Shown here one piece after another: positions 1 to 64,000 of a DNA stretch of 64,000 nucleotides. The stretch's first letter is position 1. Each line of letters opens with the position of its first letter. This stretch comes from a virus: positions 38,066 through 102,065 of IMG/VR virus record IMGVR_UViG_3300032291_002123, one strand, 5' to 3'. The notes under the pieces are model-generated. The model was not told the DNA's origin and ran no database searches. It saw only the letters and a program-made list of their open reading frames with translations. A program made the position numbers and the translations under genes.

Positions 1-3000
1 CATACATATACTTATCCCCGTATCTATCAGCAACTTCCCTTCTCAAGGCGGTTCTATCTTTGTAACTTCTTAGTAGTTCATTAGGGACGAGCATTTCCAT
101 AACTGAATAACCTTCCGAACTTGCAAACTGAGATGCTCTGCTATAGTTTGTAGAAACGTAAGTTCCAGGACCGATAACGCCATTTCCAATAAACGGCTTA
201 CCGTCAACTAACTCTTGAGAAGCATTATTGGGAGCACCCCTAAAAATTCTTGTCAGCCCCAGTTGAGCAGCGCTATTCCAAAGTTCTCTAAATTCATCTT
301 TTGTTACGCCTATTGCTGGTTTATCCCACCCTTGAGCCTCGATAACTTCTTTCATTTTTCTAAAATCTGTCTTATATCCATTGTTTTTTGGATTGTCTTC
401 TTCTTGCCCCCTATTCATAGGATATGAACCTAAGTCAATCTTCTTTCCGATTTTTGCTCTTTGGACGGCTTCATCAGCAACGGCATTTAAATCTTTAGGA
501 GTAGGTGAGCCTAAGTCCTCGTCAGTGGGGGTCTGTGAAGATTGAACCTTGCCAGCAAATTTTTCTCCGTCATCAGTTAGGTTCGAACTGTGGTAAATAG
601 GCATTCCAGCATTTGTTCTAGCAAACTCTAGAATCGCTGTAGCGAGACCCCTACGTTGGAAATCTTCGTCAACTTCAATCATGTTAATAGTAGAGAAAGG
701 CTTGAATTCATCAAAATTAGGGTCGTCTAAAGAACTACCGCCTATGGCATCGGGCCACCAGCGTCTTGAACCGTCAGGTAGGGTCTCTGAGGGAGGCTCT
801 GCATAAGTGACTAATGCTACAGGATTTATGTCTACTTCTCCATTAGGTTCATACGGGTACGCTAGCACTTTGCCATATCGTAGTTCTTCTCCACGCTGAT
901 TAATACTCCATCTATCGTCTCTAACTAACTGGAATCGATTACCGTCGGCGTCAGTGTATTCGCCAGTTTCGGTGATATTTTTGCGTTTACCTTCTTCCGA
1001 GATTTCAGTTTCTAGGTTGTTATCAGACTTAACACGCTTTCTAATTCTTTTTTGGGGAGTTAGGTCTGCGTCCTTGTCTTGGAATACAAGAGTAAATTCT
1101 TCGCCTAGGTCTTCTTCCATAACTTGGCTAGAAGATTGGACAGCGTCTGCGAAGCGAGACCCAGATGGAGTTCTGGTTGCGTCGTGATAGATAGGCATGC
1201 CAGCGTTGGTTCGGGCAAACTCCATCATTGCAGTAGCAATACCTTCACGCTGTAGGGAGTCGTCTACTTCAACCCAGTCGACGGTAGTGAACGGCTTGGT
1301 GTTATCAATTCTCACATTTTCTGAAGAGCCACCGACCTCGGTTTCATCCCACCTTAGTTTTTCTCTAGAGTTATCGTCGACTATGTAATAAGACTTTGCT
1401 TCAGAGTAGTAGAACGAGCCAATGGGCCAAGGGTCAACTTCCGTTGGCTCGATGAAAGAACCTGCGCCTGTGTCGTAAGCACCTTCGGCAGGTAGATATG
1501 CCTCTACGCTTCCTCTGCTTAAATACTCTCTGCCTTCATTGTCGATGTCCCACTGGTCATGGCGAGACAGGATAATCTTTTTGCCATCCTTGGTAACGTA
1601 TTCACCAGTCTCGGTGACGGTTCTAACCTTAGGGAACTCTTTGTTGGCAAACTGACCGCTTAGGTCTAGTTCTCTAACGCTGCTTTTTAGGTCATTGTTA
1701 GATTTAATGCGACTCTTAATTTCTTCTTGAGCGAGTCTTTTTTCCTCAGGTATCTTGCTTGTCACCCTTTCGAACAGAGCCTGAGAAGGAGAGACTCTGT
1801 CACGGACATCGCCGAGGTCTTCATCGAGAACTTGAGCAGGAGATTGGACTCCTGCAGCAAACTCCCTACCATCTTCGCTTAAGTGCTTGCTGTGGTAGAT
1901 AGGGAAGTCAGTGTCGCTGCGAGCCGCTTCTAGCATTGCAGTTGCTAGCCCACGGCGTCTGAACTCATATCTTACTAAAATGCCAGAAATTGTGTAGTAA
2001 GGCTTGTCTTCATCCACTTGGCTTATGTTGACGTCTGCAACTGCGTTCCAAGCACCGTAGCCAACTGGATACATGCTGTAGTCCATGTCACCAACAAGTA
2101 AGAGAGTCTCTTTGCCCCTAGCCATGACGTTGTGCTCTGCCACCATATAGATATTTTTCTCTATTGCCTCTGCTTGTCTCATTGCTGGGCGTGTGTGACT
2201 TATGATGTACTCGTTGCCTTGGGGGTCTGTATAATCAAAATCTTGTCGTATATGTTCTACGCCATCAATGACTAATTTTCTAGGCTCTGCGGCAGACTTA
2301 GTTAGGCGTTGCTTAACGCTTCTGTATTCCGCTGGAACGTCACTTCTAGAAGGTGCGCCTAGGTCTTCCTCTACTACCTGAGCACTAGATTGGACGGAGT
2401 TAGCAAACTGTCTACCGTCATCGCTTAGTATCGGGCTGTGATAAACAGGTGCGTCTAGTGATTCTCTGGCAGCCTCAAGCATTGCGGTTGCTAAACCTTT
2501 GCGCCGCTGTGCTGCATTTACGTAAATTGATGAAATACTATTAAAGGGCTTGTTTTTGTCAAACGGGGCGTAGTTCCCAGCCTCGTCTGGCGGAATGTAT
2601 ACAATTCCTCTTGGGTCAGTTCCTGCATCCCACTGGCTAAGCAGCATGCCGCCCACGTAATTTCCCTCAGAATCTTGTATATTGACAAGCGGGTCGAAAT
2701 AATACTCTGCTAAATCAGGTGAAACTGGCTCTTTTTCTGTAACTTTGGTTTGAGACACTATAACAGTAAACTTTTCTCCATCTTCTGAAGTGTAATCAAA
2801 AGTCTTAAGAGTCTCGCTTTGAGTGCTAGTTGGGTAATTTGTTTTAGTAGTCTTCTCATCGGCTTTTTTAAGTCTAGAAAGAACACTTCTAGATTTCTCG
2901 GAGTCTGGAATTCTAGAACTAGTGCCTAAGTCTTCATCCACGGTAGCGGCAGTAGATTGAACCGCTTCAGCAAATCCTCTACCCCTGTCGGTTATGACGG

Positions 3001-6000
3001 CGCTGTGGTAGATGGGGTAAGGTGCAGTTTGACGTGCAGCCTCAAGCATGGCGGTGGCTATACCCTGCCTTCTAAATTCTTCACCGACGTTAACTCCAGT
3101 GATGGTGTAGAAAGGCTTATCTAAATCGGCTTGTTCTAGGTTTATATCCGATATAAGCGAGAGAAGTTGAGACCTAGATTCTCCAGAGACATTTCGTAGC
3201 CTGTAGGTCATAGTGGCAACGCCACCATTTTCATTTTTTGCCGTTACTGACTGAGCGCCAGTGTACTCATTGGCATCGCCAAAGTTTGAGATGTTGCTAG
3301 TTACAGTGTATTTTTGTCCTTCAGGAGCCTCGTAATCAAAATTGTATTGACTGCGAGAAGGCACGCCCTTAGGTGCGACAATTTTATTTTCAGATGTTCT
3401 CTTTAGCCTGCTTCTAACTTCAGCAGATTTTGCGGAAACGTTAGTGTCGGCTGATACTCCCAAGTCTTCTTCTAATACTTGACTACTAGATTGAACGGCG
3501 TTAGCAAACGCTTCACCGACGCCATCGTTACCTAAGTACTTGCTGTGGTAGACAGGTATGTTAGTAGATTGTCTAACAGCCTCTAGCGCCGCTGTAGCCA
3601 AGCCTTTACGTCTTTTGTCTGGAGCAACAAATACTGAAGATATAACGTAAAAAGGTTTTTTGGTGTTTACACTGTCAGCATCTGAATCTCTCACAAAAAC
3701 CCTAGGGTCTGTCGCCCCAGCAGGGATTATCGACATTTGCATTCCACCAGCACGTTCGCCATTTGAATCATAGATTTTGATATGAGGCGGAATGTACATT
3801 GTGTTGCCAAATCTAACTTTTGCTCGATTAAGGCTAAATTTAATTTGGAACTTTTCCCCGTCTTCTGCCTCGTACTCAAACTCGTGGCTTACACCAATGT
3901 GGGTAGTCCCAAACCTTGCTTTCCAATACCTAGCGCCGCTACTACGACTTTTAGAGATATCTATTCTTTTTAGTCGTTTAAGAACTTCTTCATTCTTGGT
4001 GATGGCTTCTTTGTCAGATTTAGCATTTAGGTCAGACTTAAAGAAAGCGTCAATAGGTTTGATTTTGTCCAACAATCCAGACAATCTGTAGCGCAGCGCA
4101 TCTACTTGACGTCTGGCAGCCTCGGCAACCTGAGGGTTTTTAATTCCGTTAGCAATCTCGGCTGCTCTGTTTACAGAGTCTGCTGCTTTTTTCAGCGTAT
4201 CGTCGTCTAGTTTTTGTTGCTCTAGGTCAGCCTCGGCTGCGTCTACATATGTTCCTAGGTCTTCTTGCAGAATCGGCGGTGGAGATAAGAATTCTTCTGT
4301 GGTGCCAGTGGATGCAGAGTCAGTCTTGTCTTTGTCCTTAGCAGCCTTAACCAGCATTCCCATAGTGAAGGCATCGCTGTTAGCACCGATGAGCATATCT
4401 TCGGCTGATAGTTCACCATTTTCATAAGCCTCTACAACTTTTGAATTGTTGATGTATAGAACATCGTGGCGAGCCGACAAAATACGCTCTGTTCCAACAG
4501 TAAATACTTCATAGGCAGAGTCTGAATTTAGTTCTAAGTTCAAGCCGTCTTGACGGTCATAGAAATATACTCTTCCCGTGTATCTCTCCCTAAACATGTC
4601 ATAAAAAGCGACTTCATCGCTGTTCGGGTGAGTGTTTCTGCCAAGCGTGGAATATGACTCTAGAGAAATAGCGTTTCGGTCTTGACTGTCGTCCATGGCG
4701 TTAGGTCTAGAGCCGTCAGGGTTTTTAGGGAGAATCTGAGAGAACAAGAATCCCCACTCCATACTCTTTAGTTCTGGGTAAGCCTGCTCAAATAGGTGAC
4801 CTAATTCGTGCACGCCAACTGAACCGCCGAGTGGAATATCTGAATCGTGTGCATGCGTGCTTAGTGTTAGTTCGGTGCCGTCTCTATAGCCACCTCTGCC
4901 GTCAGGAGACCAGTCAACAGGCAGCATGCCACCCCAGAATTTTCCAGAATTCTTTACGTAGTCAGCCATTTTTTCTACTACTGCAGCAGGATAACTTCTC
5001 AAAGCCCACTTAATTGATTCTTTGGCTAAATCTACGGAGTCAGACATTTTAGGGTCTGGCATAGTCCTTCTTCTAATGCCATCAAACGAGATGAACTCGC
5101 TGCCGTCACCCTCGTACATAGGAATATCTAGGTCTTTAAAGAGTTGCTGGTATTCTTCCCTTGAAACTACACCTAATCTGTCAGATGCCTTAACGTAATT
5201 CTTTTTAATGTTTCTCAGTTCGATGCGACGTTTATACATGTCGACAACTTCTTGAACGTTGTTTTCGAGAGCGTACCACTCTAACGCCTGTTTTTTGTCG
5301 CCATTTGGTTTCTCAACGATTTTGACCCACTCGCTGTCAATTTTTCCTTGAATCCAATCTTCTTTACTGCGTTCTAATGCTTTTTGAAGAGCGAGGTTTT
5401 TTTGTTTAGGGTCTACAATATCCCTAATATCCTTACCTTCTGAGGCAACACGTATAAACATGGATTCCAGAAAGTCTTTTCTTTCTTCATACTGTTTCTC
5501 AGCCAAGGTGCGAGCGTAATCCCTAGTCTTTTGCTGTAGACGTTTTTCTTCTTCATTTCCAGAAACAACGCTAGCAAGTTTCTCAAAAATGTCGTCGCCA
5601 AACTCGTTTCTCATACGCTGAGAGATTCTTGCTCTGGCAGCAGCAGTTAGCGCCTGAGAGTTCTCGATAAAGGCGTCCATCTCGTCTAGAACTTGGTCGT
5701 CTGGACGCTGCTTCAATTTGAATGAGTCTGGGCTATTTGGAAGGAACTCGGCAAGACGCTTCATCTTTACCATGATGCGAGTGCCTAAACTCTGTTCGTT
5801 GGCATCTTTGTTTACAACTTCTGGAGAAAATAGGAAACTCGGAACAGAAGCATCCATCTCTAGAGCCATCTGCGCTAGAGTCTTATCCTCTTCTGTGGTT
5901 TGTAGGTCGATGCCAACCTTGGCAAGAGTCTCTTTTACTTCTGGAGAGTTAGGAGTGCCTAGGTCTTCTGGAAGAGTAGCCTTAGGGTCTCCACTGTAGA

Positions 6001-8044
6001 GCATCTGACCTTGACGCTCTTCACGCAGTTCTAATTCAGTCTTAGGGCGGTCAGAGCGAGAGTCGTTTTCTTCGGTCATCCACTCTGCAGCATTTTCAAT
6101 TGCTTGCTCTGGGTTGTCGTAAGTTCTACGGCTTGCAGGGTCGAACGAGTCTTGAGATTTCTTGTCGTTGTAAACCTCGCTGACCCATCTGCCTTGAGCG
6201 TTCTGTATAACCGTGCTGCGTAACGCTTCGTCAGAACTTGGCTCAGTGGCGTAAGAGCCGTCTTCTTGCTTAATGAAATCTTCAGGAGTAATTACATCGT
6301 CGTCGTGGACGTGCTCTAAACCTAATCTGTTCTTAAAGTCTCTAGCCTTTTTGTCTCTAGGGTTAGGCTGACGTGGAGAAGTGGTTTCGTTGTTCTCGGC
6401 AATAGCCTGAACGTCTTCCCAGTCTTGTGCGTAGCCGATAACTTCAGGCTTAATGTTCTTGTCTTCCCAAGGTGCAACTTGGCGAGTAATTTCAAAGATT
6501 GGCTGGTCGTCTTCAATTTCGGTTGAGCCACTGCGGAAGCCGTTAACTATAGCGCCGTTCTTAACGTTTGCTTCCATGCGCTGCTGCACTTCCTTGTGCT
6601 GCGCTGGCTGATAGCGTCTTACAGTGAAGCCGCCCAAATCCTTAGCGTTGTTCTTTGTCCTATAAGTCGAGTAAGGCAATCCCTTCTCGGGGTCTGCAGG
6701 AGTAACTGCGTCAAATGTGTTCTTAGGGAATTCTCCTTGAGGAACGTCTCCCCACATACGTCTCTGAACGCTTCCAGCACGCTTCTGGTCGTTCTTTCGG
6801 TCATAGCGTGATACGCCTGCCTGAACATCTCCCCAAGACTGGTAGTAGCCGATTGACTCATTTCCACTCTCGGTGAATCTACCTCGAGGTTGGCTTAGAG
6901 GATTAGTCATAACCTCATAAACAGGATACTTAGGGTCGAGAGCGCCGTTCTCACCTAAGCCTTTTACTTCTGCGCCATACTGCTCTTTGTGACGTTCTAA
7001 ATCTGGCAACGCTGCGCCAGCCTCGTGCTTAATCGCATAGTAGCCGTCAGCAGAAACGAATCCGTTTCCACCAGCAACCCAGCCAGATGGTGCGTCAATT
7101 TTTTGTAGCGTGTTTACATCTAATGCGTAGTCTCTTGCATAATCTGCTGAAGCCTTACCCTTGAGAGAAAGCATCTTTCCAAGTTTGCCGCCGATGTATG
7201 CCTTAACGCCTTCAACATTTGTGGCAGGAATTCTGAAGATTCCAGTTCCTAGAGTTGGGTGGTCAAATACTTCAACGTCAAAGGTATTAGTTTTAGGGTC
7301 TGAGCCGACAAACTTACCAACAACAGAATCGATGAAGCCTTTTAGTCCTCTGGTAAAGAACCTTGCTCCACCACCCATCCAAGCGAAGCGACCTCTACGG
7401 TCTCTACGCTGGAGTTTCGCCCGTGCCGAACGTGCTAAAAAAGAGTTCTCTCCTGAAAACGGGTTACTTGCAGCGATAATCGCAAGCACCACTTCTCTAG
7501 GCACGTCCTGTGCATCAGCAGACTCTAAGCGAGCGATAGAAAACTGACGCTCTACGGTATCTGGCACGGTTAGATACGCTGAAGCGACGACAGGTCTATA
7601 CTCCTCACTAATTCTTGAGTCTGCTGCAAACCACTCACTTCTCTTCTCAATCTTCTCGAGTAGAGATGCATACTCGGTAGAAGTTGATAGAGGGTGACCG
7701 ATAGGTAGTAGGTCGGTGTTGTTTTGAGAAATCTTAGATGGAGTTCCAGTGGTAGCCATGTTTATGTAATCTGAAACTTCACGCAAGGCGGTGAACGCTC
7801 TTGCTTGAGCATCTTGTGACATGATGCTTCTACTTAGTGAACGCTGTGCAACCGTCATAGCCTCGATTGGCATAACCTTACGAGCGTCTAGGACGTTCTC
7901 GTTGGCAGATGCAACCATAGCCTTGATGGTCTCCGAAAAACTTAACTCGCTTGACGGTTCGTCAGAAGGGAGTTCGTTAACGGCAGCAACGTCCAGAGCG
8001 TCAATCAACTGATTGACTGGGTTCTCTTCGTTACTAGGGTACAT
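1..8044 (-). CDS. Giant polyvalent (probably virion-delivered) effector protein, >2680 aa, 3'-truncated by the window: N-terminal domain, zincin metallopeptidase, 6 tandem GNAT domains, ADP-ribosyltransferase-like domain
   Basis: ATG at 8044 with AGAAGGA RBS (MYPSNEENPVNQLIDALD...). The same frame was open at every point I translated down to base 2, and the ORF track lists nothing in this frame, consistent with no stop. HELGH at 4796-4810 followed by YEVFTVGTE; six (Q/R)R(R/K/Q/E)G(L/I)ATA(M/I/A)(L/M)E motifs; RIFRG (236-250) ... GPGTYVSTNYSRASQFA (122-172). Confidence 0.9.
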   Translation of the reverse strand, partial: MYPSNEENPVNQLIDALDVAAVNELPSDEPSSELSFSETIKAMVASANENVLDARKVMPIEAMTVAQRSLSRSIMSQDAQARAFTALREVSDYINMATTGTPSKISQNNTDLLPIGHPLSTSTEYASLLEKIEKRSEWFAADSRISEEYRPVVASAYLTVPDTVERQFSIARLESADAQDVPREVVLAIIAASNPFSGENSFLARSARAKLQRRDRRGRFAWMGGGARFFTRGLKGFIDSVVGKFVGSDPKTNTFDVEVFDHPTLGTGIFRIPATNVEGVKAYIGGKLGKMLSLKGKASADYARDYALDVNTLQKIDAPSGWVAGGNGFVSADGYYAIKHEAGAALPDLERHKEQYGAEVKGLGENGALDPKYPVYEVMTNPLSQPRGRFTESGNESIGYYQSWGDVQAGVSRYDRKNDQKRAGSVQRRMWGDVPQGEFPKNTFDAVTPADPEKGLPYSTYRTKNNAKDLGGFTVRRYQPAQHKEVQQRMEANVKNGAIVNGFRSGSTEIEDDQPIFEITRQVAPWEDKNIKPEVIGYAQDWEDVQAIAENNETTSPRQPNPRDKKARDFKNRLGLEHVHDDDVITPEDFIKQEDGSYATEPSSDEALRSTVIQNAQGRWVSEVYNDKKSQDSFDPASRRTYDNPEQAIENAAEWMTEENDSRSDRPKTELELREERQGQMLYSGDPKATLPEDLGTPNSPEVKETLAKVGIDLQTTEEDKTLAQMALEMDASVPSFLFSPEVVNKDANEQSLGTRIMVKMKRLAEFLPNSPDSFKLKQRPDDQVLDEMDAFIENSQALTAAARARISQRMRNEFGDDIFEKLASVVSGNEEEKRLQQKTRDYARTLAEKQYEERKDFLESMFIRVASEGKDIRDIVDPKQKNLALQKALERSKEDWIQGKIDSEWVKIVEKPNGDKKQALEWYALENNVQEVVDMYKRRIELRNIKKNYVKASDRLGVVSREEYQQLFKDLDIPMYEGDGSEFISFDGIRRRTMPDPKMSDSVDLAKESIKWALRSYPAAVVEKMADYVKNSGKFWGGMLPVDWSPDGRGGYRDGTELTLSTHAHDSDIPLGGSVGVHELGHLFEQAYPELKSMEWGFLFSQILPKNPDGSRPNAMDDSQDRNAISLESYSTLGRNTHPNSDEVAFYDMFRERYTGRVYFYDRQDGLNLELNSDSAYEVFTVGTERILSARHDVLYINNSKVVEAYENGELSAEDMLIGANSDAFTMGMLVKAAKDKDKTDSASTGTTEEFLSPPPILQEDLGTYVDAAEADLEQQKLDDDTLKKAADSVNRAAEIANGIKNPQVAEAARRQVDALRYRLSGLLDKIKPIDAFFKSDLNAKSDKEAITKNEEVLKRLKRIDISKSRSSGARYWKARFGTTHIGVSHEFEYEAEDGEKFQIKFSLNRAKVRFGNTMYIPPHIKIYDSNGERAGGMQMSIIPAGATDPRVFVRDSDADSVNTKKPFYVISSVFVAPDKRRKGLATAALEAVRQSTNIPVYHSKYLGNDGVGEAFANAVQSSSQVLEEDLGVSADTNVSAKSAEVRSRLKRTSENKIVAPKGVPSRSQYNFDYEAPEGQKYTVTSNISNFGDANEYTGAQSVTAKNENGGVATMTYRLRNVSGESRSQLLSLISDINLEQADLDKPFYTITGVNVGEEFRRQGIATAMLEAARQTAPYPIYHSAVITDRGRGFAEAVQSTAATVDEDLGTSSRIPDSEKSRSVLSRLKKADEKTTKTNYPTSTQSETLKTFDYTSEDGEKFTVIVSQTKVTEKEPVSPDLAEYYFDPLVNIQDSEGNYVGGMLLSQWDAGTDPRGIVYIPPDEAGNYAPFDKNKPFNSISSIYVNAAQRRKGLATAMLEAARESLDAPVYHSPILSDDGRQFANSVQSSAQVVEEDLGAPSRSDVPAEYRSVKQRLTKSAAEPRKLVIDGVEHIRQDFDYTDPQGNEYIISHTRPAMRQAEAIEKNIYMVAEHNVMARGKETLLLVGDMDYSMYPVGYGAWNAVADVNISQVDEDKPYYTISGILVRYEFRRRGLATAMLEAARSDTDFPIYHSKHLSEDGREFAAGVQSPAQVLDEDLGDVRDRVSPSQALFERVTSKIPEEKRLAQEEIKSRIKSNNDLKSSVRELDLSGQFANKEFPKVRTVTETGEYVTKDGKKIILSRHDQWDIDNEGREYLSRGSVEAYLPAEGAYDTGAGSFIEPTEVDPWPIGSFYYSEAKSYYIVDDNSREKLRWDETEVGGSSENVRIDNTKPFTTVDWVEVDDSLQREGIATAMMEFARTNAGMPIYHDATRTPSGSRFADAVQSSSQVMEEDLGEEFTLVFQDKDADLTPQKRIRKRVKSDNNLETEISEEGKRKNITETGEYTDADGNRFQLVRDDRWSINQRGEELRYGKVLAYPYEPNGEVDINPVALVTYAEPPSETLPDGSRRWWPDAIGGSSLDDPNFDEFKPFSTINMIEVDEDFQRRGLATAILEFARTNAGMPIYHSSNLTDDGEKFAGKVQSSQTPTDEDLGSPTPKDLNAVADEAVQRAKIGKKIDLGSYPMNRGQEEDNPKNNGYKTDFRKMKEVIEAQGWDKPAIGVTKDEFRELWNSAAQLGLTRIFRGAPNNASQELVDGKPFIGNGVIGPGTYVSTNYSRASQFASSEGYSVMEMLVPNELLRSYKDRTALRREVADRYGDKYMY
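509..4000 (-). repeat. Six diverged tandem GNAT-domain repeats (~540-710 bp each) inside the giant ORF
   Basis: Each unit carries KP(F/Y)...V...RRxG(L/I)ATA.LE.AR....P(I/V)YH......G..FA..VQS......EDLG; units end at EDLG 3458, 2924, 2357, 1811, 1103 and 509. Confidence 0.9.
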
Positions 8045-8062
8045 TTTGTATCCTTCTGATTT

Positions 8063-8569
8063 CTAGAATTGAATAACTTGAACTTGTGTTGCGTCTGCAC
8101 CAACGATGGTGCCAAGTTGCCATAGCCACTTGTCATGCATGTCGATGCGCTCTGCAAGGAAGTTTATGATTCCCTGCTGGTTTAGAGCATTTGCGATTTC
8201 AAACGCCTCGAGCAGTGAGTCACGAAGAGTTTGGTTAATTCCGTGAAGAACTAAGGACATGGCAACAGGGTCGCCACCAGTTGGGCGAACCTCGATGCAA
8301 GAAAGACTTACGAAGTCTTGCAAGGTGAAAGGTGCGTCGTATCCGAGTTTACGAATGTGCTCAGCAAGTGGGTCAACTGCACTGTCTGCATCTTCGTAAA
8401 GTTTTTGGAAGAACTTGTGATACTGACTAAATTCAATGCCACGAACGTTCCAATGAAAACCTTGAGCGGTGAACTTGTAGGCAGTGGTGTCTGCAAGAAG
8501 GCAAGACAACTTATGGACTAGTTCTTGCTTGCCAACGCTAGCGCTGAGTTCGATTTCGATGTTTTCCAT
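8063..8569 (-). CDS. dps: Dps family DNA-binding ferritin-like protein
   Basis: HWNVRG.EF.QYHKFF..LY.....VD.LAE.IRKLG ferroxidase signature; HDKWLWQL C-terminus. Confidence 0.92.
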   Translation of the reverse strand: MENIEIELSASVGKQELVHKLSCLLADTTAYKFTAQGFHWNVRGIEFSQYHKFFQKLYEDADSAVDPLAEHIRKLGYDAPFTLQDFVSLSCIEVRPTGGDPVAMSLVLHGINQTLRDSLLEAFEIANALNQQGIINFLAERIDMHDKWLWQLGTIVGADATQVQVIQF

Positions 8570-8578
8570 TTATATCTC

Positions 8579-10393
8579 CTAGATTTCTATCTTCGGTTCA
8601 GCAAGCAATCCTGCTGGTGCTTCGTCGCCTGTAGGTGCTGCAGGTTGCGGTGCTTCTGCTGGTGCAGGAGTAGGCGCTGCTTCTGGGGTAGGTGCAGGTT
8701 CGGCTGGCGGTGCTTGTTCTGGTGCAGCAGGTGGTGCTTCACCCTGAAGCATTTGCTCCATACCTGGCGGCATAGGTGCAGGGTTACCAGCCTGTGATGC
8801 CTCACGAACCTTGTCCATAACGTCTGGTGCAACAACACCAAGCATTGCCTCTGTAAGTTCAGGTGTGATGACACCCTTGTTGATTAGAAGACGTAATGCA
8901 ACTTCAGTTGGAGACGGAGCCTCTGCCTCTGAGAAACCGTGGGTTCTACGCCAAGTCTCGAGGCTAACTGCCATCTTGTCGAAACCAGAGTCTGCATCTT
9001 GAGCACGGTCATTGCGAGTAGCAACAGCAGTAGGGTCAAACCAAACAACGATGCGGTTGACGTCGTTCTCTGAGAAACCGTTAGCAAGTAGATACGGACG
9101 TAGATACATAACAGTAAGAGCGTCAGCAATAAGCAACATCAGTGGTTCAATGTGTGCTTTGTAAAGGCTCTCGTCGATTTGTAGAGCATTTGAATACTTA
9201 ACGTTAGCCAAACCAGTAACGATGTCCTTAGGGACGTCTAAGCCTTGGAGGATGCGCTCAAGCACACGGTCAGAACGCTCGGCAAGCATTGGGTCGAATG
9301 AACGCTCGAACTTAAACTGCTTAATCTTGTCGCCCAGTTCAGCAGGACCTCTAATGATAAGTGGGACTACGGCTGAGGCGCTGTCCTCGTCCTTAATCGG
9401 CGTGGTCATAGCGTCGATGAGTTGGTCTTCGAACTCGTCTTCGACTTCCTCTGGAGTTGGGTCGGTGTAGATGCCGTCTTGGTCATCGTAAGGGTAGTCA
9501 GGGTCTGGAGAAGCAGAAACGCTAAGTCCATCTGGCAAGTAAAGAGCACCTGCGTTTAGACGACTCTTAGCGGTGGCACGGAAAGTGCGGTTAAGCAAAA
9601 GAAGTTCAGAGCAAAGGTCAAGGATTCCACGTAGTGATGAATCCGCCTCTTCAGAGAAACGTGGGTGTGCTTTCCAAATACGTCCAACGAACGCACCCTT
9701 AGGAATTGGGATAACGCCTGGCTTACCTGCTGATGCTGCAGCAACCTTCAACTCTCGACGTGGAGTGATTAGGTAGTTGCCCTTACCATCTGTGGTCAAC
9801 TCGTCAATAGAACGGATATCCCAAGACTCAGGCGCACCCGTTCCCGGACGTGCAGGAATCTGGCTTAGGTAGCACTCGCCAGCAACCTGCAAGTTAAGTG
9901 CAGCATCTCGTAGCAAACCAGCCTGACCGCCGTATGCGCTGTCGAGACGTGCGAGTGCACGCTCTGAAGCAGAAACCAAACGCTCGTCATAGTTTTCGAC
10001 GTTGCGAATAGGTGACGGAGTTTCAGATGGGTTTTCAACTACTGCTGCATAAAGACGCACTCTTGAGACAACGGCAGCAACAAGGTTGAAAGCGTATTTG
10101 ATTTCACCAATTGCGTCGTAATACTCCCACGCTTCCGTCTGCCACATGCTAGAGCCAGCACTACGACGTTGCCTAAACATATCTGCTTCATTGCGGTCAC
10201 CAAGTTTGATTTGGGTAGCAGCAGCAGTAAGTGGACGTGGTGTCGAGTAAACCGCTGGCTGTGCAGAGTTTGGGTTCTGATTTAGGAATACGGGTGGAAT
10301 GTATTGTGTCTGAGGTGCGACAGGAGCCGACGCTCTTATACCCTGTTGTGGTCTTTTAGGGTTAGAGGCAGGTTCTTTACTAAAGATGCCCAA
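8579..10393 (-). CDS. Portal protein (actinophage type)
   Basis: WQTEAWEYYDAIGEIKY...SRVRLYAA and ASAVVPLII motifs as in actinophage portals; Pro/Ala-rich tail; close to the terminase and upstream of head genes. Confidence 0.8.
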   Translation of the reverse strand: MGIFSKEPASNPKRPQQGIRASAPVAPQTQYIPPVFLNQNPNSAQPAVYSTPRPLTAAATQIKLGDRNEADMFRQRRSAGSSMWQTEAWEYYDAIGEIKYAFNLVAAVVSRVRLYAAVVENPSETPSPIRNVENYDERLVSASERALARLDSAYGGQAGLLRDAALNLQVAGECYLSQIPARPGTGAPESWDIRSIDELTTDGKGNYLITPRRELKVAAASAGKPGVIPIPKGAFVGRIWKAHPRFSEEADSSLRGILDLCSELLLLNRTFRATAKSRLNAGALYLPDGLSVSASPDPDYPYDDQDGIYTDPTPEEVEDEFEDQLIDAMTTPIKDEDSASAVVPLIIRGPAELGDKIKQFKFERSFDPMLAERSDRVLERILQGLDVPKDIVTGLANVKYSNALQIDESLYKAHIEPLMLLIADALTVMYLRPYLLANGFSENDVNRIVVWFDPTAVATRNDRAQDADSGFDKMAVSLETWRRTHGFSEAEAPSPTEVALRLLINKGVITPELTEAMLGVVAPDVMDKVREASQAGNPAPMPPGMEQMLQGEAPPAAPEQAPPAEPAPTPEAAPTPAPAEAPQPAAPTGDEAPAGLLAEPKIEI

Positions 10394-10422
10394 AATGGCT
10401 CTCCGTTCCTGTCGAATTATCG

Positions 10423-10776
10423 CTAGTGGTCATAGCGAGACGTAATTATGCCAGCAACTGCGGATAATGCGAAAGGTAGGGCAACGACCACAGTTGCTGT
10501 TGGAACTATTGTATAGCAAATCGTGAGTAGTGATGCTACCCAAACGCTCATGCACCAGTTGCAAGTGAACAAATAACCTAATTTTGTGAGCGGAGAATAG
10601 CGCTTCCAAAGTCGTTGACGTAGGTCGTCAAAGATAACGTCGGTGGTAAGCAAACGTGAAAATCTGAACGTTGCTAAGGAGAGAATAATTAGTTGAATGA
10701 AGGGTTCGTTAAGCACTTGGGTCTTTCGTAGAGGATAGAGTGCGGTATGGATTCCAACTTCTGAGGCGAGAGCCAC
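10423..10776 (-). CDS. DUF1360-family membrane protein
   Basis: LATFRFSRLLTTDVIFDDLR...LGYLFTCNWCMSVWVA. Confidence 0.75.
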   Translation of the reverse strand: MALASEVGIHTALYPLRKTQVLNEPFIQLIILSLATFRFSRLLTTDVIFDDLRQRLWKRYSPLTKLGYLFTCNWCMSVWVASLLTICYTIVPTATVVVALPFALSAVAGIITSRYDH

Positions 10777-11095
10777 ATCCGCAGTTGGTGTCTTTCTTGA
10801 AGGCTAGCATCTTTCCAGAAGAGGTCTTCACCTTGGAGTCTTCTTCCTGCTTTGGGTTCTTAATGAACTCTTGGATGCTCTCTTGGAAAACTATCTGTGC
10901 GCCATCAGGAGAGTCGGTGGCAATTACAACCATAGGAACGTCGACGTCATTGGTTATAACGATAACTCGAGCCGTTTGGATGTAGAAAGCGCCGTCTTGC
11001 TGAGGGTGGGATTGTAAGAGTTCGAGATTGCCGTCTTTGAAGGATGCAGGGGCGACGGAAACGTGGCAAGGAAAGATGTCGGATTGGATTTTCAT
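10709..11095 (-). CDS. Hypothetical protein with a C-terminal CGCG motif
   Basis: Co-oriented ORF packed between neighbours; NCGCGSRLRSWNP. Confidence 0.65.
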   Translation of the reverse strand: MKIQSDIFPCHVSVAPASFKDGNLELLQSHPQQDGAFYIQTARVIVITNDVDVPMVVIATDSPDGAQIVFQESIQEFIKNPKQEEDSKVKTSSGKMLAFKKDTNCGCGSRLRSWNPYRTLSSTKDPSA

Positions 11096-11097
11096 GT

Positions 11098-11601
11098 TTA
11101 TTTTCCTAGACGTCGAGCGATTGCACGGTTAGTAACGTTTGACGCTCTAGCAATCTCCGAAATGGTTACGTTTTCATTATACAGGCTTTGAATTAGGAGG
11201 TTGAACTCGACGTTGGCTAATGCAGGTAGGGACGTCGACGCCATCCCACTACGGAATAGACGTGCTTCTTGGCTTAGAGTGGCTAGTTTCTTCTGGACGT
11301 CGACGGGAATGCCTGGCGAAAGCGGAGTCTTGCGCTGGTAACCCTTAGGCGGTGGAGTGTCGTCACCCCAAGGAGTTGGAACTGGATTTTGAGTGACGTT
11401 CGTCTGAGAAGCCGTTTTCACCCAATACTGAATGGTTGAACGTCCGAAAGGCGGTGAGAACGCTGCTCCGATTGCTTGTAAAGTCCAACCGACGTCGTAA
11501 AGTTGCTTCGCACGATACTTGAGTTGGCGTTGCGTAAGGGTGCCGAGCAACTCAACTTCCTGCGGGGGGAGTTTCTGGTCACGGGCATACTGTCTGGACA
11601 T
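11098..11601 (-). CDS. Double helix-turn-helix DNA-binding protein
   Basis: GWTLQAIGAAF...GRSTIQYWV and VTISEIARASNVTNRAIARRL; similar to 14642-15190. Confidence 0.7.
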   Translation of the reverse strand: MSRQYARDQKLPPQEVELLGTLTQRQLKYRAKQLYDVGWTLQAIGAAFSPPFGRSTIQYWVKTASQTNVTQNPVPTPWGDDTPPPKGYQRKTPLSPGIPVDVQKKLATLSQEARLFRSGMASTSLPALANVEFNLLIQSLYNENVTISEIARASNVTNRAIARRLGK

Positions 11602-12157
11602 AATGTATTACTTTAGCACGAAAGTTCGAATGGTATTTCTTTGGAAAAATTTTTGGGGGATTCTTATGCTACAGAGGGCGTTACGGTTTCGTTATAATAA
11701 CTTTTTACTGACGGCAAAAATGATACATTAACGTATTTTGGATTTGTTGCGTGAGAGGGCAGCGGTTATATTTCGACGCTCCCAGAAACGTTTCCGGAAA
11801 CCATTTGATTGGTCAAAGGTCGAATTGTTTGGATGCGAATGACATTTGATTGATGTCGAGTTGCGATGGTGAAGTCAGGTTGTCAATGTTGCTATGTCAT
11901 AAAAATGGATGACAACCTGTTCAGGTCGGGAATCGGCAATCGGCTACTTTCGCTTTGATTGTATCAATCAACAATCATTAGGAAGCAAACGATTATTTGT
12001 ATTCTTGATGAGAGTGAATCTATGACATAAGAATTGACATAACTAATAAGCACTAAACAAAAGCAAAAGCAATTCGGCAATCAGAGAGATTTACTTTGAT
12101 GCTAGTGAATTACAAAAGCCATAGGGGTCTTAGATGATTGGCATCACTAACAAAGTT

Positions 12158-12187
12158 GATGAGTGTGATGAGTGATGAGTGATGAGT
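12158..12187 (+). repeat. Tandem GATGAGT repeats (4 copies) in a 760-bp non-coding gap
   Basis: gatgagtgtgatgagtgatgagtgatgagt read directly. Confidence 0.8.
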
Positions 12188-12364
12188 AGAACTATTACAT
12201 AAGGATAGAGATAGGTCATCCGCATCTGAGGTCATCAATCACATAATGATTTTTATTTGTTAGGTGATAGAAGTCGGGTAAGGTAATCCTTACTTGACAT
12301 CAAACATAGATGCCCATAACCTTGATACTGACACCATAAACAAAATCAAAAGGATGAAGCACTA

Positions 12365-12901
12365 ATGAATGACAATGACGGCGCACAATCGGCAAGCGAT
12401 ACCAGAGAATCATTTGCGGCAATAGACCGCAGAACTTATCCGAAGTATACGCCCGTATGGTCAGAGATTCTGCCAGGCTTATGGCAAGGCGGCACATTAG
12501 ATTCTGATAAGCACAATCAATACGCCGTACCGCTAATCTCAAAGAGAGAGTTCGATTCGGTATTTACTTTGTATGCTCACGCCAATCCTGTTGATTGGTT
12601 TGTGAAAGAGTTTCGATTTGGGTTTATGGATAGCGATGATACTGAGTTTGACACGGCACTACTAAAAAGAGTTGTTGCTCTTGCTCACGGCGATTGGAAG
12701 CGTGGCGAGAAAGTTCTCATTAGATGTCAAGCAGGTCTCAACCGCTCAGGCATAATCACCGCACTAGTTCTTATTCGTGATGGTCATTCTCCGAGCGAAG
12801 CAATTACTCTAATGAGAGCGAAGCGGAACGATTGGGTTCTATTCAATCCACACTTTGAGAAGTGGATTCTCAAACAATCACCGCAAGAGTGGCAAGACTA
12901 G
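12365..12901 (+). CDS. Dual-specificity / tyrosine protein phosphatase
   Basis: CX5R loop IRCQAGLNRSG; SEILPGLWQGG; NPHF; TTGACA at ~12295 and AAGGA RBS upstream. Confidence 0.9.
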   Translation: MNDNDGAQSASDTRESFAAIDRRTYPKYTPVWSEILPGLWQGGTLDSDKHNQYAVPLISKREFDSVFTLYAHANPVDWFVKEFRFGFMDSDDTEFDTALLKRVVALAHGDWKRGEKVLIRCQAGLNRSGIITALVLIRDGHSPSEAITLMRAKRNDWVLFNPHFEKWILKQSPQEWQD

Positions 12902-14286
12902 CGAAGTCTAAACAAACTCGAACGAGGGTCAGCAAGTTTCTTACTACCCATCGAGCGAGCAGTAATCTTTCCGCCAACGAACCCGGCAGGTGGCTTGATT
13001 AGTAAAGCCGTAAGAGCGTGAACAAGCGCATCAACTCGGTCAGGTGATTTGCCCTCACCCGGAATCCAAGAATACATTTGTGATTCGAGGTCTACGAGGT
13101 AGCCAACGTGATGAACACGCCCTTGCTCATAAGCAAGAGTTACGGGTTCGGCTCTCAGCGCTTTGCCGTATTTGCTATGAACCTCTAACACTTTGATGGT
13201 CGGGTCAATCGCATTGATGGCATTGCGAACTAGCGCACCTCCTTGGTTCACCTCGGCGATAACCGGGCAACCCCATTTGCGAGCCATAGCCACAACTTTG
13301 TTAGCCCAGACCTCAGGCGAACCTAACACCGAAGCATCCTCCAACACCCAAGCATTACGCTTATACAAGTCTCGCTCACCCGTCGATGAAACAACTACGA
13401 TGCCACATTCATCACGAGGGTTCTCCGCAACTGATGGGTCTACACCGATACAACGAAGTGGGGTGTTAGGTGGGTAAGTAGATTGTCTGTGCTTCTCGAT
13501 GAGTTCCTCTGTCCATAGCGCACCCTCGACAGCATCAAGCATCTCTCCATAAAGTTCTTGCTGTGCCAATCGAGTTCCAGCATAGACACCTGTAATCGCA
13601 TCAATGTATGAGTTCGAGAGGTTGCCCGAGTTATCCATAGTCGAGCCACGAGTAATCACTACTCTGCCAGACTTAGCCTCCTCGATAAGTTTGTAAAGCA
13701 ACGGCACACGCTTAGGTGTGGTGGTCACTAAGATTTGTGGGTTAGAGCCTAGACGAGTTCCAACTCGCAAGTTGTCGAACGCTGTCATACCGGCAGCATC
13801 AGGTGTCTGTCTCCAAGCAGCAATCTCATCGCCCCAAGCGTGAGTGAACTGAGGACCACGAAGTGAGTCAGGTTCATCCGCAGTAAAGCAAGTTGCTGTA
13901 TTGCCATTGGGCCAAGTCAATCGTCGCTTAGATGGTTCGTAGAGTGGTCGCTCACTAGGTGGCGAGACATTCATAATCCCAGACTCACCCTCGACGATAA
14001 CATCTCGCACATCCGCCGCAGTTCTAGCAACAAGAGCGAAACGCCTTTGCCCCGTGGTCGTGTATTTCGCTTGGTCTCGCACCCATTCGGCTGCCAGCCT
14101 AGTCTTACCGAATCCACGCCCAGCCATTACTAGCCAGATGTTCCAATCGCCCTCGGGTGTTTGCTGTTCAGGTCTACCCCAGACACTCCAATCCCATAGC
14201 AACGAGTCGGCATCCATACCAGATAAAGCCAACGCTCTTTCGTCGTCAGGCAGTTCAGCGAGAAGTTCCATAATACTTTTAGACAT
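12898..14286 (-). CDS. terL: Terminase large subunit
   Basis: Walker A AGRGFGKT, LRGPQF..AWGDE Walker B, TTTP motif III, RNase H-like GVDPS...SPDRVDA. Confidence 0.95.
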   Translation of the reverse strand: MSKSIMELLAELPDDERALALSGMDADSLLWDWSVWGRPEQQTPEGDWNIWLVMAGRGFGKTRLAAEWVRDQAKYTTTGQRRFALVARTAADVRDVIVEGESGIMNVSPPSERPLYEPSKRRLTWPNGNTATCFTADEPDSLRGPQFTHAWGDEIAAWRQTPDAAGMTAFDNLRVGTRLGSNPQILVTTTPKRVPLLYKLIEEAKSGRVVITRGSTMDNSGNLSNSYIDAITGVYAGTRLAQQELYGEMLDAVEGALWTEELIEKHRQSTYPPNTPLRCIGVDPSVAENPRDECGIVVVSSTGERDLYKRNAWVLEDASVLGSPEVWANKVVAMARKWGCPVIAEVNQGGALVRNAINAIDPTIKVLEVHSKYGKALRAEPVTLAYEQGRVHHVGYLVDLESQMYSWIPGEGKSPDRVDALVHALTALLIKPPAGFVGGKITARSMGSKKLADPRSSLFRLR

Positions 14287-14298
14287 AGGTCTATTGTA

Positions 14299-14565
14299 TT
14301 ACTGATTCTCCCTAAGCATTAGAGTCAAACCGAGCGCAGTTAGTTCAACGCTCACCGCAATCAACGCCTCAATCCGAGCGTTCATCCTCGCTATGTATGG
14401 CGGTGGTTTTGGGTGTCCATCATTTAGCGAGTCTTGGGTTTGGCTTATCAACTTACTGAACAGCGCACAATACATCTCGCAATGAACCGAGTGGGTAATC
14501 TCACCCCATTCGATTTCGCTGTTGTATTTTTCGTATAGGTCTTTTGTCATTTTATTCATAATCAA
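14299..14565 (-). CDS. Hypothetical protein
   Basis: Lies directly downstream of a TGTCAG-N10-TACATT promoter; the true start may be a few codons in. Confidence 0.6.
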   Translation of the reverse strand: MIMNKMTKDLYEKYNSEIEWGEITHSVHCEMYCALFSKLISQTQDSLNDGHPKPPPYIARMNARIEALIAVSVELTALGLTLMLRENQ

Positions 14566-14641
14566 AATGTATCACGCACCTCTGACATTCTGAGATAAAG
14601 AAAGACCCCAACCGAAGTCGAGGTCTTTCTTGGTTGTCCGA

Positions 14642-15190
14642 TTAGGCAACTCGGTTCTTGCTGTTGATTGGTTTGTATACCTTAGAGGTAGCGTTAGGCG
14701 CAGGTTTGTATCCATAGCGAGCAAGTCGGAATCGAATTGCCCCGTGAGATACGCCTAGTCGCTTTGCCAATCGGTAGAGCGTAACTCCATCTATGCTGTG
14801 CGCTTGGTTCAGCAAGCGAGTGTATTCCTCTGCCTCAGCACGATACCTAGGCGAGTGAGAGCGAACCTGTTGCGCTAGCGGTTGTAGTTCGAGCAGACGA
14901 GTTAGAATCTCGTCAGACGGCTCAACATACTCACGCTTGATTTTCTCAGGGTGGAATGGTGGTGTCGGAATGATGTAGTCGTCTCCTAGTTCAAGACCGG
15001 GAGATTTCATTTCGATAATCTGTCGGATACGCTCACGAGAGATACCGCAAGCATTTGCGATTGATTGAAGTGTCCAACCCATCGCTCTCAACTTGCGAAC
15101 ATACTCGTTGCGCTCGTCTCCGTCTTTGATTGTAAGAATCTTTGCTCTTACCTCAGGCGGTAGAGTGATTTGTCTTTTCATTTGGTTCAT
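14642..15190 (-). CDS. Double HTH protein (sigma70 region-4-like first HTH)
   Basis: WTLQSIANACGISRERIRQI and VTLYRLAKRLGVSHGAIRFRL. Confidence 0.75.
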   Translation of the reverse strand: MNQMKRQITLPPEVRAKILTIKDGDERNEYVRKLRAMGWTLQSIANACGISRERIRQIIEMKSPGLELGDDYIIPTPPFHPEKIKREYVEPSDEILTRLLELQPLAQQVRSHSPRYRAEAEEYTRLLNQAHSIDGVTLYRLAKRLGVSHGAIRFRLARYGYKPAPNATSKVYKPINSKNRVA

Positions 15191-15266
15191 TTGTCTGTCC
15201 TTATGTTGTTGTTTCTAGTTTAGATGGTTTGTTCAGTTCGTCAAGAGTTGTATGCTCTTGGCTAAC

Positions 15267-15635
15267 TTAGTCAATAATCAATTTCACCTTGTCATCTCCA
15301 TCAAAGACGGCAAGTAAGGTTGCTTCATCAACCACGCCCGTGATTTGTAATCCGTTTTTCTCTTGGAATAACATAATGTCGCTCTTAGTAGCATCACCGA
15401 ACCAGCCCTCTTTGTCTTTGAGAGCAAGTGTGAAGCCCAACTCGGCAAGTCTCTGCTGTAAGTAGTAGACACTCACCGAACGCTTAGAGATTGGGTTCTT
15501 GAATACAATCGCAGATAGGCGAACCTCAGCGATGTCGTCAAGTTTTATCCCAGCCTCAACCAATTTCCGCTCTTGGTGAGCATAAACTTGGTCTAAGGAT
15601 ACGGGAATAGGCACTTTGTATCGCTTTTCGGTCAT
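15267..15635 (-). CDS. Peptidoglycan-binding domain protein
   Basis: VYYLQQRLAELGF...GWFGDATKSDIMLFQEKNGLQITGVVDEATL (PG_binding_1 pattern). Confidence 0.8.
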   Translation of the reverse strand: MTEKRYKVPIPVSLDQVYAHQERKLVEAGIKLDDIAEVRLSAIVFKNPISKRSVSVYYLQQRLAELGFTLALKDKEGWFGDATKSDIMLFQEKNGLQITGVVDEATLLAVFDGDDKVKLIID

Positions 15636-15805
15636 TCAGACCTCTGTGCGAGGATTGATGCCACGATAGCCCCAGAAGCAAGGGAAATCACTAAATTAGT
15701 GGCTCCGGGAGCCAAAATAGCCACAAAAATAGCCAAAATCGTCAAAAATACAGCAAAAATGGCACTCCAAACCACATTTTTCAGCAAAAATCGCAGTTTA
15801 TTCAT
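15632..15805 (-). CDS. Small two-TM membrane protein (57 aa)
   Basis: Manual translation MNKLRFLLKNVVWSAIFAVFLTILAIFVAILAPGATNLVISLASGAIVASILAQRSE; AAGGAG RBS; stop overlaps the next ATG. Confidence 0.65.
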   Translation of the reverse strand: MNKLRFLLKNVVWSAIFAVFLTILAIFVAILAPGATNLVISLASGAIVASILAQRSE

Positions 15806-15973
15806 CTTTTTTCTCCTTTTTAGAGGTCGGCAGCACTACCCCAAGCAAAGGGCCGCTGTTTTTCCACGCATTTTGTTTCTTTATTATGATTTTCTGTATA
15901 ACATAATACAAACCTCCATAAATAGCAAGCAATCCGAGCAGAGATAGCACGATAATTAGTTCCATTTGAGTTC

Positions 15974-16969
15974 CTAACTCCTAACCAATGTATTCGAGTA
16001 GATGTCTTTGACAACATTTGCCCAGATTCTAGGCGTGTGGGTCTCGGCTTGGTATCCGCCAGCCCCGCCAATCAACACTCGCCCCTTACAATGCTTGTTA
16101 GCAAGGTCAGCGACAACACTTGAAGCATAGCGGTAGCCATCGTAGGTGTATTTCAAGCCCCAGCCCTCGCCCTCGTGTCCATCTGCCCCTGTTGCGAGCA
16201 GAATTACATCAGGCTCATACTCGTCAATCTTTTCGGCAATCAGGTCAATAGCCCAAGCCAACGCCTCGTCGCCCTCTCCTCGCTGTAAGTTGAAGTTATA
16301 CCAATGCTTGTCAGGGTCAGAGTATTCGTAGTTGCCTAGGTCATCCATCCCTCGCAACCAAGTGTCTGAGTGAACAGGGTAGACTCCGTGTCCGTGAATC
16401 GAGAAGGTGGGTATGTCCGTATCCTCTAAGAGATTCTGAACGCCGTCGCCAGCGTTTACATCCCAATCGATGTAGGCAACTTTCAAGCCAGCCTTACGAA
16501 ACTCTTTCGCAGCCCAAGCGAAGTCATTGAATACACAGAAGCCCTCAGACCAGCCGTATTGTGCGTGGTGTTTAGCACCCTGTGGATTGAAGCCAACCTG
16601 AGTTTCGCCAGCAATCATTTTCTCAACAAGGCGAGCAGTTCCAGCGAACATCTGAAAGGCGGTGTTGCCCATCTCTGTGCGCTTTCCATCCCAATCGTGA
16701 GACACTCCCTTATCAATTACCTCGCTCACGAACTTAGGGTCGTGGATAGTCTCCAACGCCTCCCTATCGCCATCACGGATTTCGGGTTCGATAATCTCCA
16801 CATTATCCGCACCAAGTTCCTCGGTAATGTATTGGGTAGCCAACTTAGCCCTAATCGGTTTCGTAGGGTGCGAGCCATCGCCAGAGCCTAACTGCCATTT
16901 GAGGTAGTCGTCGCTGTAAGCGATTGTTAGTTTATTTGGGTATGTCAATCTGTCCTTTTTTTCTTTCAT
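15974..16969 (-). CDS. Histone deacetylase / AcuC-family Zn-dependent deacylase
   Basis: HP.KP.R, GAKHHA...GFCVFND, YIDWDVNAGDGVQ, SIHG, GADGH, GGAGGY. Confidence 0.9.
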   Translation of the reverse strand: MKEKKDRLTYPNKLTIAYSDDYLKWQLGSGDGSHPTKPIRAKLATQYITEELGADNVEIIEPEIRDGDREALETIHDPKFVSEVIDKGVSHDWDGKRTEMGNTAFQMFAGTARLVEKMIAGETQVGFNPQGAKHHAQYGWSEGFCVFNDFAWAAKEFRKAGLKVAYIDWDVNAGDGVQNLLEDTDIPTFSIHGHGVYPVHSDTWLRGMDDLGNYEYSDPDKHWYNFNLQRGEGDEALAWAIDLIAEKIDEYEPDVILLATGADGHEGEGWGLKYTYDGYRYASSVVADLANKHCKGRVLIGGAGGYQAETHTPRIWANVVKDIYSNTLVRS

Positions 16970-17240
16970 CGTGTTTCTAAGTTATCAAATAAACTAGAAA
17001 AAGTCAAGTTTTGCGTGGAAAATCCTTGACCCTTTGTAATAAGCCTTATGTAATAACTTAGTCTCCGAGGTGTTCGTGCCTATCGTGCTTGTTCAGCCAA
17101 TCGGTAAGCCAGAATAAGCCAGCCAGCATTATGACGATAGAGCCAATAACAGCACCAAAAATTAGTAGAGTTTCCATAGCCATAATCTAGCATAAAAGAA
17201 ACCCCCTGACATAAGTCAAGGGGTCGTGTCTTTTTAGGGT

Positions 17241-17486
17241 CTAGCCCTCCACAGAAGCCTCATAGAAAGGCGGAAGTGGTTGAGTTGATGCCAGAGCCTT
17301 GCCGAACTTTTCTATCGCCAAGCAGGTGTCAGCAATCCAAGTGTCGTAAAGCACCTTGTCCACACCTGAGTGGGCTTCGTTCTTTTTTGCTTTCAACTCG
17401 GTAAGCGAGAACAAAAGAACGCTTTTCATAAATTGTAGTTCTTGGGTCTCGAACTCTACTGAGGTTGAGGTTTTTGTTTCTGTCAT
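17241..17486 (-). CDS. Hypothetical protein
   Basis: RBS, co-oriented, followed by a hairpin at 17201-17224. Confidence 0.65.
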   Translation of the reverse strand: MTETKTSTSVEFETQELQFMKSVLLFSLTELKAKKNEAHSGVDKVLYDTWIADTCLAIEKFGKALASTQPLPPFYEASVEG

Positions 17487-17500
17487 TTCTTTCTCCGTTT

Positions 17501-17929
17501 CTAGTTGTTTTTGTTGTTTAGGTAGTTGATGTAGCCGTCGCTGTTGATTTCTGCCTGATACTCGTCGGCATACACCCTCGGGTTAGTTTCTACTCTTGGG
17601 TAAGCACAGGTAGAGCAAAGGTCGTAGTCGATGTCAATCCCAACTCCGCAAACGCACTTGCGCTCCTCCAACTCCTCGGGTTCGGGTTCGATGTCTCGGG
17701 TATCGCCCTCGTCGATAATCGGGTTAGCCAATCGCTCTCGCTCATACTCCTCACCCTGAGCAACTCCAACCTCGTAGCCCGTGTCATAGGCGAGGTCGAA
17801 AATCATACGGGTGTTGTAGAGGTGTAGGTATGGTTCGGTCTTGTTATACCAATCCCAGAACGCAGCCTCTCGCACTCGTGCTTTTCGGGTGCTTACATCT
17901 AGGAAAGCGTTTACTTCGTCTTGTGTCAT
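17501..17929 (-). CDS. Hypothetical protein (CxC...CxxC)
   Basis: AAAGGA RBS; acidic; Cys pairs. Confidence 0.65.
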   Translation of the reverse strand: MTQDEVNAFLDVSTRKARVREAAFWDWYNKTEPYLHLYNTRMIFDLAYDTGYEVGVAQGEEYERERLANPIIDEGDTRDIEPEPEELEERKCVCGVGIDIDYDLCSTCAYPRVETNPRVYADEYQAEINSDGYINYLNNKNN

Positions 17930-18283
17930 TTTTGTCCTTTCTACAATACTAGGTTAGTCCGTGTCGAAGTGTTTGTCAAGTTCACTCGCCAAATAATTTA
18001 CGGCAATCGCAAGAATTAGGAAACACCCACCGATTAGCAGATTTGAGAATACAAGAGCATAACCAAAAGTTCCGCTAAACAGGATTGCCAGAGCAACTCC
18101 TCGAAGTAGGATTACCAATCCCTCCCGATTGTTCTTGCTCACTTGTTCCTCTGCGGTCTGCTCTTGGCGATTTGATTTATAGCCCAAGCAAAAGCCAACG
18201 CCCCAGATACAATCAGCCCAATAGCAGCCACTAAAAGTAGTTCTCTCATTTTGTCCTTTCGTCGTTTCTATGTTAGCACATTA

Positions 18284-18550
18284 TCACAGATAAGGCAACA
18301 TACCAAGCCGTCTCGACAATTCTGCCTCACATTGCGTTGAGAGGTCGCCAAAGACCTCCTCAGCGTTCGGGATAGTTCCTGACCTGTCTAGGTAAGTAAT
18401 CCCAGCGATAAGGCTCACGAGAGTGTTTACCGAGAACTCAATCTCATTGTCAAAGTCTAAAAATCCAGCGGTGAAGTTGTCGTTCACTCGATTGACAAAG
18501 GCGACGATTTCGTCGTCTGTCATTTCGGTAATGCTTTTTTCGGCAGCCAT
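18284..18550 (-). CDS. Hypothetical protein
   Basis: GAAAGG RBS; co-oriented. Confidence 0.6.
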   Translation of the reverse strand: MAAEKSITEMTDDEIVAFVNRVNDNFTAGFLDFDNEIEFSVNTLVSLIAGITYLDRSGTIPNAEEVFGDLSTQCEAELSRRLGMLPYL

Positions 18551-18661
18551 AGTAAGCCTTTCTTTGTTTATTATTTTAGCAGATTATTCTGCGTGGAAAA
18601 TCCCCTACCCTTTACGACAGAGCCGAACTCTCGCTCGGCTTGTCGGTGGGTGGGTGTATCC

Positions 18662-18880
18662 TTACCCGAAAAGATTTTTCCAGCAGGGTGGGCAATACCC
18701 TGATTGGAAACGCTCACGCTGGTCGGCGGTGAGATTAGGGAAAGCGTTTTGTATCAACGCCCCCTGATTGTAATCGAACAGGTTCTTGGAACTGACCTCA
18801 ACCTGAATAGTTCCCTCACACTTAGGGCAAGGCTTAGAGGTTGCGAGATACTCGCCCTCTTTGATTTTCTCGAACTTCAT
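18662..18880 (-). CDS. Small zinc-binding hypothetical protein
   Basis: CPKC...IQNAFPNLTADQRERFQSGYCPPCW; AAGGAG RBS. Confidence 0.7.
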   Translation of the reverse strand: MKFEKIKEGEYLATSKPCPKCEGTIQVEVSSKNLFDYNQGALIQNAFPNLTADQRERFQSGYCPPCWKNLFG

Positions 18881-19042
18881 TTTGCTCTCCTTTTTATTTT
18901 CTAACTAAACACGAACTCGGTAAACTCGCCAAGCGAGATTTCGCCACGGATAAGTTGCCATAGCAAAAGTGTCTGCCTCTTTTTTCGTAGCGAACTGATA
19001 AGGCTGAACACCTTGACCACGAACCTCAATAACCCAAATCAT

Positions 19043-19531
19043 TTACACCAACTCCTGTTCATCTTGTAAAACCACAAGCGAGACCACGCCTCGCTCTTTG
19101 ATTGGGTAGAACCCATACTGACCACGAGCAAAGTGGTAGTAGACATTAGCCAACTTGTAGCCCTTGCTCTCGTAGAACTTTTGCTGTTTGCCGTAAGAAT
19201 TAGCAACCGAAACATTGACCCACGATACAGAACCATCTGGGTTGTTTACTCGCCACACCTTGCCATACTTGCCGTCTACAATTTTTGCGTCTACGACATT
19301 ACCCTCCAAGTCGAGCAAAGCGTTTTCGTAATCAACGCCGTGATTGCGAGCCAAGCGAGCCTCACGGATGTGTTCACGATACATACCCTCGTGATAAAAA
19401 GCGTAGCCGTCGTTATCCAAAATACGCTGTTTGTCTAACTCAACAGCGTGAGCGTTCTGCTCACACTCGACAGCGTGAGCCTCCCACTCTTGTGGCGAAA
19501 CTCCCTCACGATACCAAATCGAAACTGACAT
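19043..19531 (-). CDS. Hypothetical early protein
   Basis: Own hybrid promoter and GAAAGGAG RBS. Confidence 0.7.
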   Translation of the reverse strand: MSVSIWYREGVSPQEWEAHAVECEQNAHAVELDKQRILDNDGYAFYHEGMYREHIREARLARNHGVDYENALLDLEGNVVDAKIVDGKYGKVWRVNNPDGSVSWVNVSVANSYGKQQKFYESKGYKLANVYYHFARGQYGFYPIKERGVVSLVVLQDEQELV

Positions 19532-19583
19532 TTGTATCTCCTTTCACTAAAATAGTATCAAAGACTACTGACATTTGTCAAGT

Positions 19584-20033
19584 CTAAAAGCCATTGTTTT
19601 TCGCACAGACAGGGCCGATACCCTCGGCAACGCTCTTAGGGTCTGTCAGGAAAATACCGCAGACACAGCACATACCTGTTTCCATACCAAAAGCCTTAGC
19701 CTGTTCCAGCGACATTTTGTGTTCTGGTTTTAGGCGATAGATAGCCCCAGCCTCATACTCGAAACCGCCCTCTAATGCGTTCAGTTTCTTAGCGTAAAGA
19801 CGGCTACTCATTTTGCTCGGGTGAACTCGGTAGATGTCGCCGTTCGGCATACGATACATACCAACCTCGCCGACAATTCCAGCAGCCCGAGGTGCTTTTA
19901 GTAGCGAACCGATTAGGTCGCTAGCGTCTTTCGAGGTGAGAACCTCAAAGTTGATTTCCTCGCCATTGTAGACACGCTCGGTTAGGAGTTTCTCGATGAA
20001 CTCCACCTGTCGAACTGATACCTTGTTAGCCAT
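19584..20033 (-). CDS. DUF6011-like zinc-ribbon protein
   Basis: GMCCVCGIFLTDPKSVAEGIGPVCA C-terminus. Confidence 0.75.
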   Translation of the reverse strand: MANKVSVRQVEFIEKLLTERVYNGEEINFEVLTSKDASDLIGSLLKAPRAAGIVGEVGMYRMPNGDIYRVHPSKMSSRLYAKKLNALEGGFEYEAGAIYRLKPEHKMSLEQAKAFGMETGMCCVCGIFLTDPKSVAEGIGPVCAKNNGF

Positions 20034-20263
20034 TTGCTATCCTCTCTCTCTTACAACTAAAAGATAGCACACCCCCCTGACATTTGTCAATTCCTATTAG
20101 GCGTGTCGCTTATGTAATTATTTTGCCAGGCGGTTGCTAGGCTGCCTCGCTCAAAGGGTGGGGCTTTTTCCACGCAAAACCAGCCAAAAATAAAAGATAG
20201 TTAGCGTAAGTAATAAAAAAAGAACCTTGCCTCTCGGCAAAGTTCTTTTTCGTGTGGTTCGGT

Positions 20264-20497
20264 TTACTCCTGCGAAAGTCGCTCGTTCATTAGAGCCAAG
20301 ACCTGTCGGCTGTGAGCCAGCACTTCGGTAAGCCTCTCGACCTCGCTGTGTATTTTTAGGTCAATCACCTTTTGGGATAACTTGACCAATCCCTCCATAA
20401 TTTTTATCTGCTCTGCCATAGCCCATACGATAGCCTCTCGTGGTGCGTTGGCGATTGTGGTTTCCCACTCCTCAATCGAGGTTAGTTGTTTTGACAT
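20264..20497 (-). CDS. Hypothetical protein
   Basis: Start re-set to MSKQ after an AAGGAAG RBS; terminator at 20221-20250. Confidence 0.6.
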   Translation of the reverse strand: MSKQLTSIEEWETTIANAPREAIVWAMAEQIKIMEGLVKLSQKVIDLKIHSEVERLTEVLAHSRQVLALMNERLSQE

Positions 20498-20557
20498 AAC
20501 TTCCTTTGGTTGTTTCGGCAAGGGGGAGATGTTCTCAATCCCCCGAGCCAAGTTTTT

Positions 20558-20767
20558 TTATTTAGCGTTTGCCCAAGCAATCGCTTTGTTGATTAGAGGT
20601 AGGCAAGCCATAAAGACCAGCCAAGAGAAATACATCACGAGCAGGTTATCCCACACGCCAGCACTTCCCGGTTCCGCACCCAGAGCCATTAGCAATAGGT
20701 TTAGAACGACATAAGCCAGAAAAATTACAGGAAAGAAAATCGTTCCTCGAACTAATCGCTTTATCAT
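20558..20767 (-). CDS. Small two-TM membrane protein
   Basis: Two hydrophobic segments; GAAAGGA RBS. Confidence 0.65.
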   Translation of the reverse strand: MIKRLVRGTIFFPVIFLAYVVLNLLLMALGAEPGSAGVWDNLLVMYFSWLVFMACLPLINKAIAWANAK

Positions 20768-20813
20768 TTTTGTCCTTTCGACATTTCTAAGGTATCAAAC
20801 CACTCGGCTTTTG

Positions 20814-21098
20814 TCAAGCGTTGTAGTAAGACCAATTTCGGTGGATTTCCTCTTGCTCGTATTCACGAATACATCTCGCACAATGTTGCTCGTCGTCTTT
20901 CGTGCTGAAAGCAATTTCCTCACCGCAGTTCGCACAGCCCATTTCGGTAGGCGTAGGTTCGTGAGGTGCGTTTCCGTCTGCCTCCTCACAGATTGTTTCG
21001 TCGCCCCACACCTTGTCGCTAATCCAAATGCTCGGCGATACTTCTGTGATTACCTCTCCACAATGTAGGCACTCGTTTTTCTTGGTCATAGTTATCAT
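20814..21098 (-). CDS. Cys-rich hypothetical protein
   Basis: Several CxxC pairs; own TGTCAG-N10-TACCTT promoter. Confidence 0.6.
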   Translation of the reverse strand: MITMTKKNECLHCGEVITEVSPSIWISDKVWGDETICEEADGNAPHEPTPTEMGCANCGEEIAFSTKDDEQHCARCIREYEQEEIHRNWSYYNA

Positions 21099-21119
21099 CT
21101 CCTAATTTCTAAGGTAGCA

Positions 21120-21401
21120 CTACCTACTGACATACTCGGTTTCCAATACTTCTGTTAGTAGTCGGTCATAGTCGTATTCACCCAAACGGAAACCAGCCTC
21201 GACAATAATCTCTGCCAACTTCACGCCCAAGCCATCTGCGACAGATTGGATTACTTCGCTCGACATCTCTTTTACGCCACGCTCTACTTCGCTTAGGTAG
21301 CCGATAGAGACATTTGATTTGGCGGATAGTTGTCTTAGTGTCCAGCCTCTCTGCGTTCGTAGGTCTCGAACTACATCACCTACGGCAACTCGCAACATCA
21401 C
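21120..21401 (-). CDS. clgR: ClgR-like XRE-family transcriptional regulator
   Basis: LRVAVGDVVRDLRTQRGWTLRQLS....VSIGYLSEVERGVKEMSSEV closely follows the actinobacterial ClgR consensus (LRE.IGDVLR..R..QGRTLREVS..ARVSLGYLSEVERGRKE.SSE). Confidence 0.7.
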   Translation of the reverse strand: MMLRVAVGDVVRDLRTQRGWTLRQLSAKSNVSIGYLSEVERGVKEMSSEVIQSVADGLGVKLAEIIVEAGFRLGEYDYDRLLTEVLETEYVSR

Positions 21402-21805
21402 GACCAAACACCAGCCAAATACTTTTCGGCGGCTAGGTTTGCCTTTTCAGCAAAATCGATTGCCACATCTAGTTCGTGAAAAGGTTCGCTGAACCACTCG
21501 GTATCTGTTTCGTGTAGAACTACGAACCAAGAATTATTTACCCAACAAAAAACTTCCTCGTCTTTGCCAGACCAATCGCTAAGTTCCTTGTCGGTCTTGA
21601 TACCGAACTCCTCTAACTTATCGGTGTAGCGGATTACTTCGTCGTGTCCATTTTTATTCACAGCGTTGATACGCATTTCACCCTCACGATAAACCGCAAA
21701 AGGATTGTCCTCGCTTGACCACACCAATTCAGTTCCAACTTCGTTGGTGTAGAACGCACTATCCTGTCGCTTTGGGTCAGTTCCGTATTTCGTCAGTTTT
21801 GTCAT
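21398..21805 (-). CDS. Hypothetical protein
   Basis: AAGGAG RBS; translationally coupled to the ClgR-like gene. Confidence 0.65.
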   Translation of the reverse strand: MTKLTKYGTDPKRQDSAFYTNEVGTELVWSSEDNPFAVYREGEMRINAVNKNGHDEVIRYTDKLEEFGIKTDKELSDWSGKDEEVFCWVNNSWFVVLHETDTEWFSEPFHELDVAIDFAEKANLAAEKYLAGVWS

Positions 21806-21991
21806 TTTGTTTTTTCTCCTTATAGATAGAACTTGTCGTCAAACTTTTGCGAGGATAAAAGTCGAAACTCCACTAACTTTTTTCCATTTAGTTTTGACCG
21901 AACGATTTTTTTCTCTGCGTGTTTCTGCGTGTTGGCGATAAGCGATACTTGTCGTATTCGTGGAACGCCGATGATTTCGTAGGTGTAGAGG

Positions 21992-22270
21992 TTAGCCACT
22001 ATTGATACCCCTCTCGGTGAAAATCTCCAAGTGATAGTTCTCCAAGAGGATTGACGCAGGGGCTTGGTTAGAGCCAGCAACGCTGTATCCACTCGGCAAC
22101 TCAATCAACGCCTCTGGGTTGCCAGCGATAGTTTCCTCAACTGCTTTTAGGCAAGCAGGGTAGAGAACCTCGTTGATTGGCTCATAGAAATTGGTTGATA
22201 GGTGTAGCGAGATTTTCTTGTCTAATGGCAAATCGCTAGTTGCTATGCCTATGGCATTTATCAATCCCAT
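21992..22270 (-). CDS. Hypothetical protein
   Basis: GAAAGGA RBS; HL..NFY.PI...C..A...HL motif. Confidence 0.65.
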   Translation of the reverse strand: MGLINAIGIATSDLPLDKKISLHLSTNFYEPINEVLYPACLKAVEETIAGNPEALIELPSGYSVAGSNQAPASILLENYHLEIFTERGINSG

Positions 22271-22318
22271 AATTGTCCTTTCGTCTTTTTCATCTCTTAC
22301 CTAATTAGGTTATCAGGT

Positions 22319-22537
22319 TTATTGCTCTGTGTCAATCTCGGTAGAGTTCGGCACTTGTCCTACAAAGGTCAGCATAGGACCTGCGTAGGTTGGGTCGTTC
22401 ACGAGGTTCGAGAAATACGACACGAGTTCCTTAGAACTCTCTGCCACAAACTTGACGGCACTCGCCTCGTCTGTGATTGTGCCAGACTTCTCGACCTCGA
22501 ATACGAACTCGACATTTACTTTGTAAGTTTCAGCCAT
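22319..22537 (-). CDS. Hypothetical protein
   Basis: Co-oriented, RBS. Confidence 0.6.
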   Translation of the reverse strand: MAETYKVNVEFVFEVEKSGTITDEASAVKFVAESSKELVSYFSNLVNDPTYAGPMLTFVGQVPNSTEIDTEQ

Positions 22538-22580
22538 TTTATTTCCTGCTTTCAGTTGGTTCTATTTTACACCAACTGCC

Positions 22581-23063
22581 TTATGTGATTAGTGAGTTTA
22601 GGTGAATACGAGCATCAAGGTAGATGTCCTCGTTTTCTCCTTCTCCAACGCTCTCCCACTCCTCGCTTTCCTTGTTCCAAACATCAGCACTACCAAACAA
22701 AGCCTCTGCTCTGTCGTCGTCTAGGAAAGTAATAGTTGGCTTGCCGTTGTTCATCTCTACCGCAACCACGAAATAAACCTGCTTGGTGTCTGGGAAATCC
22801 ATACCAAACAGACTTTCGAGGCTGTCGTATTGGTCAAGATTTTCATCAAGCCACTCCTCGAACTCCTTGGTGTATTCGGTATCGGTGATTAGCCAATTAC
22901 CATCATTGTAAGAATTATCCTTGCTCAATTCCAGCCATTGTTTAGTTCCTCGCCAGAGGAACGCAACACTTCGCTTTTGATTGTCGGCGTAGTCCTCAAC
23001 GCTTTTGATTTCTACATCTGGGATAAATGCGTTGTTGGGTGTTGCGTAAATGTCGTATGTCAT
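22581..23063 (-). CDS. Acidic hypothetical protein
   Basis: AAGGAG RBS; coupled to the upstream ORF. Confidence 0.65.
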   Translation of the reverse strand: MTYDIYATPNNAFIPDVEIKSVEDYADNQKRSVAFLWRGTKQWLELSKDNSYNDGNWLITDTEYTKEFEEWLDENLDQYDSLESLFGMDFPDTKQVYFVVAVEMNNGKPTITFLDDDRAEALFGSADVWNKESEEWESVGEGENEDIYLDARIHLNSLIT

Positions 23064-23257
23064 CAGTACTCCTTCTGTTCGATTGTTTCCGTGCCACCAA
23101 GAAACTCGAAGTCGTCTTGGTCGTGTTTTAGTAGAACCATACCGAAATCGGCTAGGTCAGCATTTCCAAAGAAAATGTGGAAGTGATTGAGAGCAACTCG
23201 TGGGTCGTCTGCCTCAACTTCATACTGCTCTGTTTTTGTAATTACAAATGTCGCCAT
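23063..23257 (-). CDS. Hypothetical protein
   Basis: GAAAGGA RBS with a TTGACT promoter upstream. Confidence 0.6.
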   Translation of the reverse strand: MATFVITKTEQYEVEADDPRVALNHFHIFFGNADLADFGMVLLKHDQDDFEFLGGTETIEQKEY

Positions 23258-23317
23258 TGTTATCGTGTCCTTTCCTTGACATTTCTAGGTTAGCAAATTA
23301 TGTGCGATAAGTCAATC

Positions 23318-23590
23318 TTATTTACGGCGTGGTCTGCCACGACCAGCCTTGATGTTTCGGCAGATTATCTCGGCTCGTGGTGCGAACCACTTGTCGAGTT
23401 CCTCTGGGTCAAAGAGAATAACATTGTTAGTAGTTCGAGCGACTTCCTTTGGTCTGGTAGTCGAGTTCTCGTCATAGTTCACAAAGTAGAGAACTCTCGC
23501 AGCACTAATGTCGTATTTCTTGGCGAGGTCTTTGTAAGACCAGAGTTGCTTTCCATCTAGGAAATAAGTAATTCGTTTTTCGAGTTTCAT
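23318..23590 (-). CDS. Small basic DNA-binding protein (winged-HTH/excisionase-like)
   Basis: WSYKDLAKKYDISAARV...LFDPEELDKWF...GRGRPRRK; hybrid promoter and RBS. Confidence 0.55.
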   Translation of the reverse strand: MKLEKRITYFLDGKQLWSYKDLAKKYDISAARVLYFVNYDENSTTRPKEVARTTNNVILFDPEELDKWFAPRAEIICRNIKAGRGRPRRK

Positions 23591-23738
23591 TTGTATCCTT
23601 TCTACATTACAGAGTATGCCACACACCCCTGACATTTGTCAAACTCAAAGGGTAGCGAGTTTTCCACGCAAATCCACGCAAAAAAAATAAAGCATAAAAA
23701 AGCACCCCGACTTTCGTCGGGGTGGGAAGCGACTTATC

Positions 23739-24062
23739 TCACTTTACGAGAGAAATAAAGTCGTAAGGGTTCTCATACGAAGCGGCTTCAAACGCTTCTG
23801 GGAACGCACTTTTCAGCACATCACGCTTCAAATCGACACGGCTTCTGCGCTCAATCTTGAACGCTGGAACACCGCCGACATTAGCGAACTCCGCTTTTCC
23901 AATCGCAGAACGGAGAACCTGTTCAGCAACAGCCTTGCGAGCCTTTGCTTCCTTTTCCGCATTTGCGGCTTCGGCAAAGTCAGCAATCGCCTTGCGAACT
24001 TCGGGGTTGAACCCAACTTCAACCGAACTTCCTGGAACAAAAGCAACTAATACTTTCGACAT
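23739..24062 (-). CDS. Hypothetical protein, paralog of 29227-29550
   Basis: Start re-set to MSKV after a GAAAGGAG RBS; 107 aa, collinear with the paralog. Confidence 0.8.
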   Translation of the reverse strand: MSKVLVAFVPGSSVEVGFNPEVRKAIADFAEAANAEKEAKARKAVAEQVLRSAIGKAEFANVGGVPAFKIERRSRVDLKRDVLKSAFPEAFEAASYENPYDFISLVK

Positions 24063-24390
24063 CTTTATCAACTCCTTTCCGTGGGACCCCCACATTTTTA
24101 TTATGTCATAGACCCCTGACATTAGTCAAGTCTATCGCTCGTTGTCTTTTGCGACAGCGATTTGGATTTCGATTAGGGCTTCCTCGGCGTTTATCTCTCG
24201 TGCTTCAAATCGGTCAAGGATTGCCACAAACTCGGCAGCAAGTAGTTCGTTCATTTTTCATCACCTCTCTTACAAAGAAAGTATCGCACCACCCCCTGAC
24301 ATAAACAATTTTTAGAAGGGTAAGGGATTTTCCACGCAAATCCAGGCAAAAAAGAAACCCCGTGCTTTCACACGGGGCTTCCTTTTGTGG

Positions 24391-24996
24391 CTAGTTCGTC
24401 TGTTCTATCAGCCGAACAAATGTTGCGGTGCTGTGTCGAAACGACGGGTCATCGAGCGAGATTATGGAAGTGCTTGTGCCTTTCCTAAATCCTGCGTGTA
24501 TGACCTTGTTATCTCCAATGTAGATAGACGAGTGATAGTAGGACTTCGACCCTTTGTAGCCGAATACCACTATGTCGCCAATCGCCGGGGTTCTCACCTT
24601 TGTTCCCGAATTGCCTTGCTTATTGGCTGAGTGTTCCACAGGAACTCCCAACTGCCCATAAGCCCAATAGACCATACCCGAGCAATCCCAGCCCTGCGGT
24701 GTGTGTCCTGAAAATACATACCAAGTCTTTCCAACTCGGCTTTTCAGTTGTTTCACCACAGACAGAACTCTTTCGGTATTGTCTGCTAGTCGCTCTGCTC
24801 TCCGCACTTCCAACTCCAACAATGTCTGTGGGTGTTTTGGTTTGTCAAACAGATTGGCTAGATTTACTTGCTTATGAGCAACAGGAGTTTCCATACTCCT
24901 TGTCGCTCTGTCGCTTGCGCTCGCATTTTCTCCATACGGAAAACTTCCCGTAGTCATAGAGATAATGACAAGTCCTATTGCTAGCAACCATTTCAT
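24391..24996 (-). CDS. Secreted NlpC/P60 (C40) cell-wall peptidase
   Basis: Signal peptide; YVFSG.TPQGWDCSG...GDIVVF...HSSIYIGDNKVIHA. Confidence 0.9.
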   Translation of the reverse strand: MKWLLAIGLVIISMTTGSFPYGENASASDRATRSMETPVAHKQVNLANLFDKPKHPQTLLELEVRRAERLADNTERVLSVVKQLKSRVGKTWYVFSGHTPQGWDCSGMVYWAYGQLGVPVEHSANKQGNSGTKVRTPAIGDIVVFGYKGSKSYYHSSIYIGDNKVIHAGFRKGTSTSIISLDDPSFRHSTATFVRLIEQTN

Positions 24997-25208
24997 AGTC
25001 AGCCTACCTTTCCTTGCGTTAGTACTTGGCTGTGTTTTGTCTTGGTTCTCCCAAATCGGTATTCAGTTGTGTTCCAATTCTACACCCAAAACGACTTGAC
25101 AAACAAGATAGTATGTGAAAGATTGTCGTCCTGGAACATTGGCTAAATTGCGTGGAAAATAAAGCACCCTTGTAAAAATCACCCCCGAGCGTGTGTCGGG
25201 GGTTGGGG

Positions 25209-25406
25209 TTATACTTCTTTTTCTTTTTTGATTTTTTCGATTGTCTTTTCCAATCCGTGTTTCTCAATCTCACGGAGAACATAATCAACTCCGTCGTTCC
25301 AACCCTGACAAAACATTTCATAGTTCTTTTGTCGTACTGGGTCTGCGTATAGCGGTATGGTTTTCTTTTCGCTCACTTGTCTATTCCTTTCACTTTTAGT
25401 ATCCAA
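25209..25406 (-). CDS. Hypothetical protein
   Basis: Co-oriented; true start probably the GTG near 25376. Confidence 0.5.
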   Translation of the reverse strand: MDTKSERNRQVSEKKTIPLYADPVRQKNYEMFCQGWNDGVDYVLREIEKHGLEKTIEKIKKEKEV

Positions 25407-25594
25407 TCAAGCACTTCGCCAAAGAAATACCTTTGGGGGCTTGGTATCGGTAATGGCTTTGGAAAGCCGGGGTCGTCTTTGTATTTCAGTAGAAAACTCG
25501 GCGACACTTTTACGGCGTAGAACTTCCTTGTGTAATGAGCAATCAAGTTCAGGCTCATAAGAGTTCCACGCCACTCGTCGTTTGGTTTTTCCAT
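25373..25594 (-). CDS. AlpA/excisionase-like small DNA-binding protein
   Basis: DPGFPKPL...RYFFGEVLDWI pattern. Confidence 0.45.
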   Translation of the reverse strand: MEKPNDEWRGTLMSLNLIAHYTRKFYAVKVSPSFLLKYKDDPGFPKPLPIPSPQRYFFGEVLDWILKVKGIDK

Positions 25595-26038
25595 TGGAAA
25601 CCAACTCCTAACTAACTACTGAAAACGAACTTTATTTACGAACTGCTTTGCGAAAGCAACGAACTTCTTGACCAACTTCTCGCCGAACTCGTAAACCTTG
25701 TCGCCGGGAGATTTGTAGAAACCAACTTCTGCTTGTTCAGCAGCCAAGAACTCAGCACCAGAGCGATAAACACCCATAACCAATCACCACCTTTCCCTTA
25801 CATACAAAGTATGACATAGACCTACGACATTTGTCAAGTCCTGAGCAAACTATTTTTCCGTGTCGTTTCGGCGCTCGCTTATACCACCACCCCCTGACAT
25901 CAACTAATCTGTCGCATAAGAAATAACCCCACTAAGTAATTTCCGGGCAGCGGCGTGCGTGCGTGGAAAATTGGCTACCCTTTCCAAATCGGCAAAAAAA
26001 AACCGAGCGATTTCTCGCTCGGCTCTTTTACTTCCTCT

Positions 26039-26257
26039 TTACGAGGAACTCGTCAGTTCGTTTTGTGCGTAAGTTTTCAGCACGGCGGCAATCGCCTCGT
26101 CGTTTGTATCGCCCCAACTATCGCAAATCAAGTCCAGCGCCTCGTCGTAAATGGTCGCACGGAACTCTGTTCCCTTTCCCTCGGAAACATCATCAACGAT
26201 AATCCTCAGCGTAAAGTCGCTCGTGATTTCATCTCGGTAGGTTGTTTGTTCTGTCAT
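26039..26257 (-). CDS. Hypothetical protein
   Basis: AAGGAG RBS; terminator at 26001-26030. Confidence 0.6.
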   Translation of the reverse strand: MTEQTTYRDEITSDFTLRIIVDDVSEGKGTEFRATIYDEALDLICDSWGDTNDEAIAAVLKTYAQNELTSSS

Positions 26258-26258
26258 T

Positions 26259-27104
26259 TTATTCTCCTTTACTTGCTTTGTATTTTGCTACTTCTCTTTC
26301 ATACTGCGAAACCTTTTTCGCAATCTTTGGTTCAGCCTCGGCACGAACTTCATCAACCGAAAGATTTTTCTTTTTCGCAATCGCAGCGAGAACTCGAACG
26401 AAATCTAATTTCCTGTTTTCGTTTTTCTCGGCTTGCCAAGTTCTCTCTGGGTCAAAGGTCGCAATCTCAAAACCAGCATTGACCAACCAAATCTCCGCAG
26501 AGCGCAAAGTGTTGATTGGCTCTCGGTAATCTCCAAAGCCGTAAACTTTGAGAGGGTTTCCGTCAAGGTCTTTGATACCTTTGAGTTCCCGTGCTTCATC
26601 ACGCACACGCTTTGCTTCATCACGCACACGCTTTGCCTCGACAAGTTCTGGGTCGGCAATCACACAAGGGCGATACTTGTAATCAACGGGGGCGTTCGGG
26701 AAACAAACAGAGCAAGCCATTTCCCCAGCGTCTTTCACAATCTTGTCCTCATCAGCGCCAGAGTATTCGGTGAGCCACAAGAACTGAGTGGTTGGGTAGC
26801 AAGTGCCACAATTCATAGTTGAGTGGATGTGTCCATTACCATTACGCACGAGAAACGCTCTTGACCAGCCCTCGTATTTCTTTTCCAACTCGGCAATCTC
26901 GTTTATCAACTTATCGAACTGCGGAGATAACTCGGCAATCTTTTCCTCGTTGCTAACGATAATCTTGTCGTAGTAAGAGTATGCGCTCTTACGGAAACGC
27001 TGGTTCTGCTCGGTGAGGTTTTGGATTTCGTAGAACACTCGGCTCTTTTGTTCCCACGCTTTCGCTAGGGCGGTATCCACTTCTATTGGATTTACTGTAT
27101 ACAT
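26259..27104 (-). CDS. Hypothetical coiled-coil/zinc-binding early protein
   Basis: GHIHSTMNCGTC...CSVCFPNAP; perfect TGTCGG-N10-TACCTT promoter and GAAAGGAG RBS before the ATG at 27104. Confidence 0.75.
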   Translation of the reverse strand: MYTVNPIEVDTALAKAWEQKSRVFYEIQNLTEQNQRFRKSAYSYYDKIIVSNEEKIAELSPQFDKLINEIAELEKKYEGWSRAFLVRNGNGHIHSTMNCGTCYPTTQFLWLTEYSGADEDKIVKDAGEMACSVCFPNAPVDYKYRPCVIADPELVEAKRVRDEAKRVRDEARELKGIKDLDGNPLKVYGFGDYREPINTLRSAEIWLVNAGFEIATFDPERTWQAEKNENRKLDFVRVLAAIAKKKNLSVDEVRAEAEPKIAKKVSQYEREVAKYKASKGE

Positions 27105-27518
27105 TACAACTCCTTTCCTACATCTATAAGGTAGCACTAGCCCCCGACATTTGTCAAGTTTATTCCCAATCTTTTTTAGCGTTTCGCTTTACTGATTGGC
27201 GAGTTTTTAGTCGGCGAGTTCTCCTATCGGCGTGAGTTCCATTAGCACCCGAACGATTACGCTCTCGCAACAGAACGGATAGGGCGAACGCCTCGACATT
27301 ACGCCGAGCCAAGTTTGTTCGGTTCAGTTTCATCTCTCTCTCCTTTCACTTTTAGAATACAGCATACCTCTGACATCTGTCAATGTCCAAAGGGTAGCCC
27401 TTTTTCCACGCAAATCACGCTAAAAAAATAAGCGACCTGGTATCGCATAAGACTTTCTGTTTGTCAAGTCGGCAAGAAAAAAGCCGAGATTTCTCTCGGC
27501 TCTCTCTGTCGGTATCGC

Positions 27519-27767
27519 TTAGACAATCTCAAAGGTGAGGTCGTCGAGCAAGCCAGCGAAGTCTGGGTGGCTCTCCTGCCACTCCTGAAACTCCTCCATT
27601 TCCTCCCTAGTCCATTTACCCTCTGGGTCAATGGCAATCACCTCGTAGCCCTCTCCCTCGGCGTAGGCAAACTTGTAGTAAAAGTCCTTGCCCTTATAGG
27701 TCGCAATTCCTTTTCTTGTCCAAGCGTTAGTTTCCTCGCTCACGCTGACGATTTTGATTTCGCTCAT
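27519..27767 (-). CDS. Hypothetical protein
   Basis: Translationally coupled; AGGAG RBS. Confidence 0.6.
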   Translation of the reverse strand: MSEIKIVSVSEETNAWTRKGIATYKGKDFYYKFAYAEGEGYEVIAIDPEGKWTREEMEEFQEWQESHPDFAGLLDDLTFEIV

Positions 27768-27955
27768 AGGTATTCTCCTGTTTTCTCTACTGTGATTTCT
27801 AGAACATCAAGCGTTCCAATGTCTATGCCGTCGTAGGCTAGTTTGTCCTCGGCTTGACCTATCGGCAACTCGTCGTTCTCCTCTGCCACATAAGCCAGCG
27901 TGGTTATAGAGCAATTCTCTAACGAGAACCGCACTTCGTATTCGTGGGTTGTCAT
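27764..27955 (-). CDS. Hypothetical protein
   Basis: ATGA overlaps on both sides. Confidence 0.6.
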   Translation of the reverse strand: MTTHEYEVRFSLENCSITTLAYVAEENDELPIGQAEDKLAYDGIDIGTLDVLEITVEKTGEYL

Positions 27956-28245
27956 TCCTTCTCCTCTGCTAGTTTGTCGGTTTCGGCAAGCAAGCGATAC
28001 TGCTCTGCCACATCATTCGGGTCGGCAACTTCGGTAGCACCGCACTCCTCGCACTCGTTTAGGTTTCGGTCTGTCCAAAGAACCCAAGTGTGATACTCGC
28101 ACTCTTGGTCGTAGTCCAGCAGAACCTCTTGGCAATCTCCGCACTCAACGGCAACATTCACTGGGTCGCTTGGGTCGCCGTAAGTATTGACACTCACTTT
28201 ATGACCAGCGTGAGCAACCAATTCCGCAAAATTATTTACGCTCAT
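27952..28245 (-). CDS. Zinc-binding hypothetical protein
   Basis: HAGHKV...NVAVECGDCQEVL...CEECG; own promoter. Confidence 0.65.
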   Translation of the reverse strand: MSVNNFAELVAHAGHKVSVNTYGDPSDPVNVAVECGDCQEVLLDYDQECEYHTWVLWTDRNLNECEECGATEVADPNDVAEQYRLLAETDKLAEEKE

Positions 28246-29082
28246 TTTATTTCTCCTTTTCTCTCCAACACTTTTACTATACTGCTAGCCTCTGACACTC
28301 GTTCGGCGGTCTATCTCTGTCGGGCAATACTCGACGGGAAAGCCAGCGTGGTCGTGCGACCACAATCCGTCAAGCACGAGATACGACGAGGTGATACGCA
28401 ATCCGCACTCGGCACATTCGCCGAACCACACACGATTATCTTTTCGGTATCCATCTCCGGGATTTAGAACCGAGAAGTTTGTGCCTAATCCTTTTTCCCG
28501 GATTGACTTCACATTTATTTCTGTCATTTCATCTCTCCCTATCCCAAGTGGATAAACGCCCGAAACTTTTTCTCGCAATTCCAGCAAAGGATTTTGCCAG
28601 ACCAACTCGTGATGAACTTTGGTTGCTTTTTACCGAACGATACTCCGCACTTTTCGCACTTGCTAGCACTCAACGATTTGTGGTTCACGAACGAAATTGC
28701 CATTTGATTTCTCCTAATCTTTCCGACACTTTTAGGGTATACCCACCCTCTGACACTCGACCTACTCGCTGTCGAAAATACAATGGCTACGAACCTCGAC
28801 CACGAAATCCTTGCCAGCGACTTTGCCACCGAACTCTTTTAGTCCGTAGACATAAGAACGAACCTCGACTTCGGTAAAGAACTCTCGCTCGATACCACTC
28901 GACAATTTGACAACCCACGACACAGCACCAACGCTCATAGTGCCTCCCTTCACTTCTTACGATACGGCAATTCTCCACTTATGTCAAGAGAAACGCCGTA
29001 AGTTTTTAGAAAGTTTTTTCGGCAAAGGGTCGGTGATTTTCCACGCACCAGAGGCAAAAAAAGATTGGAACTCTGCGACATA

Positions 29083-29218
29083 AGAAAATCCCCTATCACG
29101 AAAGGGGGGGGGGGTGTGATAGGGGATTTCTTTTACTATCGGGGGAGAACCTCGGCAGGTATGTTATCTAGAAAGGGGGGGGGATTAGATAACGGCGTTG
29201 AGGTCGTCAGCCCGATAG
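29083..29218 (-). ncRNA. 6C-like small RNA / 3'-UTR element: two hairpins with C9 and C11 loops
   Basis: gttatcta-atCCCCCCCCCtttc-tagataac nested in longer stems, then cccctatcac-aCCCCCCCCCCCtttc-gtgatagggg followed by a U-tract. Confidence 0.6.
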
Positions 29219-29226
29219 CCTCGGGG

Positions 29227-29550
29227 CTACTTTACAATAGCCACGAAGTCATACGGGTTCTCGTAAGACGCTTTTTCCCAAGCCTCTGGGAAAGCGGTTT
29301 TGAGAACATCTCGTTTGAGGTCGGTGCGGTTTCGGTGTTCGATTTTGTAGACGGCAACTCCACCCACAGTTGCGAACTCGGCAAGTCCGATTGCTTTACG
29401 CAGAACTTCCTCGGCTTGTGCCTTCTTAGCCTTCGCCTCTTTTTCGGCGTTGCTCGCCTCGGTAAAGTCGGCGATTGCCTGTCGAGCCTCGGCACTAAAT
29501 CCAACTTCTACGGAAGTGCCTTTTACAGTAGCGGTAATAGTCTTTGACAT
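29227..29550 (-). CDS. Hypothetical protein, paralog of 23739-24062
   Basis: Shared SVEVGF...AIADF.EA.NAEKEAKA...R.DLKRDVLK.AFPEA.E.ASYENPYDF. Confidence 0.8.
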   Translation of the reverse strand: MSKTITATVKGTSVEVGFSAEARQAIADFTEASNAEKEAKAKKAQAEEVLRKAIGLAEFATVGGVAVYKIEHRNRTDLKRDVLKTAFPEAWEKASYENPYDFVAIVK

Positions 29551-29663
29551 CTCACCACTCCTTTCATTTTGTCATTTCGGTTTTGTGGGAACTCCCACAT
29601 TTCTAGGGTAAGGGATACAATCCCTTTTGTCAATTCCAAACACGGCGTGTCGGAAAAGTTTTT

Positions 29664-29972
29664 TTATCCAACTACATCTTGGAAAGTCTGGGCAACTGCC
29701 TCGTCAAGAGCCTCGACCAACTCGGCAATCTTGTCGTCTGGCAAATCACGAACTAGGTCAAGGGTGATTTCAGATTTCCACACCACAACCTTGTCAGCGT
29801 TCGCCAATCGGAAATCTCCGAGAGCCTCGGCAACTCCGCAAGCAGAACAAATCTCGGTCTTGTTATCGGCACGAGAAATCGCTCCGGGATACGCCCCCGG
29901 GTTTTCGTTGCTTGGTATGTAGCCAGAACACTTCGGGCAACGAACCAAGTCTTTGTCATAAGCATCGCTCAT
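29664..29972 (-). CDS. Zinc-binding hypothetical protein
   Basis: Start re-set to MSDA after GAAAGGAG; CPKC...YPGAISRADNKTEICSACG. Confidence 0.7.
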   Translation of the reverse strand: MSDAYDKDLVRCPKCSGYIPSNENPGAYPGAISRADNKTEICSACGVAEALGDFRLANADKVVVWKSEITLDLVRDLPDDKIAELVEALDEAVAQTFQDVVG

Positions 29973-30226
29973 TTTGTATCTCCTTTCACTTCTGATTGTG
30001 CCAGAGTATCGAACTTTTGTCAAGTCTATTTTGACATTTTTCCAAACTTTTTTTCGGCGACCATCTCGATTTTTTTGTGTGTCAATTCCACGATACCAAG
30101 ACCCTCTGACATTGGGCGAAAGTCGTTTTGACATAAGCGAAAAGTATTTCCGGGATTAGCCCGGTTTTGCGTGGAAAATCGGCAACCCTTTACAAAAAAG
30201 GATTGGCTCTCGCCAATCCAATTTTG

Positions 30227-30493
30227 CTAGTTCAGACCTTCAATCCGTAATTCGCAGGTATCGCAGACCTTGTGGTTTCCGTCGAAATCCCAATCCGTCG
30301 TATTGAACTGATGCTCACCCGCTACGAAGTGTTCGGCTAGTTCTCGTCTCTCGCTATCACCAGCATCATCTATCGCACTCCACATTAGTTCTGTCCAAGA
30401 ACTCGTATCCGTTAGCACTAAGTCCTTAGCATCTCCGTATGAACCATCCTCGGCAAAATAAGTCTTGCTCTTAGCGGTTTCGCTTGCCGTCAT
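30227..30493 (-). CDS. Hypothetical protein
   Basis: Coupled to the upstream ORF; terminator at 30199-30218. Confidence 0.6.
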   Translation of the reverse strand: MTASETAKSKTYFAEDGSYGDAKDLVLTDTSSWTELMWSAIDDAGDSERRELAEHFVAGEHQFNTTDWDFDGNHKVCDTCELRIEGLN

Positions 30494-30843
30494 TAGACAT
30501 CATCCTCTCCGATAAATACAATCTCCAACTTGGCAACTCGTTCTCCCCAGCCGTCGAGGTCTACGAAGTGGGCGACTACTGGATACAATCCGTCTCCCAA
30601 TCCTGTCCGTGATACTACTCCCGAGCCAGCGTGTCCAGCAAGGAAGTTCAACTGTCCGTTATCCTCTTGCCGTAGGGTCAGGTCGCAAGCACCAGCGTAG
30701 GAATAGTCTCCGTTAGGAACTCTCGTGCCGTATTCGTTGTCTCCCCATCCACCGAGATAACTCGGGTCGGTGATAAGTATCTGTCCACTATCGACGGCAC
30801 AGAATCCGATTACGGCTTGCCGTGTTTTGTTTTTGGTTGTCAT
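30493..30843 (-). CDS. DUF4241-like hypothetical protein
   Basis: GFCAVDSGQILITDPSY...TGLGDGLYPV. Confidence 0.6.
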   Translation of the reverse strand: MTTKNKTRQAVIGFCAVDSGQILITDPSYLGGWGDNEYGTRVPNGDYSYAGACDLTLRQEDNGQLNFLAGHAGSGVVSRTGLGDGLYPVVAHFVDLDGWGERVAKLEIVFIGEDDV

Positions 30844-30985
30844 TCCTTCTCCTCTGTTTTCGGCGGTGATAGTTTCCACTCTAAAGTCTCGAGCGTGTTC
30901 TCGTCGTAGTCGCCCGTCGAACGCATCTCGGCAATCGTGTCAAGAACATCCGTAATAATCTTTTCGTAAATCGTCGGGTCAATCA

Positions 30986-31207
30986 TTACGCATCCACGCT
31001 CTCTACCTCATACTCGGCGGTCTCGCACCAGTTCTTGAGAACTCGTGCCGTGTCGTCGCCGAACGAATCGCTGTCCTCTAAGTAATCGGCAATCGCCTCA
31101 AACTGCTCGGGGTTGTATGAAGTGTGTTCGGCAACCAAGAACTGAAATACAATCGGCTCGTCTGGGTCGAAAGTTTTCAGCAGGTCGATTAGTTTTTGAA
31201 CTGTCAT
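30986..31207 (-). CDS. Hypothetical protein
   Basis: MTVQKLIDLLKTFDPDEPI N-terminus; GAGGAG RBS. Confidence 0.6.
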   Translation of the reverse strand: MTVQKLIDLLKTFDPDEPIVFQFLVAEHTSYNPEQFEAIADYLEDSDSFGDDTARVLKNWCETAEYEVESVDA

Positions 31208-31379
31208 TTTGTCTCCTCTGTTTTCGGTTTTTCGTTATAGACATAAATTATGTCGGTGAAACAATCAACGCACTCAAGCCCTGCTGTTTCGTCGTATCGA
31301 AAGAACAATCGAACTGCGTGTCCTCGGTGGTCGGCAAGTTCGTCGTAAGTGATAGTTGCCTCGTCAAACTTCTGTGTCA

Positions 31380-31988
31380 TTAGTTCTCCTCCTTGAAGTA
31401 GTCGTAGATGCTGTATTCGCTGGCGTTCTCCCAGTCAATGCATCCATCCTCGTCGAGAGGAACTCCAAGCGACTTGTAGATGTCTGGGGTAATGTCTACA
31501 CACTCGTCGTCTAGTTCGCCATCCTCGATAAACGCACGACCTAGATAGCCAACGCCCTCCTCGGCGTAAAGGTTCTTGACCCGAATTGGATACTGCTCAC
31601 TTAGGGTTTGCCAGAATGGTAGAGCAGGAGACCACGCTGTCGAATAGCCAATCTCAAACTTGAACTGCTTGCCATCTGTTGTCGGCACAATCTTGGAAAT
31701 CTGCGTGGTATCAAAATCCAAATCCCACTTAGTTCCCCAGTTGCCTAGTCGCCAGTTATACCAGTTTGTGTAGGCATACTTGCGATTACCAGCGAGAGCG
31801 TTCATCCACTCTGTCTCGTCGTTAGCAGACTTACCTTTTCCAAAGTTCCTATCGCCCAAGCCCTCTGGTTGTGGAACTAACTGCTGAAACGAAAACGCTT
31901 GGTTATCATCTTTTGCTTTTGCGAGAATCGTCTCGAGAACTTCTTTATCTCCAACGACCTCAACTGTGTTGTCGCACCAATTTGGCAT
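31380..31988 (-). CDS. DUF1281/YubB ferredoxin-like domain protein
   Basis: MPNWCDN...WYNWRLGNWGTKWD...TAWSPA...YAEEG. Confidence 0.8.
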   Translation of the reverse strand: MPNWCDNTVEVVGDKEVLETILAKAKDDNQAFSFQQLVPQPEGLGDRNFGKGKSANDETEWMNALAGNRKYAYTNWYNWRLGNWGTKWDLDFDTTQISKIVPTTDGKQFKFEIGYSTAWSPALPFWQTLSEQYPIRVKNLYAEEGVGYLGRAFIEDGELDDECVDITPDIYKSLGVPLDEDGCIDWENASEYSIYDYFKEEN

Positions 31989-32045
31989 TTACATCATCTC
32001 CTCAATCTTGATTGTGCCATAGTTTGTTTTGTTTGTCAAGTCCTG

Positions 32046-32234
32046 TTAGGACATTTTTTCCAACTCAACTCGTGAGTTCAGGTGATGCTCGAGAGACGAA
32101 ACCAAGTTGTCAATCTCTGGGTTCTGGTGCATCTGGTTGTAAGCCTTGATGAACCCCACCAACTTGAGTTGGGCTTTTACTTCTTTGCGAACCTTGATTA
32201 CTCGAAACAGTTTTTTCATTTTTATCTCCTCCAC
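32046..32234 (-). CDS. Hypothetical protein
   Basis: GGAGGAG RBS before the ATG at 32219. Confidence 0.55.
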   Translation of the reverse strand: MEEIKMKKLFRVIKVRKEVKAQLKLVGFIKAYNQMHQNPEIDNLVSSLEHHLNSRVELEKMS

Positions 32235-32401
32235 TTACGATTATGCCAAAAATAATCTCGCTTGTCAAGTTTTATTATTTCAGCGTGTCGCAGGTTCTTA
32301 TGCGATAACTATGACGCAGAAATCTCGACTCGCTCTGCGTGGAAAATTGGCGACCCTTTACGAAAAAACCCCAAGCGAACTTGGGGTGATTTCGATTTTG
32401 G

Positions 32402-32809
32402 CTATCGCCAGAACTCAGGGAGTTTTCGACTGAACGAGCCGGGGAACATAGTTTCCTCCTCGTATTCGATTCCAAAAATCTTGGTGAACGCCTCTCGCAC
32501 TTTGTCGCTGATGTCGAGCCACTCAGCGTAATACAACTCGCTCGTATTGCCCTCGTAGCCGGGAACTGCGTTCTCCTGCGTGTAGTCGCCAACGACCACG
32601 ACCCTATCGCCAGCCCAGCGACCAGATGCATCGGTCAGCGGAAAGTCGCCACCGCCAGATTCCGGGCTAATCATAGTCAGCAGATAAATCGCATCCGATA
32701 GTCCTCCGATGCTACCCGTATGCTCGAACTGCTTTCCCAGCAATCCGATTGCATAAGGGCTTACCTGTTCCTGCTTGTCTAGGTTTACGAGTTTGTGATA
32801 CTGACCCAT
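32402..32809 (-). CDS. Hypothetical phage protein
   Basis: MGQYHKLVNLDK...GRWAGDRVVVVGDY. Confidence 0.75.
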   Translation of the reverse strand: MGQYHKLVNLDKQEQVSPYAIGLLGKQFEHTGSIGGLSDAIYLLTMISPESGGGDFPLTDASGRWAGDRVVVVGDYTQENAVPGYEGNTSELYYAEWLDISDKVREAFTKIFGIEYEEETMFPGSFSRKLPEFWR

Positions 32810-32921
32810 CCGTTTATTTCCTTCCGTCTCTTTCGCTTGCCGTTTGGCAATCCGTTTACTACCTATTCAGTTTAGGGCATCTCTTGCCGTTTTGTCAAGC
32901 GTTAGGCTAGCCGTGTTTCGA

Positions 32922-34925
32922 CTAGCCGTTTCGCTTGCCAGCGGTTGTCAATGCTCGGGCCGCTGATTCGCCAATCATCGTCGAGATTGACCCTGCGGTT
33001 GCACCTCGCTTGATTTCGACATACACCGCATCCGTTCCTCTTATGTGATAAGGGATGAAGTCATTCCCACCACCCTCGAACCCGAGCCAGAGAACTGCCA
33101 CGCCGTTCCGTTGGCACGAGGCTAGCCAATGCTTTACCTGCTCTCGTTCCTCCTGCGTGTAGTATCCGTCAGACACAATCACGAGCAGTCTCGCACCCGA
33201 GCCGTGAAGTAGATTCATCGAGCCGTCAATCGCCTTGAACGCCTTGCCGAACTTCTCGGTGTTGTCTCGTGCCGTATACACATTCACATCGGTGAGGTGC
33301 TGTCCCGGCTTGAGAGTGGCGAACACATCGTTGCCGTAGTAGACCATAGATGCCTTGCCGTGAACTCGTCGAACTGCCTCTGACATAACCCAAGCGGTAG
33401 TCGCCATTGGTTGCATCGCCTCGCCCATCGAGCCAGAGATGTCCACCATAATTCCGACATTCAGTTCTGGGTTGTCTGTGTGCTTGCGCTTGGTCGCTCT
33501 CCAAGGTTCGACCTTGGCATTGACACCATTCGCTTTATAGGCTGCTCTCTGAACCATCGCACGAGAACGCAGACGACCTACTGGCAACTCGCTCGTAATC
33601 TCGACCTGCGAACGCTCACGATACTTTGCCTTCTCGAGCAGTCGTGCAACACGAACTGCACTCGCTCGTTCCTCGCCAGTTGGTTTACGAACCTCGACCA
33701 GTTTTGAGTTGGTTGCTAATCCATCAGAAGGACCTGTGCCACGACCAAACACTTCAGTCGCAACATCCTTGTGCTGTTTCGCCTCTTTCGCTGAATCTGC
33801 CTTGTCCTTGGCAATCTCTTTCCACTCCTCTGATTCAATCTGTTCCTCTGCATCAGAACGAGATGAAATCTCGGCGTTGTCCTTTGCCTCGTTCAAGGCA
33901 TCGAGCATCTCTTTGATAAGGTCTTGCTCGGCAGAAGTTGAACCTGAACCAGAACCTGAATCAGAACCCTCCTCTGATTCGCCAGATTCTGAATCGCTAG
34001 AACCTGAACCTGAACCAGTCTCACCAGATTCTGAATCGCCAGATTCTGATTCGCCAGAACCAGAACCAGTCTCGCCAGTTGGAGATGGAGTTCCTGAACC
34101 AGATTCTGATTCGCCCTTCTCACCAGTCGGCGATGGAGTTGGGTGGCAACCGGGGTGAGGTGAGTTTCCAGTCTCGCCCTTTTCTGCTTTTGTCTCGTTG
34201 ATAACTTTGACCCACTCACGAGCGAGGTCGTAAAGTTTTGTCGCATCAGCGTGAAGGTCGTGCGCTTGGAACTCAATCCAAATCGCACGAAGTTTTGCAA
34301 CGACATCTGCACCAAGAATCTTTTCGAGAACAGGAACAACAGGTTCGACATCACTCTCGTCAAGAACACCTGCATCAACTCGAGCGAGGGTTAGAGCAGC
34401 GAGGAAAGATGCACCTGCAACATTAGTAATCTTTGCAACTTGGTTTTCCAAATCTGCAACCACGATGTGCAACGCAGATGAACGCAGAAAAACTTTGTTC
34501 TTTGGATTCGTGCGAATACCAAAAGCCTCGATACGACCCTCCTCCAAATTGAACAGCGCACCAAACTCGTCTCGAGTTAGTTCTGCTTGTGCTTGTTCGA
34601 TTGACCAGCGTGAGAATCGAGCGTGGAGTGCCTCGTGGAAAATTGCGCCAGTCGCAACTGGGTGAGCAAGTTGATTGATTCGCTTAGTGAGGTCTCCAAC
34701 CTCGGCAGGTTCGATGTTGCCAAAAGCAACTTTTGTATTTACTTCAATCTCGGCACTTCGTGGTGAGAACGCAGCCGGGGCACCAGACACAGTTGTCTCG
34801 CCCAAGTTCACTACTAGGTCGTTTCGGAACGACCAGTCATTGACCAGCGCACCAATCTGCGCCCCTGCTCGTAGCCATTCGCTAGGTGTTGATTTTCTTG
34901 TCTCGGCAATTCCATAGTGAGCCAT
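32922..34925 (-). CDS. vWA-domain protein with N-terminal HExxH metallopeptidase-like domain (CobT/vWA-MoxR partner)
   Basis: FHEALHAR...NLEEGRIE; long G/S/E linker; MIDAS DISGSM, T, VSDG. Confidence 0.85.
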   Translation of the reverse strand: MAHYGIAETRKSTPSEWLRAGAQIGALVNDWSFRNDLVVNLGETTVSGAPAAFSPRSAEIEVNTKVAFGNIEPAEVGDLTKRINQLAHPVATGAIFHEALHARFSRWSIEQAQAELTRDEFGALFNLEEGRIEAFGIRTNPKNKVFLRSSALHIVVADLENQVAKITNVAGASFLAALTLARVDAGVLDESDVEPVVPVLEKILGADVVAKLRAIWIEFQAHDLHADATKLYDLAREWVKVINETKAEKGETGNSPHPGCHPTPSPTGEKGESESGSGTPSPTGETGSGSGESESGDSESGETGSGSGSSDSESGESEEGSDSGSGSGSTSAEQDLIKEMLDALNEAKDNAEISSRSDAEEQIESEEWKEIAKDKADSAKEAKQHKDVATEVFGRGTGPSDGLATNSKLVEVRKPTGEERASAVRVARLLEKAKYRERSQVEITSELPVGRLRSRAMVQRAAYKANGVNAKVEPWRATKRKHTDNPELNVGIMVDISGSMGEAMQPMATTAWVMSEAVRRVHGKASMVYYGNDVFATLKPGQHLTDVNVYTARDNTEKFGKAFKAIDGSMNLLHGSGARLLVIVSDGYYTQEEREQVKHWLASCQRNGVAVLWLGFEGGGNDFIPYHIRGTDAVYVEIKRGATAGSISTMIGESAARALTTAGKRNG

Positions 34926-35060
34926 TTAGCCACCAGTCCTTTCATCTCTACTTCTCAATTATTGCAAAATCTCTGACTAATGTCAAGTCCTTCTTTGGTG
35001 TGTCTGGGGCGATGGGATTGGAGACCACCACCCCAGACGAACACGAATCTAGGGAAGGAA

Positions 35061-36071
35061 CTAGATTCGTGCTGGCTTGACTTCCTCGCCGAACGCACGA
35101 CTGAAAACATCGGCAACGACTGGTCTGTCAAGTTCTGGTGCGCTAGCAAGCAAGTTGCTAATCGCAAACGAAGTTCCGAACAACTCGGCGAGGTCTCGGA
35201 AAGCGAGAACTTCACGCATCTGCGGAGACCACGACACTTCATCACTCGCTTGCTTTTTCGCAAGATTCTGGCTGGCAGTAATCACAACAGCAGGAACGCC
35301 CAACTTACGAGCGATAGTCCAGTCAGTAGTCATTTCTGCTTGAACAGAGAATCGAGAGAGCAACGCCTCGGAGAGAACAACTCCCGGTGCATTGGGGTTC
35401 GTTGCACTAACCACAAAGAATCCATCCTTGGCTTTTACTGTGCCACGCTCCGGGTTTTGAGTGATAGTGATTTCACCACGACCATCCATTAGTCCATAGA
35501 CCAACGAAAGAACTTTCGGGTCTACCAAACCAATCTCGTCAATCAGGAGAACTTTACCCTCCTCGACTGCACGAACGAGAGGACCATCAATCCACTCGAA
35601 CCCACCACTTGCAGTCTGAACATAACCACCAACGAAGTCTGCAACTTCGGTGTCGCCAGTTCCAATGACTGTGTAGAGGTCGTCGCCAAAAGCAGCCTCG
35701 AGCATCGCAGTCTTACCAGTTCCCGGTGCGCCATAAAGCAGAACATACTTCTTGGCATCACGAGACTTGCGAATCACTTCGATGTCGGCGTGTTCAGTAT
35801 TACCCCACTTGCGAGAAGTGTAGGTCTCACCATTAGGTCGAACATAAACTCCTTCACCACTAAGTGCCTCTGCCACGATGGTTTTCACCCTCTTTGTAGT
35901 TCCTGAATTGTCTCGCACACGAATGACTGCACGACCAGATGCCTCGTCGAAAAACTTGTCAAGCGATGCATCTAATTCTGCATTTAGTTTTTGACCACTA
36001 ACTGCAAACAGAGCCTCGGAAAGTTCTTTCGAGAATCGTTCTTGGTCGATAATTACTTGTTGTCTATTCAT
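35061..36071 (-). CDS. MoxR/CbbQ/CobS-type AAA+ ATPase
   Basis: GAPGTGKT, DGPLVRA, LLIDEI, ATNP, LSEALLSRF. Confidence 0.9.
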   Translation of the reverse strand: MNRQQVIIDQERFSKELSEALFAVSGQKLNAELDASLDKFFDEASGRAVIRVRDNSGTTKRVKTIVAEALSGEGVYVRPNGETYTSRKWGNTEHADIEVIRKSRDAKKYVLLYGAPGTGKTAMLEAAFGDDLYTVIGTGDTEVADFVGGYVQTASGGFEWIDGPLVRAVEEGKVLLIDEIGLVDPKVLSLVYGLMDGRGEITITQNPERGTVKAKDGFFVVSATNPNAPGVVLSEALLSRFSVQAEMTTDWTIARKLGVPAVVITASQNLAKKQASDEVSWSPQMREVLAFRDLAELFGTSFAISNLLASAPELDRPVVADVFSRAFGEEVKPARI

Positions 36072-36086
36072 TGTAATCTCCTCCTA

Positions 36087-36587
36087 TTACGCTGATACTG
36101 CTACTGAATTGAAAAGTGATTCGCCCCACGAGAGTGCTTTACGAGAACGCTCGATTCGACGATAGAGACCATTCGGAGTTTTTCCGTCTCGAATGTTTGC
36201 CAAGTCCTCGTAAGAAAACTCAACTGCGAGTGGTCGCTGATACAAAGTCCAACCTTGTGCATACAACTGATTGAACTGGTGAGCGATTGCGCTAACATTC
36301 TGCCCAGCGTGTTCTTGTGCTTGGTCGAGTTCCAATGGCTCGAACTCACCATAAGCATCACGAGATGGTGCTGGATAAGTTAGTGGGCCATTGTTCTTGT
36401 CGATTGTCCAGTTTCGACGAGGGTGGTAAGTAGAGATTCGTCTGCGTAGGTTTGCAAACGGAACTACTTCATTCTCCAGCGTGATTGCCCAAGGGGTGAT
36501 AATCATCTGGTAGGTGTATACATCCTTGCGGAACTCCAAGTAGAGTGCCTTCCCGGCTGCATCCTTTTTGGTTTTTAGAGTTGTCAT
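36087..36587 (-). CDS. Hypothetical protein
   Basis: First gene of the AAA/vWA operon; RBS and TTGACT promoter. Confidence 0.7.
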   Translation of the reverse strand: MTTLKTKKDAAGKALYLEFRKDVYTYQMIITPWAITLENEVVPFANLRRRISTYHPRRNWTIDKNNGPLTYPAPSRDAYGEFEPLELDQAQEHAGQNVSAIAHQFNQLYAQGWTLYQRPLAVEFSYEDLANIRDGKTPNGLYRRIERSRKALSWGESLFNSVAVSA

Positions 36588-36665
36588 TTTTTCCTTCCTT
36601 CTAACTCTTACTTACTAATTGAAACATAGTTTGATTCAAAAGTCAAGCGTGTCGCCAAACTTTTT

Positions 36666-37115
36666 TTAGTCAATTCGTGAATCTGCATAAGCCTCGATGC
36701 CAATCGCATTTAGGTGCTGAGATACTCCTCGAGCGACTTGCTCTTTGAGTTGTAGCGACTGTCGAGTTTGAGCGAACCCTTTACCATCGACCCAGAACTG
36801 CACGCCCTTGTAGCCACCACCCCATTGGTAGTGCTTGTATCCTTTACCAGTTTCGAGAATCCACTTAGCGAACGCAGAACGCCCATTCGGAACTACGACC
36901 CAAGCGAACCCACAAACTCCATCTGCTACGAAGTAGGTTTTTTTAGAGTAGTCGATGTCATTCCCGAGGGGAGTGGTTGGTGAACCCACAATCATAGGAG
37001 TGGGTGGAGTGGCTTTTGCCAATGCCTCGTGCGATACACGCTGGAGGTCTAGCCAAATCTGCTCGAACTTGCGCTGATTGGCAACGCTGACTTTTGCTTT
37101 TTTAGTGGTTGTCAT
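36666..37115 (-). CDS. Hypothetical phage protein
   Basis: GVCGFAWV...QSLQLKE...A...L...GI.....SRID; hybrid promoter. Confidence 0.75.
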   Translation of the reverse strand: MTTTKKAKVSVANQRKFEQIWLDLQRVSHEALAKATPPTPMIVGSPTTPLGNDIDYSKKTYFVADGVCGFAWVVVPNGRSAFAKWILETGKGYKHYQWGGGYKGVQFWVDGKGFAQTRQSLQLKEQVARGVSQHLNAIGIEAYADSRID

Positions 37116-37186
37116 TTTGTCCTTCCTTCTACTCTCTTATTATTGCATACACCTCTGACACTTGTCAAGGGTATTTTTAGGTGTGT

Positions 37187-37438
37187 CTAATCGCTGACTA
37201 TCTCGTAGCCCTTCTTGGTTTTTTTATCTACGAGGTCGTCGATGAAAATCGAGGCGAGGAACTTGCTATCAAAAGTGTGCTGTTTTTGCTGTCGTGAATA
37301 CCACATCTCTGCTCGACCCCAACTAACTTGAACGACTGACTTACCACTCGACACTTCAAAGAGGTCAACCACATAACGCTTTTTGAACCCCCAGTCGCCT
37401 CGTGCGCCTTGGGAGGTTGCTTCCAAAATAATCTTCAT
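37187..37438 (-). CDS. WGR-domain protein
   Basis: KKRYVV...VQVSWGRAE...KTKKGYE; start re-set to MKII. Confidence 0.65.
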   Translation of the reverse strand: MKIILEATSQGARGDWGFKKRYVVDLFEVSSGKSVVQVSWGRAEMWYSRQQKQHTFDSKFLASIFIDDLVDKKTKKGYEIVSD

Positions 37439-37479
37439 ACTCAGAGTATGGCAAAAAAATTGGCAGATGTCAAGTTTGT

Positions 37480-37710
37480 TTATAGAACAGGCGTGGCGCA
37501 CTCAGCGCAGACAATCCATTCAGCCTCGTCGTCCAGACATACAACGAATGCGACGAAGCCAGCGTCAGTGCTGCCCACTTGCTCGTGGCATTGCTCGCAC
37601 GACTCGTCGTCGAAGATGTCGAGTCCCACTGCGTTACCAGCGTCGACGTCGTGCGGTTCTTCAATCAGGTGCATCTCGATGTGTCTCATGTTTATAGGAT
37701 AAAACATCAT
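37480..37710 (-). CDS. Cys-rich hypothetical protein
   Basis: CEQC...CAEC. Confidence 0.5.
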   Translation of the reverse strand: MMFYPINMRHIEMHLIEEPHDVDAGNAVGLDIFDDESCEQCHEQVGSTDAGFVAFVVCLDDEAEWIVCAECATPVL

Positions 37711-38126
37711 CCGTTACGTGATTTGGACGTTGCTGCTACACGTCTGGTGCGAGTCATCCGTTTGCTGCGGCTGACTGTAGCATAAGCGTAAGTCGCACCC
37801 GTTGCTTGCTGAGCAGCGTCCCCGTCACTGGCTACGCAGCAATCCCTTGCCGTCATCGCATGCCGTTATGTAATTCCCAGCGCAGCGGGAGTCATCCATC
37901 AACGTGCGTGGAAAATCAGGCACCCTTTGGTGGCACGCCGTTGCTGCGTGGAAAATCAGGCACCCTTTGGCTCGCCGCTGCGAGAAGACATCCGTTATCA
38001 CTTACCGTTATGTAATAAACTCGCCAGGCTCCACACCAGGTGGGACACCAGGCTCGCCGCTGGTCATCTGTAACACAAGCCGTTATGTAATTAACAGCGC
38101 TGCGGGTCTCTTGGTCGTTTCGGTTC

Positions 38127-38894
38127 TTACTGAACTGCTATAAACAAACCCGTTAGGGTGGCAAGCCGTTGCAAAGAGGGGAAGTCAACGTCACCCGTTG
38201 AGGTTGATGCGGGGTAACCGATGCTCCGTTGGAACTTAGCGTAAGCAAGTCGAGTGCGGGTATCGAAGTGTCCCCTTGGCAAGCCGTTGATGTTGAGCAG
38301 CACACCCAGTGCGAGTTGCACCGTCTCGACGTTCTTGTGCTTTATACCCGTCCTCACCTGTGCGGTTGAGATTCGAGGCACCGTTGCGTTTTCGGGGAGT
38401 GGCGTATGGCTTGCCGTTGAAAAGGACGGACGTCCAAACCCCATCACCTCGTGCGTCGAGCGTATCCGTTTAAACACTCCGTCATCTTGGGCAGTGCGCT
38501 TTGGCATGCCGCTGACCGTCATACCCTCCACCGTTTCGAACGTCCCGTCTATGGCGTGCCGTTCAGTGTTTATTACTATACCCACATGTGGCGTGCCGTA
38601 ATCGTTAACCGTTGACGTCTCGAAGAAGACAATGTCCCCCCGTCGAGGTTTATTATAAAAGCGACCCGTCTTCAGGAATTCGCTTAATCCGTTAAGCGGA
38701 TATGTCAGAGAGGGAAGTGGCGTGCCGCTTTCCTTTGCGACGACGTCAATGAACGCACCGTCCCACGGTTGTCCGTTATTACCTAATCGCTCGCCGAAGA
38801 TGTTGTCTCGGTTAGGGCGTGCCGTGTATCCGATGTAACTTAAGGCTTTATCAATGAAGCGCTGGACGTTATCCGTCGGAGTTCTGAATATCAT
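38127..38894 (-). CDS. CHAP-like amidase domain plus peptidoglycan-binding domain (catalytic Cys replaced)
   Basis: ALSYIGY...GQPWDGAF...PRRGDIVFF...HVGIV...TVEG; C-terminal VETVQLAL...GHFDTRTRLAYAKFQ. Confidence 0.75.
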   Translation of the reverse strand: MIFRTPTDNVQRFIDKALSYIGYTARPNRDNIFGERLGNNGQPWDGAFIDVVAKESGTPLPSLTYPLNGLSEFLKTGRFYNKPRRGDIVFFETSTVNDYGTPHVGIVINTERHAIDGTFETVEGMTVSGMPKRTAQDDGVFKRIRSTHEVMGFGRPSFSTASHTPLPENATVPRISTAQVRTGIKHKNVETVQLALGVLLNINGLPRGHFDTRTRLAYAKFQRSIGYPASTSTGDVDFPSLQRLATLTGLFIAVQ

Positions 38895-39075
38895 TAGCAG
38901 GTAATCCGTCTTCCGTGTAATTCATAAGGGAGTGGAGAATGTTAGATGCTTCGTTAGCACGAGCCGTTACTCGAACATGTTCCATTCTAGTCGACGCAAG
39001 TTGAACATCCTCGGCAAGCCGCAAAGCGTGTTCGGTTGCCATTTCAATTATATCATTTAGAGTCATCGTTGTCAA
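38869..39075 (-). CDS. Hypothetical protein
   Basis: Overlapping co-oriented ORF. Confidence 0.6.
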   Translation of the reverse strand: MTTMTLNDIIEMATEHALRLAEDVQLASTRMEHVRVTARANEASNILHSLMNYTEDGLPANDIQNSDG

Positions 39076-39964
39076 CTACTTCTTCCGCATCTACTATAAC
39101 TTCGTTTTCTTGCTGAGTTGCTTCGAAGCGCCGCTGCGCTTCGATTGCGTTATTACTTAAGCGCTGCAGACGTTCAGCAATAATGCTTGCGGCGGGACGC
39201 ACGTCTAGTGAGACTTCGGTGTTAATGTCAAACCCAGCACGCACACCAGCACGGTCTAGGATTTCCGTTGCCGCTTTCAACTTGACAGGCTCTGACTCTG
39301 CGTTATCCATCAAATCTTCTAATATATCAACGGCGTTAGGTGCGGCTTGGGTCAGACGTTGACGAGCACGTTCTACTGAGTCCGTTGGTTTATTACGTAA
39401 GGAACCTAAGTGGACACGACAGAAGCCGTCATCACCCGGGCGTCCTCCACTCCAAAGTTGACAGCGGATGCCGTCATCTTTGATTGCCTTGCATCGGTGA
39501 GGAAGAGGTGCTGGTTTCTTGGGGGCGACGCCCGTAAGTTCGAATTCGTTGCTTTGCTTCTGCCAAGCACGGGTTGCTCCAAGTACCCACGGTGGAACAA
39601 TGAGGTCAGCCGCCTCTTCAACAAGAAGGTCGACGCCCGTTAAGTAATTACTGTTCTTGTCAGAGGGGTCAACTAAAATAGCCCGCTTCTCGTCGATGGA
39701 ACGTAGACGTTGTTCAGATTGCATCTCGGGTGAGATTGCTTGGATGGTTCCAGTAGGAACGCCGTTAATTGCGTAAACAGGAATCCAGTTGAACTTTGCT
39801 CGGCGGAGGGCTTGCCGATTTTCAAATGTATCTTCGCAGACGCCTCTGTCAACTTCTTCGATGCCGTGAAGGGAAAGGTCGGGGCGGAGGTTGATGGGGG
39901 TGTCGATTTGAACGACAGGAGTTTCAAGTTCAGGTTTAGAGAACGGGTCTACCATCTCTGACAT
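39053..39964 (-). CDS. Candidate terminase small subunit (C-C-C-H zinc motif plus helical oligomerisation region)
   Basis: RCKA..DDG.RC...GFCRVHLG followed by ARQRL..AAP.AV..L..L...AESE.VKLKAATEILDRAG, a pattern common in TerS-like proteins. Confidence 0.45.
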   Translation of the reverse strand: MSEMVDPFSKPELETPVVQIDTPINLRPDLSLHGIEEVDRGVCEDTFENRQALRRAKFNWIPVYAINGVPTGTIQAISPEMQSEQRLRSIDEKRAILVDPSDKNSNYLTGVDLLVEEAADLIVPPWVLGATRAWQKQSNEFELTGVAPKKPAPLPHRCKAIKDDGIRCQLWSGGRPGDDGFCRVHLGSLRNKPTDSVERARQRLTQAAPNAVDILEDLMDNAESEPVKLKAATEILDRAGVRAGFDINTEVSLDVRPAASIIAERLQRLSNNAIEAQRRFEATQQENEVIVDAEEVVDNDDSK

Positions 39965-40257
39965 AAGCCTTCGACATCCTTAAGTAAGACCGAGCAGGAA
40001 GACTTGGGGAGAGACTGCTTCCTGCCCGGTCGACTTTTGCAACGTTCTTAAGGTTGCCGTCTTAAGGTGTCTCTTCCCGCCAAGGTTTTTATAAACCCTG
40101 ACGTATAACACTATAAAGGGAAAGCCGAATAGCGTTCGGACGATTTTTTGGGTGAGGTGAGGGAGAGAGAAGCGTTTTCCGTTTAGAAAGGCAAAAAAAT
40201 CCCCTAGAAATCAAGGAACTCGAAATCTAGGGGAAGTTTTTTGAAAGTGATTTGAAA

Positions 40258-40617
40258 TTACTTCTTTTTTGGTGCTGGTTTCTTTTTAGCCGTTGGCTTT
40301 TTAGCGACAGGTTTTGTCTTGTCTTCAATCTTGATGTCAGTCTTTTTAGCCGTTGGTTTTTTACTTACAGGGTCAGGAGAGCAAGAGCACTTACCTTTTC
40401 CGCCACAGCATTTGATGATTTGAGTCTCAGCCTTTTTCTCTTGGATAAGGGTGAACTTCTCGATTCGTTTAGGGTCGTCATTCTTGTAGACGAGTTTCTG
40501 CTCGTCGTCAGTCACCCATTTACCTTTGCTGTCTCGTGCAATCTGTTCGATGTAGATGTCGGTACGGCGAGACTTTTCAAACCTGATTTTGTTCAGATAG
40601 TTTTTTAGCCACTTCAT
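40258..40617 (-). CDS. Hypothetical protein with a Lys/Pro/Ala-rich tail
   Basis: KKPTAKK repeats; CC...C.C. Confidence 0.6.
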   Translation of the reverse strand: MKWLKNYLNKIRFEKSRRTDIYIEQIARDSKGKWVTDDEQKLVYKNDDPKRIEKFTLIQEKKAETQIIKCCGGKGKCSCSPDPVSKKPTAKKTDIKIEDKTKPVAKKPTAKKKPAPKKK

Positions 40618-40880
40618 GTTGGTTCCTTTTCGGATTGGTTGGAATTAGATTCTAGCGGTTCTGATTCTTGACCATCAGTCTCGGTCCGTGCTGATAGGTC
40701 AGTGGTCGGCTCGGGAAGAATATCTTGCGAATTAGATTTTTCATTTTTGTCCTTTTTGTCATTTTGTTTATCTTTGCATTTCTCACAGTGACAATACCAG
40801 ATTCTCTCGTAATATACAAGTTCTGGCTTGCACGTGTCGTGATGTCCTGTAATGCACCATCCGCAGATGTGCTCGGACAT
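40614..40880 (-). CDS. Cys/His-rich hypothetical protein
   Basis: CGWCITGHH..C...CHCEKC; coupled. Confidence 0.6.
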   Translation of the reverse strand: MSEHICGWCITGHHDTCKPELVYYERIWYCHCEKCKDKQNDKKDKNEKSNSQDILPEPTTDLSARTETDGQESEPLESNSNQSEKEPT

Positions 40881-41308
40881 TATACAATTCCTTTGTCGCT
40901 ACCGCTCTCGGTTAGCATGCTTGCTTGCATCCATTTTCCAAAGAACTCTCCTAACTCCATCGGAGTGAGTTCCTCGAATTCTTCAACTCGCTTAGGGTCA
41001 ATCAATCCAAGTTCGACAATCTTGAGAACTTGCTTTAGGAAAACTGCGTAGTCCCCTGCTTGCTCGAAGTCTAAGTCTCGACGCTCCTCTGGAATTTCCA
41101 AGAACGACAAGATATCAAGTTCTTTTATATCTTTGTAGTTGATGGTCATAACATTTAAACTCAACTCGAACTTACTTGGGTCGTCGTTTATGGAACTTCC
41201 CAAATGATTTCCTTGTGGTGCTGAACTTTTACCATTGGGTCTAAGTAAACCTTGTAGCCATTTCTTTGTGCGTTTATACACCATGAGTAGTCCTCTCCTA
41301 TATTGCAA
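40880..41308 (-). CDS. Hypothetical protein (true start probably ~41150)
   Basis: Co-oriented; the 5' part overlaps the upstream gene. Confidence 0.5.
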   Translation of the reverse strand: MQYRRGLLMVYKRTKKWLQGLLRPNGKSSAPQGNHLGSSINDDPSKFELSLNVMTINYKDIKELDILSFLEIPEERRDLDFEQAGDYAVFLKQVLKIVELGLIDPKRVEEFEELTPMELGEFFGKWMQASMLTESGSDKGIV

Positions 41309-41880
41309 ACGTGAGACAAGTTATCCCACTGGACATATTCAATTTTGAACCAAGGTCTGTCCATACCTTCGAACACTCCCGACTTCATAGCCACAAAGCC
41401 GAAACCTACTCCGCCAACTTCGAACGGTTCATCTTTCATAAAGAGTTCTCGTTCGTTGATGATGTTTGGTCTCCCAAACTGGTCATACTTGTTGGCAGCG
41501 ATTGTGCCATCGAGACTGGTCATGTAGACGCCACTCACAATCTCTAGGTCTGAAGTAAAGATTCTCGCAAAGTCTTCGACCTTCCAAGAGATGTCACTAT
41601 CAATCCAAAAGATTTTGTCGTAAGTGTATTCACCACAACCAACTTCTTTAGTATCCCACCGATTCACACTGCTGTCAAGTGCTGTCAATTCTCTACCGCT
41701 TGGAATGAATGACGACGCTTTACCAATCAACCGATAGGTGTATCCCATTTCATTCAGCCACGAAGTTGTCGCAACCAAACTCTGAACATACTCTGCCACC
41801 ATGTATTTTCCCGGTGTAGCAATCAGAACGTTGTAGTGCTTTTTATTTGCCATGGTCATAACATCCTTTGCATAACCCAT
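41188..41880 (-). CDS. GT-A fold glycosyltransferase-like protein
   Basis: VLIATP, FWIDSDI (DxD), GFGFVAMKSGVFE, GEDYSWC, H. Confidence 0.75.
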   Translation of the reverse strand: MGYAKDVMTMANKKHYNVLIATPGKYMVAEYVQSLVATTSWLNEMGYTYRLIGKASSFIPSGRELTALDSSVNRWDTKEVGCGEYTYDKIFWIDSDISWKVEDFARIFTSDLEIVSGVYMTSLDGTIAANKYDQFGRPNIINERELFMKDEPFEVGGVGFGFVAMKSGVFEGMDRPWFKIEYVQWDNLSHVCNIGEDYSWCINAQRNGYKVYLDPMVKVQHHKEIIWEVP

Positions 41881-42457
41881 CGTCTTCGTTTAACCAAGGT
41901 TGGAATCTACTTAACATAAAAGTTTTCCCTGCCCCTGACATTGAAAAAGTTCTGTAGCAGATTTTACAGCGACCAACTCGCTCTTCTCTAAAGCAAGGGT
42001 CTAGTGCTATTCGCTTTCTAACTGTCTCGGAGTAATCAATCATTGCTTGGTAAGCGTCGACTCTACGGACATGCTTTTCTGGTGTAAGTGGATACAGCAA
42101 CTTGTCTACTTCATACACATACGGGTCAGGGTCAATATCGACGTTGTATTTCATCTGATACCCAAAAGTCCAACCAGCAGGGACATCAACATCAGTCATT
42201 CCGTATTCGTACTTAGCAGGAACGAACCCGAGAATTAATCTCCAGTGCCACATTCCACCTTGGCTCTTTGCATTTTCGTAGACACAGTAATCACCCAACC
42301 CAAAACTCCACTCAGCGTCCATGTCATAACGCACGCTGTTGTTGTAGGCGTAGCAATCTTTTTCGAACTCAACAATCTGAGCCTCCGTCATTCCTTGTTC
42401 AACCAACACGGCACTCCCTACATAGCATCTTGTCCCAACCAGTTGCATCATTAGCAA
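41843..42457 (-). CDS. Hypothetical protein
   Basis: Fills the gap between co-oriented genes; start uncertain. Confidence 0.5.
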   Translation of the reverse strand: MLMMQLVGTRCYVGSAVLVEQGMTEAQIVEFEKDCYAYNNSVRYDMDAEWSFGLGDYCVYENAKSQGGMWHWRLILGFVPAKYEYGMTDVDVPAGWTFGYQMKYNVDIDPDPYVYEVDKLLYPLTPEKHVRRVDAYQAMIDYSETVRKRIALDPCFREERVGRCKICYRTFSMSGAGKTFMLSRFQPWLNEDDGLCKGCYDHGK

Positions 42458-42848
42458 CTCTGCCGTCTTGTGTCATAGGTACTGGAGCAACTGCAACTTC
42501 GGCGTTGCATTTGTCGCACTTCTGCTCAATCAGCCACTCAATCTCTGCGCCAAGTTTCTGAGCAGCGATGATTCCCTGAGTTAGCGCATGCAACCCACCA
42601 GCACCATGAGTCTTACGAATAAACACTCTGGTGTTGCTACTCTCAAGAACTGCTCTTGGAGTTCGACATGGGCAACTCTGTTTCTGAGCATTACACTTGT
42701 GAACTCCACGGTGAGAGATAAACGCATGAAACTTCATCGTGTGACCGCAGATACAAATTCTGCCGTCTCGATTTCCATAACGCTCGACTTGCTCGAACGC
42801 TTCCTTTGCTTCATCCTCTGAAACATCTAAAAAATCAAACGCTGACAT
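42399..42848 (-). CDS. Zinc-finger hypothetical protein
   Basis: CICGH...H...C...C.C; CDKC...CREC; AAAGGA RBS. Confidence 0.7.
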   Translation of the reverse strand: MSAFDFLDVSEDEAKEAFEQVERYGNRDGRICICGHTMKFHAFISHRGVHKCNAQKQSCPCRTPRAVLESSNTRVFIRKTHGAGGLHALTQGIIAAQKLGAEIEWLIEQKCDKCNAEVAVAPVPMTQDGRVANDATGWDKMLCRECRVG

Positions 42849-42894
42849 TTTTTCCTTTTCCTAAATATAAATCCTTGAAACATACTCTAGCACA

Positions 42895-43235
42895 CCTAAC
42901 CCTACCTAAACAACCTAATCTATTCAATAATCTAATAGACCGTGTTTCAGGTCACCTCCATACGCACACGCACACGCGTATAGTGATTTACAGTCTATTA
43001 GATTATTAGGTTAATTAGGTTAGAGATACTATCACGAAAAAGTCCTTTTCTTTCTACTTTTCCTAGATAGTATCCTGAAAAACCACTCTTAGAGATACTA
43101 TCCAAAAACGCCGTTTTTAATATCACTTTTCGAGATAGTATCTTTTTCTCTATAATAACTATTGACATAACCCTTAAACACCATAAACAACTTTAAACTA
43201 ATTCTTTTTTCACTTTTTCAGATAGTATCTCTAGC
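42895..43235. repeat. Candidate replication origin: 5 inverted/direct AGATACTATC-type iterons plus a 13-bp inverted repeat at the strand switch
   Basis: Cores at 43024, 43065, 43093, 43133, 43220; taatctaatagac (42928) / gtctattagatta (42993); AT-rich; genes diverge here. Confidence 0.6.
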
Positions 43236-43289
43236 ATTTCTACCTCCGCCTCCTCGAAATCAGTTTCACCCAATGCGGTAAAATTAACT

Positions 43290-43526
43290 ATGTTTAGTCT
43301 CGAAGATTATCAAGAAGCAGTCGAATCTAACTTAAGAAAGATTCGTCTAAGCGAACTAGTCGTCTCCGAGGCTCACTCGAACTTAGTTGTTCCCATCTAC
43401 CCCGAAGATAAAGCAGACCTTTTAATTGCTACCGAAAGGCTTGCGGAGTCTGCTTTCCTACTCTTAGAGCAGGTTAGAGAGATTGTTTGGGAAGAGTCGA
43501 AGAACCAGCCGTCTAGCGAAAGTTAA
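43290..43526 (+). CDS. Hypothetical protein
   Basis: First plus-strand ORF after the switch; probably leaderless after TAAAAT. Confidence 0.6.
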   Translation: MFSLEDYQEAVESNLRKIRLSELVVSEAHSNLVVPIYPEDKADLLIATERLAESAFLLLEQVREIVWEESKNQPSSES

Positions 43527-43536
43527 ATAATAAAAG

Positions 43537-45972
43537 ATGCTACGCCCTAACAGGGGCGAGGGAGAGCGTCCGAAGTATAAAGCACCGCAGATTACTCTTG
43601 CAGTGCTTCTATCTGCCTACCCAATTTGTATGGCAGAACAGGCTACTTACGCTTCTGTTTCCTCATTTGGCGTATTGCCACAATCGTCGCAACAATCACC
43701 ATTATCAACCAACCAGCGCCTATTCCAATCAGGAAACTGGCTAGGTCTAAATACAGGTAAAATTCCATTTTTAAATCCTTTCAATCTGACCCCAGAAGAG
43801 TATCAGAAAGAAGTCGAGAAGGCAACCGCTAGGGTCGAAACTGCCCAAAAACGCCTATCTACCGCCCAAAACAGCCTAGATACTGCCACAACAGCCAAGG
43901 ATAAGGCTCAATCAGCCCTAGACACCGCCAAAACAGCCTTTGACACAGCAACTGACCTTCTAGATAGTCTAAAAGACAGCACTGACAGCACGTCTGACAG
44001 CCTAGATGCTGCCAAAAAAGCCTTAGACACGGCTCTAGATGACTTGACTTCTGCTAAAGAAGCGCTACAATCTGCTGACGAACTGCTGAATCGTCAGACG
44101 ACTATCACGCAATCAGCACAGGCTGCCCTAGCGACTGCCCAAGCAAGTCTCAGCACAGCGTCTTCAAACTTACAATCAGCACAGACTGCCTATAACTTAG
44201 CCAGCACCACTCTCAGCAACTCACTCTCAGCATTACAGTCTGCACAGTCTGCCTATGACTCCTCACAAGTTCCTAACCCAAACTACGTTGCTCCAACCAC
44301 AACTTTTGTTCCAGTTTCTTACAACATTCCAGACAACAACTTCACAACAGGCACCCCTTGGATTGGTGACGGTTCAGGACAAAACGGACAGCCAGAGATT
44401 CACTCAGGACACTTGCACTTCTCTTATGTTGCAACAGAGGTGTATCAAGACATTCTTATTTCGCCACGTGCAATTGCTAACTACACCTTCACCGTTGGAG
44501 TTTGGAACCAAGACCAAAACTCGATAGGTCAAGGAGCAGTCGCAGATACGTATGGCTTACGTATTTATTTCTACGACACCAACAACAACTTAGTCCACCA
44601 AGATGCTTTCACATCTAACGCAATTCACTCTTGGCAGGATGTCGTCTTGCAAGGCAACACTAATACTCAAACTCAGATAAGCAGAGTTCGTATCGCCGTT
44701 TACGGAATCGACAATGGTTACTGGGCAGGCACATACGGTCCTGCCATGAACAACGTTCGTCTCCTTCTAGGTTGGACAACTGGCGTAACTCAAGGTTCAA
44801 CCACAACTGGAACCATGCAAGTAAACATTAACGAAGGCGGAGAATCAACCTACACAGCGCCTAATGGTGGAGTGTTTACTTCAAGCAACTTGCGCTACGA
44901 GGCTATCGACGACCCAACCTGCGGAACAAATGTTACCCCCTCAAACCTAGGCTCCAACACCATCACCCTTGCTGCCGACAACGGACTATGGGGCGACCCT
45001 TGCGGAGGCTACTACAAGCGTATTGTTGGAACTCTCACCTACTCTACCAATGAGCCACAGTTCATCAAAGACCCAACACTCTACACAGCATTGCAAACAG
45101 CACAAAGCCAATACAACTCAGCGCAGTCTGCTTATGTAACAGCGCAGTCATCTCTACAACAAGCGCAGGTTGCTAGAGACGAAGCGCAGTCATCTGTAGA
45201 AGATGCACAACCTTATGTCACAGATTCCCAAACAGACTTATTAAACCTTCAAGACTCTAAAGATGAAGCCGTTGCAACCGTTGCTAGTCTTCAAGCGATT
45301 TACGATACTGCAGAAACTACCTATGAGTCAGAGCAATCAAAACTAGAAGCGTCTCAATCTGAATTAGAGGAAGCACAGACTGCTTATGAAAAAGCAGAGG
45401 CAACTTACGAAACAGCGCAGAGCAACTTTGACGATACAGAAACAGAATTCGAGTCTGCCTCTTTAAGTGTCGAAGAAGCGACTACTGATTTAAAGGATGC
45501 TCAAGAAGAGTTGGACTCAATTCCAGAACCAGAAGAACCGAAAGAGCCAGAGGCTCCAGAGATTCCAGAAGTTGACCCTAAGGAACTAAGCGAAGCAGAA
45601 GTAGAAGAACTTGTCTCTCAAGCAGAGGAAGTCCTAGAGTCTGCAGAGCAAGGCTCACCAGAATACCAACAAGCACTGGAAGCCTTGGCATTTGCTGCCG
45701 AAGCAGATGACCCAGAAATCTCTGCAGAACTTGCTGCTATCCCACTCCTAGGTGATGCAGCAGCAGCAGCATTAGAAGTTCTAAACAACCTAGGAAACGT
45801 CGGTGCTGACATGGCACCAGCAGTTCGAGAGGACGCAGAGAAAACAATCCTTGCATCCGTCATCGCAACTGGAGCCGCAATTAACGCAGTTCAAGCAGCA
45901 GCAGGGGCAGCCGCTTCTGCCGCAACCACCGCAAGCGCATCAACATCAAGCACACCAAGAAGGAGCATCTAA
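43537..45972 (+). CDS. Long coiled-coil surface protein with central carbohydrate-binding-like domains
   Basis: Hydrophobic N-terminal segment; A/S/Q/T heptads on both sides of a beta-rich insert containing WGDPCGGYYKRI; acidic PE-rich linker; Ala-rich C-terminus. Confidence 0.7.
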   Translation: MLRPNRGEGERPKYKAPQITLAVLLSAYPICMAEQATYASVSSFGVLPQSSQQSPLSTNQRLFQSGNWLGLNTGKIPFLNPFNLTPEEYQKEVEKATARVETAQKRLSTAQNSLDTATTAKDKAQSALDTAKTAFDTATDLLDSLKDSTDSTSDSLDAAKKALDTALDDLTSAKEALQSADELLNRQTTITQSAQAALATAQASLSTASSNLQSAQTAYNLASTTLSNSLSALQSAQSAYDSSQVPNPNYVAPTTTFVPVSYNIPDNNFTTGTPWIGDGSGQNGQPEIHSGHLHFSYVATEVYQDILISPRAIANYTFTVGVWNQDQNSIGQGAVADTYGLRIYFYDTNNNLVHQDAFTSNAIHSWQDVVLQGNTNTQTQISRVRIAVYGIDNGYWAGTYGPAMNNVRLLLGWTTGVTQGSTTTGTMQVNINEGGESTYTAPNGGVFTSSNLRYEAIDDPTCGTNVTPSNLGSNTITLAADNGLWGDPCGGYYKRIVGTLTYSTNEPQFIKDPTLYTALQTAQSQYNSAQSAYVTAQSSLQQAQVARDEAQSSVEDAQPYVTDSQTDLLNLQDSKDEAVATVASLQAIYDTAETTYESEQSKLEASQSELEEAQTAYEKAEATYETAQSNFDDTETEFESASLSVEEATTDLKDAQEELDSIPEPEEPKEPEAPEIPEVDPKELSEAEVEELVSQAEEVLESAEQGSPEYQQALEALAFAAEADDPEISAELAAIPLLGDAAAAALEVLNNLGNVGADMAPAVREDAEKTILASVIATGAAINAVQAAAGAAASAATTASASTSSTPRRSI

Positions 45973-46226
45973 TGAAGAAATTCATTAACGACCTATTAGG
46001 TCAAGCATGGACTCTGCTAGGTATGTTCGTAGCGTGGGTAGTTCTCGAAGGGTCTGCAAAGACCATCGTTGGCTACTGCATTATGGGCACCCTCGCAGTA
46101 TGGGTAGCGACCTATCCGCTAAGAAATCCAGCCGAACCAGAGGATGAACCTGTGGACGGCGACAAAGATGGTTTCGTTTACGACGGAACTCCAAAACAAC
46201 GTAAGGCTAGCAAAAAGGAAAAGTAA
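45972..46226 (+). CDS. Two-TM membrane protein (holin-like candidate)
   Basis: Two TM segments; DGDKDGFVYDGTP; upstream of the endolysin. Confidence 0.6.
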   Translation: MKKFINDLLGQAWTLLGMFVAWVVLEGSAKTIVGYCIMGTLAVWVATYPLRNPAEPEDEPVDGDKDGFVYDGTPKQRKASKKEK

Positions 46227-46367
46227 CCTGAATGCCAAAAACCACCGAGCAACTATGGGCAGAAGCACATTACGAGTTAGGAAAGTTGGAGGCTTTACAG
46301 GGGAGAAAATTCTGGTGGCTCAAGCGAATTAAATTCGTTATGAACTACATAGAGGAGAGAGAAAATA

Positions 46368-46571
46368 ATGAAGACAGTAAAGCAGATAATTAGATACTTC
46401 AGACTTATGAATGAGCCTGATAAGAAAGAACTAGCGGAAATGGCGTATAACTCTGCCAAAGAGTATTATAGAACTAAACCACACACTCGCTTAGAGTTTC
46501 AGACTTATCAGCGTTCTTACATGGGCGCTTATCGCAGACAGTATGCCAACAGGGAAATAGCCAATCTCTAA
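46368..46571 (+). CDS. Hypothetical protein
   Basis: GAGGAG RBS. Confidence 0.55.
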   Translation: MKTVKQIIRYFRLMNEPDKKELAEMAYNSAKEYYRTKPHTRLEFQTYQRSYMGAYRRQYANREIANL

Positions 46572-46612
46572 AAGGTTTAAAATTAAGTGACCCCTACTAT
46601 ATAAGGATTACT

Positions 46613-47479
46613 ATGTCAAAGGCACAATACCCTATCGACGGGAAACTAGGCAAAGACTTCAAGGTCACCAGCCTAATGGGTATGCGTATCCACCCAGTCA
46701 CTAAGCAAAAGAAACATCACAACGGAACTGACATCTGGTCAAAGCACGAACCATGCTGGATTGAAGCACCATATGACGGCACCGTTCTTGACGCTAAGAA
46801 GTCAACCGCACCCGGCGGAGGCTTCGGTAACTTTGTTATCTTGCTGCACAAGATTGACGGAAAGTTCTACACCACTCTTTACGCTCACCTACAAGACGGA
46901 ACTCTAAAGGTTAAGAAGGGTCAGAAAGTAACAGCAGGCTCACCACTCGGAAAGATGGGTACCACTGGTATGTCAACTGGCAAGCACCTCCACTGGGAAC
47001 TACGTCTAGGTAAGTCGCACGTCTGGGATGCAATGGGCAAGAACTACATTGAGCCAATCGCATTCTTCAAGGCTCTAATTGCTAAAGAAGCAGCCATCGC
47101 AACTGCAGGCGTTGTCGCAACTGATGACGACCCAGTAGCAGAAGCACCAGAGCACAACGAAGACCAAGCAGCAAAGGTTGAAGCAGCACGTGTAGCAGCG
47201 AAGGTTGCTCCAGTTGCTAAGCCAGTTGTTGTCACCCCTGTTAAAGCAACAGTTCCCCCAGTTGTGGTTCCTGCAACTAAGCCAGTACTAAAGGGTGAAC
47301 TCAAGAAGGGTTCTAAGGGAGCAACCGTTTCTTACTTACAGAAGGCTCTCGGCTTAACACCTACTGGCGTTTTTGACCAAGCACTGCACGTCGCTGTCAT
47401 CACTCTACAAAAGAAGCACTCTGACATCACATTGGACGACGGAATCGTTGGACAACTAACTTGGAGCAAGATTAAATAA
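46613..47479 (+). CDS. Endolysin: M23 peptidase plus peptidoglycan-binding domain
   Basis: HNGTD (HxxxD), YAHL, GTTGMSTGKHLHWE; C-terminal LKKGSKG..V..LQ..L...DDGIVG..TW. Confidence 0.9.
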   Translation: MSKAQYPIDGKLGKDFKVTSLMGMRIHPVTKQKKHHNGTDIWSKHEPCWIEAPYDGTVLDAKKSTAPGGGFGNFVILLHKIDGKFYTTLYAHLQDGTLKVKKGQKVTAGSPLGKMGTTGMSTGKHLHWELRLGKSHVWDAMGKNYIEPIAFFKALIAKEAAIATAGVVATDDDPVAEAPEHNEDQAAKVEAARVAAKVAPVAKPVVVTPVKATVPPVVVPATKPVLKGELKKGSKGATVSYLQKALGLTPTGVFDQALHVAVITLQKKHSDITLDDGIVGQLTWSKIK

Positions 47480-48987
47480 TGAACCTCATTCCTGAAGAGC
47501 AGGAGTTAGCCAAGGCGCTACTTCGCATTACACAAAAGTATGGCAAGTTCAACGCAGACGATACTGGCGTTTGGGCTGGCTACACTCCTGCCTCAGAGAA
47601 TGAAGTAAAAGATATTGGTGTTGCATGCAAGAACTGCGTCTTCTACACCCACGACAAAGACGGTAAAGACGTCTGTCAAATTATCTCTGCTAAAATCGAA
47701 GAACTTGGCAAGTGTCGTTTTGCTGTAATTCCAGACGGCGTTGTTAAGCCAGAAAAGATATTCTCTAAGTCTCCTAACCTGACCCAAGACAGTCTTAAGG
47801 AAAAGGTCAAAGAGATGGGGGAAAGTTTTACTGAAGAATTAGTGAAGATTTCTAACTTAACTCCAACCCAAGACTACTTAGACCCAGTAAAACTTGAGGA
47901 TGCAGGTAGCAACAATAAGCCAATCATTGTTTACAAGGATGATGAAGGCTTCAAACTCGTTGATGGTCACCACCGTTGCGCTTCTAAAGTTATGTCTGGT
48001 GAAAAGTACATCATGGCAAAACTATTTAAAAGCCATTTCATGCCTAAGCCAATATCAATCAATCCAGAAGACATGGAGTTTTCTAACAAGAGTCCATGCT
48101 GGGATGGCTACAAGCAAGTTGGTATGAAGAAAGGTAAGAACGGGGACATGGTTCCCAACTGTGTACCAGACAACGAAGCGTCTGTGACTGCCACTGCAGG
48201 TTCGAAGCCAGCGCCTAAGAAAGACCAAATCAAAGGCTCAGACAAAAACAAGAAAGGCTCAGCCTCTGATGGCAAGGGCGTAACTTTTACTGCCTCAATC
48301 ACTAAGGCATTAGAGAAGAAAGTCGAAGAGCACAACGCTAAAGCAAAGAATGGTCGCAAGGTCACGCTAGCAAAACTTAAAGCCGTCTACCGCCGTGGAG
48401 CAGGTGCGTTCTCTTCTTCACACCGCCCAGACCAGAATCGCAACTCATGGGCAATGGCTCGTGTAAATGCTTTCCTTAAATTAGTTCGCTCAGGTAAACC
48501 TAACAACCCTAAGTACGTTCAGGACAACGACCTTCTACCAAAGATGCACCCACGTCACTCAGAGGCATCTACTATGTCTCCATTAATGGCGTCGATGGTT
48601 TTCGCTTTAGACGACGCATCTTGCCCACCTGCAACTCAAGACATTGTTCTCAACATCGAGAACAGACAGAACGCTATCGACAACGTTGGATACGGTCCGT
48701 TAAACCCTGACGAACCAAACACAGAGTTCTGGCAAGAGAAGGCTGACCGTTGGGATACTACTCCAGTTGAGGCAAGCAAGAGCATCTGCGGAAACTGTGT
48801 GTTCTTTGTTCGCACTCCAGAAATGCTTGACTGCATTTCTAGCGGAATTGAGCAGGGAGCCTCGGGCGAGAAGAACGCTTGGGATGCTATTGACCAAGCA
48901 GAGTTAGGTTTCTGCGAGGCGTTGGACTTTAAGTGTGCTGCCTCAAGAACTTGTAATGCTTGGGCTGCTGGCGGACCAATCGTTTAA
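47479..48987 (+). CDS. Multidomain head-associated-type protein with a ParB/Srx-like domain and Cys-rich modules
   Basis: CKNCVFY...C...C; LTPTQD...PIIV....LVDGHHR; CWDGYKQVG...VPNCVP; LKAVYRRGAGAF...DLLP..HP; CGNC...C...C...C. Confidence 0.7.
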   Translation: MNLIPEEQELAKALLRITQKYGKFNADDTGVWAGYTPASENEVKDIGVACKNCVFYTHDKDGKDVCQIISAKIEELGKCRFAVIPDGVVKPEKIFSKSPNLTQDSLKEKVKEMGESFTEELVKISNLTPTQDYLDPVKLEDAGSNNKPIIVYKDDEGFKLVDGHHRCASKVMSGEKYIMAKLFKSHFMPKPISINPEDMEFSNKSPCWDGYKQVGMKKGKNGDMVPNCVPDNEASVTATAGSKPAPKKDQIKGSDKNKKGSASDGKGVTFTASITKALEKKVEEHNAKAKNGRKVTLAKLKAVYRRGAGAFSSSHRPDQNRNSWAMARVNAFLKLVRSGKPNNPKYVQDNDLLPKMHPRHSEASTMSPLMASMVFALDDASCPPATQDIVLNIENRQNAIDNVGYGPLNPDEPNTEFWQEKADRWDTTPVEASKSICGNCVFFVRTPEMLDCISSGIEQGASGEKNAWDAIDQAELGFCEALDFKCAASRTCNAWAAGGPIV

Positions 48988-49202
48988 TCGATTTCTTTCA
49001 CTCGATACTGAGCCACGTTCACCATAATCATTCTGTCGTTGTCTTCCCTAACAACAATCTTGACCGGGACTTTAGCCTGCTCTATGTAAGTAACTTCTCC
49101 AGACACCTGCTGCTGATTTGCGGGGAAGTAAGGCGAGTGAAGCACGACTCGCTTACCAATCAACTCTAGATTGATGTCTTCGCTATCAAAAGCATTTCCC
49201 AT
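48984..49202 (-). CDS. Hypothetical protein
   Basis: Convergent small ORF with an AAAGG RBS. Confidence 0.55.
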   Translation of the reverse strand: MGNAFDSEDINLELIGKRVVLHSPYFPANQQQVSGEVTYIEQAKVPVKIVVREDNDRMIMVNVAQYRVKEID

Positions 49203-49409
49203 ACCTTTATTATAAATTACTTCTAATTAGGCGAGAAAAGGAAAACCCCCAGCGCTAGAAAGGAGTTAAGAACGCTGGGGGCTTCCCGTGAAAGGAGATG
49301 ATACTACAACATGCAAAACACATTTTGAGGATACGTGTATTACCTAGATATGTTAACACGACGTTTTCGAGATTTGCAAGCAGACTTACAAAAATCTTTT
49401 TATTATAAC

Positions 49410-50420
49410 TTAAGGCTTCTTAAATACCAGAACAGGCTCATACTTGTAGCCACCCTTAATCATCGAGGACAGCAATAACTTCAATTCTTCCTCTAACTCA
49501 AAGCCTTCTTCTTGAGCAATCCTGATGGTGTCTGCCACCAGCGTCTTGTGCGTCTTAACGTCTGCAACATTAAGCACCATGTATTTCCCAGACTTCAGCA
49601 CCCTCATGCAGTTCCTGATTGTCTCCCGAAGAAACCCCTCGTTCCACAACTCAACCGAGTCAAACTTTTTGTAACTCTGTGCTTCATCATCTGAATACTT
49701 TTCCGTATCAAAGTATGGTGGCGAGGTGAAACAGAAGTCTACTGACTCGTCTTCCATAGGGACGTCCACCTCACTGCCCTGCTTAAACAGGTCAATGAAA
49801 GTCCTCCCCCTCAACCCAAAGTCTTTTTGGATTCCAATCAAACCTTGCATGGTTTCTGTTGCAGGGTCTGTTCCAATGTAGCGAACTACGTTTGGCGAAA
49901 CCATCGCACCAAGCAATCGTCCACCATACCCACAACTCATATCCCACACCGTTGCGTTCTCACCAGCGTATTTGACATAGATGGCAGCAGCAGCCGTAGG
50001 TCTAAAGTTAGAAACGCTTTGCACTCCAGAGTAAGTTCTCAATCCCTTACGCATACCAGAATCAGAGAAGTAGTCTCCACGCACCATACGTCGACGAATC
50101 GCTTTCATAAGCAACTCGTCATTCTCGAACACCTCCATAGGTGTCTTCATGTTGCCGACTTTTACGCTCCAAGAGTGATGCATGTAACTCCACGCTAGCG
50201 CCAACCCATGCATTGTTTGCTTTACTTTGCCATCTTCAATCAAGGTGTCCAAGTTCTTGTCTACATAGTTCTGTAGTTTCTCGAACTCAGCCTCACGCTC
50301 TTCAGCGGTTAGGTTGTAGTAAGGGAATCCGTTCTTACGGGCGTCTGCGAAAATCTTTTCCGCAAACTCCTGCTGACCCTGTTCATCTAAATCTTTCCAT
50401 TCTGATTTAGAAATCGTCAT
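49410..50420 (-). CDS. Amino (N4C/N6A) DNA methyltransferase
   Basis: Motif I WDMSCGYGGRL; motif IV FTSPPYF. Confidence 0.85.
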   Translation of the reverse strand: MTISKSEWKDLDEQGQQEFAEKIFADARKNGFPYYNLTAEEREAEFEKLQNYVDKNLDTLIEDGKVKQTMHGLALAWSYMHHSWSVKVGNMKTPMEVFENDELLMKAIRRRMVRGDYFSDSGMRKGLRTYSGVQSVSNFRPTAAAAIYVKYAGENATVWDMSCGYGGRLLGAMVSPNVVRYIGTDPATETMQGLIGIQKDFGLRGRTFIDLFKQGSEVDVPMEDESVDFCFTSPPYFDTEKYSDDEAQSYKKFDSVELWNEGFLRETIRNCMRVLKSGKYMVLNVADVKTHKTLVADTIRIAQEEGFELEEELKLLLSSMIKGGYKYEPVLVFKKP

Positions 50421-50724
50421 ACAAGGTTTCCTCTACTTCTTTTACAGTTCGTGCGTGTCCAGTTAGCGCTTCAAGTTCTGTTGAATAGCGTTTTTGGTCG
50501 CCATTCATGTTGCCACCAAACACCAAGGTCTCAAAGATGATTGGCATTCCAGTTCCCATACCATGGTCTGCGCCTAACCAAACAGTAGAAATAAGAACGT
50601 CTTCGCCATCGCCTTTGGGGTTTTTAAATGTGGTTCGCTCTACGATTTTGTATTGAGGGTCTTCAAACGTTTCCATAAACTCTTCTAGAGTTATTGGTGC
50701 ACCGTCTCTGTTGTAGTAATTCAT
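50407..50724 (-). CDS. Hypothetical phage protein
   Basis: ISTVWLG.DH....P.IFETLVFGG....RYST..EA..GH. Confidence 0.7.
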   Translation of the reverse strand: MNYYNRDGAPITLEEFMETFEDPQYKIVERTTFKNPKGDGEDVLISTVWLGADHGMGTGMPIIFETLVFGGNMNGDQKRYSTELEALTGHARTVKEVEETLYDDF

Positions 50725-50742
50725 TTTGTCTTTTCCTAAATA

Positions 50743-51087
50743 CTAATCTTCTACTAGATAAGCGACCAACGCTGGGTTATCTCTTAGCAACATTAGCAGA
50801 GGCTCTTCCCAAATACCAATGAAGTAATGCTCCCAAGTGTCGAAATCATCTTTCTTGCTTGGCTTGACAGAAGTATCGAAAACGAAACCCATAGCGTGCA
50901 TCAGTTCATGCAATAGCGTAAGACGCTTTTTACTAACAGGTAATTGCTTATCAACCACAATTAGGTTCTGCAACTCCAAGGTGTAACCAAGGGTATTGTC
51001 ATTTAGCATGCCATCCTCGTCTCGACTACGCATGGTAATCGTAAAGACCTGAGCACCGATTTTGACGGTGGATGGCATCATGTTCAT
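50743..51087 (-). CDS. Small HExxH metallopeptidase-like protein
   Basis: TLLHELMHAM...EE...LLRDNP. Confidence 0.7.
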   Translation of the reverse strand: MNMMPSTVKIGAQVFTITMRSRDEDGMLNDNTLGYTLELQNLIVVDKQLPVSKKRLTLLHELMHAMGFVFDTSVKPSKKDDFDTWEHYFIGIWEEPLLMLLRDNPALVAYLVED

Positions 51088-51968
51088 AGCAGTTTCTTAA
51101 CCTCGGCGTGTAGATACTCTATTGTATCAGAGTTGCCAATAATGGCATCGAAGTCATATCCGTCTAAAGCATGCTCAGACTCGTGGTCATTGGCTGCCCC
51201 AAACCCATCTCTGCCTACTCTCCAGACTTCTCCGCCCAGTTCTTTTATAGCATCTGCTTCGTTTGGATAACGGACGTCGGCGAAAACGACTTTACCCCCG
51301 TCTGGAATTCGTGCCAAAGCATAGTCAACCCAAAAGTCAGGGGAAAACATTTCCCTCCCCACCTCTGTGCCAAAGCGTTGCAGTAGTGGTCGAACTTCGG
51401 TGCTGGCAGTTTTTAAGTACTCCCAGCCAAAACTGTTAACAGCATGCTTCAGGCTGGAGCGAGTCTCAAAAATGTCAATCACAGGGTCTAGGTTTACCAA
51501 AGCATCTCGTATCGGCTGAGCGAAAGACATCTTTGTAAAGCCACAGTTTTCTACTAGCCAATCAGCAACAGTGTCTTTTCCTGCTCTAGCCCATCCGCTT
51601 AAGCCAAGAACCTTTACACGAGGTCTCAGTTCTCCATCCTTAAGGACGTAGATTGGAACACCAATCGCATTAGCGACGTGCACCTCAAGCGATGCGCCTT
51701 TTGAATCCTGCCAACCAGGTAGAACACAAATGGCGTCACACTCAAGAACGTGTGGCAAATCCCTACGCATATACCAAGCCCAAGTGTTGTTAGGTCTCTC
51801 TGGCAATCCAGCAGACTCGAGAGCCAACTCTAACGTTGTGCCATCACTATGTGCAGGGTTGATTACTTCATAACCCAATTTAAGTAGTTGCCGTTCGGCT
51901 TCAAAGAAAGCAGGGAAATTCCACTGGTCGTATCCCGTCATCGGTCCTGCCACGTAAATCTTCGTCAT
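51084..51968 (-). CDS. DUF4406 (NDT-like) domain fused to deoxynucleoside monophosphate kinase
   Basis: IYVAGPMTG...NFPAF...INPA...CDAI..LPGW..SKGA.LE; then GLSGWARAGKDT, SFA.PIR, R.LLQ.FGTE.GR, DVRYPNE, H.SE. Confidence 0.85.
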   Translation of the reverse strand: MTKIYVAGPMTGYDQWNFPAFFEAERQLLKLGYEVINPAHSDGTTLELALESAGLPERPNNTWAWYMRRDLPHVLECDAICVLPGWQDSKGASLEVHVANAIGVPIYVLKDGELRPRVKVLGLSGWARAGKDTVADWLVENCGFTKMSFAQPIRDALVNLDPVIDIFETRSSLKHAVNSFGWEYLKTASTEVRPLLQRFGTEVGREMFSPDFWVDYALARIPDGGKVVFADVRYPNEADAIKELGGEVWRVGRDGFGAANDHESEHALDGYDFDAIIGNSDTIEYLHAEVKKLL

Positions 51969-53446
51969 TTATCTTCTCTCAACTTGATTGCTTTAATAAT
52001 CTTGTCCTTAACCACCTTGGTGATTCCCGTTCCTTCTAGATTCTTAATGACGTCGACGATAGCGTCTCGCTCATACTTAACACCGTCTTTAACCCACATC
52101 GAGTGGCACTCGACGAACATGTTCTTTACTTCTGTATTAAGCGGCGTCTGGTTCTGAGCCATCTTCTTCTCCCTTGGTAAGAGCATGAATTTCAATCTGC
52201 TGTTGCTCAATCAATCTTTGAAACGCAACCATTTCAGGAGTTAGTTTCAATCCCATACGCTCATAGGCTGATAGCCATAGCATCGTGCGAAATCGTTCCA
52301 TTAGCCAAGTTTGATATGCTGCATATGTTGCGTTGCTCACTTGTTCTCTCCCTTGATTTTGGCAATAATCTCGCCAATTCGCACTTCGTAATCCCACTGT
52401 GACTTGCAGTCACGAGTTTCTTCTAGCAAAGCCAAAATGCGCTCACGCTCACGCAACATACCCTCGTTCATTATGGAAAGCATTAGTAACTGCTTAGCCT
52501 CAGAGAGTGCGCTGGTGTTAATTTCAATGGTTGTGTATTCTTCTTCTTCTTCTTTACTCATTTTTGCCTTCTTCTTTTTCCTTTATCAAAACCCATTTGT
52601 AGCCTAACGGAACGTAAGTCTTATTCACTAATTCCATCCAGCGAAGCAGGTAGTCCATCCCAAAGCGGTATCTGCGTTTAGCCATCTTTACTTACGGTCT
52701 TCGTCTTCCCTGCTCCAAATCATTATCAAGTAGATAAAAGTAGCCAGATAGATGAACGCTACTGCGTAGGACAGGATGTACACTGGACTCATTTATTTTC
52801 CTTTATTAGAGAGATTAGGTATTCACGCCATCCACCCTTAGTGCCTTCAATCGGCTCTAGGGAGTCTTTTAATTCTTCCTTAAGTATTGCAATGATGCGC
52901 TCACGCTCAGCCTCAACGCCCTTGTCGTATTCACGCTCTCTGGTGCGTTGCATTCTTTCAGCCCAATCAGGCTTGTTCACTTGTTCTCTCCGTCTTTAAT
53001 AAAGTCCACTAAGTTCTCAGACTTAAAGTGGTCACGATAGATTCCGAAGCCCATGTCCGTGCGATTACTGCTAATCCACTCAAGAGTTCTCTCTCGCTCA
53101 ATCTTTCTGCCTACTGCAATGGCTTTATAGATTAGTTCGATAACCTTGTCTTCATCTATCATTACTTGCCTCCCTGAATCTTCCTCAATGCTGTCTCTAA
53201 GTCTCCACTAGATGCCTCAATAATGTCAACGACACGCTGTCTTTCGTCCAGCACTCCTAGTTCATACCCGAACGTCGACGAAGTCTCAATTGCCTCAGCA
53301 GCGGCGTCAGTTAACGCTTGTCTAGCACTCATGGCTAAACGCACCGCTATCTGCAACTTATCTGCCACCACGTCATCTCTTTCGTCGAAAGCAACCTTAC
53401 TGACGTCGACGTTTTCTAACTCGTAGTCAAAGTCTGGAATACTCAT
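51965..53446 (-). other. Run of small coupled ORFs, five sharing a G...ER(E/Q/D)(R/A) helix (51965-52210, 52337-52561, 52789-52980, 52977-53162, 53162-53446), plus 52137-52397
   Basis: GVKYERDAI, GMLRERERIL, GVEAERERII, GRKIERERTL, GVLDERQRVV; mostly ending in (G)ENK/GGK. Confidence 0.7.
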
Positions 53447-53739
53447 TACTTCTCCACCACGGCAATCAAATCAATCGTCTCCATAACGATGTATGACTTT
53501 CCGTCATACGAAACCTTAGTTCCGCCATACATAGAGTAGATAACCTTGTCTCCCACCTTGACGTCGAAAGGAATAGGTTCACCCTTAGAGTTGATGCCAC
53601 CAGTTCCTAACCCGACGACAATCGCTTCCTGCGGAACCTGCTGCGCTGTGTCGGGGATAATCAACCCAGACGAAGTTGTCTGCTCTGCTGCGATAGGTTC
53701 GATTAATACTTTGTTGCCTAGTGGCTTGATGATTGTCAT
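53446..53739 (-). CDS. groES: Co-chaperonin GroES
   Basis: IKPLGNKVLI...TTSSGLIIPDTA..PQEA.VVG.G.G...DVKVGDKVIYS.YGGT. Confidence 0.93.
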   Translation of the reverse strand: MTIIKPLGNKVLIEPIAAEQTTSSGLIIPDTAQQVPQEAIVVGLGTGGINSKGEPIPFDVKVGDKVIYSMYGGTKVSYDGKSYIVMETIDLIAVVEK

Positions 53740-54434
53740 GGGGCTACTCTTCCGTTTTTATTAAATGTTGCGTATGTGATTGGCATCTTCTCTGCGAACA
53801 GTTCTTCCATCTGTTCTGCTACCATCTCGATTTCACGCTGAGGGTAACTAGGGAATTTGGCATCGTCACGCTTGGTGCGTAGCGAAAGGAAATTCATAAG
53901 CGCACGAGCGTTCATGGTTACGAACATCGAAGAATAGATGTTTACTGGCAGAACCGCACGAGCAACCTCACGAGCAACTCCCTCAGAGAGCATGTCTTGG
54001 TAGTAGTTGTAAGACTGCATGCTACTTTCCTTGATGCAAGCAAAAGTAGTTTTGTATTGCTCGTCGCTACCAGCAACAAACTCGTAAGCACCAGTCTTAC
54101 CGATTTGGATTAGTTTGCGCTCTGGGTCTGGTAAATAGAACGTTGGCTCTAGTTCCTTGTAGCGACCCGACTCTTCGTTGTAAGAAGCGATGCGGTGTCG
54201 CATAAACTCACGGAACACGAAGATTGGCGCTTCTACATAAAAGGTAAAGCCGTTGTGCTCAAACGGGGTGCCGTGTCTATCCCTCATTAGATAGTTAATT
54301 AATCCTGCGTCTTTTTCGGGCGTCGACGAACTTCCGCCAGTAGATACTCGTGCTGACATAACTACCGACTCGTCACCGCCCATCGACTGGACTAATTTGA
54401 CGGTCATGTCTGAGCGGAAAGAGATAGGCATCAT
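53736..54434 (-). CDS. thyX: FAD-dependent thymidylate synthase
   Basis: HGTPFEH, REFMRHRIASYNEESGRY, AREVARAVLP, NARALMNFLSLR. Confidence 0.95.
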   Translation of the reverse strand: MMPISFRSDMTVKLVQSMGGDESVVMSARVSTGGSSSTPEKDAGLINYLMRDRHGTPFEHNGFTFYVEAPIFVFREFMRHRIASYNEESGRYKELEPTFYLPDPERKLIQIGKTGAYEFVAGSDEQYKTTFACIKESSMQSYNYYQDMLSEGVAREVARAVLPVNIYSSMFVTMNARALMNFLSLRTKRDDAKFPSYPQREIEMVAEQMEELFAEKMPITYATFNKNGRVAP

Positions 54435-54480
54435 GGGATTATTCTACCAACTTTGTCGCCTAAGTCGAACTCAAAATTAA

Positions 54481-55113
54481 CTACTTAGTGAAATTCACAG
54501 CGTTAGATAAGTCCCCACGTTTACCAAAAAAGAACACTAAAGCACTTCTTACTCCACCAGTAACTACTTCAACTTCGTGCGGATGCTTGTGGTCTCCTTT
54601 GAAGAAAACTAACTGCCCCTTCACTGGTTCATGGGATATTTCTTGTTTTGGAAAGACTATCTTTCCACCAGTAAATTCTTCGTCATAAGAACTTAGATAT
54701 ACCAAGGCTGACCATTGAAGTTCTTCAGGAGTGCCGTCTTCGTTTAGCGGAGAGCCGTCTAACTTACTGCTGTCAGAGTGCAGACTGTTTTTAGCACCTT
54801 CCAGCATTTGATTATATACATACTGAACGGTATCCATCTCGGCAGAAAAAGAACTCTCTAACGTTTCTTTCACACGTATCAGTAGTTCACCTAAGTCTTT
54901 TACGGTTTGTTCGTGCTCTGTGCCTTCATACCCTTCTAAAACGGGGATAGAGTACCCAACCTTAGAAGCGACTATTGAAGTCGGGTAGCCCATAGCAATT
55001 CGAAACTTAGGTTTGTTAGGTAGAGGCTGGACGATACTTGCTAGGAAAGTATTAAATCTTTCAGCATCTTCTTTGGGTATGAAGTTATCAATTATTATCG
55101 GATACTCGGTCAT
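54481..55113 (-). CDS. 2OG-Fe(II) oxygenase (prolyl-hydroxylase-like)
   Basis: HSD...SALVYL....FTGG.I.F...G.LVFF....HEVEVVTGGVR. Confidence 0.88.
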   Translation of the reverse strand: MTEYPIIIDNFIPKEDAERFNTFLASIVQPLPNKPKFRIAMGYPTSIVASKVGYSIPVLEGYEGTEHEQTVKDLGELLIRVKETLESSFSAEMDTVQYVYNQMLEGAKNSLHSDSSKLDGSPLNEDGTPEELQWSALVYLSSYDEEFTGGKIVFPKQEISHEPVKGQLVFFKGDHKHPHEVEVVTGGVRSALVFFFGKRGDLSNAVNFTK

Positions 55114-55307
55114 GTGTTTTCTATGTCCTCTAGGTCAGACTCGAACTGACACTGTGCAGATTTTAAGTCTGCTGCCTCTGCCATTGGGCTACTAGAGGTT
55201 TCTCTTTCTCTCTTTGCTTGATAGAACTTACGCTTTTCTTCAGTAATTCTTCTCTGCTTTATCGTAGCGACAGCCTTACGGACGTCGGCGTCAGTGAAGT
55301 CACTCAT
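55110..55307 (-). CDS. Hypothetical ORF reading through tRNA-Leu
   Basis: Basic N-terminal half; the stop forms an ATGA overlap with the oxygenase start. Confidence 0.4.
   Translation of the reverse strand: MSDFTDADVRKAVATIKQRRITEEKRKFYQAKRERETSSSPMAEAADLKSAQCQFESDLEDIENT
55126..55198 (-). tRNA. tRNA-Leu(TAA), short variable arm, CCA not encoded
   Basis: CCTCTAG/CTAGAGG acceptor stem, TAGCCCAATGGCAGAGGC D-arm, GCAGA-CTTAAAA-TCTGC anticodon arm, GTTCGAGT T-loop. Confidence 0.88.
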
Positions 55308-55407
55308 TTAATCGAGCGGTCTTTCTTACGTCTGTCTTTGTAGCACTGAGGGCAGATGCTCCCAGTGAACCTAATCCTATGCGTTCTGCACGGATAACCT
55401 ACATTAC

Positions 55408-55821
55408 TCATAACCCAATCTTCCTTAGAACGTCTACTACTGGAACCAGTCTACCGATACTGGCGTTTGTATTTAGGGTTGCGATTGGCTGATGCACTAC
55501 ACGATAGTCATTTTCCCTAAGCAGTTCTTTTAGGGATTCAGTCTTTATCATTACAAAGCCGTTTTTGTTCGGTCCAGCAAAGCACCAATACTCAGCCTGT
55601 GTGACATTGATGCCAGATGGCTTCTTATCTATTGCGTTAGGTTGCTTGTATTGCCAAGTTTCAATATAGAAGTTCCCCGTCTCCCAAGCACGATAATCAG
55701 TTTTGACCTCAAACTTGTTCCCAGCCAAGTCAGCCAGAAAGGTATTTAGTAAGTCTTCGCCTACCTTGCCACGCTCTAAGTCAGTATCGAAGTGCGGTTG
55801 GTATCCAACCACCATTGTCAT
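55408..55821 (-). CDS. Hypothetical protein, PD-(D/E)xK-like
   Basis: FDTDL..G..GE...FEVKTD....TGN.YIE...PSGI..T.A.YW. Confidence 0.65.
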   Translation of the reverse strand: MTMVVGYQPHFDTDLERGKVGEDLLNTFLADLAGNKFEVKTDYRAWETGNFYIETWQYKQPNAIDKKPSGINVTQAEYWCFAGPNKNGFVMIKTESLKELLRENDYRVVHQPIATLNTNASIGRLVPVVDVLRKIGL

Positions 55822-55834
55822 TACCTTTCTGTCG

Positions 55835-55905
55835 CTCCCCGACCTAGATTCGAACTAAGACTAACGACTCCAAAGGTCGCTGTGCTGCCATTACACCATC
55901 AGGGA
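55835..55905 (-). tRNA. tRNA-Gln(TTG), CCA not encoded
   Basis: TCCCTGA/TCGGGGA acceptor, TGGTGTAATGGCAGCAC, GCGAC-CTTTGGA-GTCGT, GTTCGAAT. Confidence 0.9.
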
Positions 55906-55911
55906 TTGCTA

Positions 55912-56472
55912 CTACTTTATGTGTGCGTTAGGCATTATGTCCACCATCAAATGAACTCTGTCTACTTCAGAAAAGTTATTTACGTAGTGCAAGCGTGAAT
56001 TGTTAATTTCCCAGCACTCGCCTTCTGCCATAGACAACTCCTCACCACCTACCCCGAAGTACGTATCCTTAGAAGTAACGATAGGGATGTGATGTCTCCT
56101 ACACACGTTTAGGTATATCCCCTTGTCGGTATGCTCTGAAACACTTTTATTTGCAGGCAACTTGATTAGAACAATCTGTCCACGTTTGCCGTTATGTATT
56201 TCTTCTAAGCGAGACACGATTGGCTCAACTAGTTCTAGCAACTCAGCGTTATCGCTTACTAGAGTAATTATGCAACCAGACCCCACGTGCCACTCAAAAT
56301 CTGTTTTATATAAGAAGTAGGAGTTAGTTTCCTTGTGGACTTCGTGAATTTCTTGACGCTCAGTATTTACTAGCCACTCTTCTTGGAAGTTATGCACCAG
56401 TTCTTTTATATCACTTACGTCGAAAGACCCGTGGTTTCGGAAATTGAATGGCTCATTTGCTTTGCTTTCCAT
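55912..56472 (-). CDS. Aspartyl/asparaginyl beta-hydroxylase family 2OG oxygenase
   Basis: KLPA...VSEHTD...RHHIPIVT...GECWEINN...HYVNN....RVHLMVD. Confidence 0.85.
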   Translation of the reverse strand: MESKANEPFNFRNHGSFDVSDIKELVHNFQEEWLVNTERQEIHEVHKETNSYFLYKTDFEWHVGSGCIITLVSDNAELLELVEPIVSRLEEIHNGKRGQIVLIKLPANKSVSEHTDKGIYLNVCRRHHIPIVTSKDTYFGVGGEELSMAEGECWEINNSRLHYVNNFSEVDRVHLMVDIMPNAHIK

Positions 56473-56516
56473 GTGTCTATCTTACCTTCTGGACGTCGAC
56501 GCTATAAGATGTTCTT

Positions 56517-57038
56517 ATGTTTACAGTACAGATGACAAAAGATGAAATCCGCAGATGTGCGAATATGGCAGTTGAACTCTGGATTGAGAAGTTCGGCAGT
56601 GAAGACCGCCCTAACTATGCTGAGGGTAAGAAAAATGGCTCACTCCAGCACGACCTAACCTCTAACACCAGAACCATCACCGCTGAGATGGCTGTTGCCA
56701 AAGCCACAAATACGACTCTTAACTACCCCGTTTACTCGAACTACCTACACCCATACAGAAAGCACCTTCCTGATGTCGGCGGCAACATGGAGGTTCGCAC
56801 CGTTCGCACTCGTGGAGAAGTTCCCATCTGGAAGAAGGACGCCGGCAAGGCAATCGTGGGCTGTTATGTTCCAGACGAGGAGTTCTTCTCCGAAGTAGAG
56901 ATTTATGGATGGGTCATGGCTGACGATGTTATTGGAAAGCCAGAATTCGAGGACTCCTACATTGGTGGCTGGCGTTATCCACTTACGTCGATGACAGCGT
57001 TTCCAGAGCCAGAGCACTTAAATAAGCCAATCTGGTAA
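56517..57038 (+). CDS. Hypothetical protein (possible restriction-endonuclease-like fold)
   Basis: AEMAVAK...PDVG...EVRT...GW. Confidence 0.65.
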   Translation: MFTVQMTKDEIRRCANMAVELWIEKFGSEDRPNYAEGKKNGSLQHDLTSNTRTITAEMAVAKATNTTLNYPVYSNYLHPYRKHLPDVGGNMEVRTVRTRGEVPIWKKDAGKAIVGCYVPDEEFFSEVEIYGWVMADDVIGKPEFEDSYIGGWRYPLTSMTAFPEPEHLNKPIW

Positions 57039-57105
57039 AAGTTATATAATAATGTATCACTTTTGGACAGATTATCTCTTATAGACTTAAGTTTAAGTTT
57101 ATAAA

Positions 57106-57453
57106 TCAGTTCTCGTCTTCGCTGGCTTTCAAAGCCCTTTCAGCCTTCTTGCGTTCTTTCAATGCTTTTACGAGATTAGCGTCGGTAGTGCTCTTGGCGT
57201 GAACGGTTTTCACTTTGTCGAGCGTAAAACTGCGGAACGACTCCATCCCCTTAGGACCTCCGATGACGGTAATCCACTCTTTTCCCTTATCCGTCTTTGT
57301 GTAGTTGACAAATCTAAAGCGACCACGCTCACCAGCGATTTTAAGTTCTGTTCCGTTAGTGACGTTGCGACCATTAATCTGCATCTCCGTGATGTACTCC
57401 CAATCATCGTTGGGGCACGGAGTGCTTTTCTTTGACTTCTTAATTTTCGCCAT
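57106..57453 (-). CDS. Hypothetical protein (SH3-like, actinophage type)
   Basis: GTELKIAGERGRFRF....WI.V.GG....FRSF. Confidence 0.65.
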   Translation of the reverse strand: MAKIKKSKKSTPCPNDDWEYITEMQINGRNVTNGTELKIAGERGRFRFVNYTKTDKGKEWITVIGGPKGMESFRSFTLDKVKTVHAKSTTDANLVKALKERKKAERALKASEDEN

Positions 57454-57473
57454 GATGCCTACTATACATGAAA

Positions 57474-57763
57474 AGTAAAAAACCTCGCATCTTTCGACAC
57501 GAGGCTTTTTACCTTGACTATCCAGCCAAGAGGTCTTCCATCACTATCCAGCAATGGTCGAATATTTATACTTCATACTCTATAACCGTGACCCACCTTA
57601 TCCGAGTTGCGAATTCGGACTTTCCACTACTTCCCTGTTCTCGCATTTCACCTAAGAATCTAGGTCTACTTTTTGATACTGCGGTTCTGTGAGGGGACGT
57701 GCTAACTGCATACACCAGTCAATAGGTCAGTAGAACTACGATACGGAATTAGTATTCAGTTGT
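57474..57763 (-). ncRNA. Candidate unknown structured RNA directly downstream of tmRNA
   Basis: ~290 nt with no credible ORF; starts with a boxA-like TGCTTGACAACTGAATA; ends in a GC hairpin plus U-tract at 57477-57510. Confidence 0.45.
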
Positions 57764-57776
57764 CAAGCATTTCTTT

Positions 57777-58112
57777 TGGTGGAGATGAGGGGAATTGAAC
57801 CCCTGTCCTGAGATATTCGATTTGTTCTTCTACACGCTTAGGCAATGAATATTTAAGGGACTGCATTGCCACATCCCTTGGTGCTTCAGTTTTACGTCTC
57901 CAGCATGGACGTGGTGCTGGGTGTTCTATTTACTTAAAACCTGACTGCCCACCTAGAACTAGTGCTTTGTCAGGGGCAACTAGCAATTTTTAGGCTGCTA
58001 GAGCGAATGCAGAACGTGATTCAGCATTTATTTCTTTTAGCGGTTTTACAAGACTCCGCTATCTTGGCGTGCTTCACCAAACTTCAGATGCCAGTCGAAA
58101 CCTGTCATCCCC
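57777..58112 (-). ncRNA. ssrA: tmRNA, tag (A)AESRSAFALAA
   Basis: 5' GGGGATGACAGGTTTCGAC; resume context ATAAAT-GCT GAA TCA CGT TCT GCA TTC GCT CTA GCA GCC TAA; 3' GGACAGGGGTTCAATTCCCCTCATCTCCACCA. Confidence 0.95.
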
Positions 58113-58425
58113 TTGTCACTATTGAGTTATGTGTCTATAGTAGCACAGACATTAATCTTTTGCAACTAGGCGACGCTTAATTGGGTCAAATACTTTAGGG
58201 TGCTTTTTAGCCGCCTTGCCGTTTTGACGGTCAGAGTTATTGCTTTTTGCGGCAGGTGCGCCGCCTTTGCCTTTTGCCATCAGATACCTTCCAATAAGTT
58301 TGCTTATAAATATTAGCATAACTATGTTCGCTCTGAGCGATAAAAAAGAACTTGCAGTTCTATAAAGAGTGTGTCTATAATCAGGTATAAAGGTTTTACC
58401 AAATGACAAAAGATGAAAGGCAACA

Positions 58426-58893
58426 ATGACAGACAACGAACTGGTAGCGCAATACGCACCAAGACTTATCGAACTACTACCGCTGGCTCGCAAGGCTTAC
58501 GGCTCACGCAACACCAAATCTCCTCAGCACGACGCCAGCCGTGAATATACCAACCTGCTAGTTGAGTATTACAACAAGGGTGGCAGTCTAATTGCAATCT
58601 CTGAGGCAGTAGGTGTCACCTATGCAGGTGTCCGTCGTCGTGTTACAACCGTCAACATTGCACCTGCAACCAAGCGTGTTCGTAGCAAGGCAACTCCAGA
58701 GCAGGTAGCCGAGGCAGTAGAGCGAATCAAGATTGCAAAACTTCAGAGCGCAGAGGCTTACCACGAGGCTCTCCGCCACGAGTATGAAGACAATGGAATC
58801 TCGCTAACTAAGATTTCCAAAGGCATGGGATTGAGTTCTTCTAACCCTCTCTACTACGGAGTGGCTAGAACGAAAATCAAGTCTGCTGTATAG
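58426..58893 (+). CDS. Double HTH DNA-binding protein
   Basis: GGSLIAISEAVGVTYAGVRRRV and GISLTKISKGMGLSS; the first half resembles the second half of 14642-15190. Confidence 0.7.
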   Translation: MTDNELVAQYAPRLIELLPLARKAYGSRNTKSPQHDASREYTNLLVEYYNKGGSLIAISEAVGVTYAGVRRRVTTVNIAPATKRVRSKATPEQVAEAVERIKIAKLQSAEAYHEALRHEYEDNGISLTKISKGMGLSSSNPLYYGVARTKIKSAV

Positions 58894-58898
58894 CAAAA

Positions 58899-58937
58899 AA
58901 AAATAACCCCCTGAATTAACAGGGGGTATTTTTTTTA
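58899..58937. terminator. Bidirectional intrinsic terminator
   Basis: A-tract, accccctg-aattaa-cagggggt, T-tract between convergent genes. Confidence 0.85.
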
Positions 58938-58940
58938 TGA

Positions 58941-59201
58941 CTAGCGAGTTCCCTTATTCTTTGCTACTTCTGCCTCAGCAGACGATGCAAATGCAATGTT
59001 AATTTCGTCTTCGTCAAGTGTGCCGTCTACAACATAAGCACGAGCGAGCGACTCAGCAACTTCCATAATTCCAACAAATGCTGCAATTAAGGCTGACTGC
59101 CAAAGTTCTACGCCACCGAGACTACCAGCAGCAAGAACTGCGCTGACCTTGAGGATTACAAGCGCAATCGTACGCTTGAGGATTGTTTTTGCGATGTTCA
59201 T
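58941..59201 (-). CDS. Small membrane protein (holin-like)
   Basis: Two hydrophobic helices followed by DG.LD.DEIN.AF. Confidence 0.6.
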   Translation of the reverse strand: MNIAKTILKRTIALVILKVSAVLAAGSLGGVELWQSALIAAFVGIMEVAESLARAYVVDGTLDEDEINIAFASSAEAEVAKNKGTR

Positions 59202-59257
59202 GGTTTCTCCCTGAGAGTGAGGTAATTTAAGGTCGCCTCTCTCCCAAGGGCTTGATA

Positions 59258-59587
59258 CTATTTTACCTCTGTTTTGCCAGCCCTATTTTTAGCATGAGCA
59301 ATCTGCCTACGAATCTTTCTTCGCTCCAACTCATTAGTTCCTCCCCAAATACCAGCGACCCTTTCTCCCTGAGAAAGAGCGTAATCTAAGCATCTTGCTT
59401 TGTAAGGACAAGAGTTACAAATTTCCTTAGCCCCAGTCTCGTCATAGTAGGTTGATGAAACCAAGACGCCGTGGAATTCATTCTCCTGAGGAAAGAATAG
59501 TTCTGGGTCTACCTGAGCGCAGAGTGGCAGCCCTTTGTCAATGAATCTTGGAGAATTAGGGATAAAGCCAATGCTTGATAAGTCCAA
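59258..59587 (-). CDS. whiB: WhiB-family transcription factor
   Basis: CAQVDPELFFP...AKEICNSCP...CL.YAL......GIWGGT.E.ERR. Confidence 0.93.
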   Translation of the reverse strand: MDLSSIGFIPNSPRFIDKGLPLCAQVDPELFFPQENEFHGVLVSSTYYDETGAKEICNSCPYKARCLDYALSQGERVAGIWGGTNELERRKIRRQIAHAKNRAGKTEVK

Positions 59588-59687
59588 TTAATAGTTCTTC
59601 CTATTAGGTTTAACAGAGCCTAACACCGGACATCATTTCATGCAAGTCGAGAAATAAAAAGCCACCCTTTCGAGTGGCTTTTTATTT

Positions 59688-59918
59688 TTAGTCCTGATGA
59701 ACGAGAGTGTTAAGTTTATCCAAACGAAATCCAGACCAACTATCTTCTCCGACAACCACAACTGGAGCAGAGCGATAGCCCTTCTCTTCAATTAATGGCA
59801 TAATCTCAGGACTATCAGCAATCATTTTTGATTCAAACTCAATACCTTTGACAGTTAGAAAGCGCTTGGTTTGCTCACACTGCGTGCAGTTTGGGTTGCT
59901 GTAAACAATTACTGACAT
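59688..59918 (-). CDS. nrdH: NrdH glutaredoxin-like protein
   Basis: VYSNPNCTQC..TKR.L...GYRSAPVVVV...WSGFRLDK. Confidence 0.92.
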   Translation of the reverse strand: MSVIVYSNPNCTQCEQTKRFLTVKGIEFESKMIADSPEIMPLIEEKGYRSAPVVVVGEDSWSGFRLDKLNTLVHQD

Positions 59919-61960
59919 TATTTGCTGTTCTCCACAATCAACTTGATTTCACAGGCGTCTGTGGTGCAATATTTTTCGCCCACGGCATCCAACCCCATAC
60001 CAGCGTAGATACCAGCGAAGTCAATCGGGAACAACTTTCCAGCAGCCTCGTTATATTCTTCTTCGGTAATCTGCGTGTAAGGCATCTGAGGATATGTAAA
60101 GTTTCCACTAGGTAGGAACGATACAGTCTTCAACTGACCGTCGTACATGTGAAGAACCTTCTCAACATCTCCACCCTCAGTTTCTGGGTTGAAAGAGATA
60201 GTTACTGAAACAGAGTTATCTGACCAGTAGCGTTGAGCAGTTGCTGCCAAGTTCATCTTCTCGTAGATACTTACGTCTTTCTCAGCACGCTTTGCAGATG
60301 CCTTGATTGGGAAGTAAACAACAGAAGTGTGCTCAGGGTTCTCTGACGCAGGCTCTACGGTGTAGTTAGCCATCTTAAACAAAGCCAACTGCGGGTCATC
60401 GTTACCGAAGCGAATAGCACGGTTGAAGTATTCTCCACCCGGTGACCAGTGTGCGCCCGGAGACTCGCCAGCAAGAATTGACACAGTTCCAGAAGGCTTG
60501 ACAGTCGTGGTCTTAATTGACTCACGGATACCTAGCCACTCAGAGTAGATGTTGTCGTAGTGCTTGATAACGGCATAACCTGCATCCATCCAATTGCGGA
60601 GTTCAGGCAAGCCCTTGTTGTCTGCAAAGTTAGCGATACCAGACATCGAAGTTCCAATGCGACGGTTACGCTGCATAATTGCGTTGGTCTCTTCCCAGTG
60701 TGTCGGAAGTAGCGTCACGGTTTTGGCATAAAGGTAGGCGAACTTCAAGGTGCGCTTGTAATCCTCTAGTGATTCGTGACGGTTTAGGTAAGTCTCGACC
60801 AAAGTACACATTTCATATGACTCTAGAGACTGCTCTGCACAAGGGTTGTAGCCAGCGATACGCCAGTCTTTGTTGTTAATTGGGTCAGCAAGACGACCAT
60901 ACTGCTTCGACATGTCTTCCCAAATAACGCCGGGTTCACCGTTGCGGATAATTCCGTCAACGATTGGCGAGAAGTCAGTTCCAACGTTTACCATGACCGA
61001 GTTGTTTGACATCCAACCCCAGCCAGGATTTTCTGGGTCATAAGAGTTACGGTCAGGAAAAACTTCAGCGTTCTTTAAGTTCAAGAAGTCTTGGTCATCA
61101 ATGCGACCAATAAGCAACTCAGCCGAACGACGAACGTTTCCAGAAACAACACACTTGCCAATTAGGTTGCCGATGTCAGCAATATCAACGGTAGTTAGTT
61201 TCTCTCCAGCACGACCAGTAAAAATTTTAGTGATGGTTTTGTGGAGAGTAATTAGTGGGTCAGGACCTGAAGCAGTTCCACCAAAGGTTTTGATAGGAGC
61301 ACCGTATAGACGAATTTCCGAGTAATCAAACTCAAGGGTCTTTTGCTCAGGCTTTAGGAACGAGTTGATTAGGGCAATAGTAGATTCCTGCCAACCCTCA
61401 CGAGTATCAGGAATTAGGTATGTCTGAACTTCAGGAAGAGGTGCGTAGATTTCAAAGTCCTTGTCAGCACCCTTGTCATCAAAGCCCACGCCCACGCCCA
61501 GCATTGACGCTTCCATAAGGAAAGCAAAAGGCTTACCGGGGTTCTGCTTGGTCATTTCCAAGGTAGAGACAAACGCACAGTTTTGTAGGGACGCCGAGTT
61601 CTTCTGGCGGTTTACTAGGTCAGTGCCCATTTGAGATAAGCCACGACCAGGTGGACTCCACTTTAGGTTGAACAGAGAGTCAAAAAATTCTTTAGCCGAG
61701 GCTGCTGCCTTAGCATCTGACCAAGGCAAACGCTGCTGCTTTGCGTAGTCTTTCTGAAGAGAGTAAGTGCCGTTAGTTACACGCTCACAAACTTCTAGCC
61801 AAGTTTCCTTGGTGCCATCTTCTTTTTTACGAGAGTAGGTTCTGAGAAATGTAATCTCGCCTACAGAGTTACCAGCGGCATCTTTAAAACCGAATGGCGA
61901 CTCCTTGTCTTTGTAACCTGCTACGAACTCTTTATTGAGTTCAAATGAAAATAAAGACAA
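59918..61960 (-). CDS. nrdJ: Class II adenosylcobalamin-dependent ribonucleoside-triphosphate reductase
   Basis: RTYSR, PPGRGL, LQNC, VVSGNVRRSA, NPCAEQ.L...E.C.L.E, TTVKPSGT, C-terminal CTTDAC. Confidence 0.93.
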   Translation of the reverse strand: MSLFSFELNKEFVAGYKDKESPFGFKDAAGNSVGEITFLRTYSRKKEDGTKETWLEVCERVTNGTYSLQKDYAKQQRLPWSDAKAAASAKEFFDSLFNLKWSPPGRGLSQMGTDLVNRQKNSASLQNCAFVSTLEMTKQNPGKPFAFLMEASMLGVGVGFDDKGADKDFEIYAPLPEVQTYLIPDTREGWQESTIALINSFLKPEQKTLEFDYSEIRLYGAPIKTFGGTASGPDPLITLHKTITKIFTGRAGEKLTTVDIADIGNLIGKCVVSGNVRRSAELLIGRIDDQDFLNLKNAEVFPDRNSYDPENPGWGWMSNNSVMVNVGTDFSPIVDGIIRNGEPGVIWEDMSKQYGRLADPINNKDWRIAGYNPCAEQSLESYEMCTLVETYLNRHESLEDYKRTLKFAYLYAKTVTLLPTHWEETNAIMQRNRRIGTSMSGIANFADNKGLPELRNWMDAGYAVIKHYDNIYSEWLGIRESIKTTTVKPSGTVSILAGESPGAHWSPGGEYFNRAIRFGNDDPQLALFKMANYTVEPASENPEHTSVVYFPIKASAKRAEKDVSIYEKMNLAATAQRYWSDNSVSVTISFNPETEGGDVEKVLHMYDGQLKTVSFLPSGNFTYPQMPYTQITEEEYNEAAGKLFPIDFAGIYAGMGLDAVGEKYCTTDACEIKLIVENSK

Positions 61961-62027
61961 TTACGTCACCTTTTCTTGAATTAGTTTGGGATTGAAAATC
62001 AAGTATACATCCAAAAAAATTGGAGTA

Positions 62028-62252
62028 TTACTGGTTTCCCAAGAATAGTGCGTCAACAATTTCTTTGCAAACAGAACAAACCCTTAATTTTTCAGGGTCT
62101 CTAGAGGGTATGAAAACCTTTCCGCATAGGGCTATTACGGGAGTTCCCATAATATACCCTTCAGTTACTTCCGCCGCCTCCGCATAGTGAGCAAAATGAT
62201 TCGAGTCATCTGTGTTTTTTTCTTTTGGTTTTTCTAGTAGTTCTAACATCAC
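62028..62252 (-). CDS. DUF3039 family protein (actinobacterial)
   Basis: FAHY......E....GTPVIALCGKVFIPSRDPEK..VC..CKEI. Confidence 0.85.
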   Translation of the reverse strand: MMLELLEKPKEKNTDDSNHFAHYAEAAEVTEGYIMGTPVIALCGKVFIPSRDPEKLRVCSVCKEIVDALFLGNQ

Positions 62253-63202
62253 ACTGACCTCAACATGCCCATAACTGCTTCTAAATTAATTTTACCAATG
62301 TGAGCAGATATGTCTTCTCTACCAAATGACACCCAAACTTCGTCATTCTTTACAATCAAGCCAGCGCCGAACTCAATACCATGACCTAAAAACTGAAATG
62401 GATTGGACAATTCAAACAAAACTCCATACTCGTTGTATCTAGCAAAACGGTGCTCATAATTTTTTACCGAGTTAGTGCAAACACCAAATCTTTTAGCGTC
62501 ATAGTATTCAACTTTTTTTATGTAAGTCTTATGAACTAATGCCAAATAAGTTCCGTCATCTAACTTCCACAAATTAGAGCCGCCACGGACTCCCTTTATT
62601 TCATCGTTCTCTTCTCTAACTTGATAACGATACCTGTTAATCAGTTTTTGCGTAGGAGAATAGATATAATCAAAATGCTCACTTTGCTCGTAAGGAAGCA
62701 TCCAATTCTTTTCCGCTCTAGTCGGGTCTTCGCCATCAAATCCACCAAACTCAACCATTTCTGCATGATTACCTTGAAGCGAAAATCTCACTAAACGAGG
62801 AATTGGAACTCCGTCTGCTTCTCTTACGATTGCCGTAAACTGCCAATGTCCGTTTCTATAGTAAAGTTTTGCATCCTCGGCACCTCTGGACATAATTACG
62901 TTTATATCTTGCCAAGGTATGTCACCAAATGTAATTCGCTCTATGTTGCTGACTTTTAAGTCATCGTCTAAATCACATAAGTAGAGACGATTTTGTATTT
63001 TGTTGCCCTGAGTGACAACTAATTCGCCAGTTTCCCTAATAATTGTATAATTACTAGACCGCAAAGCCATTTTTATCTCACCCTGTGGCGAGATGGCTAT
63101 TGAAGGATTAAAAGCAGACCAAGACTGGTCTTGGGGGTCAATAAGACGTCGCACCTGCTTAACAGTGCCACCAAGTTCCGTAAAAAGCGGATAATCAGAC
63201 AT
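62249..63202 (-). CDS. Five-bladed beta-propeller glycoside hydrolase-like protein
   Basis: FNPSI, GAEDAKL, EKNWM, RGGS, IEFGAGL, SFG..D blade motifs. Confidence 0.65.
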   Translation of the reverse strand: MSDYPLFTELGGTVKQVRRLIDPQDQSWSAFNPSIAISPQGEIKMALRSSNYTIIRETGELVVTQGNKIQNRLYLCDLDDDLKVSNIERITFGDIPWQDINVIMSRGAEDAKLYYRNGHWQFTAIVREADGVPIPRLVRFSLQGNHAEMVEFGGFDGEDPTRAEKNWMLPYEQSEHFDYIYSPTQKLINRYRYQVREENDEIKGVRGGSNLWKLDDGTYLALVHKTYIKKVEYYDAKRFGVCTNSVKNYEHRFARYNEYGVLFELSNPFQFLGHGIEFGAGLIVKNDEVWVSFGREDISAHIGKINLEAVMGMLRSV

Positions 63203-63226
63203 AGGGTTTCATCTATAATGATACAC

Positions 63227-63430
63227 ATGGAGACAATAGCAGAAGAAACCGACTATCTACTAACTAACAATGACCGCTGCGATGCCTGCGATTCCCAAGC
63301 ATATGTTTACGTCAATTTTGAGTCAGGATACTTACTCTTTTGCCTTCACCACTGGAAAAAAAATCAGGAAAGTGCATCTAAAACTGCTACCGAAATCCAC
63401 GATGAATCGGAGCGTTTACTACTTAGATAG
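63227..63430 (+). CDS. Small zinc-binding protein (actinobacterial type)
   Basis: LT..DRCD.C..QAYV......L.FC.HH; TATAAT just upstream (near-leaderless start). Confidence 0.7.
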   Translation: METIAEETDYLLTNNDRCDACDSQAYVYVNFESGYLLFCLHHWKKNQESASKTATEIHDESERLLLR

Positions 63431-63506
63431 CCCTTATCCTAAAAGTCATACAAGTCGTTTTATTGTAAAATAAAAGAGACTGTATCCTCCCACGGAAAGA
63501 GGCATT

Positions 63507-63872
63507 GTGAGTTGCTGCCCACCTGCTGGAATCTATAACATTATCGCCGACCAGGGCGCAACGCTTTCTCGCACCGTGACTTGGAAAGATTCAGCAAAAA
63601 CTCCAATTAACGTGACTGGCTACACAGCCAGAATGCACGTTCGCAGCAATGTCACTTCAAATACAACTGTTTTAGTGCTTACCACCGAAAATAACAGAAT
63701 TTCACTAGGTGGAGCCACTGGAACCGTGACTTTAACTGTTTCGGCAGCAGACATGACTAACGTTACATCTGGTCAGTATGTCTATGACTTGGAGTTAGTC
63801 GCACCTGTATCAAACGTAGTATCAAGACTTATTCAAGGAAACTTTTCAGTAAGAGCCGAGGTTACTCGCTAA
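63507..63872 (+). CDS. Virion structural-type protein
   Basis: YNI..DQGAT......W......P.N.TGYTARM.VR...YVYDLEL.....V.RL..G.F.V..EVTR. Confidence 0.65.
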   Translation: MSCCPPAGIYNIIADQGATLSRTVTWKDSAKTPINVTGYTARMHVRSNVTSNTTVLVLTTENNRISLGGATGTVTLTVSAADMTNVTSGQYVYDLELVAPVSNVVSRLIQGNFSVRAEVTR

Positions 63873-64000
63873 TGTCAGTCTCTTATGAAGATAAACCTAA
63901 TATTGTCCAAATTGACAAAACTGGTAACAGCGTAACTATTGCTTATGGGGGCCCTCAAGGGGTGCAAGGACCGACAGGTGCTACAGGCGCAACAGGCGTA
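63872..64000 (+). CDS. Collagen-like Gly-X-Y protein (5' part only)
   Basis: MSVSYEDKPNIVQIDK...GGPQGVQGPTGATGATGV, running off the window. Confidence 0.7.
   Translation, partial: MSVSYEDKPNIVQIDKTGNSVTIAYGGPQGVQGPTGATGATGV

Follow-up and report, generated by a model that had tools for sequence, protein, structure and literature searches.

A structured 3′-end RNA element with C-rich hairpin loops in related phages, resembling 6C RNA in design

A predicted mRNA of a lake phage, encoding a 107-aa protein, was found to end in two consecutive hairpins, each of which presents a large loop dominated by cytosines. Comparison with related phages makes it very probable that these hairpins form a real, conserved and structured 3′-end RNA element whose C-rich loops are under selection. 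Judged from its sequence, the element is an analogue of the actinobacterial 6C RNA in design and not a detectable homologue of it, and it may act in the 6C manner, by base-pairing to G-rich RNA that resembles ribosome sites, a mode of action that we propose tentatively and by analogy. The window, by which we mean the whole 64,000-nt stretch of DNA analysed, belongs to a virus record of 102,065 bases in IMG/VR (IMGVR_UViG_3300032291_002123, positions 38,066 to 102,065) with a completeness estimate of 76% and a G+C content of ~46%.

Results

Two hairpins with C-rich loops end a predicted phage mRNA

The features of the transcription unit, which lies among genes that are likewise on the minus strand, are the following in window coordinates.

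29605-29633, minus strand: promoter read from the sequence, TTGACA (29633-29628), a 17-nt spacer and TACCCT (29610-29605)
29585-29598, minus strand: 5′UTR hairpin at the transcript start; every relative of 58-99% identity has this small hairpin or an extended form of it
29558-29565, minus strand: Shine-Dalgarno sequence GAAAGGAG of the 107-aa gene; GAAAG kept in relatives of 58-99% identity
29227-29550, minus strand: open reading frame of the 107-aa gene, function unknown; the hairpins lie in its 3′UTR
29135-29219, minus strand: hairpin 1, a stack of three helices interrupted by internal loops; no U-tract behind it
29171-29185, minus strand: loop of hairpin 1, 15 nt, A-U-C9-UUUC; unpaired probability 0.87 in the full predicted transcript
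29083-29132, minus strand: hairpin 2, a probable intrinsic terminator with a 14-15-bp stem
29100-29115, minus strand: loop of hairpin 2, 16 nt, A-C11-UUUC; unpaired probability 1.0
29080-29089, minus strand: U-rich tail behind hairpin 2, 6 U in 10

The promoter is missed by a consensus promoter scan because its -10 hexamer is weak; a TTGACA-17/18-TAnnnT motif occupies the equivalent position in L003, L006, L007, L008, L009, L012 and L013, which are loci carrying homologues of the gene. Throughout the relatives of 58-99% identity (the L003-L013 sites), the 5′UTR hairpin is followed by an A-rich spacer and then by GAAAG. The 107-aa protein itself has 12 homologues of 58-96% identity, with 37 residues invariant in their alignment. 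It gave only weak PHROG matches (phrog_434, in its C-terminal part, and phrog_1956), no match in a Pfam search, and an AlphaFold model of low confidence (pLDDT 62).

Hairpin 1 begins 8 nt past the stop codon of this gene, and in the gap between them no promoter motif was seen by eye or returned by the consensus scan, which places the hairpins in the 3′UTR and terminator of the gene. The preliminary description had regarded the RNA as derived from a 3′UTR, and the spacing, the missing promoter motif and the U-tract at hairpin 2 uphold that position. Hairpin 2 has a GC-rich stem and a U-tract on the transcribed strand at a gene end, as an intrinsic terminator does, with a loop of atypical size, and it stands exactly at the operon boundary, where it is followed by an intergenic box and then by the next promoter. 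This promoter (TTGACA-17-TATCGT), downstream of the box copy at 29046-29037, separately serves the next small gene. The anatomy thus predicts that a monocistronic transcript with its own promoter ends in the two hairpins.

The 176-nt stretch containing both hairpins folds at -52.4 kcal/mol, compared with -32.7 ± 3.4 kcal/mol for dinucleotide shuffles (z = -5.9; 0 of 200 shuffles equalled it), whereas its opposite strand reaches only z = -2.9. Both hairpins are retained when the predicted full transcript of 503 nt is folded, and their loops are unpaired with P = 0.87-1.0. The word C9-TTTC occurs twice, against 0.03 occurrences expected, and the C9 and C11 tracts, with homopolymer lengths as given in the metagenome assembly, are the sole runs of at least 7 G or C in the entire 102,065-base record. 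In its strand, its two-hairpin anatomy and its stems and loops, the element lies at the minus-strand coordinates that had been assigned to it beforehand, and the preliminary description proved right in every detail of the structure.

Related phages keep large C-rich loops on unrelated stems

Near and distant DNA searches of cultured phages returned nothing useful, and scanning IMG/VR with single proteins from four neighbouring genes found no relatives. An alignment-based scan of viral and metagenome contigs gathered 15 loci for the 107-aa gene, and tblastn identified a 43%-identical homologue of its protein in DSL-LC01 (L020). Eight lineages spanning 43-99% protein identity were compared with the window, namely L008, L009, L007, L003/4/5/10, L006/11, L012, L013 and DSL-LC01; the loci compared leave out the contigs of the 69-96% identical homologues (P0001-P0006), except for the 1-kb metagenome contig L008. 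MAFFT alignments of the elements were not structurally consistent because the stems have been replaced with indels, and the stems of the relatives were judged by folding each sequence singly.

Folded in this way, all eight other lineages carry the homologous gene followed by hairpins in the sense orientation, two of them in seven lineages and one in L013. The stems are perfect helices, of 11-15 bp in the terminator hairpin and 6-14 bp in hairpin 1, and their sequences are unrelated between lineages; the loops range from 6 to 29 nt. U-rich tails like that behind hairpin 2 are also present in L007, L009, L013 and L003. The loops read as follows.

L008: U-C5-GA-CC-UUUC and AAU-C8-UUUC
L007: AAAU-C6-AACGA and C6
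L009: UAAU-C5-AACUG and U-C5
DSL-LC01: AAU-C3-AAC, and a second loop rich in A and C
L013: a single hairpin, with C6 plus CUUUCUC
L003, L006 and L012: loops like the 16S rRNA tail, of the CCUCUC, CUUCCUUUC and CCACCUUUC types

When all 17 loops are pooled (270 nt), they contain 47% C, 28% U, 21% A and 4% G, compared with 21% C and 22% G in the intergenic background of the transcribed strand, a strand that overall holds more G than C; the depletion of G in predicted loops is partly a by-product of folding. Both loops of one genome share the same flavour, which is a C run in the window, L008, L007 and L009, and CCUC or CUUC in L003, L006 and L012. Loop sequence is not strictly conserved, as DSL-LC01 has only C3 and L013 only one hairpin. 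At the three most distant loci of the scan (49% identity; a clade that includes L014 and L015), the gene is followed by ordinary terminators with small loops.

It had been suggested, from stems that differ and loops that match within the window, that selection acts on the loops, and the relatives bear this out, having retained large C-rich loops while the stems were replaced. What is conserved is the C-rich character; the exact C9/C11-UUUC type recurs only in the closest relative, whereas the more distant ones have C5-C8 runs or loops of the CCUC type.

Scanning with a 15-mer from the conserved linker returned only contigs that were already known, together with chance matches. When IMG/VR was scanned for the exact pattern of two C8-TTTC words separated by 40-70 nt, one unrelated phage with a different arrangement was returned. 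In this phage (L002, IMGVR_UViG_3300050335_000039; positions 4800-4960, minus strand), C9-TTTC forms part of a direct repeat of ~25 nt, the copies of which lie directly behind a terminator hairpin and T-run, outside the loops.

The interior of hairpin 1 is rewritten between near-identical sequences

The -10 box, the 5′UTR and the A-rich linker of the window are identical in L008, as are the outer stem of hairpin 1 and the hairpin 2 stem, and the two coding sequences differ at 4 of 324 bases, all of them adjacent. Between these two sequences the interior of hairpin 1, ~55 nt in length, has been rewritten by substitutions and indels. The interior in L008 still forms a stem-loop, with an AUC5...CCUUUC loop, and both tracts differ in length, C9 in the window corresponding to C5-GA-CC in L008, and C11 to C8. 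The record contains neither a second copy of the interior nor a donor for it. On this comparison of two sequences, the rewritten interior may be either a small recombination patch or the outcome of very fast local evolution constrained on structure and loop character.

Ordinary terminators of these phages have small loops

Other strong hairpins with U-tracts provide an internal control. In the related loci these have GAAA or UUCG tetraloops. Within the window, small loops (GAGA, GAAA, UUCG and others) cap the terminators that stand ahead of other intergenic-box copies, and a 16-nt loop is found only in the 107-aa unit. Because standard tetraloop terminators are used elsewhere in these phages, the large C-rich loops appear to be a kept feature and not a local style.

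The idea that all large hairpin loops of the phage are rich in pyrimidines was not supported overall (mean Y = 0.48 genome-wide). Strong hairpins at 35.0-35.1, 40.0-40.2 and 49.25 kb also show the trait of pyrimidine-rich loops. At the junction of an AAA-ATPase and a VWA gene (35002-35073, minus strand), tandem hairpins consist of a 13-bp stem that carries an 8-nt loop of pyrimidines only, UUCCUUCC, followed by a 10-bp stem with a 17-nt CU-rich loop; a TTGACA-17-AATAAT promoter stands behind them, and the layout is like that at 29083-29219, without C runs or a U-tract. Further strong hairpins with large loops resembling anti-Shine-Dalgarno sequences lie at 39988-40234 and 49246-49281, both on the minus strand. 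In the former region, a terminator with a 17-nt loop at 40234-40200 (minus strand) precedes a long CU-rich tract, and a 14-bp hairpin at 40031-39988 (minus strand), whose loop contains CUCUCCCC, lies 24 nt ahead of a start codon. The hairpin at 49246-49281, at a convergent junction near 49.26 kb, has a perfect core of 9 bp (17 bp when folded) and a loop end, CUCCUUUCU, equal to the 16S tail.

The intergenic box itself is a ten-base sequence, GCGTGGAAAA, with 14 exact copies in both orientations between 15860 and 37955 of the window, where ~5 near-matches are expected. Its copies apparently lie in intergenic gaps, with the terminator, where one was found, preceding them, and with the next promoter behind the copy at 29046-29037. 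The box also occurs in related loci, in either orientation, and is probably the operator of an early-gene regulon.

Ribosome sites of the phage do not single themselves out as partners

The preliminary description had named ribosome-binding sites of the GAAAGG(G/A)G type, in host or early phage mRNAs, as the targets of the loops. The CCUUUC loop end does complement GAAAGG, which is found upstream of ~16 of 97 roughly called starts. Across nine lineages, duplex energies of the loops with their own 5′UTR or with the ribosome site of the next gene were no better than those of shuffled loops (p = 0.12-1.0), and the pure C-run loops of L007 and L009 form very weak duplexes with these sites (-2 to -4 kcal/mol). 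A contact of the icaR type between 3′UTR and 5′UTR, or an insulation of the next gene, thus found no support, since pairing was no better than that of shuffled loops in the nine lineages. Furthermore, no phage ribosome site contains a run of at least 5 G. On the phage side the proposed targets accordingly found no support, the own and next-gene sites pairing like shuffled loops and no ribosome site carrying a G run. A partner for 9-11 cytosines should then be external to the phage, with host mRNAs as the most plausible place, or be a protein; the target is probably a host RNA or a protein.

Runs of G5-6 on the transcribed strand occur mainly in promoter spacers and terminator stems. One class of five promoters, with the motif ATGTC(A)G (17206, 20077, 24296, 25894 and 27145, minus strand), has a G5-G6 run in the spacer directly behind the motif, and relatives have other GC-rich spacers, one of them with C6. 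No link was found between the G5-G6 promoter spacers and the poly-C loops.

The host of the phage is actinobacterial

The phage record encodes a WhiB-family protein (65.7 bits), a family that was detected only in Corynebacterium among 14 control genomes. All 876 of the 876 matches to its portal protein among cultured or named phages are actinophages, the nearest portal relatives being the lake phage DSL-LC01 (72%) and large Microbacterium phages. From the WhiB gene and the uniformly actinophage portal matches, the host is assigned to the Actinobacteria. A search of genome contigs found no prophage and no host bin for the phage. The sole genome contig to match the phage ribonucleotide reductase (60% identity) is the 3.4-kb L019 (JBMCYV010000063.1), from a bin described as a Nitrosomirales archaeon MAG, and is probably a mis-binned phage fragment.

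Elsewhere in the window, on the minus strand, tRNA-Leu, tRNA-Gln, a tmRNA (tag AESRSAFALAA) and the WhiB-family gene are located at 55125-58112 and 59258-59587. An open frame of more than 2681 codons at 2-8044 (minus strand), which continues past the window end, adjoins the portal and head genes and has many GNAT acetyltransferase repeats among its Pfam matches.

Discussion

A possible mode of action and its alternatives

Under the reading that we prefer, a sigma-A-type promoter would give a short, separate phage mRNA that runs from the 5′UTR hairpin through the 107-aa gene to hairpin 1 and then to hairpin 2 with its U-tract. Hairpin 2 would end transcription, and both hairpins would protect the 3′ end. 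The working part would be the large unpaired C-rich loops, which recall the 16S rRNA 3′ tail with added C, and the acting form could be either the whole mRNA or a stable 3′ fragment that accumulates after the coding part has decayed. Through G-C contacts the loops would pair with single-stranded G-rich sites, as a rule in ribosome-binding regions, most likely those of host mRNAs, and would block their translation without a chaperone, as 6C does.

One alternative is that the hairpins are a plain tandem terminator and 3′-end stabiliser, in which the C-rich loops have no partner and are neutral or nuclease-avoiding filling. The U-rich tail of hairpin 2 and its exact position at the operon boundary would suit such a role, as would the clade of L014 and L015, which manages with small-loop terminators here, and the pairing searches that returned no target. 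However, the other terminators of the same phages have GAAA, GAGA or UUCG tetraloops; large loops, which weaken terminators, nevertheless persist in nine lineages; no U-tract follows hairpin 1; the loops contain 47% C against a background of 21% and against the G excess of their strand; and a motif is common to both loops of one genome. We regard this explanation as unlikely. The loops could also be displayed to a protein, the poly-C serving as sites for a C-specific protein, most plausibly as a primary site for the host Rho (a rut-like anchor or a titrating decoy), or for KH-domain proteins. Rho prefers C-rich, G-poor single strands, and the loops are G-poor, YC-rich and fully exposed in the predicted fold; the order of bases within them seems to matter little, which suits recognition by composition. 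Against such a display, the loops, at 6-16 nt, would make a short rut site, in several lineages they resemble the 16S tail (the CUUCCUUUC and CCACCUUUC types) and not simple C-richness, and no Rho-related or poly-C-binding gene was identified adjoining the element. We consider protein display distinctly improbable.

We give little credence to regulation in cis, in which the loops would damp translation by pairing with a ribosome site, either that of the mRNA to which they belong, in the manner of S. aureus icaR, or, on read-through transcripts, that of the next gene. The complementarity of the CCUUUC loop ends to the GAAAGG of the gene's own Shine-Dalgarno sequence, a hexamer also present ahead of roughly one in six of the called starts, would favour it, but the duplexes are no better than those of shuffled loops in nine lineages and amount to only -2 to -4 kcal/mol in L007 and L009. 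A function at the level of DNA is the account to which we attach hardly any weight. Here the G/C homopolymer hairpins would serve replication, packaging or recombination, or the tracts would be slippage-prone contingency tracts, in line with tract lengths that differ between near-identical phages (C9 against C5-GA-CC, C11 against C8) and with an interior of hairpin 1 that resembles a recombination patch. Yet it is invariably the transcribed strand that carries the C-rich side, directly past the stop codon and with U-tracts behind the second hairpin; the RNA fold of the sense strand is far stronger than that of its opposite (z = -5.9 against -2.9); and the tracts lie outside promoters and reading frames, with no second copy or donor in the record.

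The base-pairing reading can be taken further, to a version that we think unlikely as it stands and offer as speculation by analogy. In it, the element would be a fast-evolving, gene-linked "poly-C display" RNA of freshwater actinophages, a viral counterfeit of the host 6C that shuts down host functions with G-rich leaders, and diversification of the hairpin 1 interior and of the loop tracts would serve to track host targets. If this were true, the phage would possess an RNA weapon for host takeover in a phylum that, to our knowledge, is without Hfq and ProQ. The element may provide a handle on how abundant lake phages reprogramme hosts that are not yet easily cultured. It may also provide one on the tuning of anti-Shine-Dalgarno specificity, as both C-run and CCUC loops occur, and on the reason for which a 55-nt RNA structure is rewritten between otherwise identical genomes. 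If the loops instead bind Rho or another protein, they would represent a new kind of phage decoy.

Comparison with known systems

Few regulatory RNAs are known from Actinobacteria, and they are poorly understood; the best studied is 6C. We had to decide whether the element belongs to this family, as its earlier labelling as a phage-encoded 6C-like RNA and the accompanying proposal of an Infernal comparison with the Rfam model implied. Searching the 102-kb record from end to end with the 6C model (RF01066; gathering score 47 bits) yielded nothing at E ≤ 10, by a route that is not very sensitive, as the C. glutamicum control was detected only below the cut-off. The family was also absent among the 11 families listed for a 211-nt scan (29040-29250) and in nine related loci, and there was no match in 27000-31000. 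Membership in the family is thus not borne out. The best Rfam match was the sub-threshold ar14 (RF02344), with 24.7 bits and E 0.005 in the 211-nt search, against a gathering score of 58.8.

The ar14 RNAs are alpha-proteobacterial sRNAs with CCUCCUCCC loops, and they share with the element a succession of hairpins, C/U-rich anti-Shine-Dalgarno loops and a terminator at the end. The element differs in scoring far under the gathering score, in leaving the middle hairpin of the model unmatched and in belonging to another phylum. RsaE/RoxS and the hairpins of S. aureus RNAIII, from the Firmicutes, have C-rich loop motifs that pair with Shine-Dalgarno regions, a design like that of the element, and the UCCCC motif of the icaR 3′UTR is a precedent for such a motif within a 3′UTR. 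In contrast to these Firmicutes RNAs, the C9-C11 runs of the element are much longer, and the window has no RsaE match. With intrinsic terminators, hairpin 2 shares a GC-containing stem of 14-15 bp and a U-rich tail at the end of the unit; unlike them, it has a 16-nt loop where the phage's other terminators have tetraloops, and it is preceded by a hairpin without a U-tract.

The closest likeness is to 6C RNA (RF01066; B11 in mycobacteria), whose definition requires a stem-loop structure of ~80 nt with two loops, both containing six or more cytosines (PMC5014011). In M. tuberculosis, the 6C loops bind the AGGGGGG ribosome site of panD and the dnaB leader with no chaperone, and overexpression inhibits growth (PMC6486639). 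Extra copies of 6C have been described on mycobacterial plasmids (PMC9569102); in the literature searched, we found no report of a phage-encoded 6C-type RNA. Like 6C, the element is actinobacterial and has two hairpins, each exposing at least six loop cytosines, and by analogy the chaperone-free G-C pairing of 6C to G-rich ribosome-binding regions would be expected of it (PMC5014011, PMC6486639). At least six C in each of two loops are present in the window (C9, C11) and, with C6 in both, in L007; L008 has C5 and C8, L009 has C5 in both, and the others have shorter runs. Unlike 6C, the element is phage-borne and forms the 3′UTR and terminator of a protein-coding mRNA; it has a long first hairpin of three helices, and its loops, in which a 3′ UUUC copies the 16S tail, range among relatives from C11 to the CCUC type. 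A compact, free-standing gene of ~80 nt with a strong promoter of its own was not what we found, as the element is ~135 nt long and its promoter lies upstream of the 107-aa gene. With no model match, a 3′UTR location and a greater length, it is filed here as a 6C-like analogue and not as a member of the family. The presence of the defining 6C design on a background of no sequence homology suggests, by analogy, that phages have independently taken up chaperone-free pairing through C-rich loops.
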